Part shown: positions 1 to 64,000 of the stretch, piece after piece
Layout of the letters: each line of letters starts with the position of its first letter
Position numbering within the stretch: position 1 is the stretch's first letter
Assembly (NCBI GenBank): GCA_963781845.1
Contig: CAWAHN010000014.1
Coordinates: 16,285 to 80,284, forward strand
Direction of reading: 5' to 3'
DNA length: 64,000 nucleotides
Source: an uncultured Chloroflexia bacterium
GTDB lineage: Bacteria; Chloroflexota; Limnocylindria; Limnocylindrales; CSP1-4
Position numbers and translations under genes: made by a program
The notes under the pieces: generated by a model
Databases searched by the model: none
Told to the model about the DNA's origin: nothing
Seen by the model: the letters and a program-made list of their open reading frames with translations, nothing else

Positions 1-489
1 GACGTGACGCTGCTCGAGCGTGGTCCCTTCGTCGACCAGTCGCTGGTCGATCTGCTTGTCGTCGACGGTGATGCCCTTGGCTGCGGCGAGCTGCCCCTGG
101 AGCGCCTCGTCGATGAGCCGTTCGAGGGTGGACGTCGACAGGCTCTGCCGACCCTGCTCGAAGGCCGCCACCCGGGAGTCGGCTTCGCTCTGGGTGATCC
201 GGCCGAGCTGGAGCTGGTCGCGGACCTGCGCCTCGGCCTGGTTGAGCCGGAACGAATCGACCTGGGAGGCGGCCGTGAAGGTGTCCTGGTCGATGGTCTG
301 GCCGTTGACCTTGGCGACCTCGGCGAAGTGCTGGCCCGCATACGTCGAGGCGACCGCGCCGATCAGCGCGATCACCCCGATGAAGAAGACGAGCCCGAAG
401 GCGAGATTGATGTACAGGCTCTTCCGGTCATGGGAGTCGCGCCCTGTGCGCGAGGGTCGCTTGGTGACCGGTCGGGTGCGAGTGCTCAT
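1..489 (-). CDS. Membrane-anchored SurA-N-like / PpiC-type periplasmic chaperone, N-terminal part (partial; C-terminus lies outside the window).
   Basis: Minus-strand frame from the ATG at 489..487 translates to MSTRTRPVTKRPSRTGRDSHDRKSLYINLAFGLVFFIGVIALIGAVASTYAGQHFAEVAKVNGQTIDQDTF..., a TM anchor followed by a SurA_N-like 'VAKVNG.TI' region. The frame stays open to position 1. The track omits it because it runs off the edge. Confidence 0.5.
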   Translation of the reverse strand, partial: MSTRTRPVTKRPSRTGRDSHDRKSLYINLAFGLVFFIGVIALIGAVASTYAGQHFAEVAKVNGQTIDQDTFTAASQVDSFRLNQAEAQVRDQLQLGRITQSEADSRVAAFEQGRQSLSTSTLERLIDEALQGQLAAAKGITVDDKQIDQRLVDEGTTLEQRHV

Positions 490-641
490 TCGGACGTGGC
501 TTCCTGCAGGTGGATCCCGACATGGCGGGAGGGATGGGGTCGGTATCGTACACCGACGTCGGTCGATGCCTCGGAGTCAGACGGGCGGGCCGGCTGCACC
601 GTGATCCTCGACCGGGTCGACCGGGTCGACCATGCGGCCGG

Positions 642-3756
<3,115 letters not shown>

Positions 3757-3805
3757 GCACACCGGGCGGACCCGGGCCGCATGCGCCGCCGGCGCCGTCA
3801 CCGGG

Positions 3806-5966
3806 TCAGCGACCCGCGAGCTTCTTGAGGCGGTCGAGGAGCGCGTTCTCGGATCCGTCCGCCGGCGGGACGATGTTGTCGAGCAGGTTGCCGGCCGCGG
3901 TCGCCGCCGCCGTCGGGTTGGTCTCGAGGTTCTTGACGAGGCGGTCGAGCGCATCGGCCGCGATGAACATCTTGTCGGCCGGGATGTTCAGCTTGTCCAG
4001 GTCGACCTTGTAGGTGTGGACGTCGATCGTGTCGCTCGGGCCCGCATAGCTCCGCGTGTCGACCTCGGTGAAGCCGTTCTCCGGCGGTGAGCACGTTGAG
4101 GACCATCTTCGACGATCGGGCACGGGTGATCGGGTAGACGTAGTAGAGCGCCTTGCCGTCCTTGAGCAGCTGGGTCATCTGGCTCGACGAGTAGACGTTG
4201 AACTGGTTGGCCTTGATCGGAGCCTCGTCGACCGCGACGTAGTCCGTCGCGGTGCCGCCGGCGCTGCGCAACCCGAGGGGCGCCTTGGGATCGTCGACCG
4301 CCAGGTAATGCCGGACCTGGATCGCCTTGTAGTCGGACGGGAGATCGATCGACGTCTCCATGCTGAGGTACGGACCGAAGGCGACGGTCCCGCCCTTCGG
4401 GACGTTGGCCTCGATCCAGGCGATCGTCTCGGCGCTCGCCTTCATCTCGTTGGCGCTGGTGATCCCGGGGATCCGAACCGCCCGGACGCCGACGGTGCCC
4501 ATCGCGAGCACGAAGACGGCCATCGCGAGGACGGCCCCGACGGCGCCCAGGCGGTGGCGGCCACGGAGCCAGCGCACGACGATGACGGCCGCCACGACGA
4601 TGACGGCGACCGCCACGATCCCGCCGAAGATCACCTTCGGGGTGATCCGCTGGAGCGTCGACAGGGCAAGGATGACGACGGCCAGCGCGGCCAGTCCGGC
4701 GAACAGGACCGCCGTCAGCCGGTCACGCTCGCGCAGGCGGAGCAGCCCGTGATACCAGCCGATCGTGCCCGTCAGGATGACCAGGGCAAGCTCCTGGATG
4801 TAGTGGCGCGGCGTCTCGCCGACGCCGATCACCAGGAGCACCAGCGGGATGCCGCAGATCATCGTCACGAGCGCGTCCGTGCTCGCCTGGGCGACCCGCT
4901 TGCGATCGCGGATCAGCTCCGCCACGACGAGGAACGTGCCCAGCCCGTAGGCGAACGCCAGGCGGACCGAACCCAGCGAGTGGACGATCATGTAGGCGAT
5001 CTGGTTGGGGTCGAACAGCGAGGCGCCGAGCAGCTTCGGCGTCCGTCCGAAGAAGATCGTCAGGATCACGAACCAGGCGAGGACGGCGAGCCAGCCGAGG
5101 ACGGTCCGATCCTGGAGACGGGCGGGGATCCGGCGCGCGGCGGCCACGTTCCAGCCGCGACGGTCGATCCCGGTCGCGATCCGCTCGGCGCCGAGGCCGA
5201 TGACCAGGAAGACGACGACGGCGACGGCGCTCGGGAGCAGCGTCCAGTCGGGGAAGTCGGCCCGGTATACCAGGTGGGTGTAGCCAGCGAACATCACGAA
5301 CCACCACGACATCCCGACCGCCGCGGTCGCCAACGCCACGGCCGCGGTCCGCACGATGTTCGTCCAGCGCACCCCCCACATCGCGCCGAGGATGAACGGG
5401 ACGATCGCGAACGGCAGGATCGTCTCCTTGATCAGGAAGGCTGCGGCGAAGATCGCGCCCAGGACGACCGCACGCCACAGGGATCCCGTCCGCACGACGC
5501 TGAACCCGACGATCACGTAGAGCAGCGTCAGCATGATCGAGGGCAGATCGATGCCGGCCGTTCGGGCGATGTCGAAGACGTACGGCAGGGCGGCGAACAG
5601 GACCGCCGAGATCGCGCCGACGGCGGGGCGGACCCGCCAGCCGAGGAAGCCGACCATGACGATGGTCAGCGCACCGCTCAGGGCGTTGATCAGGTGACCC
5701 GTCGCGACCGGGTGGATGCCGGCCAGCTTCTCGGGCATCGCGATGATCATCGGCCACAGCGGCGAATGCTTGAGGAAGACGACCCCGAAGTCGGTGATCG
5801 GACCGTTACCGCTGAGGAAGTTCCGGCCCACCGCGATGTACTTCGCGTCGTCGAACGTCGGGTTCACCGGCGGGGTCAGGGCGAGGAACACCAGGAACAG
5901 GATCGGCGTGGCGGCCAGGATGAACAGGCTGACGCGCCGTTCGAACGACGCATCCGCGGGGCTCAT
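3806..5966 (-). CDS. GT-C family polytopic membrane glycosyltransferase (PMT_2/ArnT-like) with an apparent +1 frameshift near 4080-4090 (possible pseudogene or sequence error).
   Basis: Starts MSPADASFERRVSLFILAATP. It has at least 10 predicted TM helices and a DD/DE motif in the first extracytoplasmic loop (TFDDAKYIAVGRNF). A C-terminal soluble domain continues in the other frame as ...NGFTEVDTRSYAGPSDTIDVHTYKVDLDKL... (track ORF 3806..4123). The frame switch lies in 'ctcaccgccggagaacggc'. The original frame degenerates into Arg/Gly-rich sequence after ...VLNVLTAGE. Confidence 0.6.
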
Positions 5967-6016
5967 CGCGGCGGGGTCCGGTCGCCCGGTGGTCGTCGCG
6001 ACCCCTTCGGCAGCGC

Positions 6017-7321
6017 TCACGCCCTGACCGTCCAGCCGGCGCCCAGCCGGAGGACCTGGCGTTCGGTCGTCGTCCGGCCGTGCGAGCTGTCGACGGTGTC
6101 GATGACCAGCTCGGCCGTGGCGTACACGTGCTCCCAGTCGATCGCCTTGTGCGGCGTGACCACGACGACGGCGTCGCTCCGGCGCAGGAGCCCCTCGATC
6201 TCGACCGAGTCGCGCGCCGCCCCGTCGGTGTCCCGGAAGCGGGGCACGTGCGGGTCGTGATAGCTGACGTCCGCGCCGCGGGCGGCGAGACCGGCCAGGA
6301 TGGCGGCCGCGGGAGCGTTCCGGGCGTCGCGCACGTCGGGCTTGAAGGCCACGCCGAGGACGCCGACGCGAGCGCCCTTGAGCGCCTTGCCGCGATCGTT
6401 CAGGCCTTCGGCGACCAGGTCCACCACGTGGCGCGGCATCGCGTAGTTGATGTCGCCGGCGAGCTCCACGAAGCGGTCGACGAAGTCGAACTCGCGCGCT
6501 CGCCAGGCGAGGTAGTACGGGTCGACCGGGATGCAGTGGCCGCCGACACCCGGACCCGGGGTGAACCGCATGAACCCGAACGGCTTGGTCGCCGCGGCCC
6601 CGATGACCTCCCAGACGTCGAGGCCCATCCGCTCGCACAGCAGCGCGAGCTGGTTGACCAGGGCGATGTTGACGTTGCGGAAGATGTTCTCCAGCAGCTT
6701 GGCCAGCTCCGCCGCGTCGGGGGACGACAGCTCGATGACCGAGTTGTTGATCCGGCGCAGGAGGGTCGCCGCGCGGATCGTCGCCTCGGGCGTGGTGGCA
6801 CCGACCAGCCGCGGCACGTCCTTGGCGGCACTGGCCGGGTCGCCGGGGTTGACCCGCTCCGGGGCGAAGGCCAGGTCGAAGTCGCGGCCGGCGATGAAGC
6901 CGCTCTGCTCGAGGACCTTCCGGAACGGGCCGGTGGTCGTGCCCGGGAACGTCGTGGACTGGAGGATCACGAGCTGGCCCTTGCGCAGGTGGCGGCGGAT
7001 CAGCTCGGCGGCCGACAGGACCGGCCCGAGGTCCGGGTCCTTGGCCTGGTCGATCGGGGTCGGGACGCAGACGAAGATGACGTCGGCGTCGGCGAGGTGG
7101 GCGGCATCGGTCCCGACGACGCGCATCCCGGCGGCGATCGCGCCGGTCAGCCGCGAGTCCGGGATGTCGTCGATCGGCGAGCGGCCGGCGCTCAGCTCGG
7201 CGACCCGGCCGGAGTGGGCGTCGACGCCCTCGACCTCGAGCCCGGCTTCGACGAACGAGATCGCCAGCGGCAGCCCGACGTAGCCCAGGCCGATCACGGC
7301 CAGGCGACGGTCTTCAGTCAT
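6017..7321 (-). CDS. Nucleotide-sugar dehydrogenase (UDP-glucose/GDP-mannose dehydrogenase family), probably UDP-N-acetyl-D-mannosamine dehydrogenase (WecC/MnaB-like).
   Basis: MTEDRRLAVIGLGYVGLPLAISF (NAD-binding GxGxxG), a catalytic Cys region GFMRFTPGPGVGGHCIPVDP, 434 aa. It lies immediately downstream of wecB. The 440-aa N-terminal extension in the track ORF is Arg/Gly junk. Confidence 0.85.
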   Translation of the reverse strand: MTEDRRLAVIGLGYVGLPLAISFVEAGLEVEGVDAHSGRVAELSAGRSPIDDIPDSRLTGAIAAGMRVVGTDAAHLADADVIFVCVPTPIDQAKDPDLGPVLSAAELIRRHLRKGQLVILQSTTFPGTTTGPFRKVLEQSGFIAGRDFDLAFAPERVNPGDPASAAKDVPRLVGATTPEATIRAATLLRRINNSVIELSSPDAAELAKLLENIFRNVNIALVNQLALLCERMGLDVWEVIGAAATKPFGFMRFTPGPGVGGHCIPVDPYYLAWRAREFDFVDRFVELAGDINYAMPRHVVDLVAEGLNDRGKALKGARVGVLGVAFKPDVRDARNAPAAAILAGLAARGADVSYHDPHVPRFRDTDGAARDSVEIEGLLRRSDAVVVVTPHKAIDWEHVYATAELVIDTVDSSHGRTTTERQVLRLGAGWTVRA

Positions 7322-7425
7322 GGGTCCTCCAAGTCCGGTCACCGGCGATGCCGGGGTCGCGCGCCCGGCGCCGCGGACAGGGCAGGCGGGGCGCAGCGCA
7401 CCGCGAGAGGATACCCGGTCTCGGC

Positions 7426-8523
7426 CTAGCGGACCGCGGCCGGGGCGGCCAGCCAGCGCTCGACGATCGCGGCGATCCGCGGGCCGGCAGCCCCGTCCCA
7501 CAGCGGTGGCGCCTCCGAAGGGATCGGGACGGACCCGTCCAGGACGGCACGTGTGGCCGCCACGACACCGTCCGGTTCGACCAGGCGATTCGTCCCATGG
7601 CTGATCGTGATCGGTCGTTCGGTGTTCGGTCGCAGGGTGAGGCACGGAACGCCGAGGATCGTCGTCTCCTCCTGGATCCCGCCCGAGTCGGTCACGACCA
7701 CGGCCGCCCCGCGGACGAGCGACATGAACTCGACGTACCCCAGCGGGTCGACGACGTGGATCCGCGGGTCGTCCCCGAGCCCGGCGGCCTCCAGCGTCGC
7801 ACGGCCGCGCGGGTGGAGCGGGATGACGAGCTCGACCAGCTCGGCGACGCCGCGCACCGCCGCGACGACCCGCCCCGCCGTCGCGGGATCGTCCACATTC
7901 GCCGGCCGGTGGAGCGTGGCCACGCCGTATCGACCCTCGAGGCCGAGCCTGGAGCGCGCCGCGGCGACGTCGAACCGGTCGAGGTTGGCCAGCAGGGTGT
8001 CGATCATCGGGTTGCCCACGAAGTGGATCCGACTCGGGTCGACCCCTTCCCGGGCGAGGTTCGCCTCCGCCTCCGGGCTGGTCGTGAACAGGAGGTCCGC
8101 CAGGACGTCCGTGACGACGCGGTTGATCTCCTCCGGCATCGTCCGGTCGAAGCTGCGGAGACCGGCCTCGACGTGGGCGATCGGCCGGCCGAGCTTGGCC
8201 GCGACGACCGCGGCGGCGAGGGTCGAATTGATGTCGCCGTAGACCACCACGAGCGCCGGATCGAGCTCGGCGAACGCCGTCTCCAGCGCGACCATCAGGG
8301 CGGCCGTCTGGCCGGCGTGGGTCCCCGACCCGACCCCGAGATTGAGGTCCGGTTCGGGCAGGCCGAGGTCCCGGAAGAACACGTCGGACATCCTGTCGTC
8401 GTAGTGCTGCCCGGTGTGGATGACGACCTGCGGGACGGATCGCGCGGCCAGACCGCGGATGACCGGAGCGGCCTTCATGAAGTTGGGCCTGGCCCCGACG
8501 ACGTGTGCTACGGTCTCCGCCAT
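7426..8523 (-). CDS. wecB: UDP-N-acetylglucosamine 2-epimerase (non-hydrolysing).
   Basis: MAETVAHVVGARPNFMKAAPVIRGL...HTGQHYD...DSGGIQEE, with classic WecB/MnaA motifs, 365 aa. The start at 8523 was fixed by aa counting from the track ORF end. Confidence 0.9.
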   Translation of the reverse strand: MAETVAHVVGARPNFMKAAPVIRGLAARSVPQVVIHTGQHYDDRMSDVFFRDLGLPEPDLNLGVGSGTHAGQTAALMVALETAFAELDPALVVVYGDINSTLAAAVVAAKLGRPIAHVEAGLRSFDRTMPEEINRVVTDVLADLLFTTSPEAEANLAREGVDPSRIHFVGNPMIDTLLANLDRFDVAAARSRLGLEGRYGVATLHRPANVDDPATAGRVVAAVRGVAELVELVIPLHPRGRATLEAAGLGDDPRIHVVDPLGYVEFMSLVRGAAVVVTDSGGIQEETTILGVPCLTLRPNTERPITISHGTNRLVEPDGVVAATRAVLDGSVPIPSEAPPLWDGAAGPRIAAIVERWLAAPAAVR

Positions 8524-8700
8524 GATCCCCTTTCCGATGAGCCGCGCGGTCGCCGCCTGCGCCGCGGCCCTCGGCGCAGTATCCCCGAATCCGGGCGGGC
8601 TCGACGCCGTCCGTTGAGTCGACCGACCGGCCCGACCGCAGCACTGCGTCACGCCCTGACCGATCCGCGCTCGGCGCTGGACGTGTTGCGCGCCCACAAG
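8524..8700. promoter_or_regulatory. Divergent intergenic region between wecB (minus) and the GT4 gene (plus); presumed bidirectional promoter.
   Basis: 177-bp non-coding gap between two divergently oriented, well-supported CDSs. No specific -10/-35 elements are asserted. Confidence 0.35.
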
Positions 8701-10437
8701 ATGCGCCTCGTCGTCCGGCTCACGGACGGCCTCGGCACTCCTCGACGGACGACCGTCGGGCGGGTGTTCCTGACGGTGTCCCGTCCATTCCTGCGGGGCT
8801 CGGCCGCGAGCGCGGTGGGCGCACCGCTCCGGACCCTCGGGCTCCGCTGGACCGGTTCGATGGCGGAGGCCGCCGCCTACGCCGAGGCCGTGGGTCTCAC
8901 TCGCGGCACCGGCCGGACCGCTGTCACCCGGCTCGCCCGCGCATGCCTCGAGATCGGCGCGACCGGGGCCGCCGCCCGGATCCTCGACGGCCTGCCAGCG
9001 ACCTCGGATCGAGCCGCCGAGCTCGTCCTGCGGGCCGAGGTCGACCTGAAGCTCGGCCGCTACACGGCGGCAGCCGAGGGTGCCGGGCGAGCCGCGGAGC
9101 TGCGGCCGAGCGACCGGACCGCGGCGGCCGTTCGGGACCGGGCCCAGGCCGAGCTGACGGTGCTCACGCCCGGTTGGCGCCCACGCCTCGGGAGCGACTC
9201 GGACCGGCGACCCGGGACGCCCGGCCGGATCCTCCATCTCCTGACCAATTCGCTGCCGTACCGTGAGGCCGGCTACACGGTCCGGGCGCAGAACGTGGCC
9301 CGCTGCCAGATCGAGGCCGGGCTGGACCCACGGATGGCGACGCGGGCCGGCTTCCCCGGCAACGAAGGGGTCCGCCGGGCGCCGGCGACGTCCGTCGTGG
9401 ATGGAGTGACCTATCACCGGATCCTGCCGGACCTCGATCCGGCCACGCCGATCGACCGGTTGATCGAGGCGAACGCGAAGGCGGCCAAGGTCCTCGTCGA
9501 GGGGCTGCGCCCGGCCGTCCTGCAGCCGGCATCGAACCACGTCAATGCCCAGGTCGCCCTCGCCCTGCGCGATCGGTACGGGATCCCCGTCGTCTACGAG
9601 GTGCGTGGCTTCCTCGAGGAGACCTGGCGCTCCCGGGCATCCGCCGACGTCGCCGACAGCGACCGGTACCGGGCGTCACGGGAGGTCGAGACGGCCTGCA
9701 TGCGGGAGGCGGATGCGGTCGTGACCCTGTCGGAGACGATGCGACAGGACATCCTCGCTCGCGGCGGGACCGATCCGGAGTGCGTCGTCGTCGTGCCCAA
9801 CGCCGTCGACGTCGACCGGTTCCTGCCGGGCGTGCGCGATCCGGCCCTCGCCGCCAGCCTGGGCATCGGTGACGAGCCGGTCATCGGCTACATCTCGAGC
9901 TTCACCGGCTATGAGGGGATCCGCTACCTCATCGAGGCGACGGCCGAGCTTCGCCGACGCGGGCGTCGGCTCCGCTGCCTGCTGGTCGGCGACGGCGAGG
10001 AGCGGGCCGCGCTCCAGATCGTGGCCCGAGCCGCGGGGGTGGACGATGGGACCGTCATCTTCACCGGCCGCGTCCCGCACGACCGGATCCTCGACTACTA
10101 CCGGCTCATCGACGTCTTCGTCGTCCCTCGAACGAACGACCGGGTCTCGCAGCTGGTCACCCCGCTCAAGCCGTACGAGGCGATGGCGATGGAGCGGGCC
10201 CTCGTCGTGAGCGGGGTCGGAGCGCTGCTGGAGATCGTCGTGGACGGCGAGACCGGCCGGTCGTTCACCCCTGAGGACGCCGTCGCCCTGGCCGACGTGG
10301 TCGAGCCGCTCCTGGACGACCCGGCGGAACGGGCGCGCCTGGGGCGGGCCGCACGGATCTGGGTCACCGAGCATCGGACGTGGCACATGAACGGCTCGCG
10401 CTACCGCGCCCTGTACGAGCGCCTGGGCGTCGCATGA
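8701..10437 (+). CDS. Glycosyltransferase family 4 with a ~230-aa N-terminal helical (TPR-like) extension.
   Basis: First ATG after the divergent region (MRLVVRLTDG...). The C-terminal half has GT4 motifs (GYISSFTGYEGIRYLIEA, ...EAMAMERALVVSGVGALLEIVVDGETG). The 5' 1.35 kb of the 1029-aa track ORF is antisense to wecB and was rejected. Confidence 0.7.
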   Translation: MRLVVRLTDGLGTPRRTTVGRVFLTVSRPFLRGSAASAVGAPLRTLGLRWTGSMAEAAAYAEAVGLTRGTGRTAVTRLARACLEIGATGAAARILDGLPATSDRAAELVLRAEVDLKLGRYTAAAEGAGRAAELRPSDRTAAAVRDRAQAELTVLTPGWRPRLGSDSDRRPGTPGRILHLLTNSLPYREAGYTVRAQNVARCQIEAGLDPRMATRAGFPGNEGVRRAPATSVVDGVTYHRILPDLDPATPIDRLIEANAKAAKVLVEGLRPAVLQPASNHVNAQVALALRDRYGIPVVYEVRGFLEETWRSRASADVADSDRYRASREVETACMREADAVVTLSETMRQDILARGGTDPECVVVVPNAVDVDRFLPGVRDPALAASLGIGDEPVIGYISSFTGYEGIRYLIEATAELRRRGRRLRCLLVGDGEERAALQIVARAAGVDDGTVIFTGRVPHDRILDYYRLIDVFVVPRTNDRVSQLVTPLKPYEAMAMERALVVSGVGALLEIVVDGETGRSFTPEDAVALADVVEPLLDDPAERARLGRAARIWVTEHRTWHMNGSRYRALYERLGVA

Positions 10438-11927
10438 CGGCGGGCACCCCCGCCGCGCCACGCCGGCGGATCGCCTACCTGTCGTACTCGACGGCGGAGT
10501 TCGACTCGCGGACCCAACGGATGGCCGAGTCCGCCGTCGAGCGCGGGTTCGACGTCGTGGTCTACGCGCGCTGGGAGCCCGGCCTTGCCCTCCGGTCCGA
10601 CGGACGCGGCTACCCGATCGTCCGCGTCCCGGCCGTCTGGGAGCTGGCCGTCCCGGGCCTGCGCGGGCGGGGCCGGCGACGCCTGGCGGCCCTCCGGCGG
10701 CAGGCCGAGCGACGGGCGGGCTCGGGCGGCCCGACGACCGGCTCGAACCTGCCCGCTGCCGGCGGTGACGCCCTGGCCCCCACACGGAGGCACCCGGCCA
10801 CCGGGCCGGCCGGACCGACCGGGGTCGCGGCGAAGGCAGGGGCATCGAAGGGATCGCGCCGGCGCTGGGTCGATCGGCTCCCGTCGTCCGTCCGCGGGAC
10901 GATCTTCGGCTGGCCGCTCCGTCGAGCACGGATCGTCTCGAATTCGATCGGACACTGGCGACGGCGACTGGTCATGTTCCCGCTCCGGCCGATCGGCTGG
11001 GCGGTCGCCCTCGATGACCTCGTCGAGCCCGCCGACCTGTGGCATGGGATGTGGGCCGCTTCGCTCCCCGCCCTCGATCGGCTGACGCGCCGGCACGGCG
11101 GTCGGACCGTCTATGACAGTCGGGACGTGTACGTCCACGCACGAGGGCTCGAGACCATGGCCCCGCTGGGCCGTTCGCTGCTTGCGAGGCTCGAGCGACG
11201 CTGGGCGCGGCGGGTCGACGCCGTCCTGACCGTCAACGACGCCTACGCCTCGATCCTGGCCGAGCAGTTCGGGATCCCCCGCCCGACGATCGTGCGCAAC
11301 ACGCCGGCCCGCTACGTCCGGCCGACACCGACCCCCGACCGCATCCGGGATCGGCTGGGTCTGCCGGCCTCGACCGCGATCGTCCTCTACCAGGGTGGCC
11401 TGATGAGCGAGCGCGGGATCGAGCAGGGGATGGAGGCCATCCTGTCGGTCGACGACGCCGTCCTCGTCCTGATGGGGTTCGGGTCGCAGCAGGACGCGCT
11501 CGTGCGCCTGGCTCGGTCGCCCCGCTACGCCGAGCGGGTACGGGTCGTCGACCCGGTACCGCCCGCGGAGCTGCTCGACTGGACGGCCTCGGCGGACGTC
11601 ATGCTGATGGCGATCCAGCCGACGTCCCTCAACCACCGCTACACGACCCCGAACAAGCTGTGGGAGGCGATCGCCGCTGGGGTACCGGTGGTCGCGTCGG
11701 ACCTGCCGGGGATGGCCTCGGTCGTCAGGGAGACCGGTTGTGGCGAGCTGGTCGATCCGACCGACCCCGCCGCCATCGCGGACGGGATCCGGACCATCCT
11801 CGACCTCCCGCCGATCGAGCGGGAACGACTCCTCGAACGCTGCCGCGCCGCCGGCGCGCGCTACGACTGGGCGCACGAAGCGGAGACGCTCTTCGAGCTC
11901 TACCGGCGGCTGCTCGATGGAGCCTGA
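10434..11927 (+). CDS. Glycosyltransferase family 4, paralog 1 of 3.
   Basis: MTAGTPAAPRRRIAYLSYSTAEFDSRTQRMAESAVERGFDVVVYA... The C-terminal motif TTPNKLWEAIAAGVPVVASDLPGMASVV matches the two paralogs at 23245..25952. The ATG overlaps the upstream stop (ATGA). Confidence 0.75.
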   Translation: MTAGTPAAPRRRIAYLSYSTAEFDSRTQRMAESAVERGFDVVVYARWEPGLALRSDGRGYPIVRVPAVWELAVPGLRGRGRRRLAALRRQAERRAGSGGPTTGSNLPAAGGDALAPTRRHPATGPAGPTGVAAKAGASKGSRRRWVDRLPSSVRGTIFGWPLRRARIVSNSIGHWRRRLVMFPLRPIGWAVALDDLVEPADLWHGMWAASLPALDRLTRRHGGRTVYDSRDVYVHARGLETMAPLGRSLLARLERRWARRVDAVLTVNDAYASILAEQFGIPRPTIVRNTPARYVRPTPTPDRIRDRLGLPASTAIVLYQGGLMSERGIEQGMEAILSVDDAVLVLMGFGSQQDALVRLARSPRYAERVRVVDPVPPAELLDWTASADVMLMAIQPTSLNHRYTTPNKLWEAIAAGVPVVASDLPGMASVVRETGCGELVDPTDPAAIADGIRTILDLPPIERERLLERCRAAGARYDWAHEAETLFELYRRLLDGA

Positions 11928-11942
11928 TCGGCCGGTGGTACG

Positions 11943-13136
11943 ATGCCCGCCGCCATGAGTCGAAACCAGACCCCGGAGGGTCCTGACGGATCCCCGCCGG
12001 CCGGTCCGTGGAAGACCGTGCGCTTCCTCGTCCGGGGCTACACCCGGCGTCTCCCGGGCGATCGGGGTGACGCGGCGCTGTCGATGTTCCACGACGCCCG
12101 CGGCCTCGTCACCGGGCACCGAGCGACGGCGGCCCGCCCTGGCGACCCGCCGATCGATCCCGCGACGCTCCTGCGCGCGGAGCGGGCGCTGGCTCGAGGC
12201 GACCTCGACGCGGCCTGGTCGCAGTCGAGCGCGATCCTCGACGACCGGCCCGACAGCATGGCGGCGCTGACCATCCGGCGGATCGTCCTCGAGCGGCGCG
12301 GAGAGCCGACATCGGTGCTGGCGACGATCCGGACGATGCGGTCGGTCCTCGACACGCCCGAGCTCGCACGAGACGAGCGGGTCGCGGTCGGTCGCCTGTT
12401 CGAGACCGATCCGCGCTGGTCGCCCCGCATCGCCGGCCCACGGCGCCCGATCGAGTCGCCGCATCCGGGCGTCGTGATGCATCTCGTCGCCGGCCCGCCG
12501 GCCGATCCGGCTGGATCGAGCGGGTCGCCGACCGCGGACCGGATCGTCGCGGAGCGAGCGGCCGGCCTGGATCCCCTGGCCGTCGGCCCGGTCGAGGCGG
12601 GATCGAGCGGTCCGGTCGGGAAGGGTCCGGTCGGGTCGGCGCCGACCGTCGAGGGAACCGCGGTCCACCGGCTCGAGCTCGGGCCCGCCTGGTCGCCGGA
12701 CGGACCGCCCGACCTCGCGCTGATCGAGACCGCGTGGCTGGCCGCTCGGGTCGGACGGAGCGCTCGACCGGCGGTCGTGGTCGCGGGAGCGGGCGGTCGC
12801 GGCTTCGCCACGATGCTCGTCGGCGTCGCACTCCGCGGTCACCTGGGCATCCCGCTCGTGATCGACGCCCCGGTCGCGGATCCGTCGGTGCCACCCGGTT
12901 CCGAGCAGGCCATCCGCGCCCGAGCGACGGAGGATCGCTGTCTGGCCGTCGCCGACGCGGTGATCGCCCCGAACGACGATGCGCGACGAGACCTCATCGA
13001 GCGAGGGGTCGCCGCCGAGCGGATCGCGATCGTCGACGACAGCGCGTCGCGCGAGGAAGTCGGCGCCGCACGACGCGCGGTCTACGCGACGGTCATCGGC
13101 GGACGACCGTCCGGCGACGCGCAGCCGGCGCGATGA
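11943..13136 (+). CDS. Hypothetical protein with a helical N-terminal region and a C-terminal segment resembling a GT-B N-domain end (ADAVIAPNDDARRDLIERGVAAERIAIVDD).
   Basis: 397-aa ORF with GC3-rich codon usage, in-operon between GT genes. No catalytic C-terminal GT domain is present. Confidence 0.5.
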   Translation: MPAAMSRNQTPEGPDGSPPAGPWKTVRFLVRGYTRRLPGDRGDAALSMFHDARGLVTGHRATAARPGDPPIDPATLLRAERALARGDLDAAWSQSSAILDDRPDSMAALTIRRIVLERRGEPTSVLATIRTMRSVLDTPELARDERVAVGRLFETDPRWSPRIAGPRRPIESPHPGVVMHLVAGPPADPAGSSGSPTADRIVAERAAGLDPLAVGPVEAGSSGPVGKGPVGSAPTVEGTAVHRLELGPAWSPDGPPDLALIETAWLAARVGRSARPAVVVAGAGGRGFATMLVGVALRGHLGIPLVIDAPVADPSVPPGSEQAIRARATEDRCLAVADAVIAPNDDARRDLIERGVAAERIAIVDDSASREEVGAARRAVYATVIGGRPSGDAQPAR

Positions 13137-14320
13137 GCGCGCGAACGTCCGGCCGGGTCCTGCTCGAAGCGCTCGCTGCCGCGCGCCGTCTCGATGCGCT
13201 CGGCCACGAGCCGCCGACGGTCCTGGCCGTCCACCCGACCTCCACCAACCCGTTCCAGGCGCTGACCTACCGCCGGGCCTGGGAGAACGGGATCGGCCCC
13301 GTCCCGATGCGACGGTGGGACGAGCTCGATGAGCTGCTGCCGCTGCCGGGTCTCGGCATCCGCACGATCCTCCACCTCCACTGGACCCACGCCGTCCTGG
13401 CCCGGGCCGCCGATGAGGCAGCCGGCCGGGTCGCCATCGCAGCGTTCCTCGCCCGACTCGACCGCTTCCTCGACGCCGGCGGGCGACTGGTGTGGACCGT
13501 CCATAACGTGCTCCCGCATGACGTTCGGTTCCACTCCCTCGAGGCCGAGCTCCAGCAGGCGGTCGTCGACCGGGCGGCGGCGATCCACATCCTCGCAGCC
13601 GGCACGATCGATGCGACCGCCGACTGGTTCACGATCCCACCGGAGCGCGTCGTCCACGTCCCGCTGCCGAGCTATCGGGGCGCGTACGCCGACATCTACT
13701 CGGCCGACGAGGCCCGCCACCGCCTGGGGATCGATCCGGACGATGTCGTCTACGGGCTCGTCGGCCGGATCAAGCCGTACAAGGGCCTGACCGCGCTGCT
13801 CGACGCGTTCGACCGGCTGATCGAGGCCGACCCTCGACCACGCCGGCTGCTCATCGCCGGTCCGCCGGATCAGGCACCGGCGACGGCTGCCTTCCTCGAG
13901 CGAGCCGGGACGCACCCGCGGGTCACCATCCATGCCCGGAACTTCCCCGACGACGAGATGCAGCTGTTCCTCCGAGCGACGGATCTAGCCGTCCTGCCCT
14001 ACGAGGACGTGCTGAACTCGAGCGTGCTGTTCCTGGCCCTCACCTTCGGTCTGCCGGTCATCGTTCCGTCGGCGGGTGGGATCGGTGAGGAGATCGCGCC
14101 CGCGTTCGGGCGCACGTTCGTCCCGGGCGATCCGGACTCCTTGGTCGCGGCCCTGCGCGCCGGCGACGAGCTGCTCGAACCATCGGCGCGCGAGACCGCC
14201 CGTAAGGCCGCGCTGGCCGTCGCCGCCGAGCACGATCCGGATGTGCTCGGCGAGCGCTTCGCGCGCGAACTGCTCAGCCGCGTCTACGGCGACCCCGTGC
14301 TACCCTACGGCGGCTCATGA
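13133..14320 (+). CDS. Glycosyltransferase (GT-B fold, group-1-like).
   Basis: Internal start MSARTSGRVLLEAL, ATGA-coupled to the upstream stop. N-domain ILHLHWTH, C-domain GRIKPYKGLTALLDAF...LPYEDVLNSSVLFLALTFGLPVIV. The 133-aa N-terminal extension in the track ORF was rejected. Confidence 0.7.
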   Translation: MSARTSGRVLLEALAAARRLDALGHEPPTVLAVHPTSTNPFQALTYRRAWENGIGPVPMRRWDELDELLPLPGLGIRTILHLHWTHAVLARAADEAAGRVAIAAFLARLDRFLDAGGRLVWTVHNVLPHDVRFHSLEAELQQAVVDRAAAIHILAAGTIDATADWFTIPPERVVHVPLPSYRGAYADIYSADEARHRLGIDPDDVVYGLVGRIKPYKGLTALLDAFDRLIEADPRPRRLLIAGPPDQAPATAAFLERAGTHPRVTIHARNFPDDEMQLFLRATDLAVLPYEDVLNSSVLFLALTFGLPVIVPSAGGIGEEIAPAFGRTFVPGDPDSLVAALRAGDELLEPSARETARKAALAVAAEHDPDVLGERFARELLSRVYGDPVLPYGGS

Positions 14321-15174
14321 CCGTTTCAACCAACGAGGCGATCGCCTCCACGCGCCCCCGCGCGCAGCGAGCTGGCATGGTGGCGCTGGTCCGGTCGGGC
14401 ATCGGCGAGATCATCGCCCGGCGACGGCTGACCCGCTACCTCGTCGGGGCGGAGCTCAAGCGGACGCACGCCGATACCGCCTTCGGCCAGATCTGGTGGG
14501 TCCTCGACCCGCTCCTCCAGATGATCGTCTACGCCTTCGTGGTGACGGTCATCTTCCAGCGCAAGACGCCGGACTACCCGCTGTTCGTGTTCGCTCCGAT
14601 CCTGGCCTGGAAGTGGTTCAGCGCGACGCTCAACGAGGCGGCCCTGTCGGTGACCGGGCGCCAGCAGCTCATCCGCCAGATCCAGTTCCCCAAGCTCGTC
14701 CTGCCCGCATCGGCGGTCGTTGCCGGCACGGTCAGCTTCGCTTTCGGGCTGATCGCGCTGGGCATCGTCTACCTGTTCTTCCTGCCACGCCTGAGCCTGT
14801 GGGTCCTGACCATCCCGATCATCGCCTTCGTCCAGTTCGTGTTCACCCTGGCGCTCGGGATCCTGTTCGCCGCCGCGAATGCCTTCTTCCGCGACATCCA
14901 GAACGTCATGCATCACCTCCTGCGGCTGTGGTTCTACCTGTCGCCGGCGCTGTACTCCCTCGACGACCTCGCGAAGTCGCATCCGTCCTTGTACACGCTC
15001 TTCTCGCTCAACCCGATGGCCGTCCTGCTCGACTCGTATCGCTCGGTCACCTGGGGCATGGGGCCGCCGAACTGGTTCGGCCTGGGCATCGTCCTGGTGC
15101 TGTCCGCACTGCTGGTGCTCGTGGCGATCTACTTCTTCAAGCGCGCCGAGCCGGCGTTCGCGAGGATCCTGTGA
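14317..15174 (+). CDS. ABC-2 type polysaccharide/teichoic-acid export permease (Wzm/TagG/KpsM family).
   Basis: 285 aa with 6 predicted TM helices and a typical ABC-2 signature region. Its start overlaps the upstream GT stop. Confidence 0.85.
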   Translation: MTVSTNEAIASTRPRAQRAGMVALVRSGIGEIIARRRLTRYLVGAELKRTHADTAFGQIWWVLDPLLQMIVYAFVVTVIFQRKTPDYPLFVFAPILAWKWFSATLNEAALSVTGRQQLIRQIQFPKLVLPASAVVAGTVSFAFGLIALGIVYLFFLPRLSLWVLTIPIIAFVQFVFTLALGILFAAANAFFRDIQNVMHHLLRLWFYLSPALYSLDDLAKSHPSLYTLFSLNPMAVLLDSYRSVTWGMGPPNWFGLGIVLVLSALLVLVAIYFFKRAEPAFARIL

Positions 15175-16037
15175 CCACCGTCGATCCGGTCATGGATCCG
15201 ATGCGGCCGACGGGCCTCGCGACGGTCGAGGAACGGGCGGTCGAGGTGGTCGACCTCGGCATCCGCTACGACCTGCGACTCACCAAGCGGACGACGCTCA
15301 AGGGCTCGCTCGGCGGGATGCTCCGCCGGAGCCACGGCGGCGAGAACCACTTCTGGGCCCTGCGCCACCTGTCGTTCACGCTCGACCAGGGCGAGTCGCT
15401 GGCGGTCATCGGCCCGAACGGCGCCGGCAAGAGCACGCTCCTGCTCGCCCTGGCCGGCATCCTCCAGCCGTCCGAGGGCGCGGTCCTCAGCCACGGCCGG
15501 GTGTCGACCCTGCTCACCCTCGGGGCAGGCTTCGAGGTCGAGCTGACCGGACGGGACAACATCGACCTGGTCGGCGCGTTCCTCGGGATCGACCAGGGCC
15601 AGATGGACCAGCTGACCCCGTCGATCATCGAGTTCGCGGACATCGGCAAGTTCATCGATGCCCCGGTCAAGACCTACTCGGCCGGGATGAAGGCGCGACT
15701 CGGCTTCTCGATCGCCACCGCGGTCACGCCGGACATCCTCCTGCTCGACGAGGTCCTCGGGACCGGCGACCAGACGTTCCGGGCGCGCAGCCAGGCCCGC
15801 GTCCGCGAGCTCGTCGGGAAGGCCAAGGCGATCGTCCTGGTCACCCACGACCTGACCTTCGTGAGCGAGTTCTGCAACCGGGCGATCCTGCTCGAGCGTG
15901 GCGGGATCATCGAGGAAGGCGAGCCGGAGGCGATCGTCGATCTCTATCGCGAACGGGTCGCCCAGCGCAGGCTCCTCGCCGAGGAGGACGCTCAGCGCTT
16001 CGCGGTCGTGCCCGACCGCAGTGCCGCCAACGGCTGA
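15171..16037 (+). CDS. ABC transporter ATP-binding protein (Wzt/TagH/KpsT family).
   Basis: Walker A GPNGAGKST, signature YSAGMKARLGF, Walker B ILLLDEV. The GTG start overlaps the permease stop (GTGA). No C-terminal carbohydrate-binding extension is present. Confidence 0.85.
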   Translation: MTTVDPVMDPMRPTGLATVEERAVEVVDLGIRYDLRLTKRTTLKGSLGGMLRRSHGGENHFWALRHLSFTLDQGESLAVIGPNGAGKSTLLLALAGILQPSEGAVLSHGRVSTLLTLGAGFEVELTGRDNIDLVGAFLGIDQGQMDQLTPSIIEFADIGKFIDAPVKTYSAGMKARLGFSIATAVTPDILLLDEVLGTGDQTFRARSQARVRELVGKAKAIVLVTHDLTFVSEFCNRAILLERGGIIEEGEPEAIVDLYRERVAQRRLLAEEDAQRFAVVPDRSAANG

Positions 16038-16070
16038 GGACGTCCCGAGCCGGGCCGGCCGACCGGTCCG

Positions 16071-16847
16071 TCAGTCCTCGAGCCGGCGCAGGAACCCGCT
16101 TCGGCAATAGGTCGTGGTAAGCCGCTCGTACGAGCGGTCGATCTCGAACTCGGGGTGCGCCGCCAGGTATTCCCGGACCGCCTCGAGCGGGTTGTCGTCA
16201 TGCCAGGTCGGCTGGCCGTTGGGTGCGTCCGCGACCATCGGCATGACCTCGTCGAAGACGATCATGTAGCTGCCCGGCGTCACCATCGGGCCGTACAGCT
16301 CGAGCTCGCGCAGGACGTGGGCCCGGGTGTGATTCGAATCGAGCATGACCATGGTCGTCTGGCCCGGAGCGATCAGGTCGCGGACGGAGGCGACGGTCGT
16401 CGGATCGGTCGAGCTGCCCTCGATCAGGCTGATCCGGCGGGCCATCGGGTGGCTCTCGATGGCCAGCCGGTTGTACTTGCGGATCTCGATGTCCACCCCG
16501 ATCACGCGGCCGCGCCCGAGCAGCTCGAGGATCGAGGCGTAGAGGATCAGGGCGCCGCCGTGGGCGACCCCGCTCTCGATGACGACATCGGGGCGCAGCT
16601 TCCAGACCAGCTCCTGGACCATCACGATGTCCTCGGGAAGCTGGATGATCGGGATGCCCAGCCAGGTGACCTCGTAGGACAGCTTGCGCTGCCAGCCGGA
16701 CCGGGTGAACAGGTCCGCGACCACCGCGAACCCCTCCGGCGTGTAGATGTCGACCTCGCGGGGACCGTCCTCGGTCCGGATCGTGATGACCCGGTCCGGC
16801 TGCGTTCCGCTGTCCGTCACGATCGGTCCTCCAAGCGACTGCGCCAC
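16071..16847 (-). CDS. CmcI-family (cephalosporin-hydroxylase-like) class I SAM-dependent O-methyltransferase, rhamnosyl-O-methyltransferase-like.
   Basis: 258 aa. IESGVAHGGALILYASILELLGRGRVIGVDIEIRKYN is the CmcI Rossmann core. It is the last gene of the CDP-sugar operon. Confidence 0.65.
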   Translation of the reverse strand: MAQSLGGPIVTDSGTQPDRVITIRTEDGPREVDIYTPEGFAVVADLFTRSGWQRKLSYEVTWLGIPIIQLPEDIVMVQELVWKLRPDVVIESGVAHGGALILYASILELLGRGRVIGVDIEIRKYNRLAIESHPMARRISLIEGSSTDPTTVASVRDLIAPGQTTMVMLDSNHTRAHVLRELELYGPMVTPGSYMIVFDEVMPMVADAPNGQPTWHDDNPLEAVREYLAAHPEFEIDRSYERLTTTYCRSGFLRRLED

Positions 16848-17707
16848 CAGGCGATCGTCTCATCGATGCCGGCTGGGAGATCGCGCGTCGGTCGCCAGCC
16901 CAGACCGAGCAGCGGCCGCGGATCGCCCGGATGGGCATAGCCGTCGTCCCCGATCGGGCCGAGGGCGCCGAGGCGAAGCAGATCGGGTCGACCGGTGCGG
17001 TCGGCGATCGTCCGGAAGACGTCCGCCAGGGTCACCGGTGAACCCGAGCAGATGTCGACCCCACCGGTCAGGGTGGTCCCGGCAAGGGTACAGAACGCGG
17101 CGGCCACATCGGCGACGTACAGGTAGTCCCGCGGTCGCTGGCCGTCGGTCGTCGCGATCTCCTCCCCGGCGACGAGCGCGCGGATCACCGCCGGGATCAC
17201 CCGACGCCGGTCCTCACCGGGCCCGTAGAGATAGAACACGTGCCCGCAGGCGACCGACACGCCCGACGACGAGACGCCCTCCGACAACCGGTGGAGCGCC
17301 CCCTTGGCCGCCTCGTAGATCCGGGGTCGGGGTTCGGCGGCGTTCTCGAGGCAGGTCCCGCCGAGCACGACCCGCGGGCATCCGCCTTCGGCCGCGGCCA
17401 GGAGGAGCCCGACCGAGGCCTCCAGCGACGCGAGGTTCTCGGCCAGCGCATCACGATAGCGGCCCGGCTCGGCGTACCAGGCGAGGTGGATGACGGCGTC
17501 GGGCCGGATCTCGCCGAGCAGCGCCATCAGGCGCGACCGGTCCGCCAGATCCGCCTCGACGCGGTCGACCCGGCTCCCGAGGTCGTCGAGGCGCGCGGCC
17601 ACCGACCCGGGCCGAACGAGGGCGACGGGGTGGTCTCCCCGTGAGAGCAGCTCGCGAACGACGTGCGCGCCGATGAACCCGGCGGCCCCGGTCACGAGGA
17701 CCTTCAT
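16817..17707 (-). CDS. NAD(P)-dependent sugar epimerase/reductase (extended SDR), likely the 4-ketoreductase of the CDP-sugar pathway.
   Basis: MKVLVTGAAGFIGAHVVRELL, YxxxK (YEAAKGAL), 296 aa. Confidence 0.8.
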   Translation of the reverse strand: MKVLVTGAAGFIGAHVVRELLSRGDHPVALVRPGSVAARLDDLGSRVDRVEADLADRSRLMALLGEIRPDAVIHLAWYAEPGRYRDALAENLASLEASVGLLLAAAEGGCPRVVLGGTCLENAAEPRPRIYEAAKGALHRLSEGVSSSGVSVACGHVFYLYGPGEDRRRVIPAVIRALVAGEEIATTDGQRPRDYLYVADVAAAFCTLAGTTLTGGVDICSGSPVTLADVFRTIADRTGRPDLLRLGALGPIGDDGYAHPGDPRPLLGLGWRPTRDLPAGIDETIAWWRSRLEDRS

Positions 17708-18162
17708 CAGTGCTGCCGGATGTCCCAGTCGTACGGGATGTCGTTATCGAACGGATCGAGCCGGATCGACCGCGCCGGGTCGTGCGGATGGGTCGAGCAG
17801 TTGGCGACGATGGCCGCCCCCGGCCCCATCCCCTTGAACCCGTTCCAGACCCCCGGCGGGACCTGGACGAGACTGTAGTCGTCGGGACCCAGGAACCGCT
17901 CCATGACCTCGCCCCGCGATGGGGACCCGTCGCGATCGTCGTACAGGACCAGCTTGATGCGGCCGTGCACGCAGACGTAGTTGAGGGTCATCTCGGCATG
18001 CTTGTGCCAGCCCTTGACGACACCCGGATACACGGTCGAGAAGTAGATCTCGCCGAATCCAAGGAACTCGGGATCCGTGGCCTTGAGCATGTGCATGACC
18101 GTGCCGCGTTCGTCCGGGATCCGGGCGCGGGGCACGATGCGCACTCCATCGATCATCGTCAC
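17707..18162 (-). CDS. Cupin-fold sugar epimerase/isomerase (RmlC/FdtA superfamily); the G-x-H-x-H motif (KGWHKH) favours an FdtA/QdtA-type 3,4-ketoisomerase over a RmlC-type 3,5-epimerase.
   Basis: 151 aa. GEIYFSTVYPGVVKGWHKHAEMTLNYVCVHGRIKLVLYDD. The stop overlaps the start of the downstream reductase. The ATG overlaps the C-methyltransferase stop (ATGA). Confidence 0.65.
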   Translation of the reverse strand: MTMIDGVRIVPRARIPDERGTVMHMLKATDPEFLGFGEIYFSTVYPGVVKGWHKHAEMTLNYVCVHGRIKLVLYDDRDGSPSRGEVMERFLGPDDYSLVQVPPGVWNGFKGMGPGAAIVANCSTHPHDPARSIRLDPFDNDIPYDWDIRQH

Positions 18163-19397
18163 ACCAGCTGCGGGTCCGGGATCGGGATGAGGAACCGCCC
18201 GCCGCGCTCACGGTACTCGGTCTGTTGCGCAAGGATCTCGTCGGCGAAGTTCCAGGCGAGCAACAGGCAGACGTCCGGCATGGCTCCGACGAGCCGCTCC
18301 GCGGGCACGATCGGGATGTGCACGCCGGGCATGAAGCGGCCCTCCTTGTACGGGCTCCGATCCGCGACGAAGTCGATCGTCTCGGTCCCGATCCCGAAGG
18401 CGTTGAGCAGGACCGTTCCCTTGGCCGCGGCTCCGTAGGCGGCGACCGTCCGGCCCTCGGTCCGGAGCTCGCCGATGAGGGCGAGCAACTTCCGTCCCAG
18501 GGTCTCCACGCGAGTCGCGAATTCGAGGAAGTAGGCGGGCGTGGTCAGGCCGAGGACACGCTCCTCCTCCAGGAGTGCCGCGACGGCCTCGGACGATCCG
18601 TCGGCGCCGACCGACCCGGAGGCGCCGGAGTGGCGGACGAAGATCCGAAGCGAGCCCCCGTGAACGGGTAACCGCTCGACACCCACGACGGCCAGGCCGG
18701 CGCGGTCGAAGATCCGTTCGAGCGCGCTCAGCGAGTGGTAGTAGCGATGCTCGTGGTAGATCGTGTCGAATTCGAGCCGCTCGACCAGGTCCCTGACGTA
18801 GGGGGTCTCGATCACGGCGACGCCGTCCGGCTTGAGGATCAGTCCGATCCCGGCCACGAACCCATCGAGATCCGGCACGTGAGCGATGACGTTGTTGGCA
18901 TGGACGACGTCGGCCGACTGCCCCGAGTCGACCAGCTTCCGAGCGAGCTCCGGGTCGAAGAACTCGGCGACCGTGGGCACCCCGCGGGCCATGGCGGCGG
19001 AGGCGACGTTCCGGGCCGGATCGATGCCCAGGACCGGGATCCCGACGGCCGCGTAATGCTGGAGCAGGTAACCGTCGTTGCTGGCGATCTCGACGACGAG
19101 GCTGTCGCGGGTCAGCTGGCGGGTGGAGATCATCCGGTTCGCGCTGAGCCTGGCGTGCTCGACGAACGCCTCGGACACCGACGAGAAGTAGGCATACTCG
19201 CGGAACATCTGCTCGGGCGGCACCGGCTCGGTGATCTGGACCAGGCCACAGGCCGGGCAGATCGCCAGCGTCAACGGGAAGCGCGGCTCGGGATCGTCGA
19301 GCGTCTCACGGGTCAGGAGCGCGTTGGCCAGCGGCTGGTCACCGAGGGACAGGACCGGGACGAGTCCGGCACCGCAGCTCCCGCACGCCGCGGTCAC
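18159..19397 (-). CDS. NDP-hexose C-methyltransferase (TylC3/NovU family; zinc-binding N-domain plus SAM-MTase plus C-MT C-terminal domain).
   Basis: GTG start VTAACGSCGAGLVPVLSLGDQPLANALL, overlapping the rfbG stop (GTGA). A second Cys pair CPACGLVQ follows. ~412 aa. The 148-aa N-terminal extension in the track ORF was rejected. Confidence 0.8.
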   Translation of the reverse strand: MTAACGSCGAGLVPVLSLGDQPLANALLTRETLDDPEPRFPLTLAICPACGLVQITEPVPPEQMFREYAYFSSVSEAFVEHARLSANRMISTRQLTRDSLVVEIASNDGYLLQHYAAVGIPVLGIDPARNVASAAMARGVPTVAEFFDPELARKLVDSGQSADVVHANNVIAHVPDLDGFVAGIGLILKPDGVAVIETPYVRDLVERLEFDTIYHEHRYYHSLSALERIFDRAGLAVVGVERLPVHGGSLRIFVRHSGASGSVGADGSSEAVAALLEEERVLGLTTPAYFLEFATRVETLGRKLLALIGELRTEGRTVAAYGAAAKGTVLLNAFGIGTETIDFVADRSPYKEGRFMPGVHIPIVPAERLVGAMPDVCLLLAWNFADEILAQQTEYRERGGRFLIPIPDPQLV

Positions 19398-20392
19398 TGC
19401 GGCGACGCCGCAAGGTAGGTCCGATACCAGGCGATCGTCTCGCGGAGTCCCGATGCGAGCGTCGAACGAGGGCGCCACCCGAGCTCGCGCCGCGACCGTG
19501 CCGCCGACACCCGCTGGACGGGGATCTCGTGAAGGGGCTCGGCAAGGATGCGGGGTGCGAGCTTGGAGTCCATCAGGTCGACGATCCGGTCGACCATCTC
19601 GAGCACCGTCAGCCGCTGACCCGCCGCGAAGTTGAACGGCCGACCGCGCAGCTCGGGCCGCCGCCCGACCTGGTCGGCCAGGGCGAGGGTCCCGCTGGCC
19701 GCATCGCGGACGAACAGGTAGTCGCGGAGGAACGTCCCGTCGGACCGGATGACCGGCCGCTCCCCGCGCACGATCGATCTGATCGTGCCCGGCACGATGC
19801 GGCTCCAGTTCAGGTCGCCCCCGCCATACAGGTTCGCGCAACGAGTCACGGCGACGGGCGAGCCGTAGGCCTGGGCGTACGTCTGGGCGAGCAGGTCCGC
19901 GGCGGCCTTCGACGTGTCATACGGGTGACCGGGGCGGAGGGCCATCGTCTCCACGTACGGGCGGCCCGCGGCGTCGCCATAGGCCTTGTCCGAGGAGGCG
20001 ACGACGATCCGGGCGACGCGCGGCTGAGCGCGGCACGCCTCGAGGATCGTCCAGGTCCCCTCGATGTTGTGGCTGAACGTGTCGACCGGATCCCGGAGCG
20101 CGGGACCGACCAGGGTCTGCGCGGCGAGGTGGATCACCGAGTCCACGGCCTCGGCGCGGAGGATCCGATCGACCGTCGTCCGGTCGCGAACGTCGCCCAG
20201 CACGCGGACCAGCCCGGGGACGGCGTCCGCGTCGTCGTCCGGCCAGGCGATATCGAGACCGAGCACCGTCGACCCGGATCCGGCCAGCTCGCTGGTGACC
20301 GCCCGACCGAGGAGCCCCGCCGCCCCCGTCACCAGGACGCGGCGACCGGCCCAGCCATCGTCGCGCTCGGCACTCAATCCCAGGTCACCCAC
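19394..20392 (-). CDS. rfbG: CDP-glucose 4,6-dehydratase.
   Basis: RRVLVTGAAGLLGR Rossmann motif, YDTSKAA (YxxxK), and LYGGGDLNWSRIVPGTIRS, which is diagnostic of the DdhB/RfbG family. 332 aa. Confidence 0.85.
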   Translation of the reverse strand: MGDLGLSAERDDGWAGRRVLVTGAAGLLGRAVTSELAGSGSTVLGLDIAWPDDDADAVPGLVRVLGDVRDRTTVDRILRAEAVDSVIHLAAQTLVGPALRDPVDTFSHNIEGTWTILEACRAQPRVARIVVASSDKAYGDAAGRPYVETMALRPGHPYDTSKAAADLLAQTYAQAYGSPVAVTRCANLYGGGDLNWSRIVPGTIRSIVRGERPVIRSDGTFLRDYLFVRDAASGTLALADQVGRRPELRGRPFNFAAGQRLTVLEMVDRIVDLMDSKLAPRILAEPLHEIPVQRVSAARSRRELGWRPRSTLASGLRETIAWYRTYLAASPQ

Positions 20393-21144
20393 GGCGCCGT
20401 CCGGGCCGCCCAGAGCGACCGGAGGTAGCGGACGTCACGGAGGGTGTCCATCGGCTGCCAGAACCCTTCGTGGGCGAAGCCCATCAGCTGTCCGCGCTGA
20501 GAGAGCCCTTCGAGGACGTCGGCTTCGAGGCTGGTCGAGTCGGTCGGGATCGAACCGACGACCTCGGGCTCGAGGACCATGAACCCGCCGTTGATCCAGC
20601 CCTCGCCGATCTGGGGCTTCTCGGTGAACGTGACGGTTCGATCCTCACCGAACGACAGCCCGCCGAACCGAGCCGGCGGCCGGACGGCGGTCACGGTCGC
20701 CAGTCGGCCGGACGCGCGGTGGAACGCGAGGAGCGCCTGGAGGTCGACGTCCGCGACCCCGTCGCCGTAGGTGAGCATGAACGCCTCGTCGCCGAGCCAC
20801 GGCGCCAGTCTGGCGACACGACCGCCGGTACCGGTGTCCGCGCCGGTGTCGACCAGGTGGACGGTCCACGCATCCTTGTCCCGGTCATGTCGATCGACGG
20901 TCCCGACCCCCGTCCTGACGGTCAGGCTGCCGCTCAACGCGAGCGTGTCGACGAAGAAGCGCTTGATGTCGTCGCCCTTGTACCCGAGGGCCACGACGAA
21001 CTCGGTGAAGCCGGCCTGGGCGTAGTGCTTCATGATGTGCCACAGGATCGGACGGTCCCCGATCTCGACCATCGGCTTCGGCCGAACCTCGGTCTCCTCG
21101 GCGAGCCGTGACCCGAGACCGCCGGCTAGGATGACAACCTTCAC
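20374..21144 (-). CDS. rfbF: Glucose-1-phosphate cytidylyltransferase.
   Basis: (V)KVVILAGGLGSRLAEETEVRPKPMVEIGDRPILWHIMKHY aligns to RfbF/DdhA across its whole length. The start is GTG (plus-strand 'cac' at 21142-21144). Confidence 0.9.
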   Translation of the reverse strand: MKVVILAGGLGSRLAEETEVRPKPMVEIGDRPILWHIMKHYAQAGFTEFVVALGYKGDDIKRFFVDTLALSGSLTVRTGVGTVDRHDRDKDAWTVHLVDTGADTGTGGRVARLAPWLGDEAFMLTYGDGVADVDLQALLAFHRASGRLATVTAVRPPARFGGLSFGEDRTVTFTEKPQIGEGWINGGFMVLEPEVVGSIPTDSTSLEADVLEGLSQRGQLMGFAHEGFWQPMDTLRDVRYLRSLWAARTAPWVTWD

Positions 21145-21226
21145 GCTCCGATTATGCCCCAGCGGCCGGCGCTTCCCCGAGGGCGGCGCCCGGATCGACG
21201 TCGGGCTCGCGTGGGGAAGGCGATCG
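21145..21226. promoter_or_regulatory. Divergent intergenic region between the rfbF operon (minus) and the MTase/GT2 genes (plus).
   Basis: 82-bp gap between divergent CDS starts. Confidence 0.3.
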
Positions 21227-22198
21227 ATGACAGACCTCGACCAGAACCCGAAGAGCGACCTCGCACGACCGTCGAAGTTCTGGGCCGCCCTCGGAGGACG
21301 GCACGCGCAGGACGTGACCGAGCACGGCTACGACGCCCTCAAGCGACGCCAGGCACTCCGCTACTTCACCTGGAGCTGGCACCTGCGATCGATCCTCGGC
21401 AGCGAGCAGATGCGCCATCTCCTGCGTCGCACCCCGGTGACCGCGTGGCTCCGATCGGCGTTCACGCCGTTCGCGATCCGCGGTCGCTCGTGGGCTCCGC
21501 TGGACTGGTCGATCGCCGACCGCTGGCTGTACACGGCGGCGGTCAGATTGCTGTGGGAGTACGCGCTGATCCATGGCGACCGCGACGTCCTTCGCCTGGC
21601 GGAGCCGTTGGAAGGCGACCCACTGCCGGTCTCGTACCGAGGTCGGTTGATCTCGCAGGACCTCGCCAACTCCGCTCTGGAGGTCGCCGCGATGCGGCGC
21701 ATCCTCGAGGGACGGTCGCCGCAGTCGATCCTCGAGGTCGGCGCAGGATACGGGCGGACCGCGTACGTCCTGCTGTCGGTCTATCCGAGCTCGACGTACA
21801 CGATCGTCGATATCGAGCCGGCGCTCAGCATCTCGCGCTGGTACCTGAGCCGGCTGTTCCCGTCCGACCGACTCCGATTCCTGACACCGGACCGGGTCGA
21901 CGAGGTGGCCGGCGGGTCCGTCGATCTGGCGGTATCCATCTCCTCCCTCCAGGAGATGACCCCCGGCCAGGTCCAGGGGTATCTCGGATTCATGGATCGG
22001 GTCGCCGCCGGCGGTCGCGTCTACCTGAAGCAGTGGGCGACCTGGCGCAACCCCGACGACGGCGTGACCATGCGGTTCTCGGAGTATCCGGTGCCGTCAG
22101 CCTGGATGGCGACCCTCCGCGAGGCGGCGCCGGTCCAGGAACGCTTCGTTCAGGCCGGCTGGCTCGTTCCGCATCCGTCCGCGGCCGGGACCTCGTGA
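21227..22198 (+). CDS. Class I SAM-dependent methyltransferase (putative sugar O-methyltransferase family).
   Basis: Start MTDLDQNPKSDLARPSKFW. SAM motif ILEVGAGYGRTAYVL. 323 aa. The 65-aa N-terminal extension in the track ORF was rejected. Confidence 0.6.
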   Translation: MTDLDQNPKSDLARPSKFWAALGGRHAQDVTEHGYDALKRRQALRYFTWSWHLRSILGSEQMRHLLRRTPVTAWLRSAFTPFAIRGRSWAPLDWSIADRWLYTAAVRLLWEYALIHGDRDVLRLAEPLEGDPLPVSYRGRLISQDLANSALEVAAMRRILEGRSPQSILEVGAGYGRTAYVLLSVYPSSTYTIVDIEPALSISRWYLSRLFPSDRLRFLTPDRVDEVAGGSVDLAVSISSLQEMTPGQVQGYLGFMDRVAAGGRVYLKQWATWRNPDDGVTMRFSEYPVPSAWMATLREAAPVQERFVQAGWLVPHPSAAGTS

Positions 22199-22217
22199 CC
22201 CGGCGTCACGGCCCGAG

Positions 22218-23234
22218 ATGACCCCGCTCGGTCGACGCCACGTCAGCATCGGACTGCCGACCCGGAACGGCGAGCGCTATATCGCGGAGGCGCTGACCTC
22301 GCTGCTCGGTCAGGACCATCGCGAGTGCGACATCGTCGTGGCCGACAACGCGTCGACGGACCGGACCCCGGACATCGTCCGCGAGATCGTGCGCCGGGAC
22401 GGCCGTGTCCGCCACGAACGGGTCGAGCTGCCGCTGAGCGCGGCGCAGAACTTCAACCGGGCATTCGAGCTGACCGATGGGCCCTCGTTCATGTGGGCCG
22501 CCGACGACGACCGCTGGGACGCCTCGTATGTCGGCCGCTGCCTCGCCGCGCTCGAAGACGATCCCCGGGCCGTGATGGCGACCTCTGGACTTCGCTTCAT
22601 CGACCCGGACGGGGCGGCCATCGATGCCGACTACTCCCGCTACGACAACCCCGACCTCTCGTCCGCATCGACCGTCGAGCGCGTCAGGCGCCTCCTTCGA
22701 CGAGGGGGCTGGTACCAGATCTACGGGGTCGCGCGGCGCGAGGCCCTCGAAGGGACCCGGCTGTTCCAGGACGTCTACGGCCCGGACGTCGTCCTGACCC
22801 TCGAACTGGCCCTGGCCGGCCCGATCCTGCGCGTGCCCGAGGTGTTGTTCTGGTACCGGCGATTCCCGGGTCGCACCGAAGCGGTTCGGGCGAGTCGCCA
22901 GGGCGGCATCCGCGACGAGCTCGACGTCGCGAGCTCGCCTTCGACCCATCTCCAGGAATCGCTGTCCGACGCCGTGCGGGCGTCGACACTGGCCGCTCCG
23001 TTGAAGCTCCGCCTCCTCGCCGAGATCCTCGACGCGTTCTACGTCGAGGACACGCCGATCCGGTCGAGGGCCAGATCCGAGGCTTGGCGGCGGGCCAGGA
23101 CCGCCGCGCGCGATCGGGATGTCGGGCGGTTCGTGAAGTTCAGCCTGGCCCACGGCCTCGATCGACTCGACGATCTCTCGGGCGAGGGGCGTCGATCCGC
23201 TCGGCGCATCGGGCGGAGGCTGGCACGCCGATGA
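22218..23234 (+). CDS. Glycosyltransferase family 2 (GT-A).
   Basis: VSIGLPTRNGERYIAEALTSLLGQDHRECDIVVADNASTD (a DxD-type GT2 N-terminus), 338 aa. Confidence 0.8.
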   Translation: MTPLGRRHVSIGLPTRNGERYIAEALTSLLGQDHRECDIVVADNASTDRTPDIVREIVRRDGRVRHERVELPLSAAQNFNRAFELTDGPSFMWAADDDRWDASYVGRCLAALEDDPRAVMATSGLRFIDPDGAAIDADYSRYDNPDLSSASTVERVRRLLRRGGWYQIYGVARREALEGTRLFQDVYGPDVVLTLELALAGPILRVPEVLFWYRRFPGRTEAVRASRQGGIRDELDVASSPSTHLQESLSDAVRASTLAAPLKLRLLAEILDAFYVEDTPIRSRARSEAWRRARTAARDRDVGRFVKFSLAHGLDRLDDLSGEGRRSARRIGRRLARR

Positions 23235-23244
23235 TCGCGCCGGC

Positions 23245-24579
23245 TCAGCCTCCGGGCCCGACCCCGATCCGTCGGTAGACCTCGACGAGCGTCTCCACCT
23301 GGCGCTCCCAGGCATACCGTTCGGCCGCCGCGAGCGACGCCTCGCGGAACGCCAGCCGCCGCTCCGGCGGCCCGTCGAGGACCTCCCGCAGCGCGCCGGC
23401 GATCGCGCCCGGGTCGGTCGGATCGACCAGGATGCCGCAGCCCGCCGGACGCACGATCGAGGCGATCCCAGGGAGGTCCGACGCGACCACCGGGAGGCCG
23501 GCGCCCAGCGCATCGAACAGCCGGGTCGGTGTCGTCAGGCGGTGGTTGAGCGTCGTCGGCTGGATCGCGATCGCGGCGACGTCGGCGGCGGCCGTCCAGG
23601 CGGCGATGTCCTCCGGCGGGACGCCCGGCAGGAAGTGGATCCGGTCCCTTGCCGGCAGGGTCGCGGCATCGGCGACGAGCCGGTCGCGGAAGGCATCGCC
23701 CGGCCCGACGATCAGCAGCGCGGCGTCGGGGACGTCGGCGATCGCCCGGCAGAGCTGCTCGACGCCGCGGCCCGGGGCGACGTTGCCGAGGCACAGGACG
23801 ATCCGCGTCGACGGCGCGAGCCCGAGGCGTTCCCGGACCGGCTCCGGCTGGGGCATGGAGGGGACCCGTGCCTCGGCACCGACGCCGACCGGTCCGTTGA
23901 CCACGACCGCGGGTCGCACCCCGAGCGTGCGGACGATGACGTCGGCATACGCCTGGTTGGCGGTCAGCACGGCGTCGGCCGATCGCGCCCAGCGCCGCTC
24001 CCGGCGGGCGAGCAGCCGGCGCCACGGCCCGGGCAGCCGCGCGAACCGCGAGCTCTCGACCTGGAGGTCGCGCACGTCGTAGACGACGCGACCGCCGCTG
24101 CGCTTGCGCAGGGCCAGCGCGACCGGCAGGGTGATCAGGCCTTCGGCCTGCCAGACATCGGCCCCCGGCGCGACGACGGCGATCCGGTCCGCCCACTGAC
24201 GCGCCAGCAGGAGGTAGCGCACCGCCTGGATCGGCCGACCGACCACTGTCGTGACCGTCGCCCTGAGGCGCGACCGACGGGGCGCCACCGGGGCCGAGGG
24301 AGCCGCGACGGCCGAGGGCGCGCCACCTCGATCGGCCTCGGGCAGGCGCGGGCTCGGCAGCCATGGCAGCGGGCGCGGCTGGGCGACCCGGACGAGCAGG
24401 AACCCGTCGCGCTCCTCCCGGTCGGGCAGGCCGTCGGCCGTCCGCGCGACCACCGTCACGGACCAGCCCGCCGCCCCCAGGCTACGCGCGATCTTCCACG
24501 AGCGCGAGTCCGACACGAACGGGTTGTTGAGGAGCAGGACGAGCCTGCGCGCCGGGCCCGGACCTTCATTCGCGCTCAC
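23245..24579 (-). CDS. Glycosyltransferase family 4, paralog 2 of 3.
   Basis: GTG start VSANEGPGPARRLVLLLNNPFVSDSRSWKIARSL, overlapping the upstream GT stop (GTGA). C-terminal TTPTRLFDALGAGLPVVASDLPGIASIV. The upstream part of the track ORF is Arg/Gly junk. Confidence 0.75.
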   Translation of the reverse strand: MSANEGPGPARRLVLLLNNPFVSDSRSWKIARSLGAAGWSVTVVARTADGLPDREERDGFLLVRVAQPRPLPWLPSPRLPEADRGGAPSAVAAPSAPVAPRRSRLRATVTTVVGRPIQAVRYLLLARQWADRIAVVAPGADVWQAEGLITLPVALALRKRSGGRVVYDVRDLQVESSRFARLPGPWRRLLARRERRWARSADAVLTANQAYADVIVRTLGVRPAVVVNGPVGVGAEARVPSMPQPEPVRERLGLAPSTRIVLCLGNVAPGRGVEQLCRAIADVPDAALLIVGPGDAFRDRLVADAATLPARDRIHFLPGVPPEDIAAWTAAADVAAIAIQPTTLNHRLTTPTRLFDALGAGLPVVASDLPGIASIVRPAGCGILVDPTDPGAIAGALREVLDGPPERRLAFREASLAAAERYAWERQVETLVEVYRRIGVGPGG

Positions 24580-25952
24580 GGCGCCGGCCCCGCGGCGACC
24601 GTCGACAGGCGCCGGTAGAGGCCGACGAGGCCCTCGCGCGCCGTCTCCCAGCTGTAGCGCTCGAGGGCGACGGTCCGGCAGCGCAGGCGCAGGGCATCTC
24701 GCTCGGCGGCGGGGAGCGTCAGGAGCCCGTTGACGGCCAGTGCGATCGCAGGCGGCGAGTCGACGTCGCAGCAGCGGCCCACGCCCTCGGCGCGCGTCAG
24801 CCGGCAGTGCTCGGTGCCCTCGCCGACGACGATCGGGACGCCCGCCATCAGCGATTGGAAGAGCTTGTTCGGGAGGGTCAGGCGCTGGTTGAGCGTCCGC
24901 GGCGGCGCCCCGACGAACGAGACGTCCGCACCCGCTGTCCAGTCCAGCAGCTCGGCCTCCGGAACGGCGGGCAGGACGACCATCCGGTCGGGTCGGGTCA
25001 CCGCTTCGCCCGCCAGCCATGACTGCAGCTGGCCGAAGCCGAGGAAGACCCCGACCGCTCCGATCTCGACGAGCGCCGGATCGTCCAGCGCCGCGACGAG
25101 CTCCTCGATGCCCTGGTCGACCCGGAACGCGCCCTGGTACAGCACGAGCGGCCGGCTGGCCGTCCCTGGGCCGAGCGCGGCGCCGACCGCCACGCGGAGT
25201 CGATCCGACGGGACCGGTCCGCGCGTCTCGGGATGCCACGCGGGCGGACAGTTGAGCAGGACCACCGGCTCGGGCACGCCGAACCGCTGAGCGACCTCGC
25301 GTGCCATCGATGGCGTGGCGGCGAGGACGCCGGCCGCCTGCCGGACCAGGCTCCGCTCGCGCCGACGGATGAGCGCCCGGAGCACCTCGGGCAGCTTCAC
25401 CAGCCGGGCGGACTCGGTGTGCAGATCGGCGACGTCGTAGACGAACCGGCCCTCCGGCCCGGCGGTCCGCCGGGCCGCATCGCGGGCGACCGGCAACGCG
25501 ATCAACGCCTTGGCGTGGACCACCTGTGCGTCCGGCGCCGCCGCGCCGACCGCCGCCGACCACTCGCGACCCCGCCGCACGGTCGCGAGGATCTCGAGGC
25601 CGCGGCGGAGCGGCGCCCGGAGCCGGTCCACGCCGCGCGCGGGGCCGACCGGCAGCGTCTCGGCGTCGGGTGCGAGCCCGGTCGCCCGGAGGATCGTGGA
25701 ACGGACCGGGCCCGGCAGCGGCTCGAGGCCGCTCCCGATCCGTCGGTCGAGCGTCACCCGGCGCAGCTCGACGCGCTCGCCGAGCGTCGCCGCCTCGGGA
25801 AGTCCGGGGCCGGCGAAGGCGACCACCGTGACGGCATGCCCGTCATCGGCCAGGGTCGACGCCGTCTTGAGCAGGCGGGACTCGTGCTCGAATGTGTTCG
25901 CCGCGACGATGGCCACCCGAAGCCGGCCCGGGACCGGCCCGGGACCGGTCAT
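24576..25952 (-). CDS. Glycosyltransferase family 4, paralog 3 of 3.
   Basis: MTGPGPVPGRLRVAIVAANTFEHESRLLKTAS... C-terminal TLPNKLFQSLMAGVPIVVGEG. The ATG at 25952 overlaps the DegT stop (ATGA). Confidence 0.75.
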   Translation of the reverse strand: MTGPGPVPGRLRVAIVAANTFEHESRLLKTASTLADDGHAVTVVAFAGPGLPEAATLGERVELRRVTLDRRIGSGLEPLPGPVRSTILRATGLAPDAETLPVGPARGVDRLRAPLRRGLEILATVRRGREWSAAVGAAAPDAQVVHAKALIALPVARDAARRTAGPEGRFVYDVADLHTESARLVKLPEVLRALIRRRERSLVRQAAGVLAATPSMAREVAQRFGVPEPVVLLNCPPAWHPETRGPVPSDRLRVAVGAALGPGTASRPLVLYQGAFRVDQGIEELVAALDDPALVEIGAVGVFLGFGQLQSWLAGEAVTRPDRMVVLPAVPEAELLDWTAGADVSFVGAPPRTLNQRLTLPNKLFQSLMAGVPIVVGEGTEHCRLTRAEGVGRCCDVDSPPAIALAVNGLLTLPAAERDALRLRCRTVALERYSWETAREGLVGLYRRLSTVAAGPAP

Positions 25953-27073
25953 CGCGGGGCGTGCGTCGATCGGGCCGGGGATCGGGCCGGCACACGGACC
26001 GGCTCGCGCACGTGGCGACCCACCGCCCCCTGGACCGCGGCGATCACCCGCTGCTGATCGTCGATCGTCAGGCCGGCGTACATCGGCAGGCCGAGCGAGC
26101 CGTCGGCGGCCGCGTCGGTGATCGGCAGCTCGGCATGGATGCCCCGCTCGAGGACGTAGGGCTGGCGATGGATCGGGACCGGGTATTCGATCGCGACCTC
26201 GACCCCGTGATCGGCGAGGTCCGCGGCCACGTCGTCGCGAGCCGGCCCCAGGCCGATCGTGTACCGATGGAACACGTGGCGTCGGCCGACCGGCACGAGG
26301 GGCCGACGGATCGGCAACGCGGCGAACGCAGCGCCGTAGCGGGCGGCGATCGCCCGCCGGGCGAGGATCCCGGGTTCGATCCGGTCGAGACCGACCAGGC
26401 CGATCGCGGCGGCGACCTCGGACAGGTGGAAGTCGAAGCCGAGGATCTCCGCTTGCCGTCCGCGCCGACCGTGGTCGCGATAGCGACGGATCCAGTCGGC
26501 CAGCCGATCGTCGTCGGTGCTGACCAGGCCGCCCTCGCCGGCGCCGTAGAGCCCGAAGGCCCCGTGCCCCCACGAACCGGCGCGCCGACCCCGGAACGTC
26601 GCCCCGTGGGCGCCGCCGCCATCCTCGACGACGGCCAGCCCATGGCGGTCGGCGATGGCCGTGATCATGTCCATGTCGGCGACCAGACCGTGCAGGTGGA
26701 CGGGGTAGATCGCCCGGGTCCGGGGCGTGATCGCCGCCTCGATCCGGGCCGCGTCGATCAGGTACGTGTCGGGCTCGATGTCGATGAAGACGGGGCTTGC
26801 GCCGGTGAACAGGATCGAGCTGACGGTGGCATTGACCGTGTGGCTGACCGTGATGACCTCGTCACCGGGGCCGATCCCGAGGCCGGCCAGGATGCACATC
26901 CTGGCGACCGTGCCGTTGACGACCGCGACCGCGTGACGGACCCCGACGAACTCGGCCCAGCGCGCTTCGATCTCGGCGACCCGCCGACCGGGGACCGTCG
27001 ACCGCGACAGGAGCGCCTCGGCGACGGCCTCCGACTCCTCCCGCCCGACATCGGGTCGCACCGCCGGGATCAT
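25949..27073 (-). CDS. DegT/DnrJ/EryC1/StrS-family (PLP-dependent sugar aminotransferase fold) protein with an apparent deletion of the PLP-lysine loop.
   Basis: MIPAVRPDVGREESEAVAEALLS... DEVITVSHTVNATVSSI... AHGATFRGRRAGSWGHGAFGLYGAGEGGLV. The canonical FSFYPxKNLGAxGDGG region is six residues shorter here and has no Lys. This was verified on the DNA (ggcacggggccttcgggctctacggcgccggcgagggcggc). Confidence 0.75.
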   Translation of the reverse strand: MIPAVRPDVGREESEAVAEALLSRSTVPGRRVAEIEARWAEFVGVRHAVAVVNGTVARMCILAGLGIGPGDEVITVSHTVNATVSSILFTGASPVFIDIEPDTYLIDAARIEAAITPRTRAIYPVHLHGLVADMDMITAIADRHGLAVVEDGGGAHGATFRGRRAGSWGHGAFGLYGAGEGGLVSTDDDRLADWIRRYRDHGRRGRQAEILGFDFHLSEVAAAIGLVGLDRIEPGILARRAIAARYGAAFAALPIRRPLVPVGRRHVFHRYTIGLGPARDDVAADLADHGVEVAIEYPVPIHRQPYVLERGIHAELPITDAAADGSLGLPMYAGLTIDDQQRVIAAVQGAVGRHVREPVRVPARSPARSTHAPR

Positions 27074-27194
27074 CTGCACGCTCGCGCCGCGTGCCGACGG
27101 ATCGATCACGGAGCCTCCGGTGGTGCCTGGGTCGGCAGCGGGAACCAGCCTCGAGGTCACCGCCGACCGAACCTCGAGTATAGCCTCGGACGGG

Positions 27195-27635
27195 TCAGCG
27201 GAGCCGCCGAACCACGAGCCACAGGAGGCCGAGAACGGTCCCCATCGCGAGCCCGCCGCGCCAGTCGAGCAGGACGGTCGCCTCGCCGTCGGTCCGTGCG
27301 GCGATGACCAGCGCGGCGCCCGAGCCACGCTCGAAATGGACCTCCTGGGCGACGACCGACCGGATGAGCGCCTGCGAGATGCGCGCCCGCTGGGCCGCCA
27401 CCAGGCCGGCGGAGGCCATGGTCAGCGTCGCCTCGTTCGCGGCGAGGGCGCCGACCGCACCGAGCTCGACGGATGCTCGCTGGGCCTGGGCGGCGCCGAT
27501 CGCACCGAACGACACCGACAGGTCGTCGGTCTGGACGGCGCCGAGAGCGCCGCGCTGGACGTCGACGCGCGCCGGGCGCGGGGCCTCGGTCCCGTCAGGG
27601 ACCGGGGCGGGGGTCGGGTCGGGAACGTGGGTCAT
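27195..27635 (-). CDS. Hypothetical small C-terminally membrane-anchored protein with internal Ala/Gly-rich repeats.
   Basis: 146 aa, MTHVPDPTPAPVPDG...GALGAVQTDDLSVSFGAIGAAQAQRASVELGAVGALAANE...AMGTVLGLLWLVVRRLR. GC3-rich codons. GGAG about 10 nt upstream of the ATG. Confidence 0.45.
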   Translation of the reverse strand: MTHVPDPTPAPVPDGTEAPRPARVDVQRGALGAVQTDDLSVSFGAIGAAQAQRASVELGAVGALAANEATLTMASAGLVAAQRARISQALIRSVVAQEVHFERGSGAALVIAARTDGEATVLLDWRGGLAMGTVLGLLWLVVRRLR

Positions 27636-27797
27636 CGGTCGGCTCCGGATGGGTCTTCTCAGGGTCAGACTACCGCGCGGACGACGCCTCCGCCCGCGCG
27701 CGGGCCCTCGAGACCGGGCCGCCGACGGGGTCTTCGGCAGACTCGGTATATCCTGCCCGGCGACGGACGCACCGCGCCGTCCGCCGAAAGGGTCCAG
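27636..27797. promoter_or_regulatory. Divergent intergenic region between the small membrane protein gene and the DUF3048 lipoprotein gene.
   Basis: 162-bp gap between divergent CDS starts. Confidence 0.3.
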
Positions 27798-29024
27798 ATG
27801 TCCGTCCTCGTTCCCCATCCGCGTCGCGCGATCAGCCTCGCGCTGACGATCGGCCTGCTCGCCGGTGCGTGCGGCAGCACGAACCCGAGCGTGACCCCGA
27901 TCGCCCAGGTCTCGACCGCCCCGAGCGCCAGCCCGTCGCTCCCGAGCGAGGTCCCGAGCTCCTCCCCCGACGTCAGTCCCACCCCCGAACCGACGCCGAC
28001 CCCCGAACCGACCCCGGTCACCGTCCCGGCTCCCCTGACCGGCCTGCCGGTCACGCCGGCCCAGGCCCGACGGCATCCCATCGCGGTGATGGTCGACGAC
28101 CTGGGGGCGGCTCGACCCCAGTCCGGGTTCAGCGCGGCGTCGGTGGTCTGGCAGGCCCCGGCCGAAGGCGGCATCCCCCGCTACATGATGGTCTTCGGCG
28201 AGAACCAGCCCGGCGACGTCGGCCCGGTCCGCAGCTCGCGTTACTACTACATCGCCTGGGCCGCCGAGTGGAAGGCGGTCTACGCCCATGCCGGCGGCTC
28301 GCCCCAGGCCCTCCAGACCCTGGCCGCCAACGGCAATGGCAAGCTCGTCTACAACGCGGACGAGTTCCGCTGGGCCGGGGCGTTCCGCCGGATCTCCAGC
28401 CGGTTCCCGCCGCACAACCTGTACACGACGGGCGGGCAGCTGACATCGCTGGCCAAGCGACTCGGTGCCAAGCCGATCACCGCGGGACCCGTCTGGCAGT
28501 TCGCCCCGGACGCCCCGCTCGAAGCGCGACCGGTCGGCGGCAAGATCACGTTCGCCTATCCGACGAGCATCATCCGCTACGACTACGACCGGGCGACCAA
28601 CACCTACCCGCGGTCGGTCAGCGTCGAGGGCAAGCAGAAGGACGCCTCGACCAAGAAGCGGGTCGCCCCCAAGAACGTGATCATCATGCTGATGAGCTTC
28701 GGGCCGCTCAACGACGGCCATCCCAAGAAGCACCGCCTCGAGGCCAAGGTGGTCGGCAGCGGACCGGCCTGGATCTCGACCAACGGCAAGACGATCAAGG
28801 GCACGTGGCGGAAGAAGTCGCTTACGGCGCCGACGAAGTTCTACAACGCGGCGGGTGCCGAGGTGACCCTGACTGCCGGTCAGACGTTCATCAACGTGAT
28901 GCCCACCGGGACGAGGGTCAGGATCACGCCGGGCGCGCCGCCGCCCGCTCCGACGGCATCCCCGTCGCCCGGCGCGTCGCCGTCACCGTCGGGCGTCGGC
29001 GAGGGGCACCGGGCCGCCGTCTGA
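27798..29024 (+). CDS. DUF3048-family lipoprotein with a Pro/Thr/Glu-rich linker.
   Basis: MSVLVPHPRRAISLALTIGLLAGACGS (a lipobox, LAGAC), an SPTPEPTPTPEPTP linker, then a conserved DUF3048-like body (YMMVFGEN...YYYIAWAAEW). The track ORF's 5' 226 codons were rejected. Confidence 0.8.
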   Translation: MSVLVPHPRRAISLALTIGLLAGACGSTNPSVTPIAQVSTAPSASPSLPSEVPSSSPDVSPTPEPTPTPEPTPVTVPAPLTGLPVTPAQARRHPIAVMVDDLGAARPQSGFSAASVVWQAPAEGGIPRYMMVFGENQPGDVGPVRSSRYYYIAWAAEWKAVYAHAGGSPQALQTLAANGNGKLVYNADEFRWAGAFRRISSRFPPHNLYTTGGQLTSLAKRLGAKPITAGPVWQFAPDAPLEARPVGGKITFAYPTSIIRYDYDRATNTYPRSVSVEGKQKDASTKKRVAPKNVIIMLMSFGPLNDGHPKKHRLEAKVVGSGPAWISTNGKTIKGTWRKKSLTAPTKFYNAAGAEVTLTAGQTFINVMPTGTRVRITPGAPPPAPTASPSPGASPSPSGVGEGHRAAV

Positions 29025-29049
29025 CGGCCGCCGTCCGGTGGGCGGGCGG

Positions 29050-29877
29050 TCAGGCGCGAGGCTTGGCCGGACCGCGGCCGCGGAGCTCGTCCCAGCGCAG
29101 GGTGAGGACCACGATCAGCGCCTCGACGATGATCCGGCGCGACATCTTCGACTGGCCGGCCCGGCGATCCTGGAAGACGATCGGGACCTCGTCGACCCGT
29201 GCTCCCAGTCGACTGGCCCGGTAGGTCATCTCGATCTGGAACACGTAGCCGCCGGCATGGACACCGTCGAACGGGATCGTCCCGAGCGTCGTCGCCCGCC
29301 AGGCCTTGAACCCGCCGGTCAGGTCGTGCGGCTTCAGCCCGAGGACGATCTTGGCGAACAGGCTGCCGCCGCGCGAGATGACCCGCCGGACGACGCCCCA
29401 GTCGCGCACCCCGCCGCCGGCCACGTAGCGCGACCCGATCACCAGGTCCGCGCGGTCGTCGACGATCGGCGCGATGAGCCCGGGAAGGACGCCCGGATCG
29501 TGGCTGAAGTCCGCATCCATCTGGATGACGATCGAGGCACCGCCGGCGATGGCGACCCCGAACCCGTCGAGATACGCCCGGCCGAGACCCTGCTTGGAGG
29601 TCCGATGGCGGACGCGGACCCGCGGATCGGTCGCGGCGAGGTCGTCGGCCATCGTGCCCGTCCCGTCGGGGGATCCGTCGTCGACGACCAGCAGGGTCGC
29701 CCCGGGGAGTCGATCGAGGATCGCCGCGGAGATCGGCCGCAGGTTCTCCGCCTCGTTGTACGTCGGCAGGACCACCCACGCCCCCGTTCCGACCGGCGGG
29801 CCCGCATCGGGGCCGGGCATGGGGGAGATCGTCACGATCACCTCGGGCGTGACTGGGTCGTTCGACTCGACGGTCAT
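29050..29877 (-). CDS. Polyprenol-phosphate glycosyltransferase (GT2; dolichol-phosphate mannosyltransferase/GtrB/CsbB-like).
   Basis: VVLPTYNEAENLRPISAAILDRLP...LVVDDGSPDGT...QMDADFSHDP, C-terminal TM/amphipathic tail, 275 aa. Confidence 0.85.
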   Translation of the reverse strand: MTVESNDPVTPEVIVTISPMPGPDAGPPVGTGAWVVLPTYNEAENLRPISAAILDRLPGATLLVVDDGSPDGTGTMADDLAATDPRVRVRHRTSKQGLGRAYLDGFGVAIAGGASIVIQMDADFSHDPGVLPGLIAPIVDDRADLVIGSRYVAGGGVRDWGVVRRVISRGGSLFAKIVLGLKPHDLTGGFKAWRATTLGTIPFDGVHAGGYVFQIEMTYRASRLGARVDEVPIVFQDRRAGQSKMSRRIIVEALIVVLTLRWDELRGRGPAKPRA

Positions 29878-29945
29878 CGCGCCCAGTGTACGGGACGGGA
29901 AGCGGACCCGGGCCACGCTCCCGACCTCGATCCGGGCGATGCCGC

Positions 29946-32900
29946 CTAGACCACGGACACCGTCCGGACCGTCACGTTCCGGCGTCCGCCGCTGTCGGTC
30001 GCGCTGATCCGGACCGTCGCCGGACCGCTCCCGCCGGGCGCGACCACGAACGTCGCGACGTACTGCCCGGGCGCCACCAGCCGGGCGAACATCCGTTTCG
30101 GCGGACGTCCGACCTGGTCGAAGGTGACGACCGGCCTCGACCGGAGCGCTTCGACCGAGCTGAACCGGACGGTCAGCGTCCGACCGGCCTTGAGCCGGGT
30201 CGACGACAACGCGACGGCGTAGGCGTCGACGACGATCTGGCGGCGGAGCACGGTCGTGCCACCACCGCTCGTCGCAGTGAGAGCGAGCGTGTAGGTGCCG
30301 GGTGCCACCATCGCCCCGGTTCCTCCCCGGCCATCCCACGTCCAGCCGACCCGGCCCGCAGGCTGCTTGCGCCGGGTCCAGACGGTCCGGACCACGGTCC
30401 CATCGCCGGTCACGATCCGGAGGTCGGTCGTGGCGGCCCGACCGAGCCGGTAGGTGGCCCGTGCCGTCCTGGCCAGGGCGTCGAGGTCCTGCGGGTAGAA
30501 CGCGGTCGGAGCCCAACGCAGCCAGCCGGCCGTGCGGTCGATCCGAACGGTCGTCGCCGTCGTACGGCGGTTCCCGGCCGCATCCTGGACGGTGATCCGG
30601 GCGAGGTAGGTCCCGTCGGGCAGACGCGCCCCAGCCGTCGATCGACCGGTCCAGCGGAGGGATCCGCCGCCGCGCGCGCCGCGCAGTGCGACGACGCGCA
30701 CGACCTTCGTCCCGTGGGTGATCCGGATCGACGTGATGCCGCGTTCGGCGTTCGTCCAATGGACGATGGTCGCGTCCGCCGTCCCATCGCCGTCGGGCGA
30801 GAACGCCGCCGGGGTGGCTGCCACGGCGATCGTCGGCGCCGTCCCGTCGACGACCACCGACCAGGAGCGCGCGGCACCGTTCCCGGCCGGGTCGAGGACG
30901 GCGAGGGTCAGCCGATACGACCCGTCCGGAGCCGGCACCCCAGCGTCGGTCCGGCCGTCCCACGCGGTCCGCGGCTTTCCTCCCGGACCGTTGATCGTCC
31001 GGACGACGGTGCCGGCCGCCGGACCGCCCAGACGCGCGGCGGTCAGGCGCCAGCGACTGGCTCCGGTCGAGCTCGCGGCGAGGCCGACCGAATCGTGCCG
31101 GCCGTCCCGCGGCGGGGAGATCAGGCGGCCGGCGATGGAGGCGGCCGTCAAACGCGGACCGACGGTGTCGATCGTGACCGCGTATGCCGCCACCTCGGCC
31201 GGGGTCATCGGACGGACCGAGGGCGCCGTGTAGGTCCGCGCGCCGGCCCGGCCGATGAGCTGCAGGACGTAGCGCCCGTCGCCGAGGGTCCGACCTCCGA
31301 CCGTCCCGTCCCAGGCCCAGGCCTGACTCCCGACCCCGACATCGGGCACGGCCCGTGTGCCGACCGTCGTCCCGTTGGCGCGAAGGACCTTGAGCGTGAG
31401 GGAGTCGAGCCCGATGCCGTTCGTCCAGCGCAACAGCAGGCCGTCCTCAGAGCCGTCGCCGTTCGGGGAGAATGCCCGGGCGGCCAGGGCCGCCGGCGAC
31501 GAGCCGACCGAGGTCGCGCCGCTCGCTCCGAACGACAGGCGACTCAACCCGGCGTCGACGATCGTCGTGTTCGGCGGGGTCCGCGGGGCGAGGTAGGCGA
31601 TCGAGCCGCTGGCCGCGGCGACCCAGTTCCCCGTCCGGACCGGCTCGGTGGCGGCCCACGTGCTGAGCGGACCGGCGACCTGGTACCAGCTGTAGCCGTC
31701 GGCCTGGACCGGGCCGCGGGTCAGAGCCACGACCGCGCCCGCCTTGAGCGTGGAGACGGCCGGGCCCGAGGTGTCCGGGCGGGTGCGGGTCGTCAGGCTG
31801 GCCGCCTTGACCACGGCGAACCCGCCGGCGCGCAGGGTCGGGCGCCCGATCGGCAGGTTGCCGACGTTCCAGCGCCCGCGGTTCCCCTTGGCATCGGTGG
31901 CTCGTGCCCGGAAGGCGTAGGCGTGTCCGTCGCGACCCGACCAGATCGCCGCGGTGGCGTGCGTCCGGCCGAGCCATGCCTTCCAGGGCCCGCCGTCCAC
32001 GGAGACCTGGACGTCGTAGTTCCGGATGGGGTTCATGTCGAGCGCGGTCCACGTGACCAGGAAGCCCTCGTCACCCTGGCGGGCATCGAGGACGTCGATG
32101 CCGGTCTCCGGCGGGGTCGTGTCGTGGAGGAACTTGGCCACGATCACGCTGTACAGCTCGGGCCGGGTCCCGTCGTAGCCGAGCGCCCAGATCCCCGCCC
32201 CGCGGAGTCCGTACCGATTGATCAGGTCGTACTTGGCCCGGAGGCTCCGGGCGTCGTCGTAGTAGACCTCGCGCCAAGTCGCCACGCAGCCGTAGGCCGC
32301 GGTGCAGTTCCGTCGCTTGTAGGCGAACCAGGCCGAGGATTCCCGGGTGTCGTAGCGTCGACCGTGGGCCTTGGCCAGGGCGACGGCGTTGTCATAGGTG
32401 ACCGACGTCGACCAGCCGTACTTGGCACCCGTCCGGGTCTTCGCCCGAGGCTGGTCGGTGGTCGTGGACCAGGCCCGACCGTAGTACGGGATGCCCAGGA
32501 TGAGCCGGCTCGCGGGGACGCGGTCGGTGAACGCCTGGACGGTGTCGAGCAGGTCGTAGGTCGGGCCGGCGAGCGGTGCGATCGAGCCCGCCGACGCCGA
32601 TCCGGCGTTGCGGTAGTCGTAGCCCATGATGAAGATCGCATCGGCGCCGCCGGGCGCGGTGGCGTCCTCGATCGGGTAGTTGCCGATCCAGCCCGTCGTG
32701 TCGAAGGTCAGCTGATAGCCCCGGGCCACCTTGTCCAGCTCGCTCCGGATCGTCCGGACGAGCGCGGTGAACTCAGCGGAGCGCCCCGACACCAGCGGTT
32801 CGAAGTCGAGGTTGACGCCGTCGGCCCCACGGTCGCGAACGGCCGCCGCGATCTGCCGGGCGAGCCGGAGCCGCGCCGCGGCACTGCCCAGCAGGGCGGA

Positions 32901-33836
32901 CTGGGTGGCCGCCTGGTTGGTCGTCCAGGCGAACGACTGGACCGTCAGGACCACCCGCGTATGCCGCTGGTGGGCCGCCCGGATGATCGAGGTCAGGCGG
33001 GCACTGGTCCAGCCCGACCAGCCGGTCGAGATCGATCCGTTGCCGTTCCGCTTGATCAGGTCGCCGTCCGCGTCGGCCCCGACCCCGAAGTAGGCGATCG
33101 TCGAGAGGAGCCGGTAGTCCAGCCGCGTCGATCCGTCGCCGAGCTCCCAGTACGGGAGGAACCCGAAGACCTGGCGTCGAAGGTCGGTCGCGGCCGGCGG
33201 GTCGAGCGGCCCCTTCGTGGCCACCTCGAACGAGGCCGGGACGGCGGCGATCGCCGGTGCCGCCGAGGGGACGTCGACGGGACCCGGACCGGATCCGGAT
33301 GGGGTCCGGCCGGCGACGGCCTCCGGGGCCCTCGAAGCGGGCGCCCAGACGGTGCCCTGGCGGCTGGCCGCCAGGGCGCGTCCCGAGGCTGCGCCGGCCG
33401 GCAGTCGGCGGGGGGCGACACCGCCGACCGACCAGCCGTCATCGGCGCGCGGCGTGAACGGGACGTCGACGACGCCGCCCGGGGCGAACACGATCCGGTC
33501 GTTCGCATGGGCCGCGGCGTCGACCGCGATGATGGACGGCTCCCGGTCGCCGTCGGGCGGAGCGTCGGCGTCGGTCGCGGCGGCGTCCGGCGCGTCGGCG
33601 GTCGGGATCGGGGCGGGATCGCCGAACGGTGACCCGACCGGGCCCGGGACGGTGACCGGCGCGTCGGCGAGACGCGCGACCGTTGGACCCTGAGCGCCGT
33701 TCGCACGGACCGCCATGACCGCCGAGCTGCCCGTCCCGGCCACGAGGACGACCACGAAGACGACGACCGCGAGCGCGCGGACACGGTCGCGGCGGGCGCG
33801 TCGACGGGAGGGCGGCCGGGGGCGGTCGTCGGTCAC
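29946..33836 (-). CDS. Large membrane-anchored/secreted protein: N-terminal TM, a GH18-like glycosyl hydrolase domain, and at least five FlgD-Ig-like/Big-like repeats.
   Basis: 1296 aa. GH18 motifs DGVNLDFEP, IMGYDY and GIWALGYDG. Repeated FSPNGDGSEDG / FSPDGDGTAD FlgD-Ig-like signatures. GTG start at 33836. Confidence 0.8.
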   Translation of the reverse strand: MTDDRPRPPSRRRARRDRVRALAVVVFVVVLVAGTGSSAVMAVRANGAQGPTVARLADAPVTVPGPVGSPFGDPAPIPTADAPDAAATDADAPPDGDREPSIIAVDAAAHANDRIVFAPGGVVDVPFTPRADDGWSVGGVAPRRLPAGAASGRALAASRQGTVWAPASRAPEAVAGRTPSGSGPGPVDVPSAAPAIAAVPASFEVATKGPLDPPAATDLRRQVFGFLPYWELGDGSTRLDYRLLSTIAYFGVGADADGDLIKRNGNGSISTGWSGWTSARLTSIIRAAHQRHTRVVLTVQSFAWTTNQAATQSALLGSAAARLRLARQIAAAVRDRGADGVNLDFEPLVSGRSAEFTALVRTIRSELDKVARGYQLTFDTTGWIGNYPIEDATAPGGADAIFIMGYDYRNAGSASAGSIAPLAGPTYDLLDTVQAFTDRVPASRLILGIPYYGRAWSTTTDQPRAKTRTGAKYGWSTSVTYDNAVALAKAHGRRYDTRESSAWFAYKRRNCTAAYGCVATWREVYYDDARSLRAKYDLINRYGLRGAGIWALGYDGTRPELYSVIVAKFLHDTTPPETGIDVLDARQGDEGFLVTWTALDMNPIRNYDVQVSVDGGPWKAWLGRTHATAAIWSGRDGHAYAFRARATDAKGNRGRWNVGNLPIGRPTLRAGGFAVVKAASLTTRTRPDTSGPAVSTLKAGAVVALTRGPVQADGYSWYQVAGPLSTWAATEPVRTGNWVAAASGSIAYLAPRTPPNTTIVDAGLSRLSFGASGATSVGSSPAALAARAFSPNGDGSEDGLLLRWTNGIGLDSLTLKVLRANGTTVGTRAVPDVGVGSQAWAWDGTVGGRTLGDGRYVLQLIGRAGARTYTAPSVRPMTPAEVAAYAVTIDTVGPRLTAASIAGRLISPPRDGRHDSVGLAASSTGASRWRLTAARLGGPAAGTVVRTINGPGGKPRTAWDGRTDAGVPAPDGSYRLTLAVLDPAGNGAARSWSVVVDGTAPTIAVAATPAAFSPDGDGTADATIVHWTNAERGITSIRITHGTKVVRVVALRGARGGGSLRWTGRSTAGARLPDGTYLARITVQDAAGNRRTTATTVRIDRTAGWLRWAPTAFYPQDLDALARTARATYRLGRAATTDLRIVTGDGTVVRTVWTRRKQPAGRVGWTWDGRGGTGAMVAPGTYTLALTATSGGGTTVLRRQIVVDAYAVALSSTRLKAGRTLTVRFSSVEALRSRPVVTFDQVGRPPKRMFARLVAPGQYVATFVVAPGGSGPATVRISATDSGGRRNVTVRTVSVV

Positions 33837-33973
33837 GAGATCCTCACGGCTTGCAGTCGGAGGACGACCCTACGCGCCGGGACCCGTCGCGGGATACCGC
33901 CCGATGGTCCCGGTCCGGGGGCGTACGGTGGGATCCGGTGCGGTGCTGTGCGGTCGGCGCGATCGCGCCGCGG

Positions 33974-36304
33974 TCAGTGCAGCGCGAACGCCCGCGCGGC
34001 GCGATTGACCTTCCCGGCCCCGTCGGTCCCGCTGACCGAGAACCGGACCGTTCCGGCGGTGCCGGTCGACTTGAGCCTCACCTTGAGCTTGTAGGTGGTC
34101 GAGCTCATCCGGGTCATCGTCAGGCTGAAGGCGCTCGTCCCTGACTGGCTGACCTTGACCCGGGGCGACGCCCTGAGCAGCTCCGGGGTCGTGACGTAGA
34201 CGGTCACGGTCTGGCCTCGGGCCGGCGTCGAGTCGTTCACGGTGACCCGGAAGCCGTCGGCCACGACCGACGCGTACCCGGTCGTGGAGAGCTCGCCGTC
34301 GGTCGCGCGGATCGCCGCGACGTAGGTCCCACGGGGAGCCATGGTGCCGTCGTCCAGCCGGCCGTCCCAGTCGAAGACATGGGTCCCAGGCCCGGTCGAG
34401 ACGCCGTCACTGAAGGTTCGGACGACATCGCCGTTCTCGTTCTCGATCACTCCGTTGACGACGGCCGAGACCGACAAGTCGTATGAGAAGCGGATCGTCC
34501 TGGCGTACTTGTCGAGGTCCTGCGGGAAGAACACGGTCTTGGCGCTCACGACGTGGCTGAGCGTCTTGTAGACGCCGACCGCAGTGTCGCGGCCGAGCCC
34601 GATGTTCCCGGCGTAGTCGCGCGGAGCCAGGGTCACGGTGTAGACGCCGTTCCTGGCCACGTGTCCGGCGTCGTCCAGGCCGTCCCAGCTCACCTTGCCC
34701 GGACCCGACGCGACCCGGGTGGAGTCCGCCCGGACCACGGCGCCGGTCCCGTCCTTGACGGTCATGTCGATGTAGCCTGCCTCGCTGGTGGAGTAGCCGA
34801 ACCCGATCGTGTCGGCGGCGCCGTCCCCGTTCGGGCTGAAGGTCGGGAGGTCGGTCGCTCCGGCGGCCGCGACGACCGGGTCGTCCAGGGTCGGGGCCAC
34901 GGTGTCGGCGACGAACGTTCCCGTCCTGGTGCCCTCGGGATTGCCCCAGCCGTCGCTGACCGTCATCCGCCAGCGATAGGTGCCGTCGGGGACCGGCGTC
35001 CCGGCGACGAGCCCGGACCACGTCGCGCTGAACGCGTCGCCCGAGCCGGTCTTCGTGCCGACGACCTCGCCGTCGGCGGTCTCGAAGGTCGCGGTCCAAT
35101 CCGCGACCTCGGAGATCCGGCCGGTCAGCCGATAGGTGTCGCCGCTGCCGTCGCCGTTCGGTGAGAACGCGCCGTCCCCGTCATCGGTGGTCCAGACGAC
35201 CGGGCCGGCACTGTCGCGCGGGACGAGGTCCGATCCGGACATCCAGCCGGTCGTCGCCCCATCGAGGGTCGCGACCTCGAAGATCGGCGTGCCGGCCGTG
35301 GTCGTCGCGGCGGCCCGCGTCAACAGTCGGAGTCGGGTGTCCCGGGCGAGGGTCGCCAGCGGACCGCTGTCGCCGGGTGGCGTGAGCGTGTCGTCCTGGT
35401 AGACGTTCGCAGCGTCCACCACGACCGATGCGGCGCCGGGAACCTGGAAGTCGGCCGGGTCCGTCCCGGTGTCGGCGTACGCGGCACCGGTGATGTCGTC
35501 GGTCGTCGTGCCCAGCCATCCGGTGACCGCGCGCCAGTAGCCGCCGGGCGTCCCGTCGGGGTCCATCTCGACGGTCGCGCCGGGGGTCCGGCTCGATCCG
35601 AAGGTGAACGCGTTGTCGTTGAAGGTCGGCGAGTCGTGGAAGAGCTGGTCGACCGTCTTGTGGGTCGTGAACAGCTGGCGGACATAGAAGGCGGGCCCGA
35701 AGTGGCCCTCGGCGACGACGGCCCGGGCGCCGGCCTTGAGCCAGCCGGCCGCCATGTTGTCGACCCGTTGCTTCGCCTGCGCCGACGTCGGTTTCGGCTT
35801 GCCCGACTCCGAGTTGCCCGACGCGTAGCAGAGGTGGCTGAGCAGGACGATGGCGTTCGGCGCGAGCTTGACCTCCTTGGCCAGGTAGTACTCGCCCCAG
35901 TACTGGGTCGTGCTGTCGTTGACGCCGGCCTTCGGGTTGAGGCCGAGGCCGTTCTGCGAATAGGGCCAGGGACTCGTCCGGTACGGGCTCGGGAACCCGT
36001 TGCCGTGGCCCATGTAGATGACGACCGAGGCGCCCTGAAGTGCCTTCTTGGCCGCCGCCCAGGTCGCGTTCGGGGTGTAGACCTTGACGACGTTCGAGGT
36101 GTACTTGCGCGCCTCGGCGTACGCCGCATCCCCGTCGGACTTGTAGTAGGCGGTCGAGCCGGCGACCGGTCCGACGATGATCACGACCTTGGGCTGCGGC
36201 GTCGCCGCGCTGGCGGCGCCGGCGGCGGACAGGGCGAAGACGGCCATGACGATCAGGCCGCTGGCGGCCGTGGCCGCGATCCTTCGCACCGGAGGCGTCT
36301 CCAC
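33974..36304 (-). CDS. Secreted protein: signal peptide, an N-terminal domain with a His-Gly...Cys arrangement reminiscent of clan-CD (caspase-fold) peptidases, and FlgD-Ig-like repeats.
   Basis: 776 aa. Signal LIVMAVFALSAAGAASAATP. ...GASVVIYMGHGNGF... about 55 aa ...NAIVLLSHLCYASGNSESG. FSPNGDGSGDTYRLTG and FSPNGDGAADTIGFG repeats. Confidence 0.7.
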   Translation of the reverse strand: METPPVRRIAATAASGLIVMAVFALSAAGAASAATPQPKVVIIVGPVAGSTAYYKSDGDAAYAEARKYTSNVVKVYTPNATWAAAKKALQGASVVIYMGHGNGFPSPYRTSPWPYSQNGLGLNPKAGVNDSTTQYWGEYYLAKEVKLAPNAIVLLSHLCYASGNSESGKPKPTSAQAKQRVDNMAAGWLKAGARAVVAEGHFGPAFYVRQLFTTHKTVDQLFHDSPTFNDNAFTFGSSRTPGATVEMDPDGTPGGYWRAVTGWLGTTTDDITGAAYADTGTDPADFQVPGAASVVVDAANVYQDDTLTPPGDSGPLATLARDTRLRLLTRAAATTTAGTPIFEVATLDGATTGWMSGSDLVPRDSAGPVVWTTDDGDGAFSPNGDGSGDTYRLTGRISEVADWTATFETADGEVVGTKTGSGDAFSATWSGLVAGTPVPDGTYRWRMTVSDGWGNPEGTRTGTFVADTVAPTLDDPVVAAAGATDLPTFSPNGDGAADTIGFGYSTSEAGYIDMTVKDGTGAVVRADSTRVASGPGKVSWDGLDDAGHVARNGVYTVTLAPRDYAGNIGLGRDTAVGVYKTLSHVVSAKTVFFPQDLDKYARTIRFSYDLSVSAVVNGVIENENGDVVRTFSDGVSTGPGTHVFDWDGRLDDGTMAPRGTYVAAIRATDGELSTTGYASVVADGFRVTVNDSTPARGQTVTVYVTTPELLRASPRVKVSQSGTSAFSLTMTRMSSTTYKLKVRLKSTGTAGTVRFSVSGTDGAGKVNRAARAFALH

Positions 36305-36577
36305 GTCGAGTGGCGGTCGCCGCGCCCGTCAGCCTCGCGATGAGCGCGGACCGTACGACCCCGACGAGCCGGATGAGTACGGAGCCAGCCTCCCGGGGGT
36401 GTCGCGCCCGCTCAATGACAACTTCGTCCGGGGGTCCATGGTCCGAACGCCGTCGCCGGGGTGCGGGCATGAGCGGAGCGGTGCGGTCACGGGACCCGCG
36501 GGGTGGTGCGCCGACGCCCCACCATCGGCCGGGCCGCATCCGGGCGGGCGGGGATCGCAGCGTGGGCGTCCGACGGC

Positions 36578-37168
36578 CTACCCGCGGAGGCCGGCCACCA
36601 GCTCCGCGAGCGACGGGTTCGACCGGTCGCGCTCGGACAGGATCGGACGGCCGTCGTTCGACCCCGGGACGGGCGTCGGCCAGGGCACGCCCACCGCTGG
36701 ATCGTCCCAGGCGAAGCCGAGCTCGTCACTCGCATCGAACTCACCGGTCACGAGGTAGATCAGCTCGAGCGCCTCGAGCGCGAGGAACCCGTGGGCGACG
36801 CCGGCCGGGATCTCGACGGTGTCGTCGGCGCGAAGCTCACGTGTCTCGACGAGGGCGGGGCCGATGCCGTCGACGACCGGCCGGACATCCACGAGTGCGA
36901 CCAGCGCGCGACCGCTCGCCACGATCCAGCGATCCAGCTGACGCCGATGGTAGTGGAGCCCGCGGAGGACACCGGCCGAGGAGGTCGACAGGTTGGCCTG
37001 GACGAACCGGCCGCCCGCTACGCCCGCGAGATCGGCGGGCAGCCCGTCGGGCGGATAGGCGCTGGCCCGCCACAGCTCCCGGAACGACCCGCGCTCGTCG
37101 GCGTGACGGGTCAACCCGCCGTAGCGGACGCCGGACAACGTCGATGGGGGTCGGTCGAGGTCGCTCAC
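36578..37168 (-). CDS. rmlC: dTDP-4-dehydrorhamnose 3,5-epimerase.
   Basis: GTG start VSDLDRPP..., overlapping the rmlD stop (GTGA). RGLHYH and ELIYLVTGEFDASDELGFAWDDP motifs. 196 aa. Confidence 0.85.
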   Translation of the reverse strand: MSDLDRPPSTLSGVRYGGLTRHADERGSFRELWRASAYPPDGLPADLAGVAGGRFVQANLSTSSAGVLRGLHYHRRQLDRWIVASGRALVALVDVRPVVDGIGPALVETRELRADDTVEIPAGVAHGFLALEALELIYLVTGEFDASDELGFAWDDPAVGVPWPTPVPGSNDGRPILSERDRSNPSLAELVAGLRG

Positions 37169-38094
37169 GCCCGACCTCCGGCCGATGTCTCGGCGCCGGT
37201 GGTCGACGCCACCCGCCGGAGGGCCGGTGCGTAGTCGGCCAACGCCTCGGTCCACGGACGCATCGGCTCACCCGACGGCAACGGGCTCGCGTCGAGGACG
37301 CCCCAGCGGGGTGGCGTCGACGGGCGCACCCAGGTCGCGGCCGGGACCTCGTCGACGTCCACCTCGACCCCGGCCAGACGAAGGACCTCGCGCGCCCAGT
37401 CTGCCCGGGACACCGCCCCGAGGTTGACGTAGTGGAGGGTCCCGTCGATCTCGCCCGAGCCGATCAGCTCGGTGATGGCCTCGGCCACGTCCGCGGCGGA
37501 TGTCGGCGACCCGAACTCGTCGCCGACGACCCGCAGGGGTTCGCCGGCCGCCCTGGCTCGCAGTGCGGCGGCGAGGATCTTCGTCGGGAAGTCAGCGCCC
37601 GGCGGGCCGTACAGCCAGGCGGTCCGGACGATGGCCGTCAGCGCCCGGCTGTGGGCGGAGCTCGCCCGCACGGCGGCCTCCCCGCCGAGCTTGCTCCGAC
37701 CGTAGGCGTTGATCGGATCCGTCGGGTCGCTCGGCCGGTAGCCCAGCCCATCCGTCCGAACGCCGTCGAAGACCTCGTTCGTGGAGACGTAGATGAGGTC
37801 GACGCCCGACTCGGCGCAGGCGGAAGCCAGCTCCCGCGTGGCGGCGGTGTTCCGTCGATCGGCCAGGGCGTCGTCCCGGGTCGCCCCGTCGACATCGGTC
37901 CAGGCCGCGCAGTGGACGACGACCTCGGGCCGATCTCGACGGACGAGCCGGGATGCGGCCTCGACGTCGTCGAGATCGTAGTCGGGACGCGTCCAGGCGA
38001 TCGGTCCCGCCAGGCCGGTGAAGGGCGCCTCGGCCAGCGCTCCGACAAGAGCCCGCCCGAGGCGACCGCCCGCGCCCGTCACGGCGACCCGCAC
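37165..38094 (-). CDS. rmlD: dTDP-4-dehydrorhamnose reductase.
   Basis: GTG start (V)RVAVTGAGGRLG, 1 nt after the rmlB stop. YGRSK motif. ~309 aa. An alternative ATG at 38160 would overlap rmlB by 65 nt. Confidence 0.8.
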   Translation of the reverse strand: MRVAVTGAGGRLGRALVGALAEAPFTGLAGPIAWTRPDYDLDDVEAASRLVRRDRPEVVVHCAAWTDVDGATRDDALADRRNTAATRELASACAESGVDLIYVSTNEVFDGVRTDGLGYRPSDPTDPINAYGRSKLGGEAAVRASSAHSRALTAIVRTAWLYGPPGADFPTKILAAALRARAAGEPLRVVGDEFGSPTSAADVAEAITELIGSGEIDGTLHYVNLGAVSRADWAREVLRLAGVEVDVDEVPAATWVRPSTPPRWGVLDASPLPSGEPMRPWTEALADYAPALRRVASTTGAETSAGGRA

Positions 38095-38095
38095 C

Positions 38096-39232
38096 TCAGT
38101 CCGCCTCGGTCGCGGACCCGAGTGCCGCCGCCGGACCACCCGCCGACGGGTCGCGTGCATCGGCCGCGGCGGACCCGGCCAACCGCTGGCCGTACTGGCG
38201 GGCGTAGTAGGCGTCCCACTCTCCCGCCTTGATCGGCCGCCACCACGCCTCGTTGGCGACGAACCAGGCGACGGTCGCGGCCAGGCCGTCGTCGAACGAC
38301 GTCCGCGGCCGCCACCCGAGCGCGGCCGCCTTGGATCCGTCCATCGCGTAGCGGCGGTCGTGGCCGGGGCGGTCCTCGACGGTCCGGACCAGCGACCACG
38401 GCTTGCCCAGCAGCTCGAGGATCCGCCGGATCACCGCTCGATTGGGCAGCTCGGTCGCGCCCGCCAGGTTGTAGGTCTCGCCGCTCACGCCGTGGCGGAG
38501 GACGTGCTCGACGCCGGCCGCGTGATCGCCGACATAGAGCCAGTCGCGGACCTGCATCCCGTCGCCGTACATCGGCAGCGGCAGGTCGTCGATCGCGTTG
38601 GTCACGAACAGCGGGATCAGCTTCTCGGGGTGGTGATACGGGCCGTAGGTGTTCGACCCACGGGTGACGACGGCGTCGACCCCGTGGGTCACGACGTATG
38701 AGCGGACGAGGAGCTCGCCGGCCGCTTTCGCCGCGGCGTACGGCGAGCGTGGCGCGAGCGCGTCGGTCTCGACCGAGCTGCCCGTCGCGACCGAGCCGTA
38801 GACCTCGTCGGTCGAGACCTGGAGGTAGCGGATCGAGCGGCCGGCCCGCTGCTCCCGGAGGACCGCCTCGAGCAGGACGTGGACGCCGATGACGCCGGTC
38901 CGCAGGAACGCCTCTGGATCGAGGATCGACCGATCGACATGCGACTCGGCCGCGAAGTTCAGGACCGCGTCCGCGGCGGCGACGAGCGGCCGGACCGTGT
39001 CCGCGTCGGCGATGTCGCCCTCCACGAACGTCAGCCGGGCCGCCTGCTCGGGATCGTCGACGGCCGGGCCCAGGTTCGTCCGGTTGCCGGCGTAGGTGAG
39101 CTTGTCGAGGACGGCGATCCGGGTCCCGTCCCGCCGGGCGAGGACCTCGCGCACGAAGCACGACCCGATGAACCCGGCGCCGCCCGTGACGAGGAGCCGT
39201 GCACCGGCCCGGGCCCAGGGCGGATCGCTCAC
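38096..39232 (-). CDS. rmlB: dTDP-glucose 4,6-dehydratase.
   Basis: LLVTGGAGFIGSCFV, YAAAKAAGE (YxxxK), PYHHPEKLIP. The GTG start overlaps the rmlA stop (GTGA). ~378 aa. Confidence 0.9.
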   Translation of the reverse strand: MSDPPWARAGARLLVTGGAGFIGSCFVREVLARRDGTRIAVLDKLTYAGNRTNLGPAVDDPEQAARLTFVEGDIADADTVRPLVAAADAVLNFAAESHVDRSILDPEAFLRTGVIGVHVLLEAVLREQRAGRSIRYLQVSTDEVYGSVATGSSVETDALAPRSPYAAAKAAGELLVRSYVVTHGVDAVVTRGSNTYGPYHHPEKLIPLFVTNAIDDLPLPMYGDGMQVRDWLYVGDHAAGVEHVLRHGVSGETYNLAGATELPNRAVIRRILELLGKPWSLVRTVEDRPGHDRRYAMDGSKAAALGWRPRTSFDDGLAATVAWFVANEAWWRPIKAGEWDAYYARQYGQRLAGSAAADARDPSAGGPAAALGSATEAD

Positions 39233-39990
39233 CGGTCGGGCCGCTGGGTCGGCGGCGCGAGGCGACCCTCGGCGTCGTCCGAGGCGGCCAGCTCGGCCGC
39301 CCGGAGGAGCGAGGCCACGGTGCCCGCGTCGGCCCACTGGCCGTCGTACACCGGGGCATGGAGACGGCCGTCGGCGACGTAGTGGTTCAGCACGTCGGTG
39401 ATCTCGAACTCTCCCCGTCCCGACGGCGCCAGGTGCTCGATCACGTCGAATGCGTCCGGGCGCAGGAAGTAGACCCCGATCGGGATGAGGTCGCTCTTCG
39501 GCTTGGTTGGCTTCTCCTCGAAGCCGACGACCCGACCCGCCGCGTCGAGCTCGGCGACGCCGAACCGCTCGGGATCCGGGACCCGGTAGAGGAGCGTGCC
39601 GGCGCCCCACGGCCCCGCCTCGAACTCGCGCGCGACCGGTTCGAGGGCGGGTCCGCGGAGGATGTTGTCGCCGAGGACGCAGCAGAAGGCCTCGTCACCG
39701 ACGAAGTCGCGGGCCAACCCGATGGCGTGGGCGATGCCCAGCGCGCCGCGCTGGTAGCGGTAGGTCAGATCCAGGCCGAAATGGGCGCCGTCGGCGAGCA
39801 GCTCGACGACGTCGCCGACGGACTTGCCGCCGACGATGACCATCACCTCGCGGATCCCCATCCCCGCCAGCGTCTCGATCGGGTAGTAGATCATCGGCCG
39901 GTCGTAGATCGGCAGGAGATGCTTGTTGGTGACGATCGTCAGCGGGTACAGCCGGGTGGCCGTGCCGCCGGCCAGGACGATGCCCTTCAT
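39229..39990 (-). CDS. rmlA: Glucose-1-phosphate thymidylyltransferase.
   Basis: MKGIVLAGGTATRLYPLT...LGDNI...EKP, 253 aa. The 31-aa N-terminal extension in the track ORF was rejected. Confidence 0.9.
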   Translation of the reverse strand: MKGIVLAGGTATRLYPLTIVTNKHLLPIYDRPMIYYPIETLAGMGIREVMVIVGGKSVGDVVELLADGAHFGLDLTYRYQRGALGIAHAIGLARDFVGDEAFCCVLGDNILRGPALEPVAREFEAGPWGAGTLLYRVPDPERFGVAELDAAGRVVGFEEKPTKPKSDLIPIGVYFLRPDAFDVIEHLAPSGRGEFEITDVLNHYVADGRLHAPVYDGQWADAGTVASLLRAAELAASDDAEGRLAPPTQRPDR

Positions 39991-40030
39991 CGGGCGGTAG
40001 CGTACCAGCGCACGACGGCCGCGCCCGGGC

Positions 40031-40972
40031 CTACGGTCCGGGTGTCGCGCTCGCGCACGGCCCGGATCCGTCGGACCCCGCACCGCCCGAGGCGCACGGG
40101 GCCGGCGACTGGTCGACCGGCGGCAGGCCGCCCTTGTAGTCGGTGATCACGAGCACGTACTCGAGCCGGTCGAGGTCCGCGGCCGGCTGGATGAACGCCG
40201 TCTGGGTGACCGCGTTCGCATCGTGCTCGACATCGACCAGCGAACCGATCAGCAGGCCCTTGGGGAACGGCGACCGGACCCCGTCGCCGAGGTCGATCCC
40301 CGCCGTGACCACGGTGTCCCCGATCTGGAGCCGTTCCGTCGTGTCGATGTTGTCCATGATCAGGACGCCGCCCAGCTGCCCGATGACCGAACCGGTCGCC
40401 TGGTTGGTCCCGAGCTGGCCGATCACCGTCGAGCCGGTGTCGTTGATCAGGAGGACCGAGGCGGAGTTCCCGGTCACCCCGGTGATCCGGCCGACCAGCG
40501 CCCCACCGGCGCCGACCACGACGTCCCCCTCGCGAACGCCCGAGTCCGACCCGACGTCGATCGTGACGACGCGACGGAACTGGGAGGTCTCGCGGCCGAT
40601 GACCGAGCCCGTCACCGTGGAGAACTTCAGCGAGCCCTTGACGTCGAGCAGCTGGGTCAGGATGGCGTTCTGGCGCTCGAGCTCCTTGGTCCTGGCGTTC
40701 TCGGCGGAGAGGCGGGCGTTGTCGCGGGCGAGCTGGTCGTTGGTCCGATGGAGCGTCTGGATCTCGGTGACGGTCTGGACCAGATCCGACGCGCCGCGGG
40801 CGACCGAGTCGAGTCCCGCCTGGATCGGCCGGAAGGCGAAGCGGACGCCGTTCTGGACCTCGAGCGCCGGTCCGCTCGACGAGACGATCATCAAGCCGAG
40901 GCTGAGGCCGACCAGGACCACGAACAGCGCCGCCCGGCGTCGAAGCAGCCGATCTCCCGACAGCGAAGTCAC
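40031..40972 (-). CDS. mreC: Rod shape-determining protein MreC.
   Basis: N-terminal TM, a coiled-coil (LARDNARLSAENARTKELERQNA), a beta-rich periplasmic domain, and a Pro-rich C-terminal tail. 313 aa. Confidence 0.85.
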   Translation of the reverse strand: MTSLSGDRLLRRRAALFVVLVGLSLGLMIVSSSGPALEVQNGVRFAFRPIQAGLDSVARGASDLVQTVTEIQTLHRTNDQLARDNARLSAENARTKELERQNAILTQLLDVKGSLKFSTVTGSVIGRETSQFRRVVTIDVGSDSGVREGDVVVGAGGALVGRITGVTGNSASVLLINDTGSTVIGQLGTNQATGSVIGQLGGVLIMDNIDTTERLQIGDTVVTAGIDLGDGVRSPFPKGLLIGSLVDVEHDANAVTQTAFIQPAADLDRLEYVLVITDYKGGLPPVDQSPAPCASGGAGSDGSGPCASATPGP

Positions 40973-40984
40973 GTCGACAACCGA

Positions 40985-42043
<1,059 letters not shown>

Positions 42044-42176
42044 CTGCGGGGTTGGTCCTTCGTGGTGACACGGCACGACCTCCGCCGGTCGCTGGGGCGG
42101 GTCGCGGGCGTGATCCGAGGGGAAGCCCGTGCAGTATACCCGGCGCCGCCGCGGGCCCCGGCAGGGCGGTCCACGC

Positions 42177-42740
42177 CTAGTCGATGCCAGGGACCTTGAT
42201 GTCGCTCGGGATGATCGGGCCGAGGATGGTGAGCATGATCGGGACCGTCGTCGCGCGCAGGACGTCGGCCAGCCACGAGTTCGCCAGCCCGTCGTGGAAG
42301 TACTTCAGCAGGAAGATCCCGGCCGCTGTCCGGCCGAGCTGGTTCGGTTGCCCGTAGAAGGTGTCGAGGATCGCGATCCCGGCCGACACCAGCAGCGCGC
42401 CGACGACCCCGCCGAGGATCGCTCCGAGCACCTGGTCGGCCATCTCCGAGACGCCGGCGAGCTGGACCGTCCCATACAGACGGCCGATGACGATATTGCC
42501 GGCGATGAACACGACGACGAAGGCGACCGCGTACCCGAGCATCTCGGCGTAGGCCGGCGGGAGCGTCGTCCAGACCCGATCGATGAGCGCGCCGATCGGT
42601 ACCCGCAGATAGGCGCCGGCGACGAACGCCACGATCAGCATCAACAGCCCGATCAGCTGGAAGACGAGCCCGCGTCTCCAGCCGGTGAACGCCCCGCCGA
42701 CGATGAACGTCCCGATGACGATGTCCATGGTCGTGACCAC
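42177..42740 (-). CDS. CvpA-family (colicin V production protein-like) membrane protein.
   Basis: 187 aa with 4 TM helices. MDIVIGTFIVGGAFTGWRRGLV... is a typical CvpA N-terminus. Confidence 0.75.
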   Translation of the reverse strand: MVTTMDIVIGTFIVGGAFTGWRRGLVFQLIGLLMLIVAFVAGAYLRVPIGALIDRVWTTLPPAYAEMLGYAVAFVVVFIAGNIVIGRLYGTVQLAGVSEMADQVLGAILGGVVGALLVSAGIAILDTFYGQPNQLGRTAAGIFLLKYFHDGLANSWLADVLRATTVPIMLTILGPIIPSDIKVPGID

Positions 42741-42811
42741 GCGATCCCCTCACTGCCCAGGCCGAGCCGACCGCGCCACGATAGCGCCCTGGATCGGGGC
42801 TCCGCTGGCCG

Positions 42812-43513
42812 TCAGCCGCGCGACCCGGGACGATCGAACGCGACGCCGCGGTCCCGCAGCGAGACATAGGCGTCGTGGCCGATGACCAGGTGATCGAGCA
42901 CGTCGATGTCGAGCAGCCGCCCCGCAGCGAGCGTCTCCGCGGTCAGGTGGACGTCGTCCGGGCTGGGGGTCGGGTCGCCGCTCGGGTGGTTGTGGACGAG
43001 GATGACCCCGCTGGCGCTGAGCCGGACGGCGTCGCGGAACAGCTCGCCCACCCGGACCAGGCTCGAGGACACGTTGCCCTGATAGACCGTCGCGACCCGG
43101 AGGACGACGTTCTTCGTGTTGAGCAGGACGACCCGGAGCTCCTCCCGCTCGAGCCTGCCCATCTGGAGGATCAGCCGGTCGGCCACGTCGACCGGCGACC
43201 GGATGGTCCAGCGCCCGGCCGGCCAGTCAGCGAGCAGCCGTCGCCCGAGCTCGAAGGCGGCTGCCAGCTGGGCCGCCTTGGCGGCCCCGACGCCGGGGAT
43301 CGCCTCGAGCTCGAGGTCGCTGGCACGGGCGAGCCCGGTCAGACCGTCGTGCCGGGCGAGGGCCTCCTCGGCCAGGTCCACGGCACTGACGCCTCGTGAG
43401 CCGGAGCCCCAGATCAGACCGATGAGCTCGGCTGCCGTGAGCCCGCCGGGTCCCCGCTGGGCCAGCCGTTCACGGGGGCGCTCGGCTTCCGGGATCTCAC
43501 GGATCGCCCGCAT
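42812..43513 (-). CDS. radC: RadC-family JAB/MPN-domain protein (UPF0758).
   Basis: The HNHPSGDPTPSPDD JAMM motif and an N-terminal helix-hairpin-helix (IPGVGAAKAAQL). The radC-mreB-mreC synteny is conserved. Confidence 0.8.
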   Translation of the reverse strand: MRAIREIPEAERPRERLAQRGPGGLTAAELIGLIWGSGSRGVSAVDLAEEALARHDGLTGLARASDLELEAIPGVGAAKAAQLAAAFELGRRLLADWPAGRWTIRSPVDVADRLILQMGRLEREELRVVLLNTKNVVLRVATVYQGNVSSSLVRVGELFRDAVRLSASGVILVHNHPSGDPTPSPDDVHLTAETLAAGRLLDIDVLDHLVIGHDAYVSLRDRGVAFDRPGSRG

Positions 43514-43686
43514 CCTGGCCTCCATCGCCGCTCGCCACCATGGTGTCCCCGGACCCGGCCGACGGGAGCCCGCCGATCTCCCCCGCCGCCCAGGCCCGAG
43601 GACGTCGCGCAGCCTACGGGCGGGGCCTCACCGGTCCCTCATCGGGCGATGCACCGGCGCTTTGTGGACGACTCGGCCGTTCGATG

Positions 43687-44769
43687 TCAGGTCGGGCCGG
43701 CGCTCACGGCCAGAGCGGCCAGGATCACGAGCAGGCCGTTGAACGTGGCGTGGAGTCCGATCGAGGCGGCCAGCGACCGGCGGGAGACGAAGATCCAGCC
43801 CAGCGCGAAGGCGATCGGGATCCGCGACCCGAACGCCACCAGCGCCGCGCGCCCGGCATGGTCGAAGTCACTGCCGCTGAGGGTCAGGACGTGGACGAAG
43901 GCGAAGAACAGACCACCCTCGACGATCGCCCGGCGAGCCCCGAACGAACGCATCCAGGCGGTCGTGGCGAAGCCGCGGTAGAACAGCTCCTCGCTGATCG
44001 GAGCCACGACCGCGGCGGCGAGCAGGCCCAGGATCAGCGCCGGCGCATCGGTCGGAGGGGCGATCGGGCCTTCAGGCGTGACCCCCGTGATCGACACGAG
44101 GATCGCGGCGACGATCGAGGTCGCCAGGATGACGGGGATGGCGGCCGCGGCGCCGATCAGCAGGTCCCCGGCGACCCGGACCGACGGTGTCGCGACGATC
44201 CCGGTCGCGATCTCGCTCCAGCCCAGGACGCCGGTCCCGACGACCGTCATCCCGAGCAGTCCGATCCAGATCGCGCCGATCAGGGTGACCCCGATGAGCG
44301 TCCCGACCGGGGTGCGGAGGTCGAGCCCGGCCAACTGGAAGGGCAGCTCGACCAGGAGCGTCAGCGGGACGCTGGCACCGAAGACGAGGAACGGGGATGG
44401 GCCGCGGTACGCCAGGTCGGTCCGGTCGCGGCGCTCGATGGCCTGGGCGCCGGCCGCGGCCGTCAGTCCGAGGCCGAGCAGCAGCGCTCCGACGACGGCG
44501 AGGACCAGCCCGCCGAGCCCGCCCGAACCGGACACGATCGCCACGCCGAGGAGCGGGCCGCCCATCGCTGTGGCGAGCCAGCCGGCGAGGTACAGGCCGG
44601 GCGCACGGCGTCCGTCGAGCGAGAACGTCTGGAGACCCGGTCGCGACGCGGAGGGCGGCGCCGGTGCGGCCGACCCTTCGGACGGGACAGGGTCCGGCGA
44701 TACGGAGAGGTCGCCGGTCGGGTCGGCGGCCGGGTCGTCACCGGCCGGTCCGCCGACCGGGCCGGTCAA
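43687..44769 (-). CDS. CPBP-family (CAAX/Abi) intramembrane metalloprotease with a Pro-rich N-terminal extension.
   Basis: EELFYRG, FAFVH and HATFN motifs. The proposed TTG start overlaps the stop of the upstream zinc-ribbon gene (TTGA). An ATG at MGGPLLGV (about 44565) is the alternative. Confidence 0.65.
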   Translation of the reverse strand: MTGPVGGPAGDDPAADPTGDLSVSPDPVPSEGSAAPAPPSASRPGLQTFSLDGRRAPGLYLAGWLATAMGGPLLGVAIVSGSGGLGGLVLAVVGALLLGLGLTAAAGAQAIERRDRTDLAYRGPSPFLVFGASVPLTLLVELPFQLAGLDLRTPVGTLIGVTLIGAIWIGLLGMTVVGTGVLGWSEIATGIVATPSVRVAGDLLIGAAAAIPVILATSIVAAILVSITGVTPEGPIAPPTDAPALILGLLAAAVVAPISEELFYRGFATTAWMRSFGARRAIVEGGLFFAFVHVLTLSGSDFDHAGRAALVAFGSRIPIAFALGWIFVSRRSLAASIGLHATFNGLLVILAALAVSAGPT

Positions 44770-45488
44770 CGCTCCGGGACGGGGCCGGGCGACTTGCGGG
44801 ACGTGCCCCTGATCGGCTTCCGAGTCGACGTGGCCCTGGCTTGTGTCGGCTGACCGGATGCTGCCGGGGTCGGACCGGGAACGACGGCAGGGGCGGCGGC
44901 GGGTGCGGCGACTGGGAGCGGTGCGGCTTGCGGACCCCACAGCGCAGGCGATTCCGACCGCTGGACGACGACGGCCGGCCGAGGCGCGTTGAAGGCCGCG
45001 GCGACCTCGCGACGCTCGAAGTCCTTGCCGCACCATGCGCACAGGGACCACTCCAGCCCGACGAGCCGGCTGCAGTTCGGGCAGACCCGGTTGAGCCTCG
45101 TCCGGCAGGACGGGCAGAGCAGCCACTCATCGTTGATCCGGCGATGGCAGCCCGGGCAGTGCGGGACCGACTCGACCTCGTTGAGGAGCGCCTCCTCGGC
45201 GAGGGCGCGCTCGTTGACGTCGCCGATCCGCTCGTGCGGCCGGACGATCCGGTAGATGATCACCGCCAGCACGAAGAAGACGGGGGTGAACAGGATGACG
45301 AGGCTGGCCGCGAGATAGGGCGCGACGGGGTTATCGGTGCGGCCCTGGAGGTCGCGGAACGCCCAGTACGCCGAGGCGAGCCAGAGCCCGACGACGTAGA
45401 CCGCGGACGCCTTCAGCCCGAACTGGACGATCGGATTGCCGAAGAAGCCTCCGATCGCCGTTCCGATCGGCGCGAGGATCTGTTCCAT
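44766..45488 (-). CDS. Membrane protein with a C-terminal double zinc ribbon (DZR).
   Basis: 240 aa. Three TM helices, then HCPGCHRRINDEWLLCPSCRTRL and CPNCSRLVGLEWSLCAWCGKDF. Confidence 0.65.
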   Translation of the reverse strand: MEQILAPIGTAIGGFFGNPIVQFGLKASAVYVVGLWLASAYWAFRDLQGRTDNPVAPYLAASLVILFTPVFFVLAVIIYRIVRPHERIGDVNERALAEEALLNEVESVPHCPGCHRRINDEWLLCPSCRTRLNRVCPNCSRLVGLEWSLCAWCGKDFERREVAAAFNAPRPAVVVQRSESPALWGPQAAPLPVAAPAAAPAVVPGPTPAASGQPTQARATSTRKPIRGTSRKSPGPVPER

Positions 45489-45587
45489 CGGCTGGTGCTA
45501 GCCTCCCGCGGGGCGATGTCCGATAGCGTCGTCCCGGCGGGCACGGCCGGTGCGTCGGGCGCAGTGTAGCAGGGGCGAACGCGACCG

Positions 45588-46916
<1,329 letters not shown>

Positions 46917-46964
46917 CCAGTTCCTCCCGCGGACATGCGCACCGATCCAGCGGCGCGGCGCGGT

Positions 46965-47885
46965 CTACAGGGTGCCACCCGACCCGGGGACCAGACCACC
47001 CACCCGATGGTCCCCCATGACGGCCAGACTCCAGGCGGCACTGCGCCAGGCCGCGACGAGGCCGGTGAGCGCGAGCGCGCCACCCCAGACCGCGACGAAC
47101 AGGGCCACCGCCAGCGCGGTCACGAGCGGCGACGCATCGCCCAGCAGGGCCGATCGTGCCGCGGACCAGGCGACGACCGCTGCGACCGATGCAGGAGCGA
47201 TGACCAGGGCGCCGGCGAGGACCGTCGCGCCGAGCACCTCGAGGGCCCGGATGGGATGCCGCGCGGTCCAGCCCAGGGCGCCCGTCACCGCTCCGACGGT
47301 GCTCCGGTCCCGGTCCATCGCGCGGCGGATGCCGACCGAACCGAGGAGCTCGCTGATGAGCCAGCCGAGCACGAGCAGCGCGACGACCTCCGGGGCCGAC
47401 TGGAGGACCCGGATCACGAACGGCGCGTTCGAGTCGGACGGCAGGATGAGCTCCTCATAGCCCACCTGGCCAAGGCGGGTCGCCCCGAGCGCGACGGCCA
47501 GCCCGAACGGGACCAGGCTGATCAGCCGGATCGCGCTCAGCGCGGCAAGACCGGGGTCGCGACGTCCATCGGACCGAGGGGCGACCACCGCCCGGACGAG
47601 CGCGCGTTCGGCCGCCACCGAGATGACCGTCCCGACGAGGATCCAGACAACCAGGACGACGACCGTGGTGGCGACCAGGCTGACGAACCGGGGCGAAGGG
47701 CCGGCCGCCGTGACCGCGTTCGGGCCGATGAACGTGCTCACCCCGACCACGCTCGGGAGGACGACGATCGGAAGGGCGAGGATCACGATCCCGCCGCTGG
47801 CGAGGAACCCCGCCAGAGCGATCGCCCACAACCGCGGGTCGCCGGCGACGCGGCTACCGGCACGACCGAGCAGACCCCCGGTCAC
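46965..47885 (-). CDS. Hypothetical polytopic membrane protein.
   Basis: GTG start VTGGLLGRAGSRVAGDPRLWAIALAGFLASGGIVILAL, 11 nt after the UPF0182 stop. At least 7 predicted TM helices. 306 aa. The N-terminal 56 aa of the track ORF overlaps UPF0182 and was rejected. Confidence 0.55.
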   Translation of the reverse strand: MTGGLLGRAGSRVAGDPRLWAIALAGFLASGGIVILALPIVVLPSVVGVSTFIGPNAVTAAGPSPRFVSLVATTVVVLVVWILVGTVISVAAERALVRAVVAPRSDGRRDPGLAALSAIRLISLVPFGLAVALGATRLGQVGYEELILPSDSNAPFVIRVLQSAPEVVALLVLGWLISELLGSVGIRRAMDRDRSTVGAVTGALGWTARHPIRALEVLGATVLAGALVIAPASVAAVVAWSAARSALLGDASPLVTALAVALFVAVWGGALALTGLVAAWRSAAWSLAVMGDHRVGGLVPGSGGTL

Positions 47886-47895
47886 AAGCCCCGGG

Positions 47896-50800
47896 TCACG
47901 GCGCGGGGCTGATCTTGACCAGTGCGTCGAGCTGACGGAGGGCGTCCTGGACCTTGGCCATCTCGGCGCCGTAGGTGGCGAAGTCCCCGGCTCGCAGGGC
48001 CGCCTGGGCCAGCTCGAAATGATCGTTGGCGTAGGCGACCAGCGCGGCGACATCGCCCGACGGCGGTGAGGCGCCCGGTCCCGGCGTCGCCGTCGGGGCC
48101 GGACTCGTGCCGGGGGCCGGGGTAGCGGTCGGGTTCGGGCTGGACGACGGACCGGGGCTGGGGTTCGTCGCCGGCTGGTTCGCGAGGAGCAATCCGAGCG
48201 CCTCGGTCAGGGTCTTCCCCCAGACGATCTGGCGCGGCGTGGCAAGGATGATCCGCTGGAACTCGGGGAAGGCGCTGTTGGCGGACTGGAGGTAGACCGG
48301 CTGGAGGTAGATCAACGCATCCTGGATCGGGACGACGATCAGGTTGCCGCGGATGACCTTGCTGCCGGCCTGATCCCACAGCGTCGTCTGGGCGGCGATC
48401 AACGGATCGGCGTCGATCTTGGCCTCGATCTGGGTCGGACCGAGGACCGACGTCGACTGCGGGAAGCGATAGACCCGGACGGTCCCATAGTTCTGCTCGT
48501 CCATCCGCGCCGCGATCCACGAGATCATGTTCGGGCGTGTGCTCGGGACCATCGGCTGGAGCAGCAGGAACTCGGGATCGGGCTCGCCGGGCATCCGCAT
48601 GACGACGTAGTACGCCTCGTTCGGCAGGCTCTGCGTCCCGCCCGGATCCGGCGGCACGGTCCACAGGTCCTCGTTGTTGTAGAAGGCCGCCGGATCGGTG
48701 ATGTGATAGCGCGCGTACGTCCTCGTCTGAGAGTTGAACATCTCCTCGGGGACGCGCAGGTGAGCCTTCAGGTCGGCCGGCATCTTGTCGAGCGAGGTGA
48801 ACAGGGATGGGAAGATCTTCTCGTAGGTCCGGACGATCGGGTCGTTCGGGTCCGAGACGTAGAAGGTCATCTGGCCGGTGTACGCGTCCATCACGATCTT
48901 GACGCTGTTGCGCACGTAGTTGAACGTGTTCTCAGCGAGGTTGCTCCCGGCCGGCAGCACGCTGGTGTCGAGCCACTGGGCGTTCGGGAACTTGTCGCTG
49001 ACCGTGTAGGCGTCCTGGATGTAGACCAGCCGCCCGTCCGCGGTGACGACCATGTACGGGTCCTTGTCGTACGTCAGGAACGGCGCGATCCGCGGCAGGC
49101 GATCGGCGATCGAGCGATGGAACAGCAGCTGGCTGTCGGCGGTGACCTGGTCGCTGATCAGCAGGTTGAGGTCCCGGAAGCGCAGGGCGAACAGGAGCCG
49201 GGACAGCGTCGTGTCGAGCTTGACGCCGCTGGTGCCAGTCCAGCGCGTCGTCTGGCCAGGCTCGACCTGACCGTTCGCGGCACTGACTCCGACCGGGTAG
49301 TCGAACTCGCTCTGGCGAGCGCCGGTGATGATCCAGTCGCTCGGTCGCTCGCCGAAGTAGATCCGCGGCTGGGTGACTGTCGGCGCACCGGCCAGCGACG
49401 TCGACGGCAGGTCGCGGATGATCAGCGACGGCTGGCCGCCCTCGGTCGCCTCGTTGACCGGGACCATGGCCACCCCGATGCCGTGGGTGTAGGTGATCCG
49501 CTGGTTGACCCAGGTCCCGCCCTGGGGGTTCCGTTCGGGTGCGAGCTCACGACCGGACAGCATCACCTGGCGCTTGCTGCCGTTGATCTCGTAGCGGTCC
49601 GTGTCGACGTCGGTGAAGATGTAGTACTGGCGGACGGTCTGGAGCTGGTCGAGCGAATCCCGCAGCGGACGGTAGTCCCACAGCCGGGCGTTCTGGAAGG
49701 TCGACGCCTCCTTGACGACGTCCGCCTGGGTCAGCGGGGCCTCCCCGCCGTAGTCGCGGCGCTCCCATCTCGCGATGTCGAACGACGTCCGGGTCATATT
49801 GATGTTGTTCGAGATGTACGGCGTCTCCTTGTTGAGCTGGTCGGGCTCCACCTCGAGGCGCTGGATGAGGCTGGGGTAGACCGAACCGAGGACGATCGAC
49901 GCGCTGAACCACAGCAGGACGACGGCCGCCAGCGGCCACATCGCGTGGGTGAACGCCCCGATGACCAGGAACGCGGCGGCGAACGCCGAGACCGCGGTCA
50001 GCACGTCGTAGGCCAGGAACCGGGCGTTCTGGTCGGTGAAGCTCACGCCGACGAAGGTGCCGCCCTGGGTGCTGTAGACGAGCTCCAGCTTGTCGAGCTG
50101 ATAGCCCCAGGCGACCGACAGGAGGTAGAGCCCGCCGAGCACCGCCAGGTGCACCCGCATCGAGGTCGTGAACACGAGGCCGCCACGGATGCCCGCCAGC
50201 AGATAGCGCGCGAAGGTCAGGACGAGGGCCGCGATCAACAGGCTGTTGAGCGCGGTTTGGACCGCGTGCAGGAACGGCAGCTCGAACAGGTAGAAGCTCA
50301 CGTCGCGGCCGAAGATCGGGTCCGTGACGGGCGGCACCCCGGCCGGCGAGAACGGCACCTGGTTGCGCCAGAGCTGGACGGTCTCCCACTGACCGGCGGC
50401 CGACGCGGCGGTGGCCAGGGCGATGATCACCGCGACGCCGATGAGCACCCAGCGGATGATCGGCACGAGGTCCGGCATCTCGTCCGCGTCGAACGTGATC
50501 GTCCGGACCGGTCCCTGTCCGAAGCCGGCTCCGGCGAACGTGGCGCGCGTGCCGCCTCGGCCGCCTCGGCCGTCCTCGACCCCGAACGCCTCGCCGAGAC
50601 GGGCAGCGAACTCGCCGATCGCGCCCATCCGCTCCGGGTCGGGCGGCGGCGCCAGGCGCCCGGCCAGCCAGATGTTGAACCCGAAGAAGGCCCCGACGAC
50701 GATGAGGACCCCGATGAACAGGACGACCTGCGTCCCGAGCCGGGTGTAGAAGACCGAATCGAAGCCGACGCTGCGGTACCAGATCGCATCGGTGACCAGG

Positions 50801-51189
50801 TCGAGGACCACGCCGGCGAGGGTGACGACCGCGAAGATCGCCAGGAACACCACCGCGATCACGATGCCGCGGGCACGGTCGCGTCGTCGAGGGGCTCCGT
50901 CGTCGGGGCCACCGACCCGCACGGGCCGCGGTCGGCGCGGACCGCCCGGTCCGCCCGCGCCCGGGACGACGTGGGGTCGGTCGGACTCGTGGTCCGGTCC
51001 GTCTCGATCGTCGGCGTCCCGGTCGTCCCGATCGTCGTCGTCCGCCTCGGGATCGCGAGAGGCTCGATCGTCGTCGGTCGGATCGGGACGGTCGGCGGCA
51101 GCCGGTCGGGTGGCTGGATCCTGGCCGGCGGAGAGCGCCTCCTGCCGACGGCGGATCTCCTCCATGAACTCGTCCCAGAGGTTCTTCAC
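47896..51189 (-). CDS. UPF0182-family large membrane protein.
   Basis: 1097 aa. An N-terminal acidic low-complexity region, 7 TM helices, and a conserved large extracytoplasmic domain (NKETPYISNNINMTRTSFDIARW...). The family is conserved in Actinobacteria and Chloroflexi. Confidence 0.85.
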   Translation of the reverse strand: MKNLWDEFMEEIRRRQEALSAGQDPATRPAAADRPDPTDDDRASRDPEADDDDRDDRDADDRDGPDHESDRPHVVPGAGGPGGPRRPRPVRVGGPDDGAPRRRDRARGIVIAVVFLAIFAVVTLAGVVLDLVTDAIWYRSVGFDSVFYTRLGTQVVLFIGVLIVVGAFFGFNIWLAGRLAPPPDPERMGAIGEFAARLGEAFGVEDGRGGRGGTRATFAGAGFGQGPVRTITFDADEMPDLVPIIRWVLIGVAVIIALATAASAAGQWETVQLWRNQVPFSPAGVPPVTDPIFGRDVSFYLFELPFLHAVQTALNSLLIAALVLTFARYLLAGIRGGLVFTTSMRVHLAVLGGLYLLSVAWGYQLDKLELVYSTQGGTFVGVSFTDQNARFLAYDVLTAVSAFAAAFLVIGAFTHAMWPLAAVVLLWFSASIVLGSVYPSLIQRLEVEPDQLNKETPYISNNINMTRTSFDIARWERRDYGGEAPLTQADVVKEASTFQNARLWDYRPLRDSLDQLQTVRQYYIFTDVDTDRYEINGSKRQVMLSGRELAPERNPQGGTWVNQRITYTHGIGVAMVPVNEATEGGQPSLIIRDLPSTSLAGAPTVTQPRIYFGERPSDWIITGARQSEFDYPVGVSAANGQVEPGQTTRWTGTSGVKLDTTLSRLLFALRFRDLNLLISDQVTADSQLLFHRSIADRLPRIAPFLTYDKDPYMVVTADGRLVYIQDAYTVSDKFPNAQWLDTSVLPAGSNLAENTFNYVRNSVKIVMDAYTGQMTFYVSDPNDPIVRTYEKIFPSLFTSLDKMPADLKAHLRVPEEMFNSQTRTYARYHITDPAAFYNNEDLWTVPPDPGGTQSLPNEAYYVVMRMPGEPDPEFLLLQPMVPSTRPNMISWIAARMDEQNYGTVRVYRFPQSTSVLGPTQIEAKIDADPLIAAQTTLWDQAGSKVIRGNLIVVPIQDALIYLQPVYLQSANSAFPEFQRIILATPRQIVWGKTLTEALGLLLANQPATNPSPGPSSSPNPTATPAPGTSPAPTATPGPGASPPSGDVAALVAYANDHFELAQAALRAGDFATYGAEMAKVQDALRQLDALVKISPAP

Positions 51190-51238
51190 GTCGCCCGGAG
51201 TCTACCCTGCGGCGCGGCGAAGGGCCCTCGAGCGTCGC

Positions 51239-51697
51239 TCAGGGTCTGGCGAGGCCCTCGATCGCCCGTCGGAAGCCGGCCAGGACGGTCTCGGCGAGCT
51301 CGTTGGGGCGCATCGCCGCGGCTCGCATCGGCTCCCACTGGAACGCCGCTCGGACCGCGACGGGCGAGCGCCAGGGCTGGATCGGGTCGTCCGGCTGGGC
51401 CACCTGGGCGAGCCGGATCGACAGGCGTCCGTCGGCCTCGAGGATGAGCCCCGACAGGGCTCCGGTCAGCGCGGGTCCGAGGCGCGCGAGCGGCGGGTCG
51501 GGCGGCGGACCGGCGACCGGGGCGACGTCGCGGAAGCTGACGACGCCGTCGTCGTCGGCGACCCACAGGATCGACAGCCACCACCCGTCGTCGAGGGTCG
51601 ACGGTCGGCTCATCCCCGCCCGGAGGTGGCGGTCGCCGATGGTGACGTCGTGCTCGCGGATGAACGACGGACCGGGCGGGCTGAGGCGGGTCGGCAT
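51239..51697 (-). CDS. Hypothetical protein.
   Basis: 152 aa with strongly GC3-biased codons across the whole ORF. The overlapping 355-aa track ORF (51186..52253) is Arg/Gly junk. Confidence 0.5.
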   Translation of the reverse strand: MPTRLSPPGPSFIREHDVTIGDRHLRAGMSRPSTLDDGWWLSILWVADDDGVVSFRDVAPVAGPPPDPPLARLGPALTGALSGLILEADGRLSIRLAQVAQPDDPIQPWRSPVAVRAAFQWEPMRAAAMRPNELAETVLAGFRRAIEGLARP

Positions 51698-51757
51698 GCG
51701 GCGAGGATAGTCGGGCCGTGCGGACCGCGACGGTGGACTCGCGAGTCGGGAGCCGGG

Positions 51758-52348
51758 TCAGGCCCCGGGCAGGCTCGGGTCGGAGCTCGCCGCCGGGTCG
51801 GCGGCGTCCTCGGAAGCCCCCGACTGGCCGGCCGACGCGGCTGACAGCGCTGCATCCTTCTCGGGGACCGCGGTCTCCATCGCCTCGGCCGCAGCAGCGT
51901 CGTCGAGATGCGCCTGGATCGCGGCTGCCGCCGCTGCGGGATCGGCGTCCGGCGCCAGGACCATGTCCGCGGTGATCGATCCGGCCTCGGCGGCCAGGTC
52001 CGCGATCAGGGCGGCCCGCTCGAGGCGGAGCATCTCGCGCCGCACCTCGATCGGCGGCAGGTCGAGCGAGCCGGGCGGGGCGATCGGCTCGGTCGCGTCC
52101 TCGTAGTCGAGGTCGCCGCTGATCCACGACATGATCCGGCTCTTCTTCTGGGGCGCCCCGCGTCGGAAGGCGAGCTTCTCGAGGTCCACGGCGGTCAGGC
52201 CGGGAAGCTGCTTGTCGACGTCGCCGACGAGGTTGGCCTGGCACGACGGGCACGTCTTGGCCGTCGGATCCGGCAGCTCAGCGGAGCACCACGGGCAGCG
52301 CGACAGGGACGGAGCGAGCGCAGGCGCGTCTTCGGTCGGTTCGGCCAT
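51758..52348 (-). CDS. Zinc-ribbon domain-containing hypothetical protein.
   Basis: CPWCSAELPDPTAKTCPSCQANL N-terminal Zn ribbon, 196 aa, followed by an acidic/Ala-rich C-terminus. Confidence 0.55.
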   Translation of the reverse strand: MAEPTEDAPALAPSLSRCPWCSAELPDPTAKTCPSCQANLVGDVDKQLPGLTAVDLEKLAFRRGAPQKKSRIMSWISGDLDYEDATEPIAPPGSLDLPPIEVRREMLRLERAALIADLAAEAGSITADMVLAPDADPAAAAAAIQAHLDDAAAAEAMETAVPEKDAALSAASAGQSGASEDAADPAASSDPSLPGA

Positions 52349-52396
52349 GGCCGGAATGCTAGCGCGTCCGTCGAGGGGGTTGATCCCCCGAATGTC

Positions 52397-54172
52397 CTAC
52401 TCCCACTCGATCGTGGCGGGAGGTTTCGAGCTGATGTCGTACACGACGCGGTTGACGCCCGGGACCTCGTTGACGATCCGGGACGAGATCTTGCCGAGGA
52501 CGTCATAGGGCAGCTTGGCCCAGTCCGCGGTCATCCCGTCGTCGCTGGTGACCGCTCGGATGGCGACGACGTTCGCGTACGTCCGACCGTCGCCCATGAC
52601 CCCGACCGAACGGACCGGCGTCAGGATGGCGAACGACTGCCAGACGCTCCGGTACAGCCCGGCGGCCTTGATCTCGTCGATGACGATCCAGTCCGCGTCC
52701 CGAAGCGTGTCGAGCCGCTCGGCGGTGACCTCGCCGATGATCCGGATCGCCAGCCCGGGACCGGGGAACGGCTGGCGCTGGACCATGGCCTCGGGCAGGC
52801 CGAGCTCGGCCCCGACCGTCCGGACCTCGTCCTTGAACAGGTAGCGCAGCGGCTCGATCAGCTTGAACCGGAGGTCCGCCGGCAGCCCGCCGACGTTGTG
52901 ATGGGTCTTGATCTTCTGGGCGGCCTTCGTCTCGGACGTGGCGCTCTCGATGACGTCCGGGTAGAGGGTCCCCTGGGTCAGGAAGTCGATCCGGCCGAGC
53001 TTGGTCGCCTCCTCCTCGAACACCCGGATGAACTCGTCGCCGATGATCTTCCGCTTCTGCTCCGGATCGATCACGCCGGCGAGACGGGCCAGGAAGCGGT
53101 CGCGCGCGTCCACCATCACCAGGCGCATCCCGAGATTGAGCTCGAAGGTCGCCCGGAGCAGCTCGGATTCCTTCTTCCGCATCAGGCCGTGGTCGACGTA
53201 GATGCAGGTCAGTCGGTCACCGACGGCCCGGTGGACGAGCGCCGCCGCGACCGCCGAGTCGACCCCGCCGCTGAGCGCGCAGATGACCAGCCCGTCCGAG
53301 CCGACCTCGCGAGCGTGAGCGTCCACCCGGGTGCGGATCTCGGCCACCGTCGAGTCGATGAAGTTGGCGGCGGTCCAGGTCGGCTCGATGCCTGCGATGC
53401 CGAGGACGAAGTTGCGCAGGACATCGCGGCCGCGTGGGGTGTGGACGACCTCCGGGTGGAACTGGATCCCGTACAGGTTGCGACTCGGGTCGACCAGGCC
53501 GGCGAACGGGGTCGAGTCGGTCTGGGCGGTGGAGTGGAACCCCTGGGGCAGTCGGGTGATCGAATCGCCGTGACTCATCCAGACCGGCTGATCGCGGTCG
53601 ATCCCGGTGAACAGCCGGTCGTCGGCGGTGATCGTGACCGTCGCGGGGCCGTATTCGCGCTTCGCCACCGGGAGCACGTCACCGCCGAGCTCGAGGGCCA
53701 TCATCTGGGCCCCGTAACAGATCCCCAGGACGGGGATCCGCCCGCTCCAGATGGCGGGGTCGGGCTTGGGGGCGTCGGTGTCATAGACCGACATCGGGCC
53801 GCCGGACAGGATGATCGCGCGGGCGTTGCGCCGTTCGAGCTCGGCGAGCGGCGTGTCGTGCGGCAGGAGCTCCGAATAGACGTTCAGTTCGCGGACGCGG
53901 CGGGCGATCAACTGGGCGAACTGGCTGCCGAAATCGAGGACGACGACGGTGGCCGGTTCGCCGGCGGAGGCTCCGTGCGGACTGCCCCCACCCGGGCGAT
54001 CCCCCGGCGATCGGTCGGGTCCGGGAGCCTTGAGCGCGGTCTCGAGGTAGGCCTCGACCTCCGCATCGTCGGGAGCGAGGACACGATGCCCCGCATTGGC
54101 GACCTCACCGTGGACGGTCTTGCCGCGGTCCCGGACCGGCGGAGCGTCCTCGGGCGTCTCCACGTCGCTCAA
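52397..54172 (-). CDS. guaA: GMP synthase (glutamine-hydrolysing).
   Basis: GATase domain ([22 protein letters not shown]) plus an ATP-PPase domain (SGGVDS) plus a C-terminal dimerisation domain ending ...IEWE. The N-terminal ~70 aa may be an extension. Confidence 0.9.
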
Positions 54173-54350
54173 TCGCCACCCTCCGCTCAGCCGCCTGGTG
54201 GCCTCCAGTCTACCCGGGCGGAGAGGTCGAGGCGGCGCATCGGGAGCCGCGACGCCGGGGAGACGCCGATGGTGGTGCCGCGCGGTGCGCTCACCGTCGG
54301 AGGCGTCGCTGGCGTGGGTTGCGTCGCCGTTCGCTGCCGGCGACCGAGGG

Positions 54351-55385
54351 TCAGCCCGGGGTGTCCGTCCCGCTCGGGGTGGCCGCCGGCTTCGGCTTGG
54401 CGTCCGTCCGCGGCTTCCCGGCGAGGATCCAGGCGGCGTCGAACGACCCGTCGGCGTTCTTGGTCCCGACGGCCGACAGCTGCATCCCGACGTCGACGTC
54501 GTCCAGGCCGGGCGTCGTGGCGCCGCGAACGAAGAACTTGGTGTCCGCGCCGATCTGGATCGTGGCCTTCGAGCCGTCGCGCTGCTTGACGGTGATCGAG
54601 TCCTTCGTCTTGGACAGGACCTCGCCGCCGACCCGGTCGAGCCGGACCTGGATGCGCACGGTCGAGGCGGTGAACGCGTCGCCCGGACCCTCGGTCCCGG
54701 AGACGACGACGACCGAGTCGACCTTCAGGTCCGACTTCTTGCCGTCGGTCGGCCCGACCTTGAAGGTCGTCGACCCGGTCAGGGTCACGGTCTTGGTCGT
54801 CCCGCCGCGAACCTTGACCGTGACGTCGTTCCCGTCGATGGCGCTGACCGTCCCGGCCACGACGGGCAGGTAGACGCTCAGCCCGGTCACGGTGTAGGTC
54901 CCGTCGGCGTTGCGCTGCTGGCGCAGGATCACCCGGTCGCCGACCTTCAGGTCTGCGACCGTCGCAGGCTTGCCGTCCTTGTCGATCTTCGTGTCGGCGC
55001 CGACGGTGATCGTCCGGGTCCAGCCGTCATCGGTCTTCAGCCCGATCTTCGATCCGTCGATCGAGTCGATCGCGATCGACCGGCCGACCGTCGCACCGAA
55101 CCCGCCGCGCGGGCCGCCCAGCCCCAGGCCGCCTGCGCCGCCGAGGAAGTCCCGAAGGCCGAGCAGCGCCCGGGGGAAGCCGGATCGATGGTCGGCCTTG
55201 CCTGGGGCGGCGCTGGCCGTGGAGTCCGTGCCCGGCCCGGTCGGAGCGGGTGAGGCCCCCAGCACGACCACGGCGCTGAGCGCGAGCGCGAGGCACGCTC
55301 CGAGGACGACCCCGATCCGGACGATGTCCAGGGCGCGACGGGATGGGGTGCGATCGGATCCGGTGTCAGGCGTGCTCGCGGTCAT
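54351..55385 (-). CDS. Membrane-anchored/secreted protein with repeated DUF5666-like beta domains.
   Basis: N-terminal TM ([24 protein letters not shown]), then repeated [10 protein letters not shown] / DSVVVVSG / GMQLSAVG beta-barrel-like modules. 344 aa. Confidence 0.55.
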
Positions 55386-55492
55386 GGTCCCTCCGAGGGG
55401 TCGATGGCACGCACTCTAGCGCGGGATGGGGACCGAGCACGAGAGATGGGACGGCGGCGGAGACCGAAAGCGGTGCGTCGGAGCAACCACGG

Positions 55493-57664
55493 TCAGCGCT
55501 TGAGGTTCACCCGCTCGCCGCGGTAGGTGCCGCGGACCGACCGCACGCCGTCGGCGTCGTCGAAGTAGCTCAGCCGGTTGCCGCCACCGAGGTGGACCGC
55601 CAGGCGGAAGGTCCCCGCGTCGTCGTCGATCTTGCCCGATCCGGTCATCGGTGCGCCCCGGGTGAAGACGCATCGGTCGAGCTTCAACGCCGTCCCGCCC
55701 GAGACCGGCGTGTAGGTCAGCGTGCCGCCGAGGTTGCAACCCATCGTGATCGGATCCTCGTCGACCCGATAGGTGTAGTCGTCCGTATTGGTGATCTGGG
55801 ACTCCATCGCGGTCATCAGCGCCAGGGCATCGCGATAGTCGGCGGCGCGCGGCTTGGCGTTCGGCACGTACGGGTCGATGACGTCGTTGGGGCAGGTGGT
55901 CACCCGCGTCGCCGGCAGCGTGCCCGACACCAGGTAGTCGGTGATCGGCTTGTCCGGGCAGGCGTCGCCCCGCCCGAAGATCACGTGATCGCCGCCGAGC
56001 GCCTCGAACAGGTAGGCGTTCGGGAGCCGGCCGTACAGGCGCATCGCGTTGGAGATCGGGGTGGCGACGTCCGCCGTGGCGGTCAGGATGAACGTCGGAT
56101 AGGGCGGGTCGACGATCGCCTTCGGTCGCGGATCGGTCTTCGGCTGCGCCGGCCAGAAGACGCACGGCATGTCCCCATAGAACGTCGAACCGAGCCGAAG
56201 GTCGTTGATCCCGGCCTTCGCGCCCTCGGCCATCCAGGCCGCTGCCCGGGCGTCGGGTGTGCCGCCGTCGAGGTAGAACGCGTAGTCCTGGCATTCGGTC
56301 GCGTAGTACATCGCGTCGCTGTAGGTCGGGTCGGGGATCGCCTGGAGCGTCTCCGGGTCGAGCACGATGCTGTCGTACGCGGCACGGGCCATCGGGACGT
56401 AGTCGCCGTGCGAGGCGGCGGCCAGGTCACGCAGGAACTGGGAACGGTCGTCCGGACCGTAGGCGTAGCCCGCGGCGAGGTTGGTCAGGTCGGTCTGGGT
56501 CAGGGGGCGGGTCTCGAAGGTGCCCTTCGCGGTCGGGAAGCGGAACTCGATCGGCCCGGTCTTGAGCCTGGCCGCGAGGGCGTCGTAGGTGGCCAGCGGG
56601 TCGCCGCCGACGAAGCCTGCGCGGCAGGACGCGTCGGCCTTGCACGCCGTCAGAGCCTCGAACAGGACGTCGTCGAACGCCCGGGCGCCTTCCTTGTAGT
56701 AGGCGATCGCGTCCGGGACGAGGTCGACCGGACCGTCGATGAACAGCGCCTTGACGCGGTCCGGATGCGCCGCGGCATAGGTCTGCACGTACTGGGTGCC
56801 GTAGCTCTCGCCGTACAGCATCATCTGGTCGACGCCGAGGTAGTCGCGGAACGCCTCGAGGTCCTCGACGTCATTCGCCGTCGCGTAGTACGGGAGATCG
56901 GCGACGTCGGCCTTCGACTCGGTCATGCAGTCCGCGACGTACTTCTTGGCGGCTGCGGCCGCGGCGTCTTCCTGGGCCGGATCGCCCGGGTCGGCCGTGC
57001 TCGAGTAGTAGACCCCGGTCGCATACGGGCACTGGATCGGGTGGGACTGCCCGACGCCGCGCTGGTCCATGAACACCAGGTCGTAGTGCTCCGCGAGCTT
57101 GGGATCGAAGGCGTCGGTGTAGGGATCTGCGGCGGCCAGCCCGCTGTAGCCGGGACCGCCGGTGATCGTCACGAAGGTCCCGAGCTTGGTCCCGGTCGCC
57201 CGGTGGATCGCATAGGTGATATCCCAGGTCGGACCGGTCGGATCGGCGTGGTCGCGCGGGACGGCCAGGGTGATGCACTCGAACTTGCTCTTCGGGCACG
57301 CTTCCTGCTTGACGAAGGTGTACGGGGTCGTGCCGCCACCGGTCGTGGGTGACGAGGATGGGCCCGGGGCGCCCGATGCGGCCGGGCTGGTCGCTGGCGT
57401 CGGGGCGCCGGGCGAACTCGATCCGGCCGGGGCCTCGGCCGAGGGCGAGGCGACGGCCGAGGGCGAGGCGACGGCCGAGGGCGAGCCGCCCGCCGAGGCC
57501 GCGGTCGAAGGGGCGGCGACCGGCGACCCGGAAGCAGCCGGCAGCTGGCCCGGGACATGGGTGAACCCCGGCGCCGTCGAGCCGCAGGCCGCCACCAGCG
57601 TCGCTGCCAGCAACGCCCAGCAGGCGCGTCTCGGGGTCCCGAGGATCGGTCGACGGATCGGCAT
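55493..57664 (-). CDS. Alpha/beta-hydrolase lipoprotein, tripeptidyl-aminopeptidase (Streptomyces TAP / S33)-like.
   Basis: Lipobox LLAATLVAACGS, an Ala/Ser/Pro-rich linker, the nucleophile elbow GESYG (LYGESYGTQYV), ~723 aa. Confidence 0.75.
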   Translation of the reverse strand: MPIRRPILGTPRRACWALLAATLVAACGSTAPGFTHVPGQLPAASGSPVAAPSTAASAGGSPSAVASPSAVASPSAEAPAGSSSPGAPTPATSPAASGAPGPSSSPTTGGGTTPYTFVKQEACPKSKFECITLAVPRDHADPTGPTWDITYAIHRATGTKLGTFVTITGGPGYSGLAAADPYTDAFDPKLAEHYDLVFMDQRGVGQSHPIQCPYATGVYYSSTADPGDPAQEDAAAAAAKKYVADCMTESKADVADLPYYATANDVEDLEAFRDYLGVDQMMLYGESYGTQYVQTYAAAHPDRVKALFIDGPVDLVPDAIAYYKEGARAFDDVLFEALTACKADASCRAGFVGGDPLATYDALAARLKTGPIEFRFPTAKGTFETRPLTQTDLTNLAAGYAYGPDDRSQFLRDLAAASHGDYVPMARAAYDSIVLDPETLQAIPDPTYSDAMYYATECQDYAFYLDGGTPDARAAAWMAEGAKAGINDLRLGSTFYGDMPCVFWPAQPKTDPRPKAIVDPPYPTFILTATADVATPISNAMRLYGRLPNAYLFEALGGDHVIFGRGDACPDKPITDYLVSGTLPATRVTTCPNDVIDPYVPNAKPRAADYRDALALMTAMESQITNTDDYTYRVDEDPITMGCNLGGTLTYTPVSGGTALKLDRCVFTRGAPMTGSGKIDDDAGTFRLAVHLGGGNRLSYFDDADGVRSVRGTYRGERVNLKR
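57438..57491. repeat. 18-bp tandem repeat x3 (gccgagggcgaggcgacg) inside the linker of the peptidase lipoprotein CDS.
   Basis: Read directly: gccgagggcgaggcgacg gccgagggcgaggcgacg gccgagggcgagccgccc. It encodes SPSAVA repeats on the minus strand. Confidence 0.85.
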
Positions 57665-57724
57665 ACGCGCCAGACTACCGATCGGTGGCGATCCGGCAAG
57701 GGGCAAACGCGGACTCCGGGACGG

Positions 57725-58130
57725 TCAGTCCCGGTTGCGCATCGCCTCAGCGGCCATCTCGAAGTAGGCGTCGAGCTTCGCCGAGATCGGCGGCGCGGGG
57801 TCCAGTGCCGCGAGCGAATGTCGCATGTGCCCGAGCCAGGCGTCCCGCTCCGCCGGTCCGATGGCGAACGGGGCATGCCGCATGCGCAGGCGGGGATGGC
57901 CGCGCTCCTCGTCGTAGGTCGTCGGTCCACCCCAGTACTGGGCCAGGAACAGGGTCAGGCGGTGGCGGGCAAGGGGCAGGGCCTGGTCCGTCTCGGGATA
58001 CAGCGGTCGGAGGACGGGGTCGGCGGCGACCCGATCGTAGAACCCCGCGACGAGTGCCTCGAAGAAGGGCAGCCCGCCGACGGACGCGAACAGTGTCTCG
58101 TCGTCCGTGGTCAGCGGGCCCTCTGCCAGG
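57725..58130 (-). CDS. glbO: Group II truncated hemoglobin (GlbO-like); start codon uncertain.
   Basis: ...ETLFASVGGLPFFEALVAGFYDRVAADPVLRPLYPE...RGHPRLRMRHAPFAIGPAERDAWL aligns to trHbO. No in-frame ATG/GTG/TTG lies near the expected N-terminus, so a CTG (LAEGP...) is assumed. It overlaps the stop of the upstream guaB3-like gene. Confidence 0.6.
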
Positions 58131-59346
58131 ACTTGCCCTCGGTCTGGACCGACGGCGCGTAGACCATCTCGACCGACTGCATCTCGCGGATCGTCCGGGC
58201 ACCGAGCGCGGCCATCGACTGGCGCAACGCCCCGACGAGGTTCTCGGAGCCGTCGGTGACGTGGGCCGGGCCGAACAGGATCCGCTCGAGCGAGCCGACG
58301 GTCCCGACCTTGATCCGGGTCCCTCGCGGTAGCGTCGGGGACGGAGCGGCCATGCCCCAGTTCGTGCCCCGACCGGGCGCTTCCGCGGCCCGGGCCAGCG
58401 GTGATCCGATCATCAGGGCATCGGCGCCGGCGGCGATCGCCTTCGCGAGCTCGCCGCCCCGCCGCATCCCGCCGTCGGCGACGACGGGGACGTAGCGACC
58501 GGTCTCGGCGAGGTAGGCGTCGCGGGCCGCGGCGACGTCGCTGATCGCGGTCACCTGGGGAACGCCGATCCCGAGGACCTCGCGGGTGGTGCACGCGGCG
58601 CCGGGGCCGACGCCGACGAAGACCGCCGCGGCGCCCTGCTCCATGAGCGCGAAGGCGGCCTCGGCATTCGTGGTGTTGCCGACCGCGACGGGGATCGGCA
58701 TGAACCGGGTGAAATCGTCGAGCGACAGCGGGTCGTAGCCGGTCGCGAGATGGCGGGCGCTCGAGACCTGGCTCTGGACGAGGAACAGGTCCGCCCCGTG
58801 CTCGGCGCAGAACGGCCCGAACCGACGGGCGGCCCCCGGCGTGGCGGCGACGGCGACCTTCGACCCGGCCGCGTGGATCTCCTCGATCCGCTGCGCGATG
58901 AGCTCTTCGCGGATCGGCTCGGCGTAGACCTCCGCGAGGAGGCCCTGCACCTCCGGATCGGGCGCCAGGGCGATCCGCTCGAGGACGGCATCGGGGTCGT
59001 CGAACCGGGCCTGGACCCCCTCGAGATTGAGCACCGCGAGACCGCCGAGGCGCCCGAGCGCGCCGGCGAACCGGGCGTCGACCACCGCATCCATGGCCGA
59101 GGCGAGGATCGGGATCGCGAGGTCGAGGCCGCAGAACGTCTGAGCGACGTCGACGTCGTTCGGCTCGACCGTGCTGGTCCCGGGCGCCAGGCTGACGTCC
59201 TCGAACCCGTAGGTCGGTCGGATCGTGTCGACCTTCGAGTGGAAGACGCGCCGCTGCGCGGCATCGGACAGCGGTGCCGTCGGGGTCGTCGTGGGTGCGT
59301 CGGTCCGGTCGAGCAATCTGGCCTCCGATGGTGCGCGGGCCGCCAT
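58111..59346 (-). CDS. IMP dehydrogenase-family protein lacking CBS domains (GuaB3-like).
   Basis: TIM-barrel IMPDH core (LASAMDAV, GVGPGAACTTREVLGIGVPQ, VADGGMRRGGELAKA) with no CBS pair. The start is uncertain (ATG at ~59346, 59382 or 59448). Confidence 0.7.
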   Translation of the reverse strand: MAARAPSEARLLDRTDAPTTTPTAPLSDAAQRRVFHSKVDTIRPTYGFEDVSLAPGTSTVEPNDVDVAQTFCGLDLAIPILASAMDAVVDARFAGALGRLGGLAVLNLEGVQARFDDPDAVLERIALAPDPEVQGLLAEVYAEPIREELIAQRIEEIHAAGSKVAVAATPGAARRFGPFCAEHGADLFLVQSQVSSARHLATGYDPLSLDDFTRFMPIPVAVGNTTNAEAAFALMEQGAAAVFVGVGPGAACTTREVLGIGVPQVTAISDVAAARDAYLAETGRYVPVVADGGMRRGGELAKAIAAGADALMIGSPLARAAEAPGRGTNWGMAAPSPTLPRGTRIKVGTVGSLERILFGPAHVTDGSENLVGALRQSMAALGARTIREMQSVEMVYAPSVQTEGKSWQRAR

Positions 59347-59422
59347 CCGCGGGCCGGGGCAGGTTGCGCGCCAGTCTACCATCCGGGAGCCCGGCGGCCG
59401 GTGTCGGGCGAGCGTCGGCGGT

Positions 59423-59911
59423 TCAGCCGCGCACGCGCGCGCCGTCATGATCGAGCCGGAACCACGGTTCGCGATCCTGGTCGAGGAGGTCGCGCTCGAC
59501 GATCGTCAGCGCGTCGCGGTATCCCGGCCAGACGACCATCGCGTGCGCGTCACGCGGGGCAAGCCATCGGTAGGCATCGTGCTCCATCGACAGGACCGGC
59601 TCGGCGTCGGGAGCCACCCGGACCGCGAACACCGCCGCACTGACGATCGCGTCCGCCGGTGACCAATGGAACTGGTTGACGAGGTCCAGGTCGTAGTACG
59701 CCTCGATGGCCGGACCGGCGAAGCCCGTCTCCTCGCCAAGCTCGCGGAGCGCGCCCGCCGTGACTCGTTCGCCGGCCTCGAGCGACCCGGACACCCCCTG
59801 CCACAGGCCGGCCAGGATCCGGCCGGGCGACCGACGCATCAAGAGGATCTCGAGCCCGCCGGGCACAGGCGTTCGGAAGACCCAAACGTCGACGAGATCG
59901 GGGCGGTACAT
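59423..59911 (-). CDS. NUDIX hydrolase.
   Basis: Nudix box GSLEAGERVTAGALRELGEETGF, 162 aa. Confidence 0.8.
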   Translation of the reverse strand: MYRPDLVDVWVFRTPVPGGLEILLMRRSPGRILAGLWQGVSGSLEAGERVTAGALRELGEETGFAGPAIEAYYDLDLVNQFHWSPADAIVSAAVFAVRVAPDAEPVLSMEHDAYRWLAPRDAHAMVVWPGYRDALTIVERDLLDQDREPWFRLDHDGARVRG

Positions 59912-60021
59912 CGTCAGACTGCCTCCCCTGCCCGCCGCGGCGCGGCGGCGATCGTCGACGACACGGCCGCGGGGTGCGGAGCCCCCGTTCCCACAGCGGC
60001 GAGCCGGTCCACGTCGCGCAG

Positions 60022-60351
60022 CTAGAGCCGCTCGAGTCGTTCGACCGGCAGGACGAAGACCGTCGCCCCGCCGACTTCGACCTCGAGCGGATAGGGCATG
60101 AAGAACTCGCCGGGCTCCATGATCGGCGGCATCGGGTTGACGATCTGCGTCCGGGCCGTGCAGTTGGTCCGGACGATCTCGAGGATCTGCTCGACCTTGT
60201 CGTCCTCGACGCCGACGAGGATCGTGGCGTTCGACTGCTTGAGGAAGCCCCCGGACGAGTGAAGCCGCGTCGCTCGGTGCTCGCCCTCCAGGAGGGCATC
60301 GACGAGGGCGCCGGCATCCTCGTTGTGGACGATGGCGACGACGAGCTTCAT
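60022..60351 (-). CDS. PII-like cyclic-di-AMP receptor family protein (DarA/PstA, DUF970).
   Basis: MKLVVAIVHNEDAGALVDALLEGEHRATRLHSSGGFLKQSNATILVGVEDDKVEQILEIV, 109 aa, the length typical of DarA. Confidence 0.7.
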   Translation of the reverse strand: MKLVVAIVHNEDAGALVDALLEGEHRATRLHSSGGFLKQSNATILVGVEDDKVEQILEIVRTNCTARTQIVNPMPPIMEPGEFFMPYPLEVEVGGATVFVLPVERLERL

Positions 60352-60446
60352 CGGGCGGAGTATAGGGTGCGCCGTCGGCCTCGCACCGGGGCACGGGTGG
60401 CGTAGCATGCGGTCCTCACCGCTCCACCCCGGAGGACACCCGCGCG
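60352..60446. promoter_or_regulatory. Divergent intergenic region between the darA-like gene and the GGDEF gene.
   Basis: 95-bp gap between divergent starts. Confidence 0.3.
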
Positions 60447-61427
60447 ATGGACGTCTCCACGGATCTGCTCACCCAGGGCGCGGCCGCCCTCGCCGCGACC
60501 GACGATCTCGATGCCGGCGTCGCCCGCCTGCTCGCGATCCTGGCGGGCGCCCTGGACACGTCGTTCGCGGCGGTCACGCTCCAGGACCCCGACCGGGCCG
60601 ACCTCCAGGTCGCCGTGACGGTCGGCGGGGACGATGCGACGCGGACGGCGTTCGAGGCTGAGGTCGCGAAGCCGGACGGCTCCGTCGCCCTGACCGCGGC
60701 CGACCGGACCCCGCGGATGGGCGAAGGGACCGTCGATGTCCCGCTCGTCGTGACCCGGGGCGGCATCGACCAGCTCGTCGGCGTCCTGTCGCTGGCTCGC
60801 CCTGCGGTCGCCGCGCCGACCGACGAGGAACGGACGATCGTGCCGGCGTTCGCCGACCTCATCGCGGTGGCCGTGGATCGAGCCCGTGTCTCGTCGCTCC
60901 TGGTCGAACGGTCGGAGTGGTTCGAGCGGGTGGCCCACACCGACCCGCTCACCGGGCTCGCCAACGAGCGGACGTTCGGGCGCATCCTCGAGCTGGAGCT
61001 CGCCCGTGCCGGACGCCAGGGGGGCGAGGTCTCGCTGGCGGTCTTCGATGTCGACGATCTCGGTGCGACCAACGAGGCGTCCGGCCACGGGGCCGGCGAC
61101 GACGTCCTGCGATCGGTCGCCGCCGTGCTCGCGGAGTCGGTCCGGCTTGTCGACACGGTCGCACGCGTCGGCGGCGACGAATTCGTCCTCGTGGCACCCG
61201 GCTCGGCCGGGATGACCGTGGCCCAGCGCGTCCTCGACGGGATCGCGGCCCTCCCGGCGGGGACGTCGGGCCGGAACATCACCGTCTCCGCCGGCGTGGC
61301 GCGGTTCCCGATCGACGGTGGGACGGCCGAAGACCTGAGGGCGGCCGCGGATGCCGCGCTCGCAGCGGCCCGGGCCGCCGGGCGGGGCGGCCTCGCTGCT
61401 CCGCCGCTCGCCGCCGCCGAGGGCTGA
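60447..61427 (+). CDS. GAF-like sensor domain plus GGDEF diguanylate cyclase.
   Basis: RVGGDEF active-site motif. DPLTGLANER precedes it. The N-terminal 150 aa is GAF-like. 326 aa. Confidence 0.85.
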   Translation: MDVSTDLLTQGAAALAATDDLDAGVARLLAILAGALDTSFAAVTLQDPDRADLQVAVTVGGDDATRTAFEAEVAKPDGSVALTAADRTPRMGEGTVDVPLVVTRGGIDQLVGVLSLARPAVAAPTDEERTIVPAFADLIAVAVDRARVSSLLVERSEWFERVAHTDPLTGLANERTFGRILELELARAGRQGGEVSLAVFDVDDLGATNEASGHGAGDDVLRSVAAVLAESVRLVDTVARVGGDEFVLVAPGSAGMTVAQRVLDGIAALPAGTSGRNITVSAGVARFPIDGGTAEDLRAAADAALAAARAAGRGGLAAPPLAAAEG

Positions 61428-61466
61428 TCGCGAACCGCGGGTCGTCCCGCCGGTCCGCCGCAGAGG

Positions 61467-62270
61467 CTAGGTCGGGCCGGACGCGACACCGCTCGACAGG
61501 ACGGGCGGCGTGGGCGTCGTCCGACCGGACGTCGGCTCGCGCGTGAGGGCGATCGTCACGCCCGGGCCGGTCGGGGCACGCTCGGCGGCCAGCGTCCCGA
61601 AGCCCGCGGCGTCCGGCACGAACGAACCGATGGCGACCGGCGTCTTGTCCGCCTCGATGACCCAGGCCTCATAGACCTCGCTGCCGGCCGTCGGCGCCAA
61701 CCCGCGCATCGCGATCCGGACCGTCCCGTCCGCCCCCACCGCGGCGATCCCCGATGGACCGCCGGGCTTCGCCGGAGCGAGGATCGCGGCCTGACCCCCG
61801 GCCGTCCCGGCCAGCGCGAGGACGCGATCGACCGCCGCCCCGTACGCCTGCGCGCCGTCGAGGTCGCGGCGGAGCGACACGTTCCAGGCGGCCAGCCCCA
61901 CGATGAGGAGGACGGCGGCGATCGACGCCACCCAGACGAGCGGCGAGCGCCGCCGCGTCCGCTCGGCGTCGATCGAGACGATGGCCGGCGGGCCCGACGC
62001 AGCCGCCGGATGGGTGGCGGCCTCCGCAGCGACGGCCGCCAGCATGCGACCGCGAAGCGCGGCCGGCGGCGGCATCGGCTCGAGCGAGTCGGCGAGGTAC
62101 GGGACCGCGCCGCCGAGCTCCGCGAACTCCGCGTGGGCTTCCGGGCAGCCGGCCAGGTGTTGGCGCACGGCCGTCATCTCGGCCGGGTCGAGCGCCCCGA
62201 GCACGAACCCCGCGGCCAGCTCGCGGACCTCGTCACAGGACAGAGGCATCGAGGCCGGTCGGTCGGTCAT
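61467..62270 (-). CDS. Anti-sigma factor (zinc-finger N-terminus, single TM, RskA-like extracytoplasmic domain).
   Basis: N-terminal H..C..C-type motif (LSCDEVRELAAGF...HLAGCPEAHAEF), a TM helix (LVWVASIAAVLLIVGLAAW), 267 aa. It lies immediately downstream of, and is ATGA-coupled to, the ECF sigma gene. Confidence 0.7.
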   Translation of the reverse strand: MTDRPASMPLSCDEVRELAAGFVLGALDPAEMTAVRQHLAGCPEAHAEFAELGGAVPYLADSLEPMPPPAALRGRMLAAVAAEAATHPAAASGPPAIVSIDAERTRRRSPLVWVASIAAVLLIVGLAAWNVSLRRDLDGAQAYGAAVDRVLALAGTAGGQAAILAPAKPGGPSGIAAVGADGTVRIAMRGLAPTAGSEVYEAWVIEADKTPVAIGSFVPDAAGFGTLAAERAPTGPGVTIALTREPTSGRTTPTPPVLSSGVASGPT

Positions 62271-62893
62271 CGCCCGCCCGTCCCTTCATCGGCGGTCGGA
62301 CCGTCCCCGACCAGGACGCCGCGCAACGACAGCAGCCCCAGTCGCATCCGGCTCTTGACCGTTCCCAACGGCGTCCCGGTCCGGTCGGCGATCTCCTGCT
62401 GGGTGAGCCCACCGAAGTACCCGAGCTCGAGGGCTTCTCGCTGGACGTCGCTGAGGGTCGACAGCGCAGCGACGACCGTGTCCCGATCGAGTCGGCCGGC
62501 GACTTCGGGCCAGAGGTCGGGCAAGGTGAGGGGCTCAGGCGTCGGTCCACCGTCCGGTTCCGGGAGCTCGGCCGTCGGGCGCCGTCGCCGGATCGCGTCG
62601 ATCGCGCGGTGGTGGACGATCGACAGGAGCCAGGTCTTGACGCTTCCGCGTCCCTGTTCGTAGCGTGCCGCGTTGCGCCAGGCCCCGATGAACGCGTCCT
62701 GGACGACATCCTCCGCCAGAGCGGCATCGCCCGTGATCCGGGAAGCTAGAGCGAAGGCCATGGCCCCATAGCGGTCGTACAGGATCTCGATCTCTCCATG
62801 GTCGCCCGCCGCGACATGCTCGAGGACAAGGCGATCCGCGTCGTCATCGGCGCTCGCCACACGGCCGGGGACGGGACCCGACCGTGCATTCAC
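62267..62893 (-). CDS. ECF (sigma-70 family group IV) RNA polymerase sigma factor, SigK-like.
   Basis: Region 2 (ILYDRYGAMAFALASRITGD...DVVQDAFIGAW) and region 4 HTH (LTQQEIADRTGTPLGTVKSR). 208 aa. Confidence 0.85.
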   Translation of the reverse strand: MNARSGPVPGRVASADDDADRLVLEHVAAGDHGEIEILYDRYGAMAFALASRITGDAALAEDVVQDAFIGAWRNAARYEQGRGSVKTWLLSIVHHRAIDAIRRRRPTAELPEPDGGPTPEPLTLPDLWPEVAGRLDRDTVVAALSTLSDVQREALELGYFGGLTQQEIADRTGTPLGTVKSRMRLGLLSLRGVLVGDGPTADEGTGGR

Positions 62894-63609
62894 GGGTGGA
62901 TGCGCAGGATGGGCCGGCTTGGTTCAGTGGCGGTGCCGATGCGCGCCAGGATGGCGCCGAGCGCGGTCTCGACGACCGCATCCACCGGCGCCGTCGCATC
63001 GATCAACCGGAACCGCTCCGGTTGGTGGGCCGCGAGGGCGAGGTATCCGTCGCGGACCCGGCGATGGAAGGCGAGGTCGAAGGTCGCCTCGAACCGGGTC
63101 TGCTCGTCGACCTGCTTGCGGGCCAGGCCGGTCTCGACGGGCAGGTCGAGGAGCAAAGTCAGATCCGGGCGGAGACCGCCCGTGGCGAAGTCCTGGAGCT
63201 CGCGCAGGGCGGCTTGCGGAAGGCCGCCGCCGTAGCCTTGATAGGCCAGGCTCGAGTCCGCGTGCCGGACACCGATGACCAGCGCGCCGCGATCGAGCGC
63301 CGGACGGATCACCTCGGCCACCAGCTGGGCCCGACTGGCGCCGAAGAGCAGGGCGTCGGTGCGGGGATCGTGCGGGAGGTCGCCCGGTGCATGGTCGAGG
63401 ACGATGTGGCGGACCGCCTCGCCCACCGCCGTTCCGCCCGGCTCACGAGTCTGCACGACGTCGAACCCTCGGGCCAGGAGCTCATCGGCCAGGATCCCGG
63501 CGACGAGCGTCTTGCCGGCCCCGTCCGGCCCCTCGATGGTGATGAACCAGCCGCGGCCGGGGGCCGTCGTTCCATCCTTCACGGCCGCGAGTGTACCCCG
63601 CGGAGTCAT
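62890..63609 (-). CDS. tmk: Thymidylate kinase.
   Basis: P-loop FITIEGPDGAGKT, DRY-like and lid motifs. Start at MTPRGTLA (63609). The 61-aa N-terminal extension in the track ORF was rejected. Confidence 0.85.
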   Translation of the reverse strand: MTPRGTLAAVKDGTTAPGRGWFITIEGPDGAGKTLVAGILADELLARGFDVVQTREPGGTAVGEAVRHIVLDHAPGDLPHDPRTDALLFGASRAQLVAEVIRPALDRGALVIGVRHADSSLAYQGYGGGLPQAALRELQDFATGGLRPDLTLLLDLPVETGLARKQVDEQTRFEATFDLAFHRRVRDGYLALAAHQPERFRLIDATAPVDAVVETALGAILARIGTATEPSRPILRIHP

Positions 63610-63642
63610 CCGGCCCGGGTCGGTCCGCGTAGGAGCGATAGG

Positions 63643-64000
63643 ATGCCGCCGATGACCCAAGCCCAAGCGACCGTGCCCGCTCGACGCCGACGTCGCGGCC
63701 GGTTCGGCGCGGTCGGGGCGGGGATCGCGCTCGCTCTCCTCCTTCCGGCGCTCGCGCTGGCCCATCCGCTCGGCAACTTCACGATCAACCACTACGCCGG
63801 GATCCGCGTCGAGCCGACCCGGGTGATCCTCGACGTCGTCATCGATCAGGCGGAGATCCCGACCTTCCAGGAGAAGCTCCGGATCGACACCGACGGGGAC
63901 GGCTCGGTCTCCGACGACGAGATCGAGGCCGAGCGGTCGACGGCCTGTCCGATCCTCGCCGAGTCCCTGACCCTGACGGTCGACGGGGCGGTGCAGCCGT
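63643..64000 (+). CDS. Exported hypothetical protein with an Arg-rich (Tat-like) signal peptide (partial; continues beyond the window).
   Basis: AGGAG 9 nt upstream of ATG. MPPMTQAQATVPARRRRRGRFGAVGAGIALALLLPALALAHPLGNFTINHYAGIRVEP... The frame is open to the window end. The track omits it because it runs off the edge. Confidence 0.5.
   Translation, partial: MPPMTQAQATVPARRRRRGRFGAVGAGIALALLLPALALAHPLGNFTINHYAGIRVEPTRVILDVVIDQAEIPTFQEKLRIDTDGDGSVSDDEIEAERSTACPILAESLTLTVDGAVQP

Follow-up and report, generated by a model that had tools for sequence, protein, structure and literature searches.

Six tightly overlapping genes in a Limnocylindria (Chloroflexota) MAG, not an actinomycete, probably encode a self-contained route to a CDP-6-deoxy-3-C-methylhexose, which is probably O-methylated and used, via neighbouring glycosyltransferases, for a surface glycan exported by Wzm/Wzt. 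This gene module is widespread, the operon being one of its copies, and has already been annotated or mutated in Synechocystis, on Sinorhizobium meliloti pSymB and in Azotobacter vinelandii (at least rfbFGC). The operon and its flanking genes, in the 64,000-nucleotide stretch of DNA that was analysed (the window), are as follows.

20374..21144, minus strand: rfbF/ddhA, glucose-1-phosphate cytidylyltransferase, first gene of the operon (TIGR02623, 1tzf)
19394..20392, minus strand: extended SDR, probably a CDP-glucose 4,6-dehydratase that is related to RfbG but short and non-canonical (PF01370/PF16363)
18159..19397, minus strand: TylC3/TcaB9/KijD1-family NDP-hexose C-methyltransferase (C-MT; PF08421, PF13489, PF08484; PDB 5t64)
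17707..18162, minus strand: RmlC/FdtA-like short cupin, 149–151 aa, probable CDP-4-keto-sugar epimerase (PF00908, PF05523, 3ejk)
16817..17707, minus strand: second extended SDR, probable NDP-4-keto-6-deoxyhexose 4-ketoreductase (PF01370, 108.9 bits)
16071..16847, minus strand: CmcI/rhamnosyl-O-methyltransferase-family methyltransferase (PF04989, 243.3 bits)
14317..15174, plus strand: Wzm-type ABC-2 permease, convergent with the operon (PF01061)
15201..16037, plus strand: Wzt/TagH-type ABC ATPase, 278 aa (PF00005; TagH/Wzt NCBIfam models, 174–204 bits)
21227..22198, plus strand: putative sugar O-methyltransferase, divergent (TIGR04371, 97.6 bits, cut-off 44)
22218..23234, plus strand: GT2 glycosyltransferase, candidate transferase for the CDP-sugar (PF00535, 73 bits)

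The initial annotation had read positions 21144→16071 as an operon of six genes with these identities and without an E1/E3 3-deoxygenation pair, and this reading is borne out. All six open reading frames are present on the minus strand, each with a strong family match. Junction inspection revealed a 19-nt overlap between rfbF and the first SDR gene, which recurs in homologous loci, a GTGA overlap between the first SDR and C-MT genes, GTGA or a 2-nt gap between the C-MT and cupin genes, a TGATG overlap between the cupin and second SDR genes, and GTGA at the last junction. All five junctions fit translational coupling. The CmcI-family gene probably starts at GTG 16820 and not at 16847, which gives a 4-nt overlap as in its homologues. 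The database gene call of the cupin is 149 aa, and its start is therefore placed at 18156; rfbF starts with GTG, with GGAG 5 nt upstream. The window ORFs that were scanned include no E1/E3-type gene; the closest DegT-family gene scores 132 bits against the RfbH model (cut-off 423).

RfbF passes the TIGR02623 equivalog model of NCBIfam (336.8 bits, cut-off 300.25) and aligns over its full length with 1tzf from Salmonella (E 1.6e-81), which marks it as cytidylyl- and not thymidylyl-type. Neighbourhoods were counted in the 83 fetched loci that hold the closest C-MT relatives; an RfbF homologue is found near the C-MT in 68 of them, and RmlA in none. The window contains a complete rmlABCD operon (36578..40083), whose rmlB scores 378.7 bits (cut-off 365.1), and gmd in another operon (1562..2569). 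CDP as the carrier, proposed initially in place of dTDP, is thus well supported by the cytidylyltransferase family, the RfbF linkage and the separate rmlABCD and gmd operons. The C-MT may itself be CDP-specific, judging from gene linkage only. Its biochemically characterised relatives all use dTDP sugars, and most loci of its closest relatives are RfbF-linked.

The first SDR, initially called a CDP-glucose 4,6-dehydratase, keeps the Asp135-Lys136 dyad but is not a canonical RfbG, as the protein falls under both equivalog cut-offs (dTDP model, 170.8 of 365 bits; CDP model, 161.1 of 278 bits). Its S133-S134-D135-K136 lines up with TSDKCY in the CDP-glucose 4,6-dehydratase of Yersinia (1rkx), while the dTDP enzymes have STDEVYG. 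GGGD…RIVP and Y158xxxK162 are common to the first SDR and 1rkx, and a homologue from locus L010 (50% identical) scores best on TIGR02622 (214.6 bits). In the loci that we term class II, this slot is occupied by a GalE-like SDR without the acid/base dyad.

The C-MT contains the zinc-binding PF08421 (72.7 bits), SAM-binding PF13489 (71.5 bits) and C-terminal PF08484 (188.5 bits) domains. It matches KijD1 (5t64, 1.2e-90; 41% identity), the D-mycarose 3-C-methyltransferase 4rv9, which we take to be MtmC, and TcaB9 (3ndi). CGSC (residue 5) and CPAC (residue 47) are both present, and Cys5/8/47/50, Y68, H173, Y214, E216 and H217 are kept in 80–84 of 84 relatives. The three-domain architecture and these residues confirm a TylC3-type enzyme, not an ordinary O- or N-methyltransferase. 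C-3 is the probable methylation site, as in all structurally characterised relatives, in a family where C-3 and C-5 enzymes are indistinguishable from sequence.

The cupin carries KGWHKH, as first noted, and matches PF00908 (50.9 bits), PF05523 (FdtA; 23.6 bits, cut-off 23) and PDB 3ejk (3e-32). H53 aligns with the catalytic His of RmlC and forms an FdtA-like HxH motif with H55; the RmlC Lys and Tyr are replaced by Thr and H127. The corresponding position in sister cassettes is taken by a canonical RmlC-like gene that retains the His, Lys and Tyr. The second SDR contains TGAAGFIG, T118 and Y131xxxK135, and 33 of the 83 loci have a homologue (33–64% identity) downstream of the C-MT. The CmcI-family enzyme matches CmcI (2bm8, 5.8e-10) and scores 91 bits on NF045824, under the cut-off; it is 76% identical in Limnocylindrales cassettes and found in 36/83 loci.

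In the proposed pathway, RfbF supplies CDP-glucose, a step that is well supported. The Asp-Lys-type SDR would convert CDP-glucose to CDP-4-keto-6-deoxy-D-glucose, as its motifs and operon position suggest. The TylC3-type enzyme, whose family is established, would deprotonate the carbon beside the 4-keto group, presumably C-3, and add a methyl group from SAM. The short cupin would epimerise the remaining acidic centre, C-5, to an L-series sugar; it is assigned as a C-5 epimerase because its slot is positionally equivalent to canonical RmlC-like genes. The second SDR would reduce the 4-keto group, and the CmcI-family enzyme would O-methylate a hydroxyl, whether the sugar is still CDP-linked or has already been transferred. 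We infer the stereochemistry, the methylation site and the timing of O-methylation. CDP-vinelose (CDP-6-deoxy-3-C-methyl-2-O-methyl-L-talose), a classical A. vinelandii metabolite, is like the proposed product a CDP-linked, C- and O-methylated 6-deoxyhexose, and the six proposed activities are exactly what it, or a stereoisomer, would require. It is reportedly known only chemically (Okuda/Suzuki, 1967–68), and we know of no genes assigned to it. Our literature search for vinelose returned no paper, and no assayed enzyme of an RfbF-linked C-methyl pathway was found in the searchable literature. An A. vinelandii rfbF-rfbG-rfbC cluster is credited to Hausman 1998, as cited in PMC3769361.

Methylation at C-5 within the same CDP pathway, as by NovU in noviose biosynthesis, is unlikely; it would give a 5,5-gem-dimethyl (5-C-methyl-6-deoxy) sugar once the cupin had epimerised C-3 and the 4-keto group had been reduced. 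The noviose set NovT/W/U/S/P comprises a 4,6-dehydratase, a cupin, a TylC3-family C-MT, a 4-ketoreductase and an O-methyltransferase, which the operon formally equals, and NovU belongs to the same family, where Pfam cannot tell C-3 from C-5 enzymes. However, the solved relatives matched by the C-MT are all C-3 methyltransferases, and to our knowledge the methyl branch is at C-3 both in CDP-vinelose and in the C-methyl sugars known from cell-surface glycans. It is quite improbable that the cupin is a 3,4-ketoisomerase (FdtA/QdtA-like) that forms a CDP-3-keto-6-deoxyhexose, which the C-MT would methylate at C-2 or C-4 and the second SDR would reduce as a 3-ketoreductase. The FdtA-like shortness, the HxH motif with the weak PF05523 match and the missing RmlC Lys and Tyr favour this assignment, but PF00908 scores far higher, H53 lines up with the RmlC catalytic His, the orthologous cassettes carry a canonical epimerase in this slot, and we know of no TylC3-family enzyme that acts on a 3-keto sugar.

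The island's rml and gmd genes could also supply the C-MT with a dTDP- or GDP-4-keto-6-deoxyhexose, with RfbF and the first SDR making an unrelated CDP-sugar. Although both gene sets lie in the same window and the biochemically characterised relatives use dTDP sugars, we consider this very unlikely: the C-MT and CDP-type SDR genes are coupled through a GTGA overlap, RfbF accompanies the relatives in 68 of the 83 loci and RmlA in none, and the RfbF-linked C-MTs are at least 43.7% identical to one another and each at most 43.3% to KijD1. A first SDR acting as a 4-oxidase or epimerase, so that the product keeps its 6-hydroxyl (CDP-3-C-methylhexose), is likewise very improbable; the missed dehydratase cut-offs and the GalE-like SDR of class II loci would agree with it, but D135-K136, Y158xxxK162 and GGGD…RIVP match 1rkx, and the L010 homologue is best on TIGR02622.

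The preferred CDP-3-C-methyl pathway resembles the dTDP pathways of TylC3 (mycarose), MtmC, TcaB9 (tetronitrose) and KijD1 (kijanose) in the three-domain C-MT fold family (E 1e-82 to 1e-90, 41% to KijD1), the conserved Zn-Cys4 and catalytic Tyr/His/Tyr/Glu/His, and the predicted methylation beside the 4-keto group ahead of the epimerase and ketoreductase steps. In contrast, the carrier here is CDP, for which the operon has its own RfbF and a dehydratase of the Asp-Lys type; the substrate would retain its 2-OH, the cupin is short and His-rich, and the locus is a surface-glycan locus and not an antibiotic cluster. The nogalose pathway (epimerase, C-MT, 4-ketoreductase and O-methyltransferases) is also comparable. 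The CDP-3,6-dideoxyhexose pathways of Salmonella and Yersinia (Rfb/Ddh/Asc) begin as the operon does, with RfbF and then a CDP-glucose 4,6-dehydratase-type SDR, whereas the operon has no E1 (PMP-dependent dehydrase) or E3 reductase, and a C-methylation branch would replace 3-deoxygenation. For GDP-virenose of Coxiella burnetii and GDP-evalose, TylC3-like C-3 methylation is predicted in an O-antigen context (PMC3539893, PMC3204966); as here, a 4-keto-6-deoxyhexose keeps its 2-OH, whereas the carrier derives from GDP-mannose and the pathway is an in silico prediction only.

In Campylobacter jejuni HS:41, a CDP-6-deoxy-L-altrose/CDP-D-fucose pathway (HS41.21–HS41.17) has been proven biochemically to run from CDP-glucose synthase through CDP-glucose 4,6-dehydratase and a cupin 3,5-epimerase to an NADPH-dependent C4-reductase (PMC12369002). 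Like the operon it has no E1/E3. The operon's C- and O-methyltransferases have no counterpart in it, and its last step is carried out by a pyranose/furanose mutase. Synechocystis PCC 6803 slr0977–slr0985/slr1610 contains wzm, wzt, rfbF, rfbG, rfbC and a putative C-3 methyltransferase (PMC3769361, PMC12285223). Compared by description, slr0983–0985/slr1610 beside wzm/wzt correspond to our cytidylyltransferase, dehydratase, cupin and C-MT, whereas neither a dedicated reductase nor CmcI is listed for the published cluster, whose cupin is of the canonical RfbC type. Deletion of the C-methyltransferase phenocopies the adjacent wzm/wzt deletions (PMC3769361), and rfbC is dispensable for rhamnose synthesis (PMC12285223). 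S. meliloti SMb21416–SMb21418 are annotated as ddhA, ddhB and an NDP-hexose 3-C-methyltransferase (PMC4053727, PMC5539429), and ddhB mutants have altered LPS (PMC5539429). In this class II locus, an RfbF homologue accompanies a C-MT of 51.6% identity, and the GalE-like SDR has no Asp-Lys dyad; unlike the operon, the locus has a second C-MT paralogue next and no cupin, reductase or CmcI.

Calling the arrangement unusual, as was done initially, was an overstatement, because RfbF-linked C-MTs are the rule among the closest relatives, and RfbF–SDR–C-MT modules are spread over more than 12 phyla. All six functions are found together in ten loci from three phyla, and Limnocylindrales contigs have the identical six-gene order with convergent Wzm/Wzt. 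Since the host is a Limnocylindria MAG, the suggested cell-wall glycan is better described as an ABC-transporter-exported surface glycan. The Wzt/TagH-type ATPase, which has no C-terminal carbohydrate-binding domain, has its stop codon 33 nt from that of the CmcI-family gene, and a convergent Wzm/Wzt pair also flanks the cassette in loci L001–L003. In L005, a 52%-identical homologue of the divergent O-methyltransferase directly follows CmcI. GT2 genes 43–64% identical and divergent from rfbF are present in L001–L005, which makes the glycosyltransferase a conserved neighbour of the cassette.

The window carries six open reading frames that are arranged head-to-tail on the minus strand, from 21144 to 16071, as revealed by inspection of its ORFs:

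20374..21144, minus strand: glucose-1-phosphate cytidylyltransferase (RfbF/DdhA), TIGR02623 equivalog
19394..20392, minus strand: extended SDR (first SDR), PF01370/PF16363
18159..19397, minus strand: C-methyltransferase (C-MT), PF08421 zinc domain with PF13489 and PF08484
17707..18162, minus strand: 151-aa cupin, PF00908 and, marginally, PF05523/FdtA
16817..17707, minus strand: second extended SDR, PF01370
16071..16847, minus strand: CmcI-family methyltransferase, PF04989

From rfbF to the CmcI gene, neighbouring genes meet in a 19-nt overlap, then in GTGA, GTGA (alternatively a 2-nt spacer), TGATG and finally GTGA; the last of these requires the CmcI gene to start at 16820, as seen in homologous loci. 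The initial annotation had described this co-directional, coupled operon accurately, and the family match scores are far beyond chance. The GC content is approximately 70–74% throughout the window, with no compositional break at the operon. The window MreB has its closest named relatives, at 84–86% identity, in Candidatus Limnocylindria/Limnocylindrales and Chloroflexota, which places the DNA in an uncultured Limnocylindria bacterium; an actinomycete origin, as 72% GC would suggest, was rejected on this ground. A scan of 15800..21500 for promoters and terminators returned none, which is uninformative for a Chloroflexota genome of 70% GC. As is typical for high-GC DNA, spurious long ORFs occur on both strands (18159..19841 on the minus strand and many other places), and the C-MT frame is open for 444 nt upstream of its true GTG start; the true frames and starts were chosen by GC3 (~0.9) and the gene calls of homologues.

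RfbF scores 336.8 bits on the curated model TIGR02623 (cut-off 300.25) and at most 45 bits on the rmlA models, and its residues 2–256 align end to end with residues 4–259 of the Salmonella glucose-1-phosphate cytidylyltransferase (1tzf; E 1.6e-81). At the level of sequence, the score above the cut-off and the full-length match bear out the earlier proposal of a cytidylyl-type nucleotidyltransferase, and the conversion of Glc-1-P to CDP-Glc is a well-supported prediction. Other features of the window are:

642..2569, minus strand: gmd (GDP-mannose 4,6-dehydratase) and a GDP-4-keto-6-deoxymannose reductase/epimerase-like SDR
6017..8523, minus strand: UDP-GlcNAc 2-epimerase and UDP-ManNAc dehydrogenase
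9406..14320 and 24576..25916: several GT4 genes
14317..15174, convergent with the operon: Wzm permease
15201..16037, plus strand, convergent with the operon: Wzt/TagH ATPase, 278 aa
21227..22198, upstream and divergent: putative sugar O-methyltransferase (TIGR04371, 97.6 bits; cut-off 44)
22218..23234, upstream and divergent: GT2
25949..27328: DegT aminotransferase (RfbH model, 132 bits; cut-off 423)
40083 to 36578, minus strand: rmlA-rmlB-rmlD-rmlC, complete dTDP-L-rhamnose operon (rmlB 378.7 bits; cut-off 365.1)
40985..42043, minus strand: MreB

Since the organism has separate dTDP-, GDP- and UDP-sugar genes, the presence of a dedicated RfbF in the C-MT operon is meaningful. Rhamnose is probably a constituent of the glycan built by the island. 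Four nucleotide carriers (GDP, UDP, CDP and dTDP) are represented in this glycan island, and the region 642..8523 on the minus strand also holds a GT4 and a PMT_2-type membrane glycosyltransferase.

The first SDR falls below the cut-offs of both curated dehydratase models, with 161.1 bits on TIGR02622 (CDP-glucose 4,6-dehydratase, RfbG/DdhB; cut-off 278.45) and 170.8 bits on the dTDP-dehydratase equivalog (cut-off 365.1), and is by score approximately equidistant from the dTDP- and CDP-glucose enzymes. Asp-Lys is the defining acid/base dyad of CDP-glucose 4,6-dehydratases in the structures from the Holden laboratory, while the dTDP enzymes have Asp-Glu. TSDKCY of the Yersinia CDP-glucose 4,6-dehydratase (1rkx) has its counterpart in S133-S134-D135-K136-AYG of the first SDR, and the dTDP enzymes show STDEVYG at this SSDKAYG position. 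The protein also has Y158xxxK162, and thus both the Tyr-xxx-Lys motif and the Asp-Lys dyad, and shares GGGD…RIVP with 1rkx. A dTDP-glucose 4,6-dehydratase is the top NCBIfam match by 10 bits, but this reading was rejected because of the Asp-Lys dyad and the bona fide rmlB elsewhere in the window. For a homologue that is 50% identical, encoded in L010 (one of the loci fetched around close C-MT relatives), TIGR02622 is the best model with 214.6 bits. We infer that the first SDR is a short, non-canonical CDP-glucose 4,6-dehydratase, although it formally fails curated membership; it would convert CDP-Glc to CDP-4-keto-6-deoxy-Glc.

The C-MT exceeds the cut-offs for all three domains of its architecture (PF08421, 72.7 bits; PF13489, 71.5 bits; PF08484, 188.5 bits) and contains the zinc cysteines C5, C8, C47 and C50. 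It matches three solved sugar 3-C-methyltransferases: KijD1 (5t64, 1.2e-90), to which it is 41% identical, the D-mycarose enzyme 4rv9, which we take to be MtmC, and TcaB9 (3ndi). Residues Y68, H173, Y214, E216 and H217 align with the active-site set of TcaB9, presumably Y76, H181, Y222, E224 and H225, when TcaB9 is mapped through KijD1 with an offset of 2. The active-site and zinc residues are kept in 80–84 of 84 relatives, the active-site set by itself in 83–84. With the domains, the Cys4 set and the active-site residues all present, the TylC3-type assignment made initially stands, and membership in the TylC3/TcaB9/KijD1 family is well supported by sequence. The enzyme is predicted to methylate an NDP-4-ketohexose at C-3 in a SAM-dependent reaction, and gene linkage is what points to CDP as the nucleotide of its substrate. 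It would thus turn CDP-4-keto-6-deoxy-Glc into a 3-C-methyl-4-keto intermediate, with C-3 as the likely position.

Exact-sequence look-ups with RfbF and with the C-MT gave no match. Searching a single genome of each GTDB species yielded 594 C-MT relatives. The best 80 of the 594 belong to Chloroflexota, Acidobacteriota, Planctomycetota, Verrucomicrobiota, Myxococcota, Pseudomonadota, Cyanobacteria and CPR lineages and include one archaeon; the top genome-collection match is a Chloroflexi MAG (71%). Limnocylindrales metagenome contigs contain the identical six genes in the identical order, preceded by a divergent GT2 and followed by convergent Wzt/Wzm. Using filtered tblastn with the window proteins, we compared 83 loci, and the S. 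meliloti pSymB locus was compared likewise by tblastn. An RfbF homologue lies at most 7 kb from the C-MT relative in 68 of the 83 loci, usually directly upstream with an SDR between, and tblastn detected no RmlA-type gene in these 83 loci. The RfbF-linked C-MTs share at least 43.7% identity with one another (mean 55.6%) and at most 43.3% with the dTDP enzyme KijD1. Class I comprises 35 loci with an Asp-Lys-type dehydratase (at least 40% identical), of which 31 have the cupin, 19 the reductase and 23 the CmcI gene. Class II comprises 32 loci that encode a GalE-like SDR without the dyad, with one or two extra C-MT paralogues in 19; the 14 remaining loci are left unclassed, mostly because the contig ends. 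Ten loci combine all six functions; they belong to three phyla, Chloroflexota, Planctomycetota (among them the cultured Gemmata algarum) and Pseudomonadota (Salinarimonas). The initial annotation had seen in the predicted sugar an unusual cell-wall glycan constituent. The finding is real and the proposed biochemistry largely right, but as a gene module the arrangement is neither rare nor new; the window operon itself is one ordinary member of the RfbF-linked C-MT module family.

In the class II loci, RfbF is followed by the GalE-like SDR and the C-MT, and these by a GT2 and one or two C-MT paralogues in tandem (22–29% identity). Their SDR has 'SSCSNYG' with neither an Asp-Lys nor an Asp-Glu dyad, and its best NCBIfam model is galE (94 bits). 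Examples are L084 (S. meliloti pSymB 685580-704788), L037, L041, L056, L057, L065, L066, L070, L072 and L082. The class II loci may make a CDP-sugar that is C-alkylated more than once or is not of the 6-deoxy type.

The cupin is a short protein of the 3ejk type (E 3e-32); its family is large and strongly conserved, with more than 8000 matches and at least 79% identity among the best 120. It passes the PF00908 superfamily model (50.9 bits; cut-off 27) and reaches 27.6 bits on the RmlC equivalog TIGR01221 (cut-off 155.75). The catalytic residues of RmlC are only partly retained: in the alignments H53 corresponds to the catalytic His, while Thr takes the place of the enolate-stabilising Lys and H127 that of the catalytic Tyr. 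The sequence is equally open to a 3,4-ketoisomerase; an FdtA-like HxH (H53, H55) is invariant, and the score on the FdtA/QdtA model PF05523 is 23.6 bits (cut-off 23.0), far under that on PF00908. The decisive hint is positional. In the class I cassettes L010, L013, L019, L034, L038, L045 and L053, a canonical ~180-aa RmlC-like protein that carries RG(M/L)H(Y/F/W)Q…K(L/I)VR…(F/A)Y motifs fills the slot that separates the C-MT from the reductase. We infer that the cupin acts as an epimerase, which would convert the 3-C-methyl-4-keto intermediate to its C-5 epimer. Because C-3 has no proton after methylation, epimerisation is chemically possible at C-5 alone, which could explain why the reduced catalytic set of the cupin is tolerated. 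An AlphaFold2 model of the cupin, based on 23 of its close homologues, has a pLDDT of 55.8, too poor for fold comparison. In the closest solved homologue, 3ejk, a Lys (KAWKRH) stands at the position of the catalytic His of the window cupin (KGWHKH) and of RmlC; 3ejk and the window cupin agree in the second His and in having a His instead of the catalytic Tyr of RmlC.

The second SDR would reduce the C-5 epimer at C-4 to give a CDP-6-deoxy-3-C-methyl-L-hexose, and the CmcI-family enzyme would convert this sugar to an O-methyl derivative. The latter protein scores 243.3 bits on PF04989 (cut-off 23.2) and aligns with CmcI (2bm8) across residues 61–201, which places it in the CmcI/rhamnosyl O-methyltransferase family, characterised by SAM- and metal-binding motifs; on NF045824, the mycobacterial rhamnosyl O-MT equivalog, it reaches 91 bits (cut-off 400). 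As the initial annotation held, the E1/E3 3-deoxygenation pair is absent from the window ORFs scanned: the sole DegT-family gene among them is below the cut-off for E1 (RfbH/DdhC) and looks like an aminotransferase, and no Fer2/FAD-reductase gene for E3 (DdhD) was found. The conserved GT2 is a candidate transferase for the product, and the Wzm/Wzt pair next to the operon implies that the glycan depends on an ABC transporter. The Wzt beside the cassette in the Limnocylindrales contig L001 (12045..13340) has 431 aa and a weak Wzt_C carbohydrate-binding domain, whereas the 278-aa window Wzt lacks this C-terminal domain, which suggests that terminal-cap recognition may differ between otherwise syntenic loci.

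CDP-vinelose (CDP-6-deoxy-3-C-methyl-2-O-methyl-L-talose) was chemically described in the 1960s from A. vinelandii, and its synthesis from CDP-glucose presumably needs precisely the six activities of the operon. A literature search for 'vinelose' returned no papers. An rfbFGC cluster of A. vinelandii is mentioned in papers that cite its original descriptions (Gavini 1997, Hausman 1998). In C. jejuni HS:41, a CDP route without E1/E3 is proven, in which a cytidylyltransferase, a 4,6-dehydratase, a cupin 3,5-epimerase and a C4-reductase act in turn (PMC12369002). Synechocystis PCC 6803 has wzm…wzt-rfbF-rfbG-rfbC with a 'putative C-3 methyltransferase' (slr0977–0985, slr1610), and deletion of slr1610 gives the same phenotype as loss of the transporter genes and changes the EPS (PMC3769361). 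In 2025, slr0985 was shown to be dispensable for rhamnose synthesis and slr0983 was assigned to 'an alternative sugar pathway' (PMC12285223). On pSymB of S. meliloti, ddhA-ddhB are accompanied by an 'NDP-hexose 3-C-methyltransferase' (PMC4053727), which is 51.6% identical to the window C-MT, and ddhB mutants have altered LPS (PMC5539429). 3-C-methyl-rhamnose is part of a Burkholderia andropogonis O-antigen (PMC7203242). The literature searched contained no biochemical study linking CDP sugars with TylC3-type C-methyltransferases, and no identified sugar product or assayed enzyme for the RfbF-linked C-MT modules.

A tentative reading, which we hold to be rather unlikely, is that the cassette and its relatives in Chloroflexota, Planctomycetota, Pseudomonadota and elsewhere are the long-missing CDP-vinelose-type gene set, including a 5-epimerase of a new class and a sugar cap required to license export. 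If so, the C-MT would be the first CDP-specific member of the TylC3 family, the His/His short cupin would be a new 5-epimerase acting on a C-3-quaternary substrate, and the CmcI-type enzyme would O-methylate a nucleotide sugar. The hydrophobic sugar would then be a non-reducing-end cap that licenses Wzm/Wzt export, which would also account for the Synechocystis Δslr1610 phenotype. At the species level, RfbF-linked C-MT modules are present in hundreds of genomes from at least 12 phyla, including the models Synechocystis and S. meliloti, and the window operon is a compact, fully coupled six-gene version that offers a complete, testable enzyme set. Its reconstitution would tie genes to the CDP-linked C-methyl sugar of 1960s chemistry, explain why the Synechocystis 'rfbC' is dispensable in rhamnose synthesis and why methyltransferase loss mimics exporter loss there, and supply glyco-engineering with CDP-specific enzymes that C-methylate and epimerise sugars.

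The stretch that separates the rml operon from the glycan genes encodes, on the minus strand, two very large, probably secreted or surface proteins, one with GH18, FlgD_ig, Big_13 and CHU_C domains (29946..33224) and the other with FlgD_ig and CHU_C domains (33974..36304). A DUF3048 protein with both N- and C-terminal domains (28086..29024, plus strand) lies amid the glycosyltransferase genes. The island is flanked by the housekeeping genes mreB, mreC, guaA, IMPDH-like and UPF0182 (40031..42076 and 52397..59448, both on the minus strand).

What the first reader, a model, noticed from the sequence alone, without database searches (positions are those of the whole stretch)
25949..27073. DegT-family homolog with the PLP-binding lysine loop deleted
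The protein aligns to DegT/DnrJ/EryC1 sugar aminotransferases through ...VEDGGGAHGATFRGRRAGSWGHGAFGLY-GAGEGGLV. The canonical segment F-S-F-[YH]-P-x-K-N-[LI]-G-A-x-G-D-G-G is six residues shorter and contains no lysine. The DNA confirms this is a single uninterrupted frame.

Lysine-less members are known (ColD and E1 dehydratases use His), but those retain loop length. A deletion suggests either a pseudo-enzyme/regulatory subunit or a mechanistically divergent enzyme. It is embedded among GT4 paralogs, not in the sugar-activation operons.
Basis: seen in the sequence. Interest (0 to 1): 0.6.

Follow-up and report, generated by a model that had tools for sequence, protein, structure and literature searches.

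The report
Lysine-less sugar aminotransferase relic kept by selection
A sugar-aminotransferase gene in an uncultured soil Chloroflexota lineage has lost its catalytic lysine loop, most cofactor-binding residues and its pathway partners, yet is the most tightly conserved gene in its cell-wall sugar locus, so it is probably a dead enzyme reused for a non-catalytic job.

Summary
The ORF (true extent 25949..27109, minus strand, 386 aa) is a full-length DegT/DnrJ/EryC1 protein. It lacks the five codons that carry the Schiff-base lysine (sister clade AFSLYATKNMTTGEGG, here AFGLYG-----AGEGG) and has no lysine anywhere.

It is not an assembly error. The same 15-nt deletion occurs in 13 GTDB species-level Chloroflexota MAGs (one titled Ca. 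Limnocylindrales) and 20 protein clusters from four data sources. Five more inferred PLP contacts are lost or relaxed (F80, Q154, S174, N214, R216). D151 and T55 remain.

The intact relatives (≤70% identity) always sit in a WbpD/WbpE/WbpB/WbpA/WbpI-type cassette for a 2,3-diacetamido uronic acid. In the deletion clade the acetyltransferase and 3-dehydrogenase genes are gone. The first seven codons and the ribosome-binding site of the acetyltransferase gene are now fused to this ORF. Its stop overlaps the start of a GT4 glycosyltransferase gene (ATGA).

Purifying selection is strong (dN/dS 0.03–0.2), and dN is the lowest of five locus genes.

Best reading: a catalytically dead WbpE-derived pseudoenzyme kept for a non-catalytic role, possibly with the coupled GT4s. 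This is a new variant of a known kind, of moderate interest.

The parts
25949..27109 (-). DegT* coding sequence (386 aa plus stop): a full-length DegT/DnrJ/EryC1 fold-type I homologue without the catalytic lysine.
   Evidence: Pfam PF01041 E 5e-90. PDB relatives 3BN1, 7B0D, WbpE and ArnB. AF2 model pLDDT 82.5, TM 0.82-0.88 to sugar aminotransferases. Conserved GTG start.
27089..27118 (-). Fusion scar: the GGAGG ribosome-binding site (27114-27118) and the first seven codons V-I-D-P-S-A-R (27089-27109). These are the 5' end of the hexapeptide (WbpD-like) acetyltransferase gene that precedes the intact orthologues.
   Evidence: DNA and protein comparison of 10 deletion-clade loci and 9 sister-clade loci. 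The acetyltransferase gene is otherwise absent.
26540..26545 (-). Deletion junction, the G177|A178 codons GGC|GCC. Intact orthologues have 15 nt more here, encoding T-K-N-M-T with the Schiff-base lysine.
   Evidence: Codon alignment; protein alignments.
26603..26626 (-). E150-D151-G-G-G-A-H-G. D151, the pyridine-N partner, is retained. The conserved A-C-Q that follows it is replaced by G-G-G; the Q aligns with the active-site pocket residue Glu160 of perosamine synthase and His185 of Ser5.
   Evidence: residue equivalence and PMC11726168.
26414..26479 (-). Remodelled gate loop and N-x-R motif. R-N-Q-G-M-R-x-R-Y-H-H-E becomes R-D-H-G-R-R-G-R-(gap)-Q-A-E. G-Y-N-F-R-L-T-D-I becomes G-F-D-F-H-L-S-E-V, so N214D and R216H replace the residues that reach the partner subunit's PLP phosphate.
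   Evidence: Role of the equivalent Asn189*/Arg191* and the preceding loop in Ser4/Ser5 from PMC11726168.
25949..25952 (-). ATGA overlap: the stop of DegT* and the start of the downstream GT4 gene share four bases (translational coupling).
   Evidence: Conserved as ATGA or GTGA in all 11 deletion-clade loci inspected. In the sister clade the same overlap leads into the WbpB-like gene.
24576..25952 (-). GT4-like glycosyltransferase (458 aa) coupled to DegT*.
   Evidence: Pfam Glyco_transf_4 E 2e-9; the C-terminal GT1 hit is weak. The orthologue is immediately downstream in 12 of 13 other deletion-clade loci; in L011 it did not pass the tblastn coverage filter, but the GT4 ORF start is present there.
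23245..24579 (-). Second GT4 glycosyltransferase (444 aa) in the same operon. Its start overlaps the stop of the first GT4 by 4 nt.
   Evidence: Pfam Glycos_transf_1 E 1e-20; conserved in all deletion-clade loci.
27195..27623 (-). Small conserved ORF (142 aa, no family hit) upstream of DegT*. It is syntenic in both clades.
27798..29024 (+). Divergently transcribed DUF3048 lipoprotein-like gene. It is the synteny anchor shared by both clades.
   Evidence: Pfam DUF3048 and DUF3048_C; synteny.

Best explanation
DegT* is the positional orthologue of a WbpE-type nucleotide-sugar 3-aminotransferase that stopped being an enzyme.

In the ancestor, the cassette acetyltransferase / aminotransferase / 3-dehydrogenase / 6-dehydrogenase / 2-epimerase made a 2,3-diacetamido-2,3-dideoxy-uronic acid for a cell-envelope polysaccharide. 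In one Chloroflexota (Ca. Limnocylindria-type) lineage the 3-dehydrogenase and acetyltransferase genes were deleted. One deletion fused the acetyltransferase start to the aminotransferase ORF.

The aminotransferase then lost the lysine loop and most PLP contacts. It can no longer form an internal aldimine and most likely no longer holds PLP or PMP (inferred).

The protein keeps the fold-type I fold and about three quarters of the positions that are conserved in active relatives, and it is under strong purifying selection (shown). It is therefore retained for a non-catalytic function.

The most likely such function is a structural or ligand-binding partner of the two GT4 glycosyltransferases to which it is translationally coupled. 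This step is inferred from operon structure only.
For: Loss of catalytic machinery. A 15-nt deletion removes TKNMT. There are no conserved lysines. ACQ becomes GGG after D151, and S174G, N214D and R216H are fixed. The ring-stacking position F80 is relaxed to V/T/G. Contact roles are taken from the DegT-type structure paper PMC11726168.

Loss of pathway. All intact relatives with enough flank (about 65 loci) have hexapeptide acetyltransferase and GFO_IDH_MocA genes on either side. All 14 deletion-clade loci lack both within +-10 kb, and the window lacks them over 64 kb. The sister GFO protein's best NCBIfam hit is UDP-GlcNAc 3-dehydrogenase, below the curated cut-off. The pathway is described in PMC10622841. 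The fusion scar is shown.

Not a pseudogene. The ORF is intact in 13 of 13 species representatives. Pairwise dN/dS has a median of 0.16 and is 0.03-0.05 for the closest pairs. dN and dN/dS are the lowest of five locus genes over the same genome pairs. Of 196 sister-conserved columns, 148 are unchanged, 29 are switched and fixed, and 19 are relaxed. AF2 gives pLDDT 82.5, with TM 0.82-0.88 to ArnB, Per, WbpE and DesV.

Burst then constraint. Relative to the flanking DUF3048 gene, the protein is about 9 identity points more diverged than expected, and it sits on a long stem branch.

Link to GT4. The A/GTGA overlap with the GT4 gene is conserved. An independent K-to-A lineage (L062) likewise lacks the pathway partners and overlaps a GT4 gene.
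Against: No biochemical, expression or interaction data exist.

D151, T55, H156 and the HRQPY motif are retained, and the new glycines (152-154, 174) are themselves invariant. A remodelled ligand pocket, possibly even for a free cofactor, therefore cannot be excluded.

The GT4 partnership rests only on gene order and start/stop overlap.

The MAGs are incomplete and only +-10 kb was seen per genome, so WbpB-like or WbpD-like genes or another DegT paralogue could lie elsewhere.

dS is near saturation (about 0.6) for distant pairs, so the NG86 ratios are approximate.

The WbpE-type assignment of the sister clade rests on gene context and sub-threshold family matches, not on an equivalog hit.
Confidence: 0.62

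Rival explanations
1. DegT* is still an enzyme with changed chemistry. It binds PMP, PLP or another ligand non-covalently and catalyses a lysine-independent reaction on a nucleotide sugar, in the spirit of the PMP-dependent dehydratases ColD and E1.
For: D151, T55 and H156 are retained, and the fold is intact. The substituted active-site positions are invariant within the clade rather than drifting. Lysine-less catalytic members of this family are established knowledge (ColD, E1). Purifying selection fits any function.
Against: ColD and E1 keep the loop and put His at the lysine position. Here the loop is deleted and no His or Lys is gained there. The phosphate-binding Ser and the partner-chain Asn/Arg are replaced by G, D and H. 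The residue aligned with pocket residue Glu160 (Per)/His185 (Ser5) is replaced by G, and the ring-stacking aromatic is not conserved. No enzyme that would supply a 3- or 4-keto sugar for it was detected by homology search with the sister-clade cassette proteins in the syntenic core of the locus.
Confidence: 0.12
2. DegT* is a Ser4-like non-catalytic subunit. It pairs with an active DegT-family paralogue encoded elsewhere in the genome to form a heteromeric aminotransferase.
For: There is a precedent: Ser4 lacks the catalytic lysine and is required for Ser5 activity (PMC11726168). Fold-type I active sites are built across the dimer interface.
Against: No second DegT homologue was detected in the 64 kb window, and none was seen within +-10 kb in 13 related genomes. 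None of the 80 best GTDB hits comes from a deletion-clade assembly other than the locus itself. Ser4 contributes Asn189* and Arg191* to its partner's PLP phosphate; the equivalent residues here are D214 and H216. Ser4 is truncated and adjacent to its partner, whereas DegT* is full length and has no adjacent paralogue.
Confidence: 0.1
3. DegT* is a decaying relic. The ORF is kept open only because its translation drives expression of the overlapping GT4 gene, and the protein itself has no function.
For: Pathway partners are lost. The start codon and RBS are inherited from the deleted acetyltransferase gene. The ATGA coupling to GT4 is conserved. One clade member (P0019) shows a locally frameshift-like stretch.
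Against: A leader ORF needs only to stay open, which predicts dN/dS near 1. The observed values are 0.03-0.2, and DegT* is the slowest-evolving of five locus genes. About 76% of positions conserved in active enzymes are unchanged.
Confidence: 0.06
4. The finding is an assembly or sequencing artefact, or a strain-specific recent mutation.
Against: The identical in-frame 15-nt gap, with synonymous differences around it, is present in 13 species-level MAGs from different studies and in 20 protein clusters.
Confidence: 0.01

Closest known systems
WbpE/WlbC-type UDP-2-acetamido-3-keto-glucuronate 3-aminotransferase (PDB 3NYU, 3NU7) and GDP-perosamine synthase (PDB 3BN1), i.e. DegT/DnrJ/EryC1 sugar aminotransferases
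   Same: The sequence is full length and homologous (E 1e-62 to 1e-68). The predicted fold is the same (TM 0.82-0.87). DegT* occupies the same chromosomal slot as the intact orthologues that sit in a Wbp-type cassette. D151 and T55 are retained.
   Different: The Schiff-base lysine loop is deleted and there is no lysine at all. Q154, S174, N214 and R216 are replaced and F80 is relaxed. The partner enzymes WbpB and WbpD are absent. It therefore works unlike these enzymes and fails their defining catalytic features.
Ser4, the short lysine-less subunit of the heterotetrameric aminotransferase SerTA (Serratia sp. ATCC 39006; PMC11726168)
   Same: It is a DegT-annotated fold-type I homologue without the catalytic lysine that is nevertheless functional as a non-catalytic protein.
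   Different: Ser4 is truncated at both ends, is encoded next to its active partner Ser5, and supplies Asn189* and Arg191* to Ser5's cofactor. DegT* is full length, has no adjacent paralogue, and has lost exactly those two residues.
PMP-dependent sugar dehydratases ColD and E1 (PDB 2GMS, 3BB8)
   Same: They are members of the same superfamily that lack the Schiff-base lysine. They appear among the weaker PDB hits (E 1e-15 to 1e-28).
   Different: From established knowledge, they keep the loop length, carry His at the lysine position and retain the PMP site. Here the loop is removed and the cofactor site is eroded.
Enzyme-derived auxiliary proteins of glycosyltransferases, e.g. the P450-like DesVIII/EryCII partners of macrolide GTs (recalled from general knowledge, not tested here)
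   Same: The concept is the same: a catalytically dead homologue of a sugar-pathway enzyme family, encoded next to a glycosyltransferase and needed for its function.
   Different: The fold and the GT family are different. For DegT* no interaction has been shown, so this is an analogy and a hypothesis only.

Membership tests
DegT/DnrJ/EryC1/StrS family (PF01041), as a sequence/fold family | Full-length match to the family profile | tested here: met
   E 5.3e-90, 302.7 bits against a cut-off of 19.8; profile positions 3-360 of 360.
DegT/DnrJ/EryC1/StrS family (PF01041), as a sequence/fold family | Fold-type I aminotransferase fold | tested here: met
   AF2 pLDDT 82.5, pTM 0.84. Foldseek TM 0.82-0.88 to ArnB, Per, WbpE and DesV.
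PLP-dependent sugar aminotransferase (catalytic membership) | Schiff-base lysine in the S-x-x-x-x-K loop | tested here: not met
   Five codons including the lysine are deleted, and the protein has no lysine. 145 of the 150 nearest 50%-identity cluster representatives have the lysine.
PLP-dependent sugar aminotransferase (catalytic membership) | Cofactor-binding residues: Asp to pyridine N; Thr and Ser to phosphate; aromatic stacking; the pocket residue three positions after the Asp (Glu160 in Per, His185 in Ser5); Asn and Arg from the partner chain | tested here: not met
   D151 and T55 are kept. S174G, Q154G, N214D and R216H are fixed, and F80 is variable V/T/G. Roles are mapped through 3BN1 and PMC11726168. 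No cofactor modelling was possible.
PLP-dependent sugar aminotransferase (catalytic membership) | Cofactor binding and transaminase activity | not testable with these tools
   This needs purified protein: UV-visible spectrum, borohydride trapping and activity assays.
WbpE-type 3-aminotransferase of the UDP-ManNAc3NAcA pathway | Positional orthology to the aminotransferase of the five-gene cassette | tested here: met
   It occupies the same slot after DUF3048(-) and the small ORF. It is 66-70% identical to the cassette aminotransferase of L002, and the 5' end carries the scar of the acetyltransferase gene.
WbpE-type 3-aminotransferase of the UDP-ManNAc3NAcA pathway | Co-occurrence with the 3-dehydrogenase (WbpB-like) and N-acetyltransferase (WbpD-like) | tested here: not met
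   Both are absent in all 14 deletion-clade loci (+-10 kb) and in the 64 kb window. Both flank the intact relatives in about 65 sister loci wherever the flank is present. Whole genomes were not available.
ColD/E1-type PMP-dependent dehydratases | His at the lysine position with loop length retained | tested here: not met
   The loop is deleted and there is no His in G-L-Y-G-A-G-E-G-G.
Ser4-type non-catalytic aminotransferase subunit | Truncated protein, adjacent active paralogue, and donation of Asn and Arg to the partner's cofactor | tested here: not met
   DegT* is full length. No paralogue was detected in the window or the flanks. The equivalent residues are D214 and H216.
Pseudoenzyme (functional, catalytically dead homologue) | Loss of catalytic residues combined with purifying selection across species | tested here: met
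   dN/dS is 0.03-0.2 within the clade, and dN is the lowest of five locus genes. The ORF is intact in 13 species representatives.

The most novel reading that the evidence does not exclude
The DegT fold has been exapted into an obligate non-catalytic subunit of a GT4 glycosyltransferase in cell-envelope polysaccharide synthesis, acting as activator, scaffold or nucleotide-sugar-binding module. This would be a previously undescribed class of glycosyltransferase auxiliary protein. It would have arisen at least twice when a 3-amino-sugar pathway was lost: once in the deletion clade and once in the K-to-A lineage L062.
Probability: 0.25. Interest if true: 0.7.

Novelty: new variant of a known kind. 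Interest (0 to 1): 0.55.

Why it matters
Databases label every member of this clade as perosamine synthetase or dTDP-4-amino-4,6-dideoxygalactose transaminase. Glycan-pathway predictions for these abundant soil Chloroflexota would therefore wrongly infer an amino sugar.

The case is also unusually well documented by comparative genomics. It shows how a bacterial pseudoenzyme is born: pathway partners are deleted, leaving a fusion scar; about 30 substitutions accumulate, many of them (18 of the 29 fixed switches) within residues 152-238 around the former active site; purifying selection then resumes.

If the protein proves to be a partner of the coupled GT4 enzymes, it would add a new kind of glycosyltransferase accessory protein. 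It would also give a clear example of what remains when catalysis is removed from a fold-type I PLP enzyme.

Tried and rejected
1. Second DegT paralogue. tblastn of an intact orthologue against the window found only this locus.

2. Wide HMMER search of 50%-identity cluster representatives. The deletion clade and its intact sisters collapse into one representative (P0121), so the search could not size the clade. It served only to show that 145 of the 150 nearest representatives keep the lysine.

3. AlphaFold loop confidence. The deletion site is low-confidence in DegT*. The intact orthologue P0037 is equally poor over its lysine loop. The models therefore show fold retention only, and coordinates could not be inspected.

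4. Literature. The structural papers on WbpE and on WbpB/WbpE coupling are not held. Searches for a described DegT pseudoenzyme found only Ser4/Ser5. Pcryo_0616 was not found.

5. Promoter and terminator scans of 22800-28000 found nothing. They were expected to be uninformative in a 73% GC genome.

6. Scar of the WbpB-like gene in the GT4 N-terminus. MTGxG...LRV is similar in both, but too short to call.

7. Rejected explanations. The assembly-artefact and leader-ORF-only ideas are rejected for the reasons given under the rivals.
Full report
**1. The observation.**
The minus-strand ORF at 25949..27073 reads through without a stop. It matches the DegT_DnrJ_EryC1 profile over its whole length (PF01041, E 5e-90). 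Its best solved relatives are GDP-perosamine synthase 3BN1 (E 1e-68), an archaeal sugar transaminase 7B0D, WbpE (3NYS/3NYU) and ArnB.

In the alignment to 3BN1 the query has a gap over 'nkiit', the segment that carries K186. K186 is the residue mutated in entry 3DR4, described as the K186A mutant.

The protein contains no lysine at all, so no shifted lysine can rescue the site.

**2. It is a clade, not an error.**
A search of 5.8 billion proteins returned 20 cluster representatives at 79-92% identity (P0001-P0020, from JGI, ENA, NCBI and Logan). All read AFGLYG(A/V)(G/A)(E/Q)GG. Every hit from P0021 down (70% identity or less) reads AFSLY(A/G)TKNMTTGEGG.

A scan of GTDB species representatives found 13 MAGs with the deleted form. 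They are titled uncultured Chloroflexia, Chloroflexota or Candidatus Limnocylindrales. Three are 97% identical to the window protein. The scan also found about 66 MAGs with the intact form.

At the codon level the gap is exactly 15 nt (ACG AAG AAC ATG ACC). The flanking codons differ synonymously between members. The deletion is therefore old and inherited.

In a neighbour-joining tree the deleted forms are monophyletic on a long stem.

**3. More than the lysine is gone.**
I mapped PLP contacts through 3BN1 and the description of a DegT-type active site in PMC11726168. That paper reports Asp to the pyridine N, Thr and Ser to the phosphate, an aromatic ring stacking on the cofactor, and Asn and Arg from the partner chain to the phosphate. 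It also lists the pocket residue three positions after the Asp (Glu160 in perosamine synthase, His185 in Ser5).

- D151 and T55 are retained.
- S174 is replaced by G.
- Q154 is replaced by G; the conserved A-C-Q becomes G-G-G.
- N214 is replaced by D, and R216 by H.
- All of these changes are fixed in the clade.
- The stacking position F80 is variable (V, T or G).
- The loop before the N-x-R motif is also changed: N200D, Q201H, M203R and loss of a conserved Tyr. In Ser4/Ser5 this loop gates the active site.

Of 196 columns that are at least 90% conserved among the intact relatives, 148 are unchanged, 29 are switched and fixed, and 19 are relaxed. Eighteen of the 29 fixed switches lie within residues 152-238.

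AlphaFold2 predicts the normal fold (pLDDT 82.5, pTM 0.84). The model superposes on ArnB, Per, WbpE and DesV at TM 0.82-0.88. Low confidence at the deletion site is not informative, because the intact orthologue P0037 is equally uncertain there.

**4. Where it came from.**
The intact relatives lie in one fixed arrangement:

- DUF3048 (opposite strand)
- a small ORF of about 140 aa
- a hexapeptide acetyltransferase
- DegT
- a GFO_IDH_MocA oxidoreductase
- a nucleotide-sugar 6-dehydrogenase
- a 2-epimerase
- GT4 genes

This is the gene set of the five-enzyme WbpA/B/E/D/I route to UDP-2,3-diacetamido-2,3-dideoxy-mannuronic acid (PMC10622841). The oxidoreductase's best NCBIfam match is UDP-GlcNAc 3-dehydrogenase, although it is below the curated cut-off.

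All 14 deletion-clade loci, including the window, keep DUF3048, the small ORF and DegT* in the same order. They lack the acetyltransferase and the oxidoreductase within +-10 kb, and the window lacks them over 64 kb. Only distant paralogues of the dehydrogenase and epimerase occur, at 32-46% identity and 5.6-20 kb away. In the window one is a wecB equivalog, and the other is a nucleotide-sugar dehydrogenase most like UDP-ManNAc dehydrogenase.

This is the conserved start of the sister clade's acetyltransferase gene. One in-frame deletion therefore removed nearly the whole acetyltransferase gene and fused its initiation region to the aminotransferase ORF. The internal ATG is not conserved as a start; it is GTG, CTG or GCC in other members.

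No deletion-clade assembly contributes a second, intact copy among the 80 best GTDB hits.

**5. It is still under selection.**
The ORF is intact in all 13 species representatives.

Nei-Gojobori dN/dS within the clade has a median of 0.16. For the window against its three closest relatives it is 0.03-0.05, at dS 0.23-0.44.

Over the same 66 genome pairs, DegT* has the lowest dN (0.098) and the lowest dN/dS (0.16) of five locus genes. The two GT4s give 0.21 and 0.29, DUF3048 gives 0.26, and a GT2 gives 0.18.

Measured against the flanking DUF3048 gene, these genomes are no more distant from a reference sister genome than other sister genomes are (65% against 62% identity). Their DegT is about 8-9 points more diverged than expected (68% against 76%). 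These points are not phylogenetically independent, so I use this descriptively. The pattern is a burst of change on the stem followed by renewed constraint.

An ORF kept only as a translated leader would not show this.

**6. Link to the glycosyltransferases.**
The TGA of DegT* overlaps the ATG of a GT4-like gene (ATGA, 25949-25952). This A/GTGA overlap is present in all 11 deletion-clade loci inspected. In the sister clade the same overlap leads into the oxidoreductase gene.

The coupled GT4 and a second GT4 behind it are conserved throughout the clade. They have only 33-45% identity to the sister clade's GT4s.

The wider window is an ABC-transporter-type polysaccharide locus with GT2 and GT4 genes and deoxysugar genes.

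One further MAG (L062) has independently changed the lysine codon AAG to GCC without the deletion. It sits on a long branch inside the sister clade, lacks the same pathway partners, and overlaps a GT4 gene by GTGA.

**7. Interpretation.**
Shown:

- loss of the lysine loop
- loss or relaxation of five of seven other inferred cofactor contacts
- loss of the neighbouring pathway genes, with a fusion scar
- retention of the fold
- strong purifying selection
- conserved coupling to a GT4 gene

Inferred:

- the protein no longer binds PLP or PMP
- it is not an aminotransferase
- it serves a non-catalytic role
- that role involves the coupled GT4s

Rivals:

- A lysine-independent enzyme of the ColD/E1 type is disfavoured, because those keep the loop and a His, and here the cofactor site is eroded.
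- A Ser4-like subunit of a heteromeric aminotransferase is disfavoured, because Ser4's functional Asn and Arg are exactly the residues lost here and no paralogue is nearby.
- A function-less leader ORF is disfavoured by dN/dS.
- An assembly artefact is excluded.

**8. Novelty.**
In the literature I could search, the only described lysine-less DegT-like non-catalytic protein is Ser4. ColD and E1 are known catalytic exceptions. Sporadic K-to-Q relatives also exist (P0140, P0246), so loss of the lysine recurs in this family.

What is new is a full-length orphan pseudo-aminotransferase with a deleted loop. It is conserved across a multi-species clade and its evolutionary origin is traceable. I rate it a new variant of a known kind, with moderate interest.

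**Caveats.**
Only +-10 kb per related genome was seen. dS is near saturation for distant pairs. Window gene calls outside the focal operon come from my own GC3 heuristic. No experimental data exist.

Noticed in passing
L062:10001-12315 (PMLK01000098, fen_1039 MAG): This is an independent loss of the catalytic lysine: AAG to GCC (K to A), with the loop length intact and EDAGQAHG. The locus also lacks the acetyltransferase and oxidoreductase neighbours, overlaps a GT4 gene by GTGA, and sits on a long terminal branch inside the intact clade.
   Followed up: partly
P0140 (L084:6001-7095) and P0246: These are two further full-length relatives with Gln at the lysine position, found among the 150 nearest 50%-identity cluster representatives. 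P0140 also lacks the N-x-R motif and lies between two UDP-GlcNAc 2-epimerase-like genes.
   Followed up: partly
window 25949-26011 (C-terminal ~20 residues of DegT*): An Arg/Pro-rich C-terminal tail (RHVREPVRxPxR..R) has invariant positions in the deletion clade but is unconserved in the intact clade, and AF2 models it as disordered. It could be a gained interaction motif, or it could reflect nucleotide constraint from the overlapping GT4 start region.
   Followed up: no
window 23245-25952 (-): Both GT4 genes downstream carry L-N-x-R-L-T-x-P-x-(K/R)-L-F-(Q/D) where, from my recollection, GT4 enzymes carry an E-x7-E motif. The first GT4 gives only a weak hit to the C-terminal GT1 domain (21.6 bits, below the cut-off). 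Whether they are catalytically canonical was not examined.
   Followed up: no
window 16071-23234: A cassette of about 7-10 kb lies between the GT4 pair and the ABC transporter. It encodes a CmcI-type O-methyltransferase, an epimerase/reductase, an RmlC-like protein, a sugar C-methyltransferase, a 4,6-dehydratase-like protein, a methyltransferase and a GT2. At least the ~90%-identical relative L001/L008 lacks it: there the ABC transporter directly follows the GT4 pair, and in most other clade loci the downstream epimerase lies ~9 kb rather than ~18.6 kb from DegT*.
   Followed up: partly
window 27195-27623 (-): A small 142-aa ORF has no Pfam hit and a hydrophobic C-terminal tail. It is conserved (37-49% identity to the L002 copy) directly upstream of the aminotransferase cassette in both clades. 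Its function is unknown.
   Followed up: no
P0019 (deletion-clade member, ENA 55 kb contig): One clade member shows a stretch around residues 270-305 that looks locally frameshifted. It is either an assembly error or one lineage in which the gene is decaying.
   Followed up: no
window 6017-8571 (-): A wecB equivalog (295 bits against a cut-off of 210) and a nucleotide-sugar dehydrogenase most like UDP-ManNAc dehydrogenase lie about 18-20 kb from DegT*. This suggests the locus now makes a ManNAcA-type sugar rather than a 3-amino uronic acid. My GC3 gene caller mis-called this stretch on the plus strand.
   Followed up: partly
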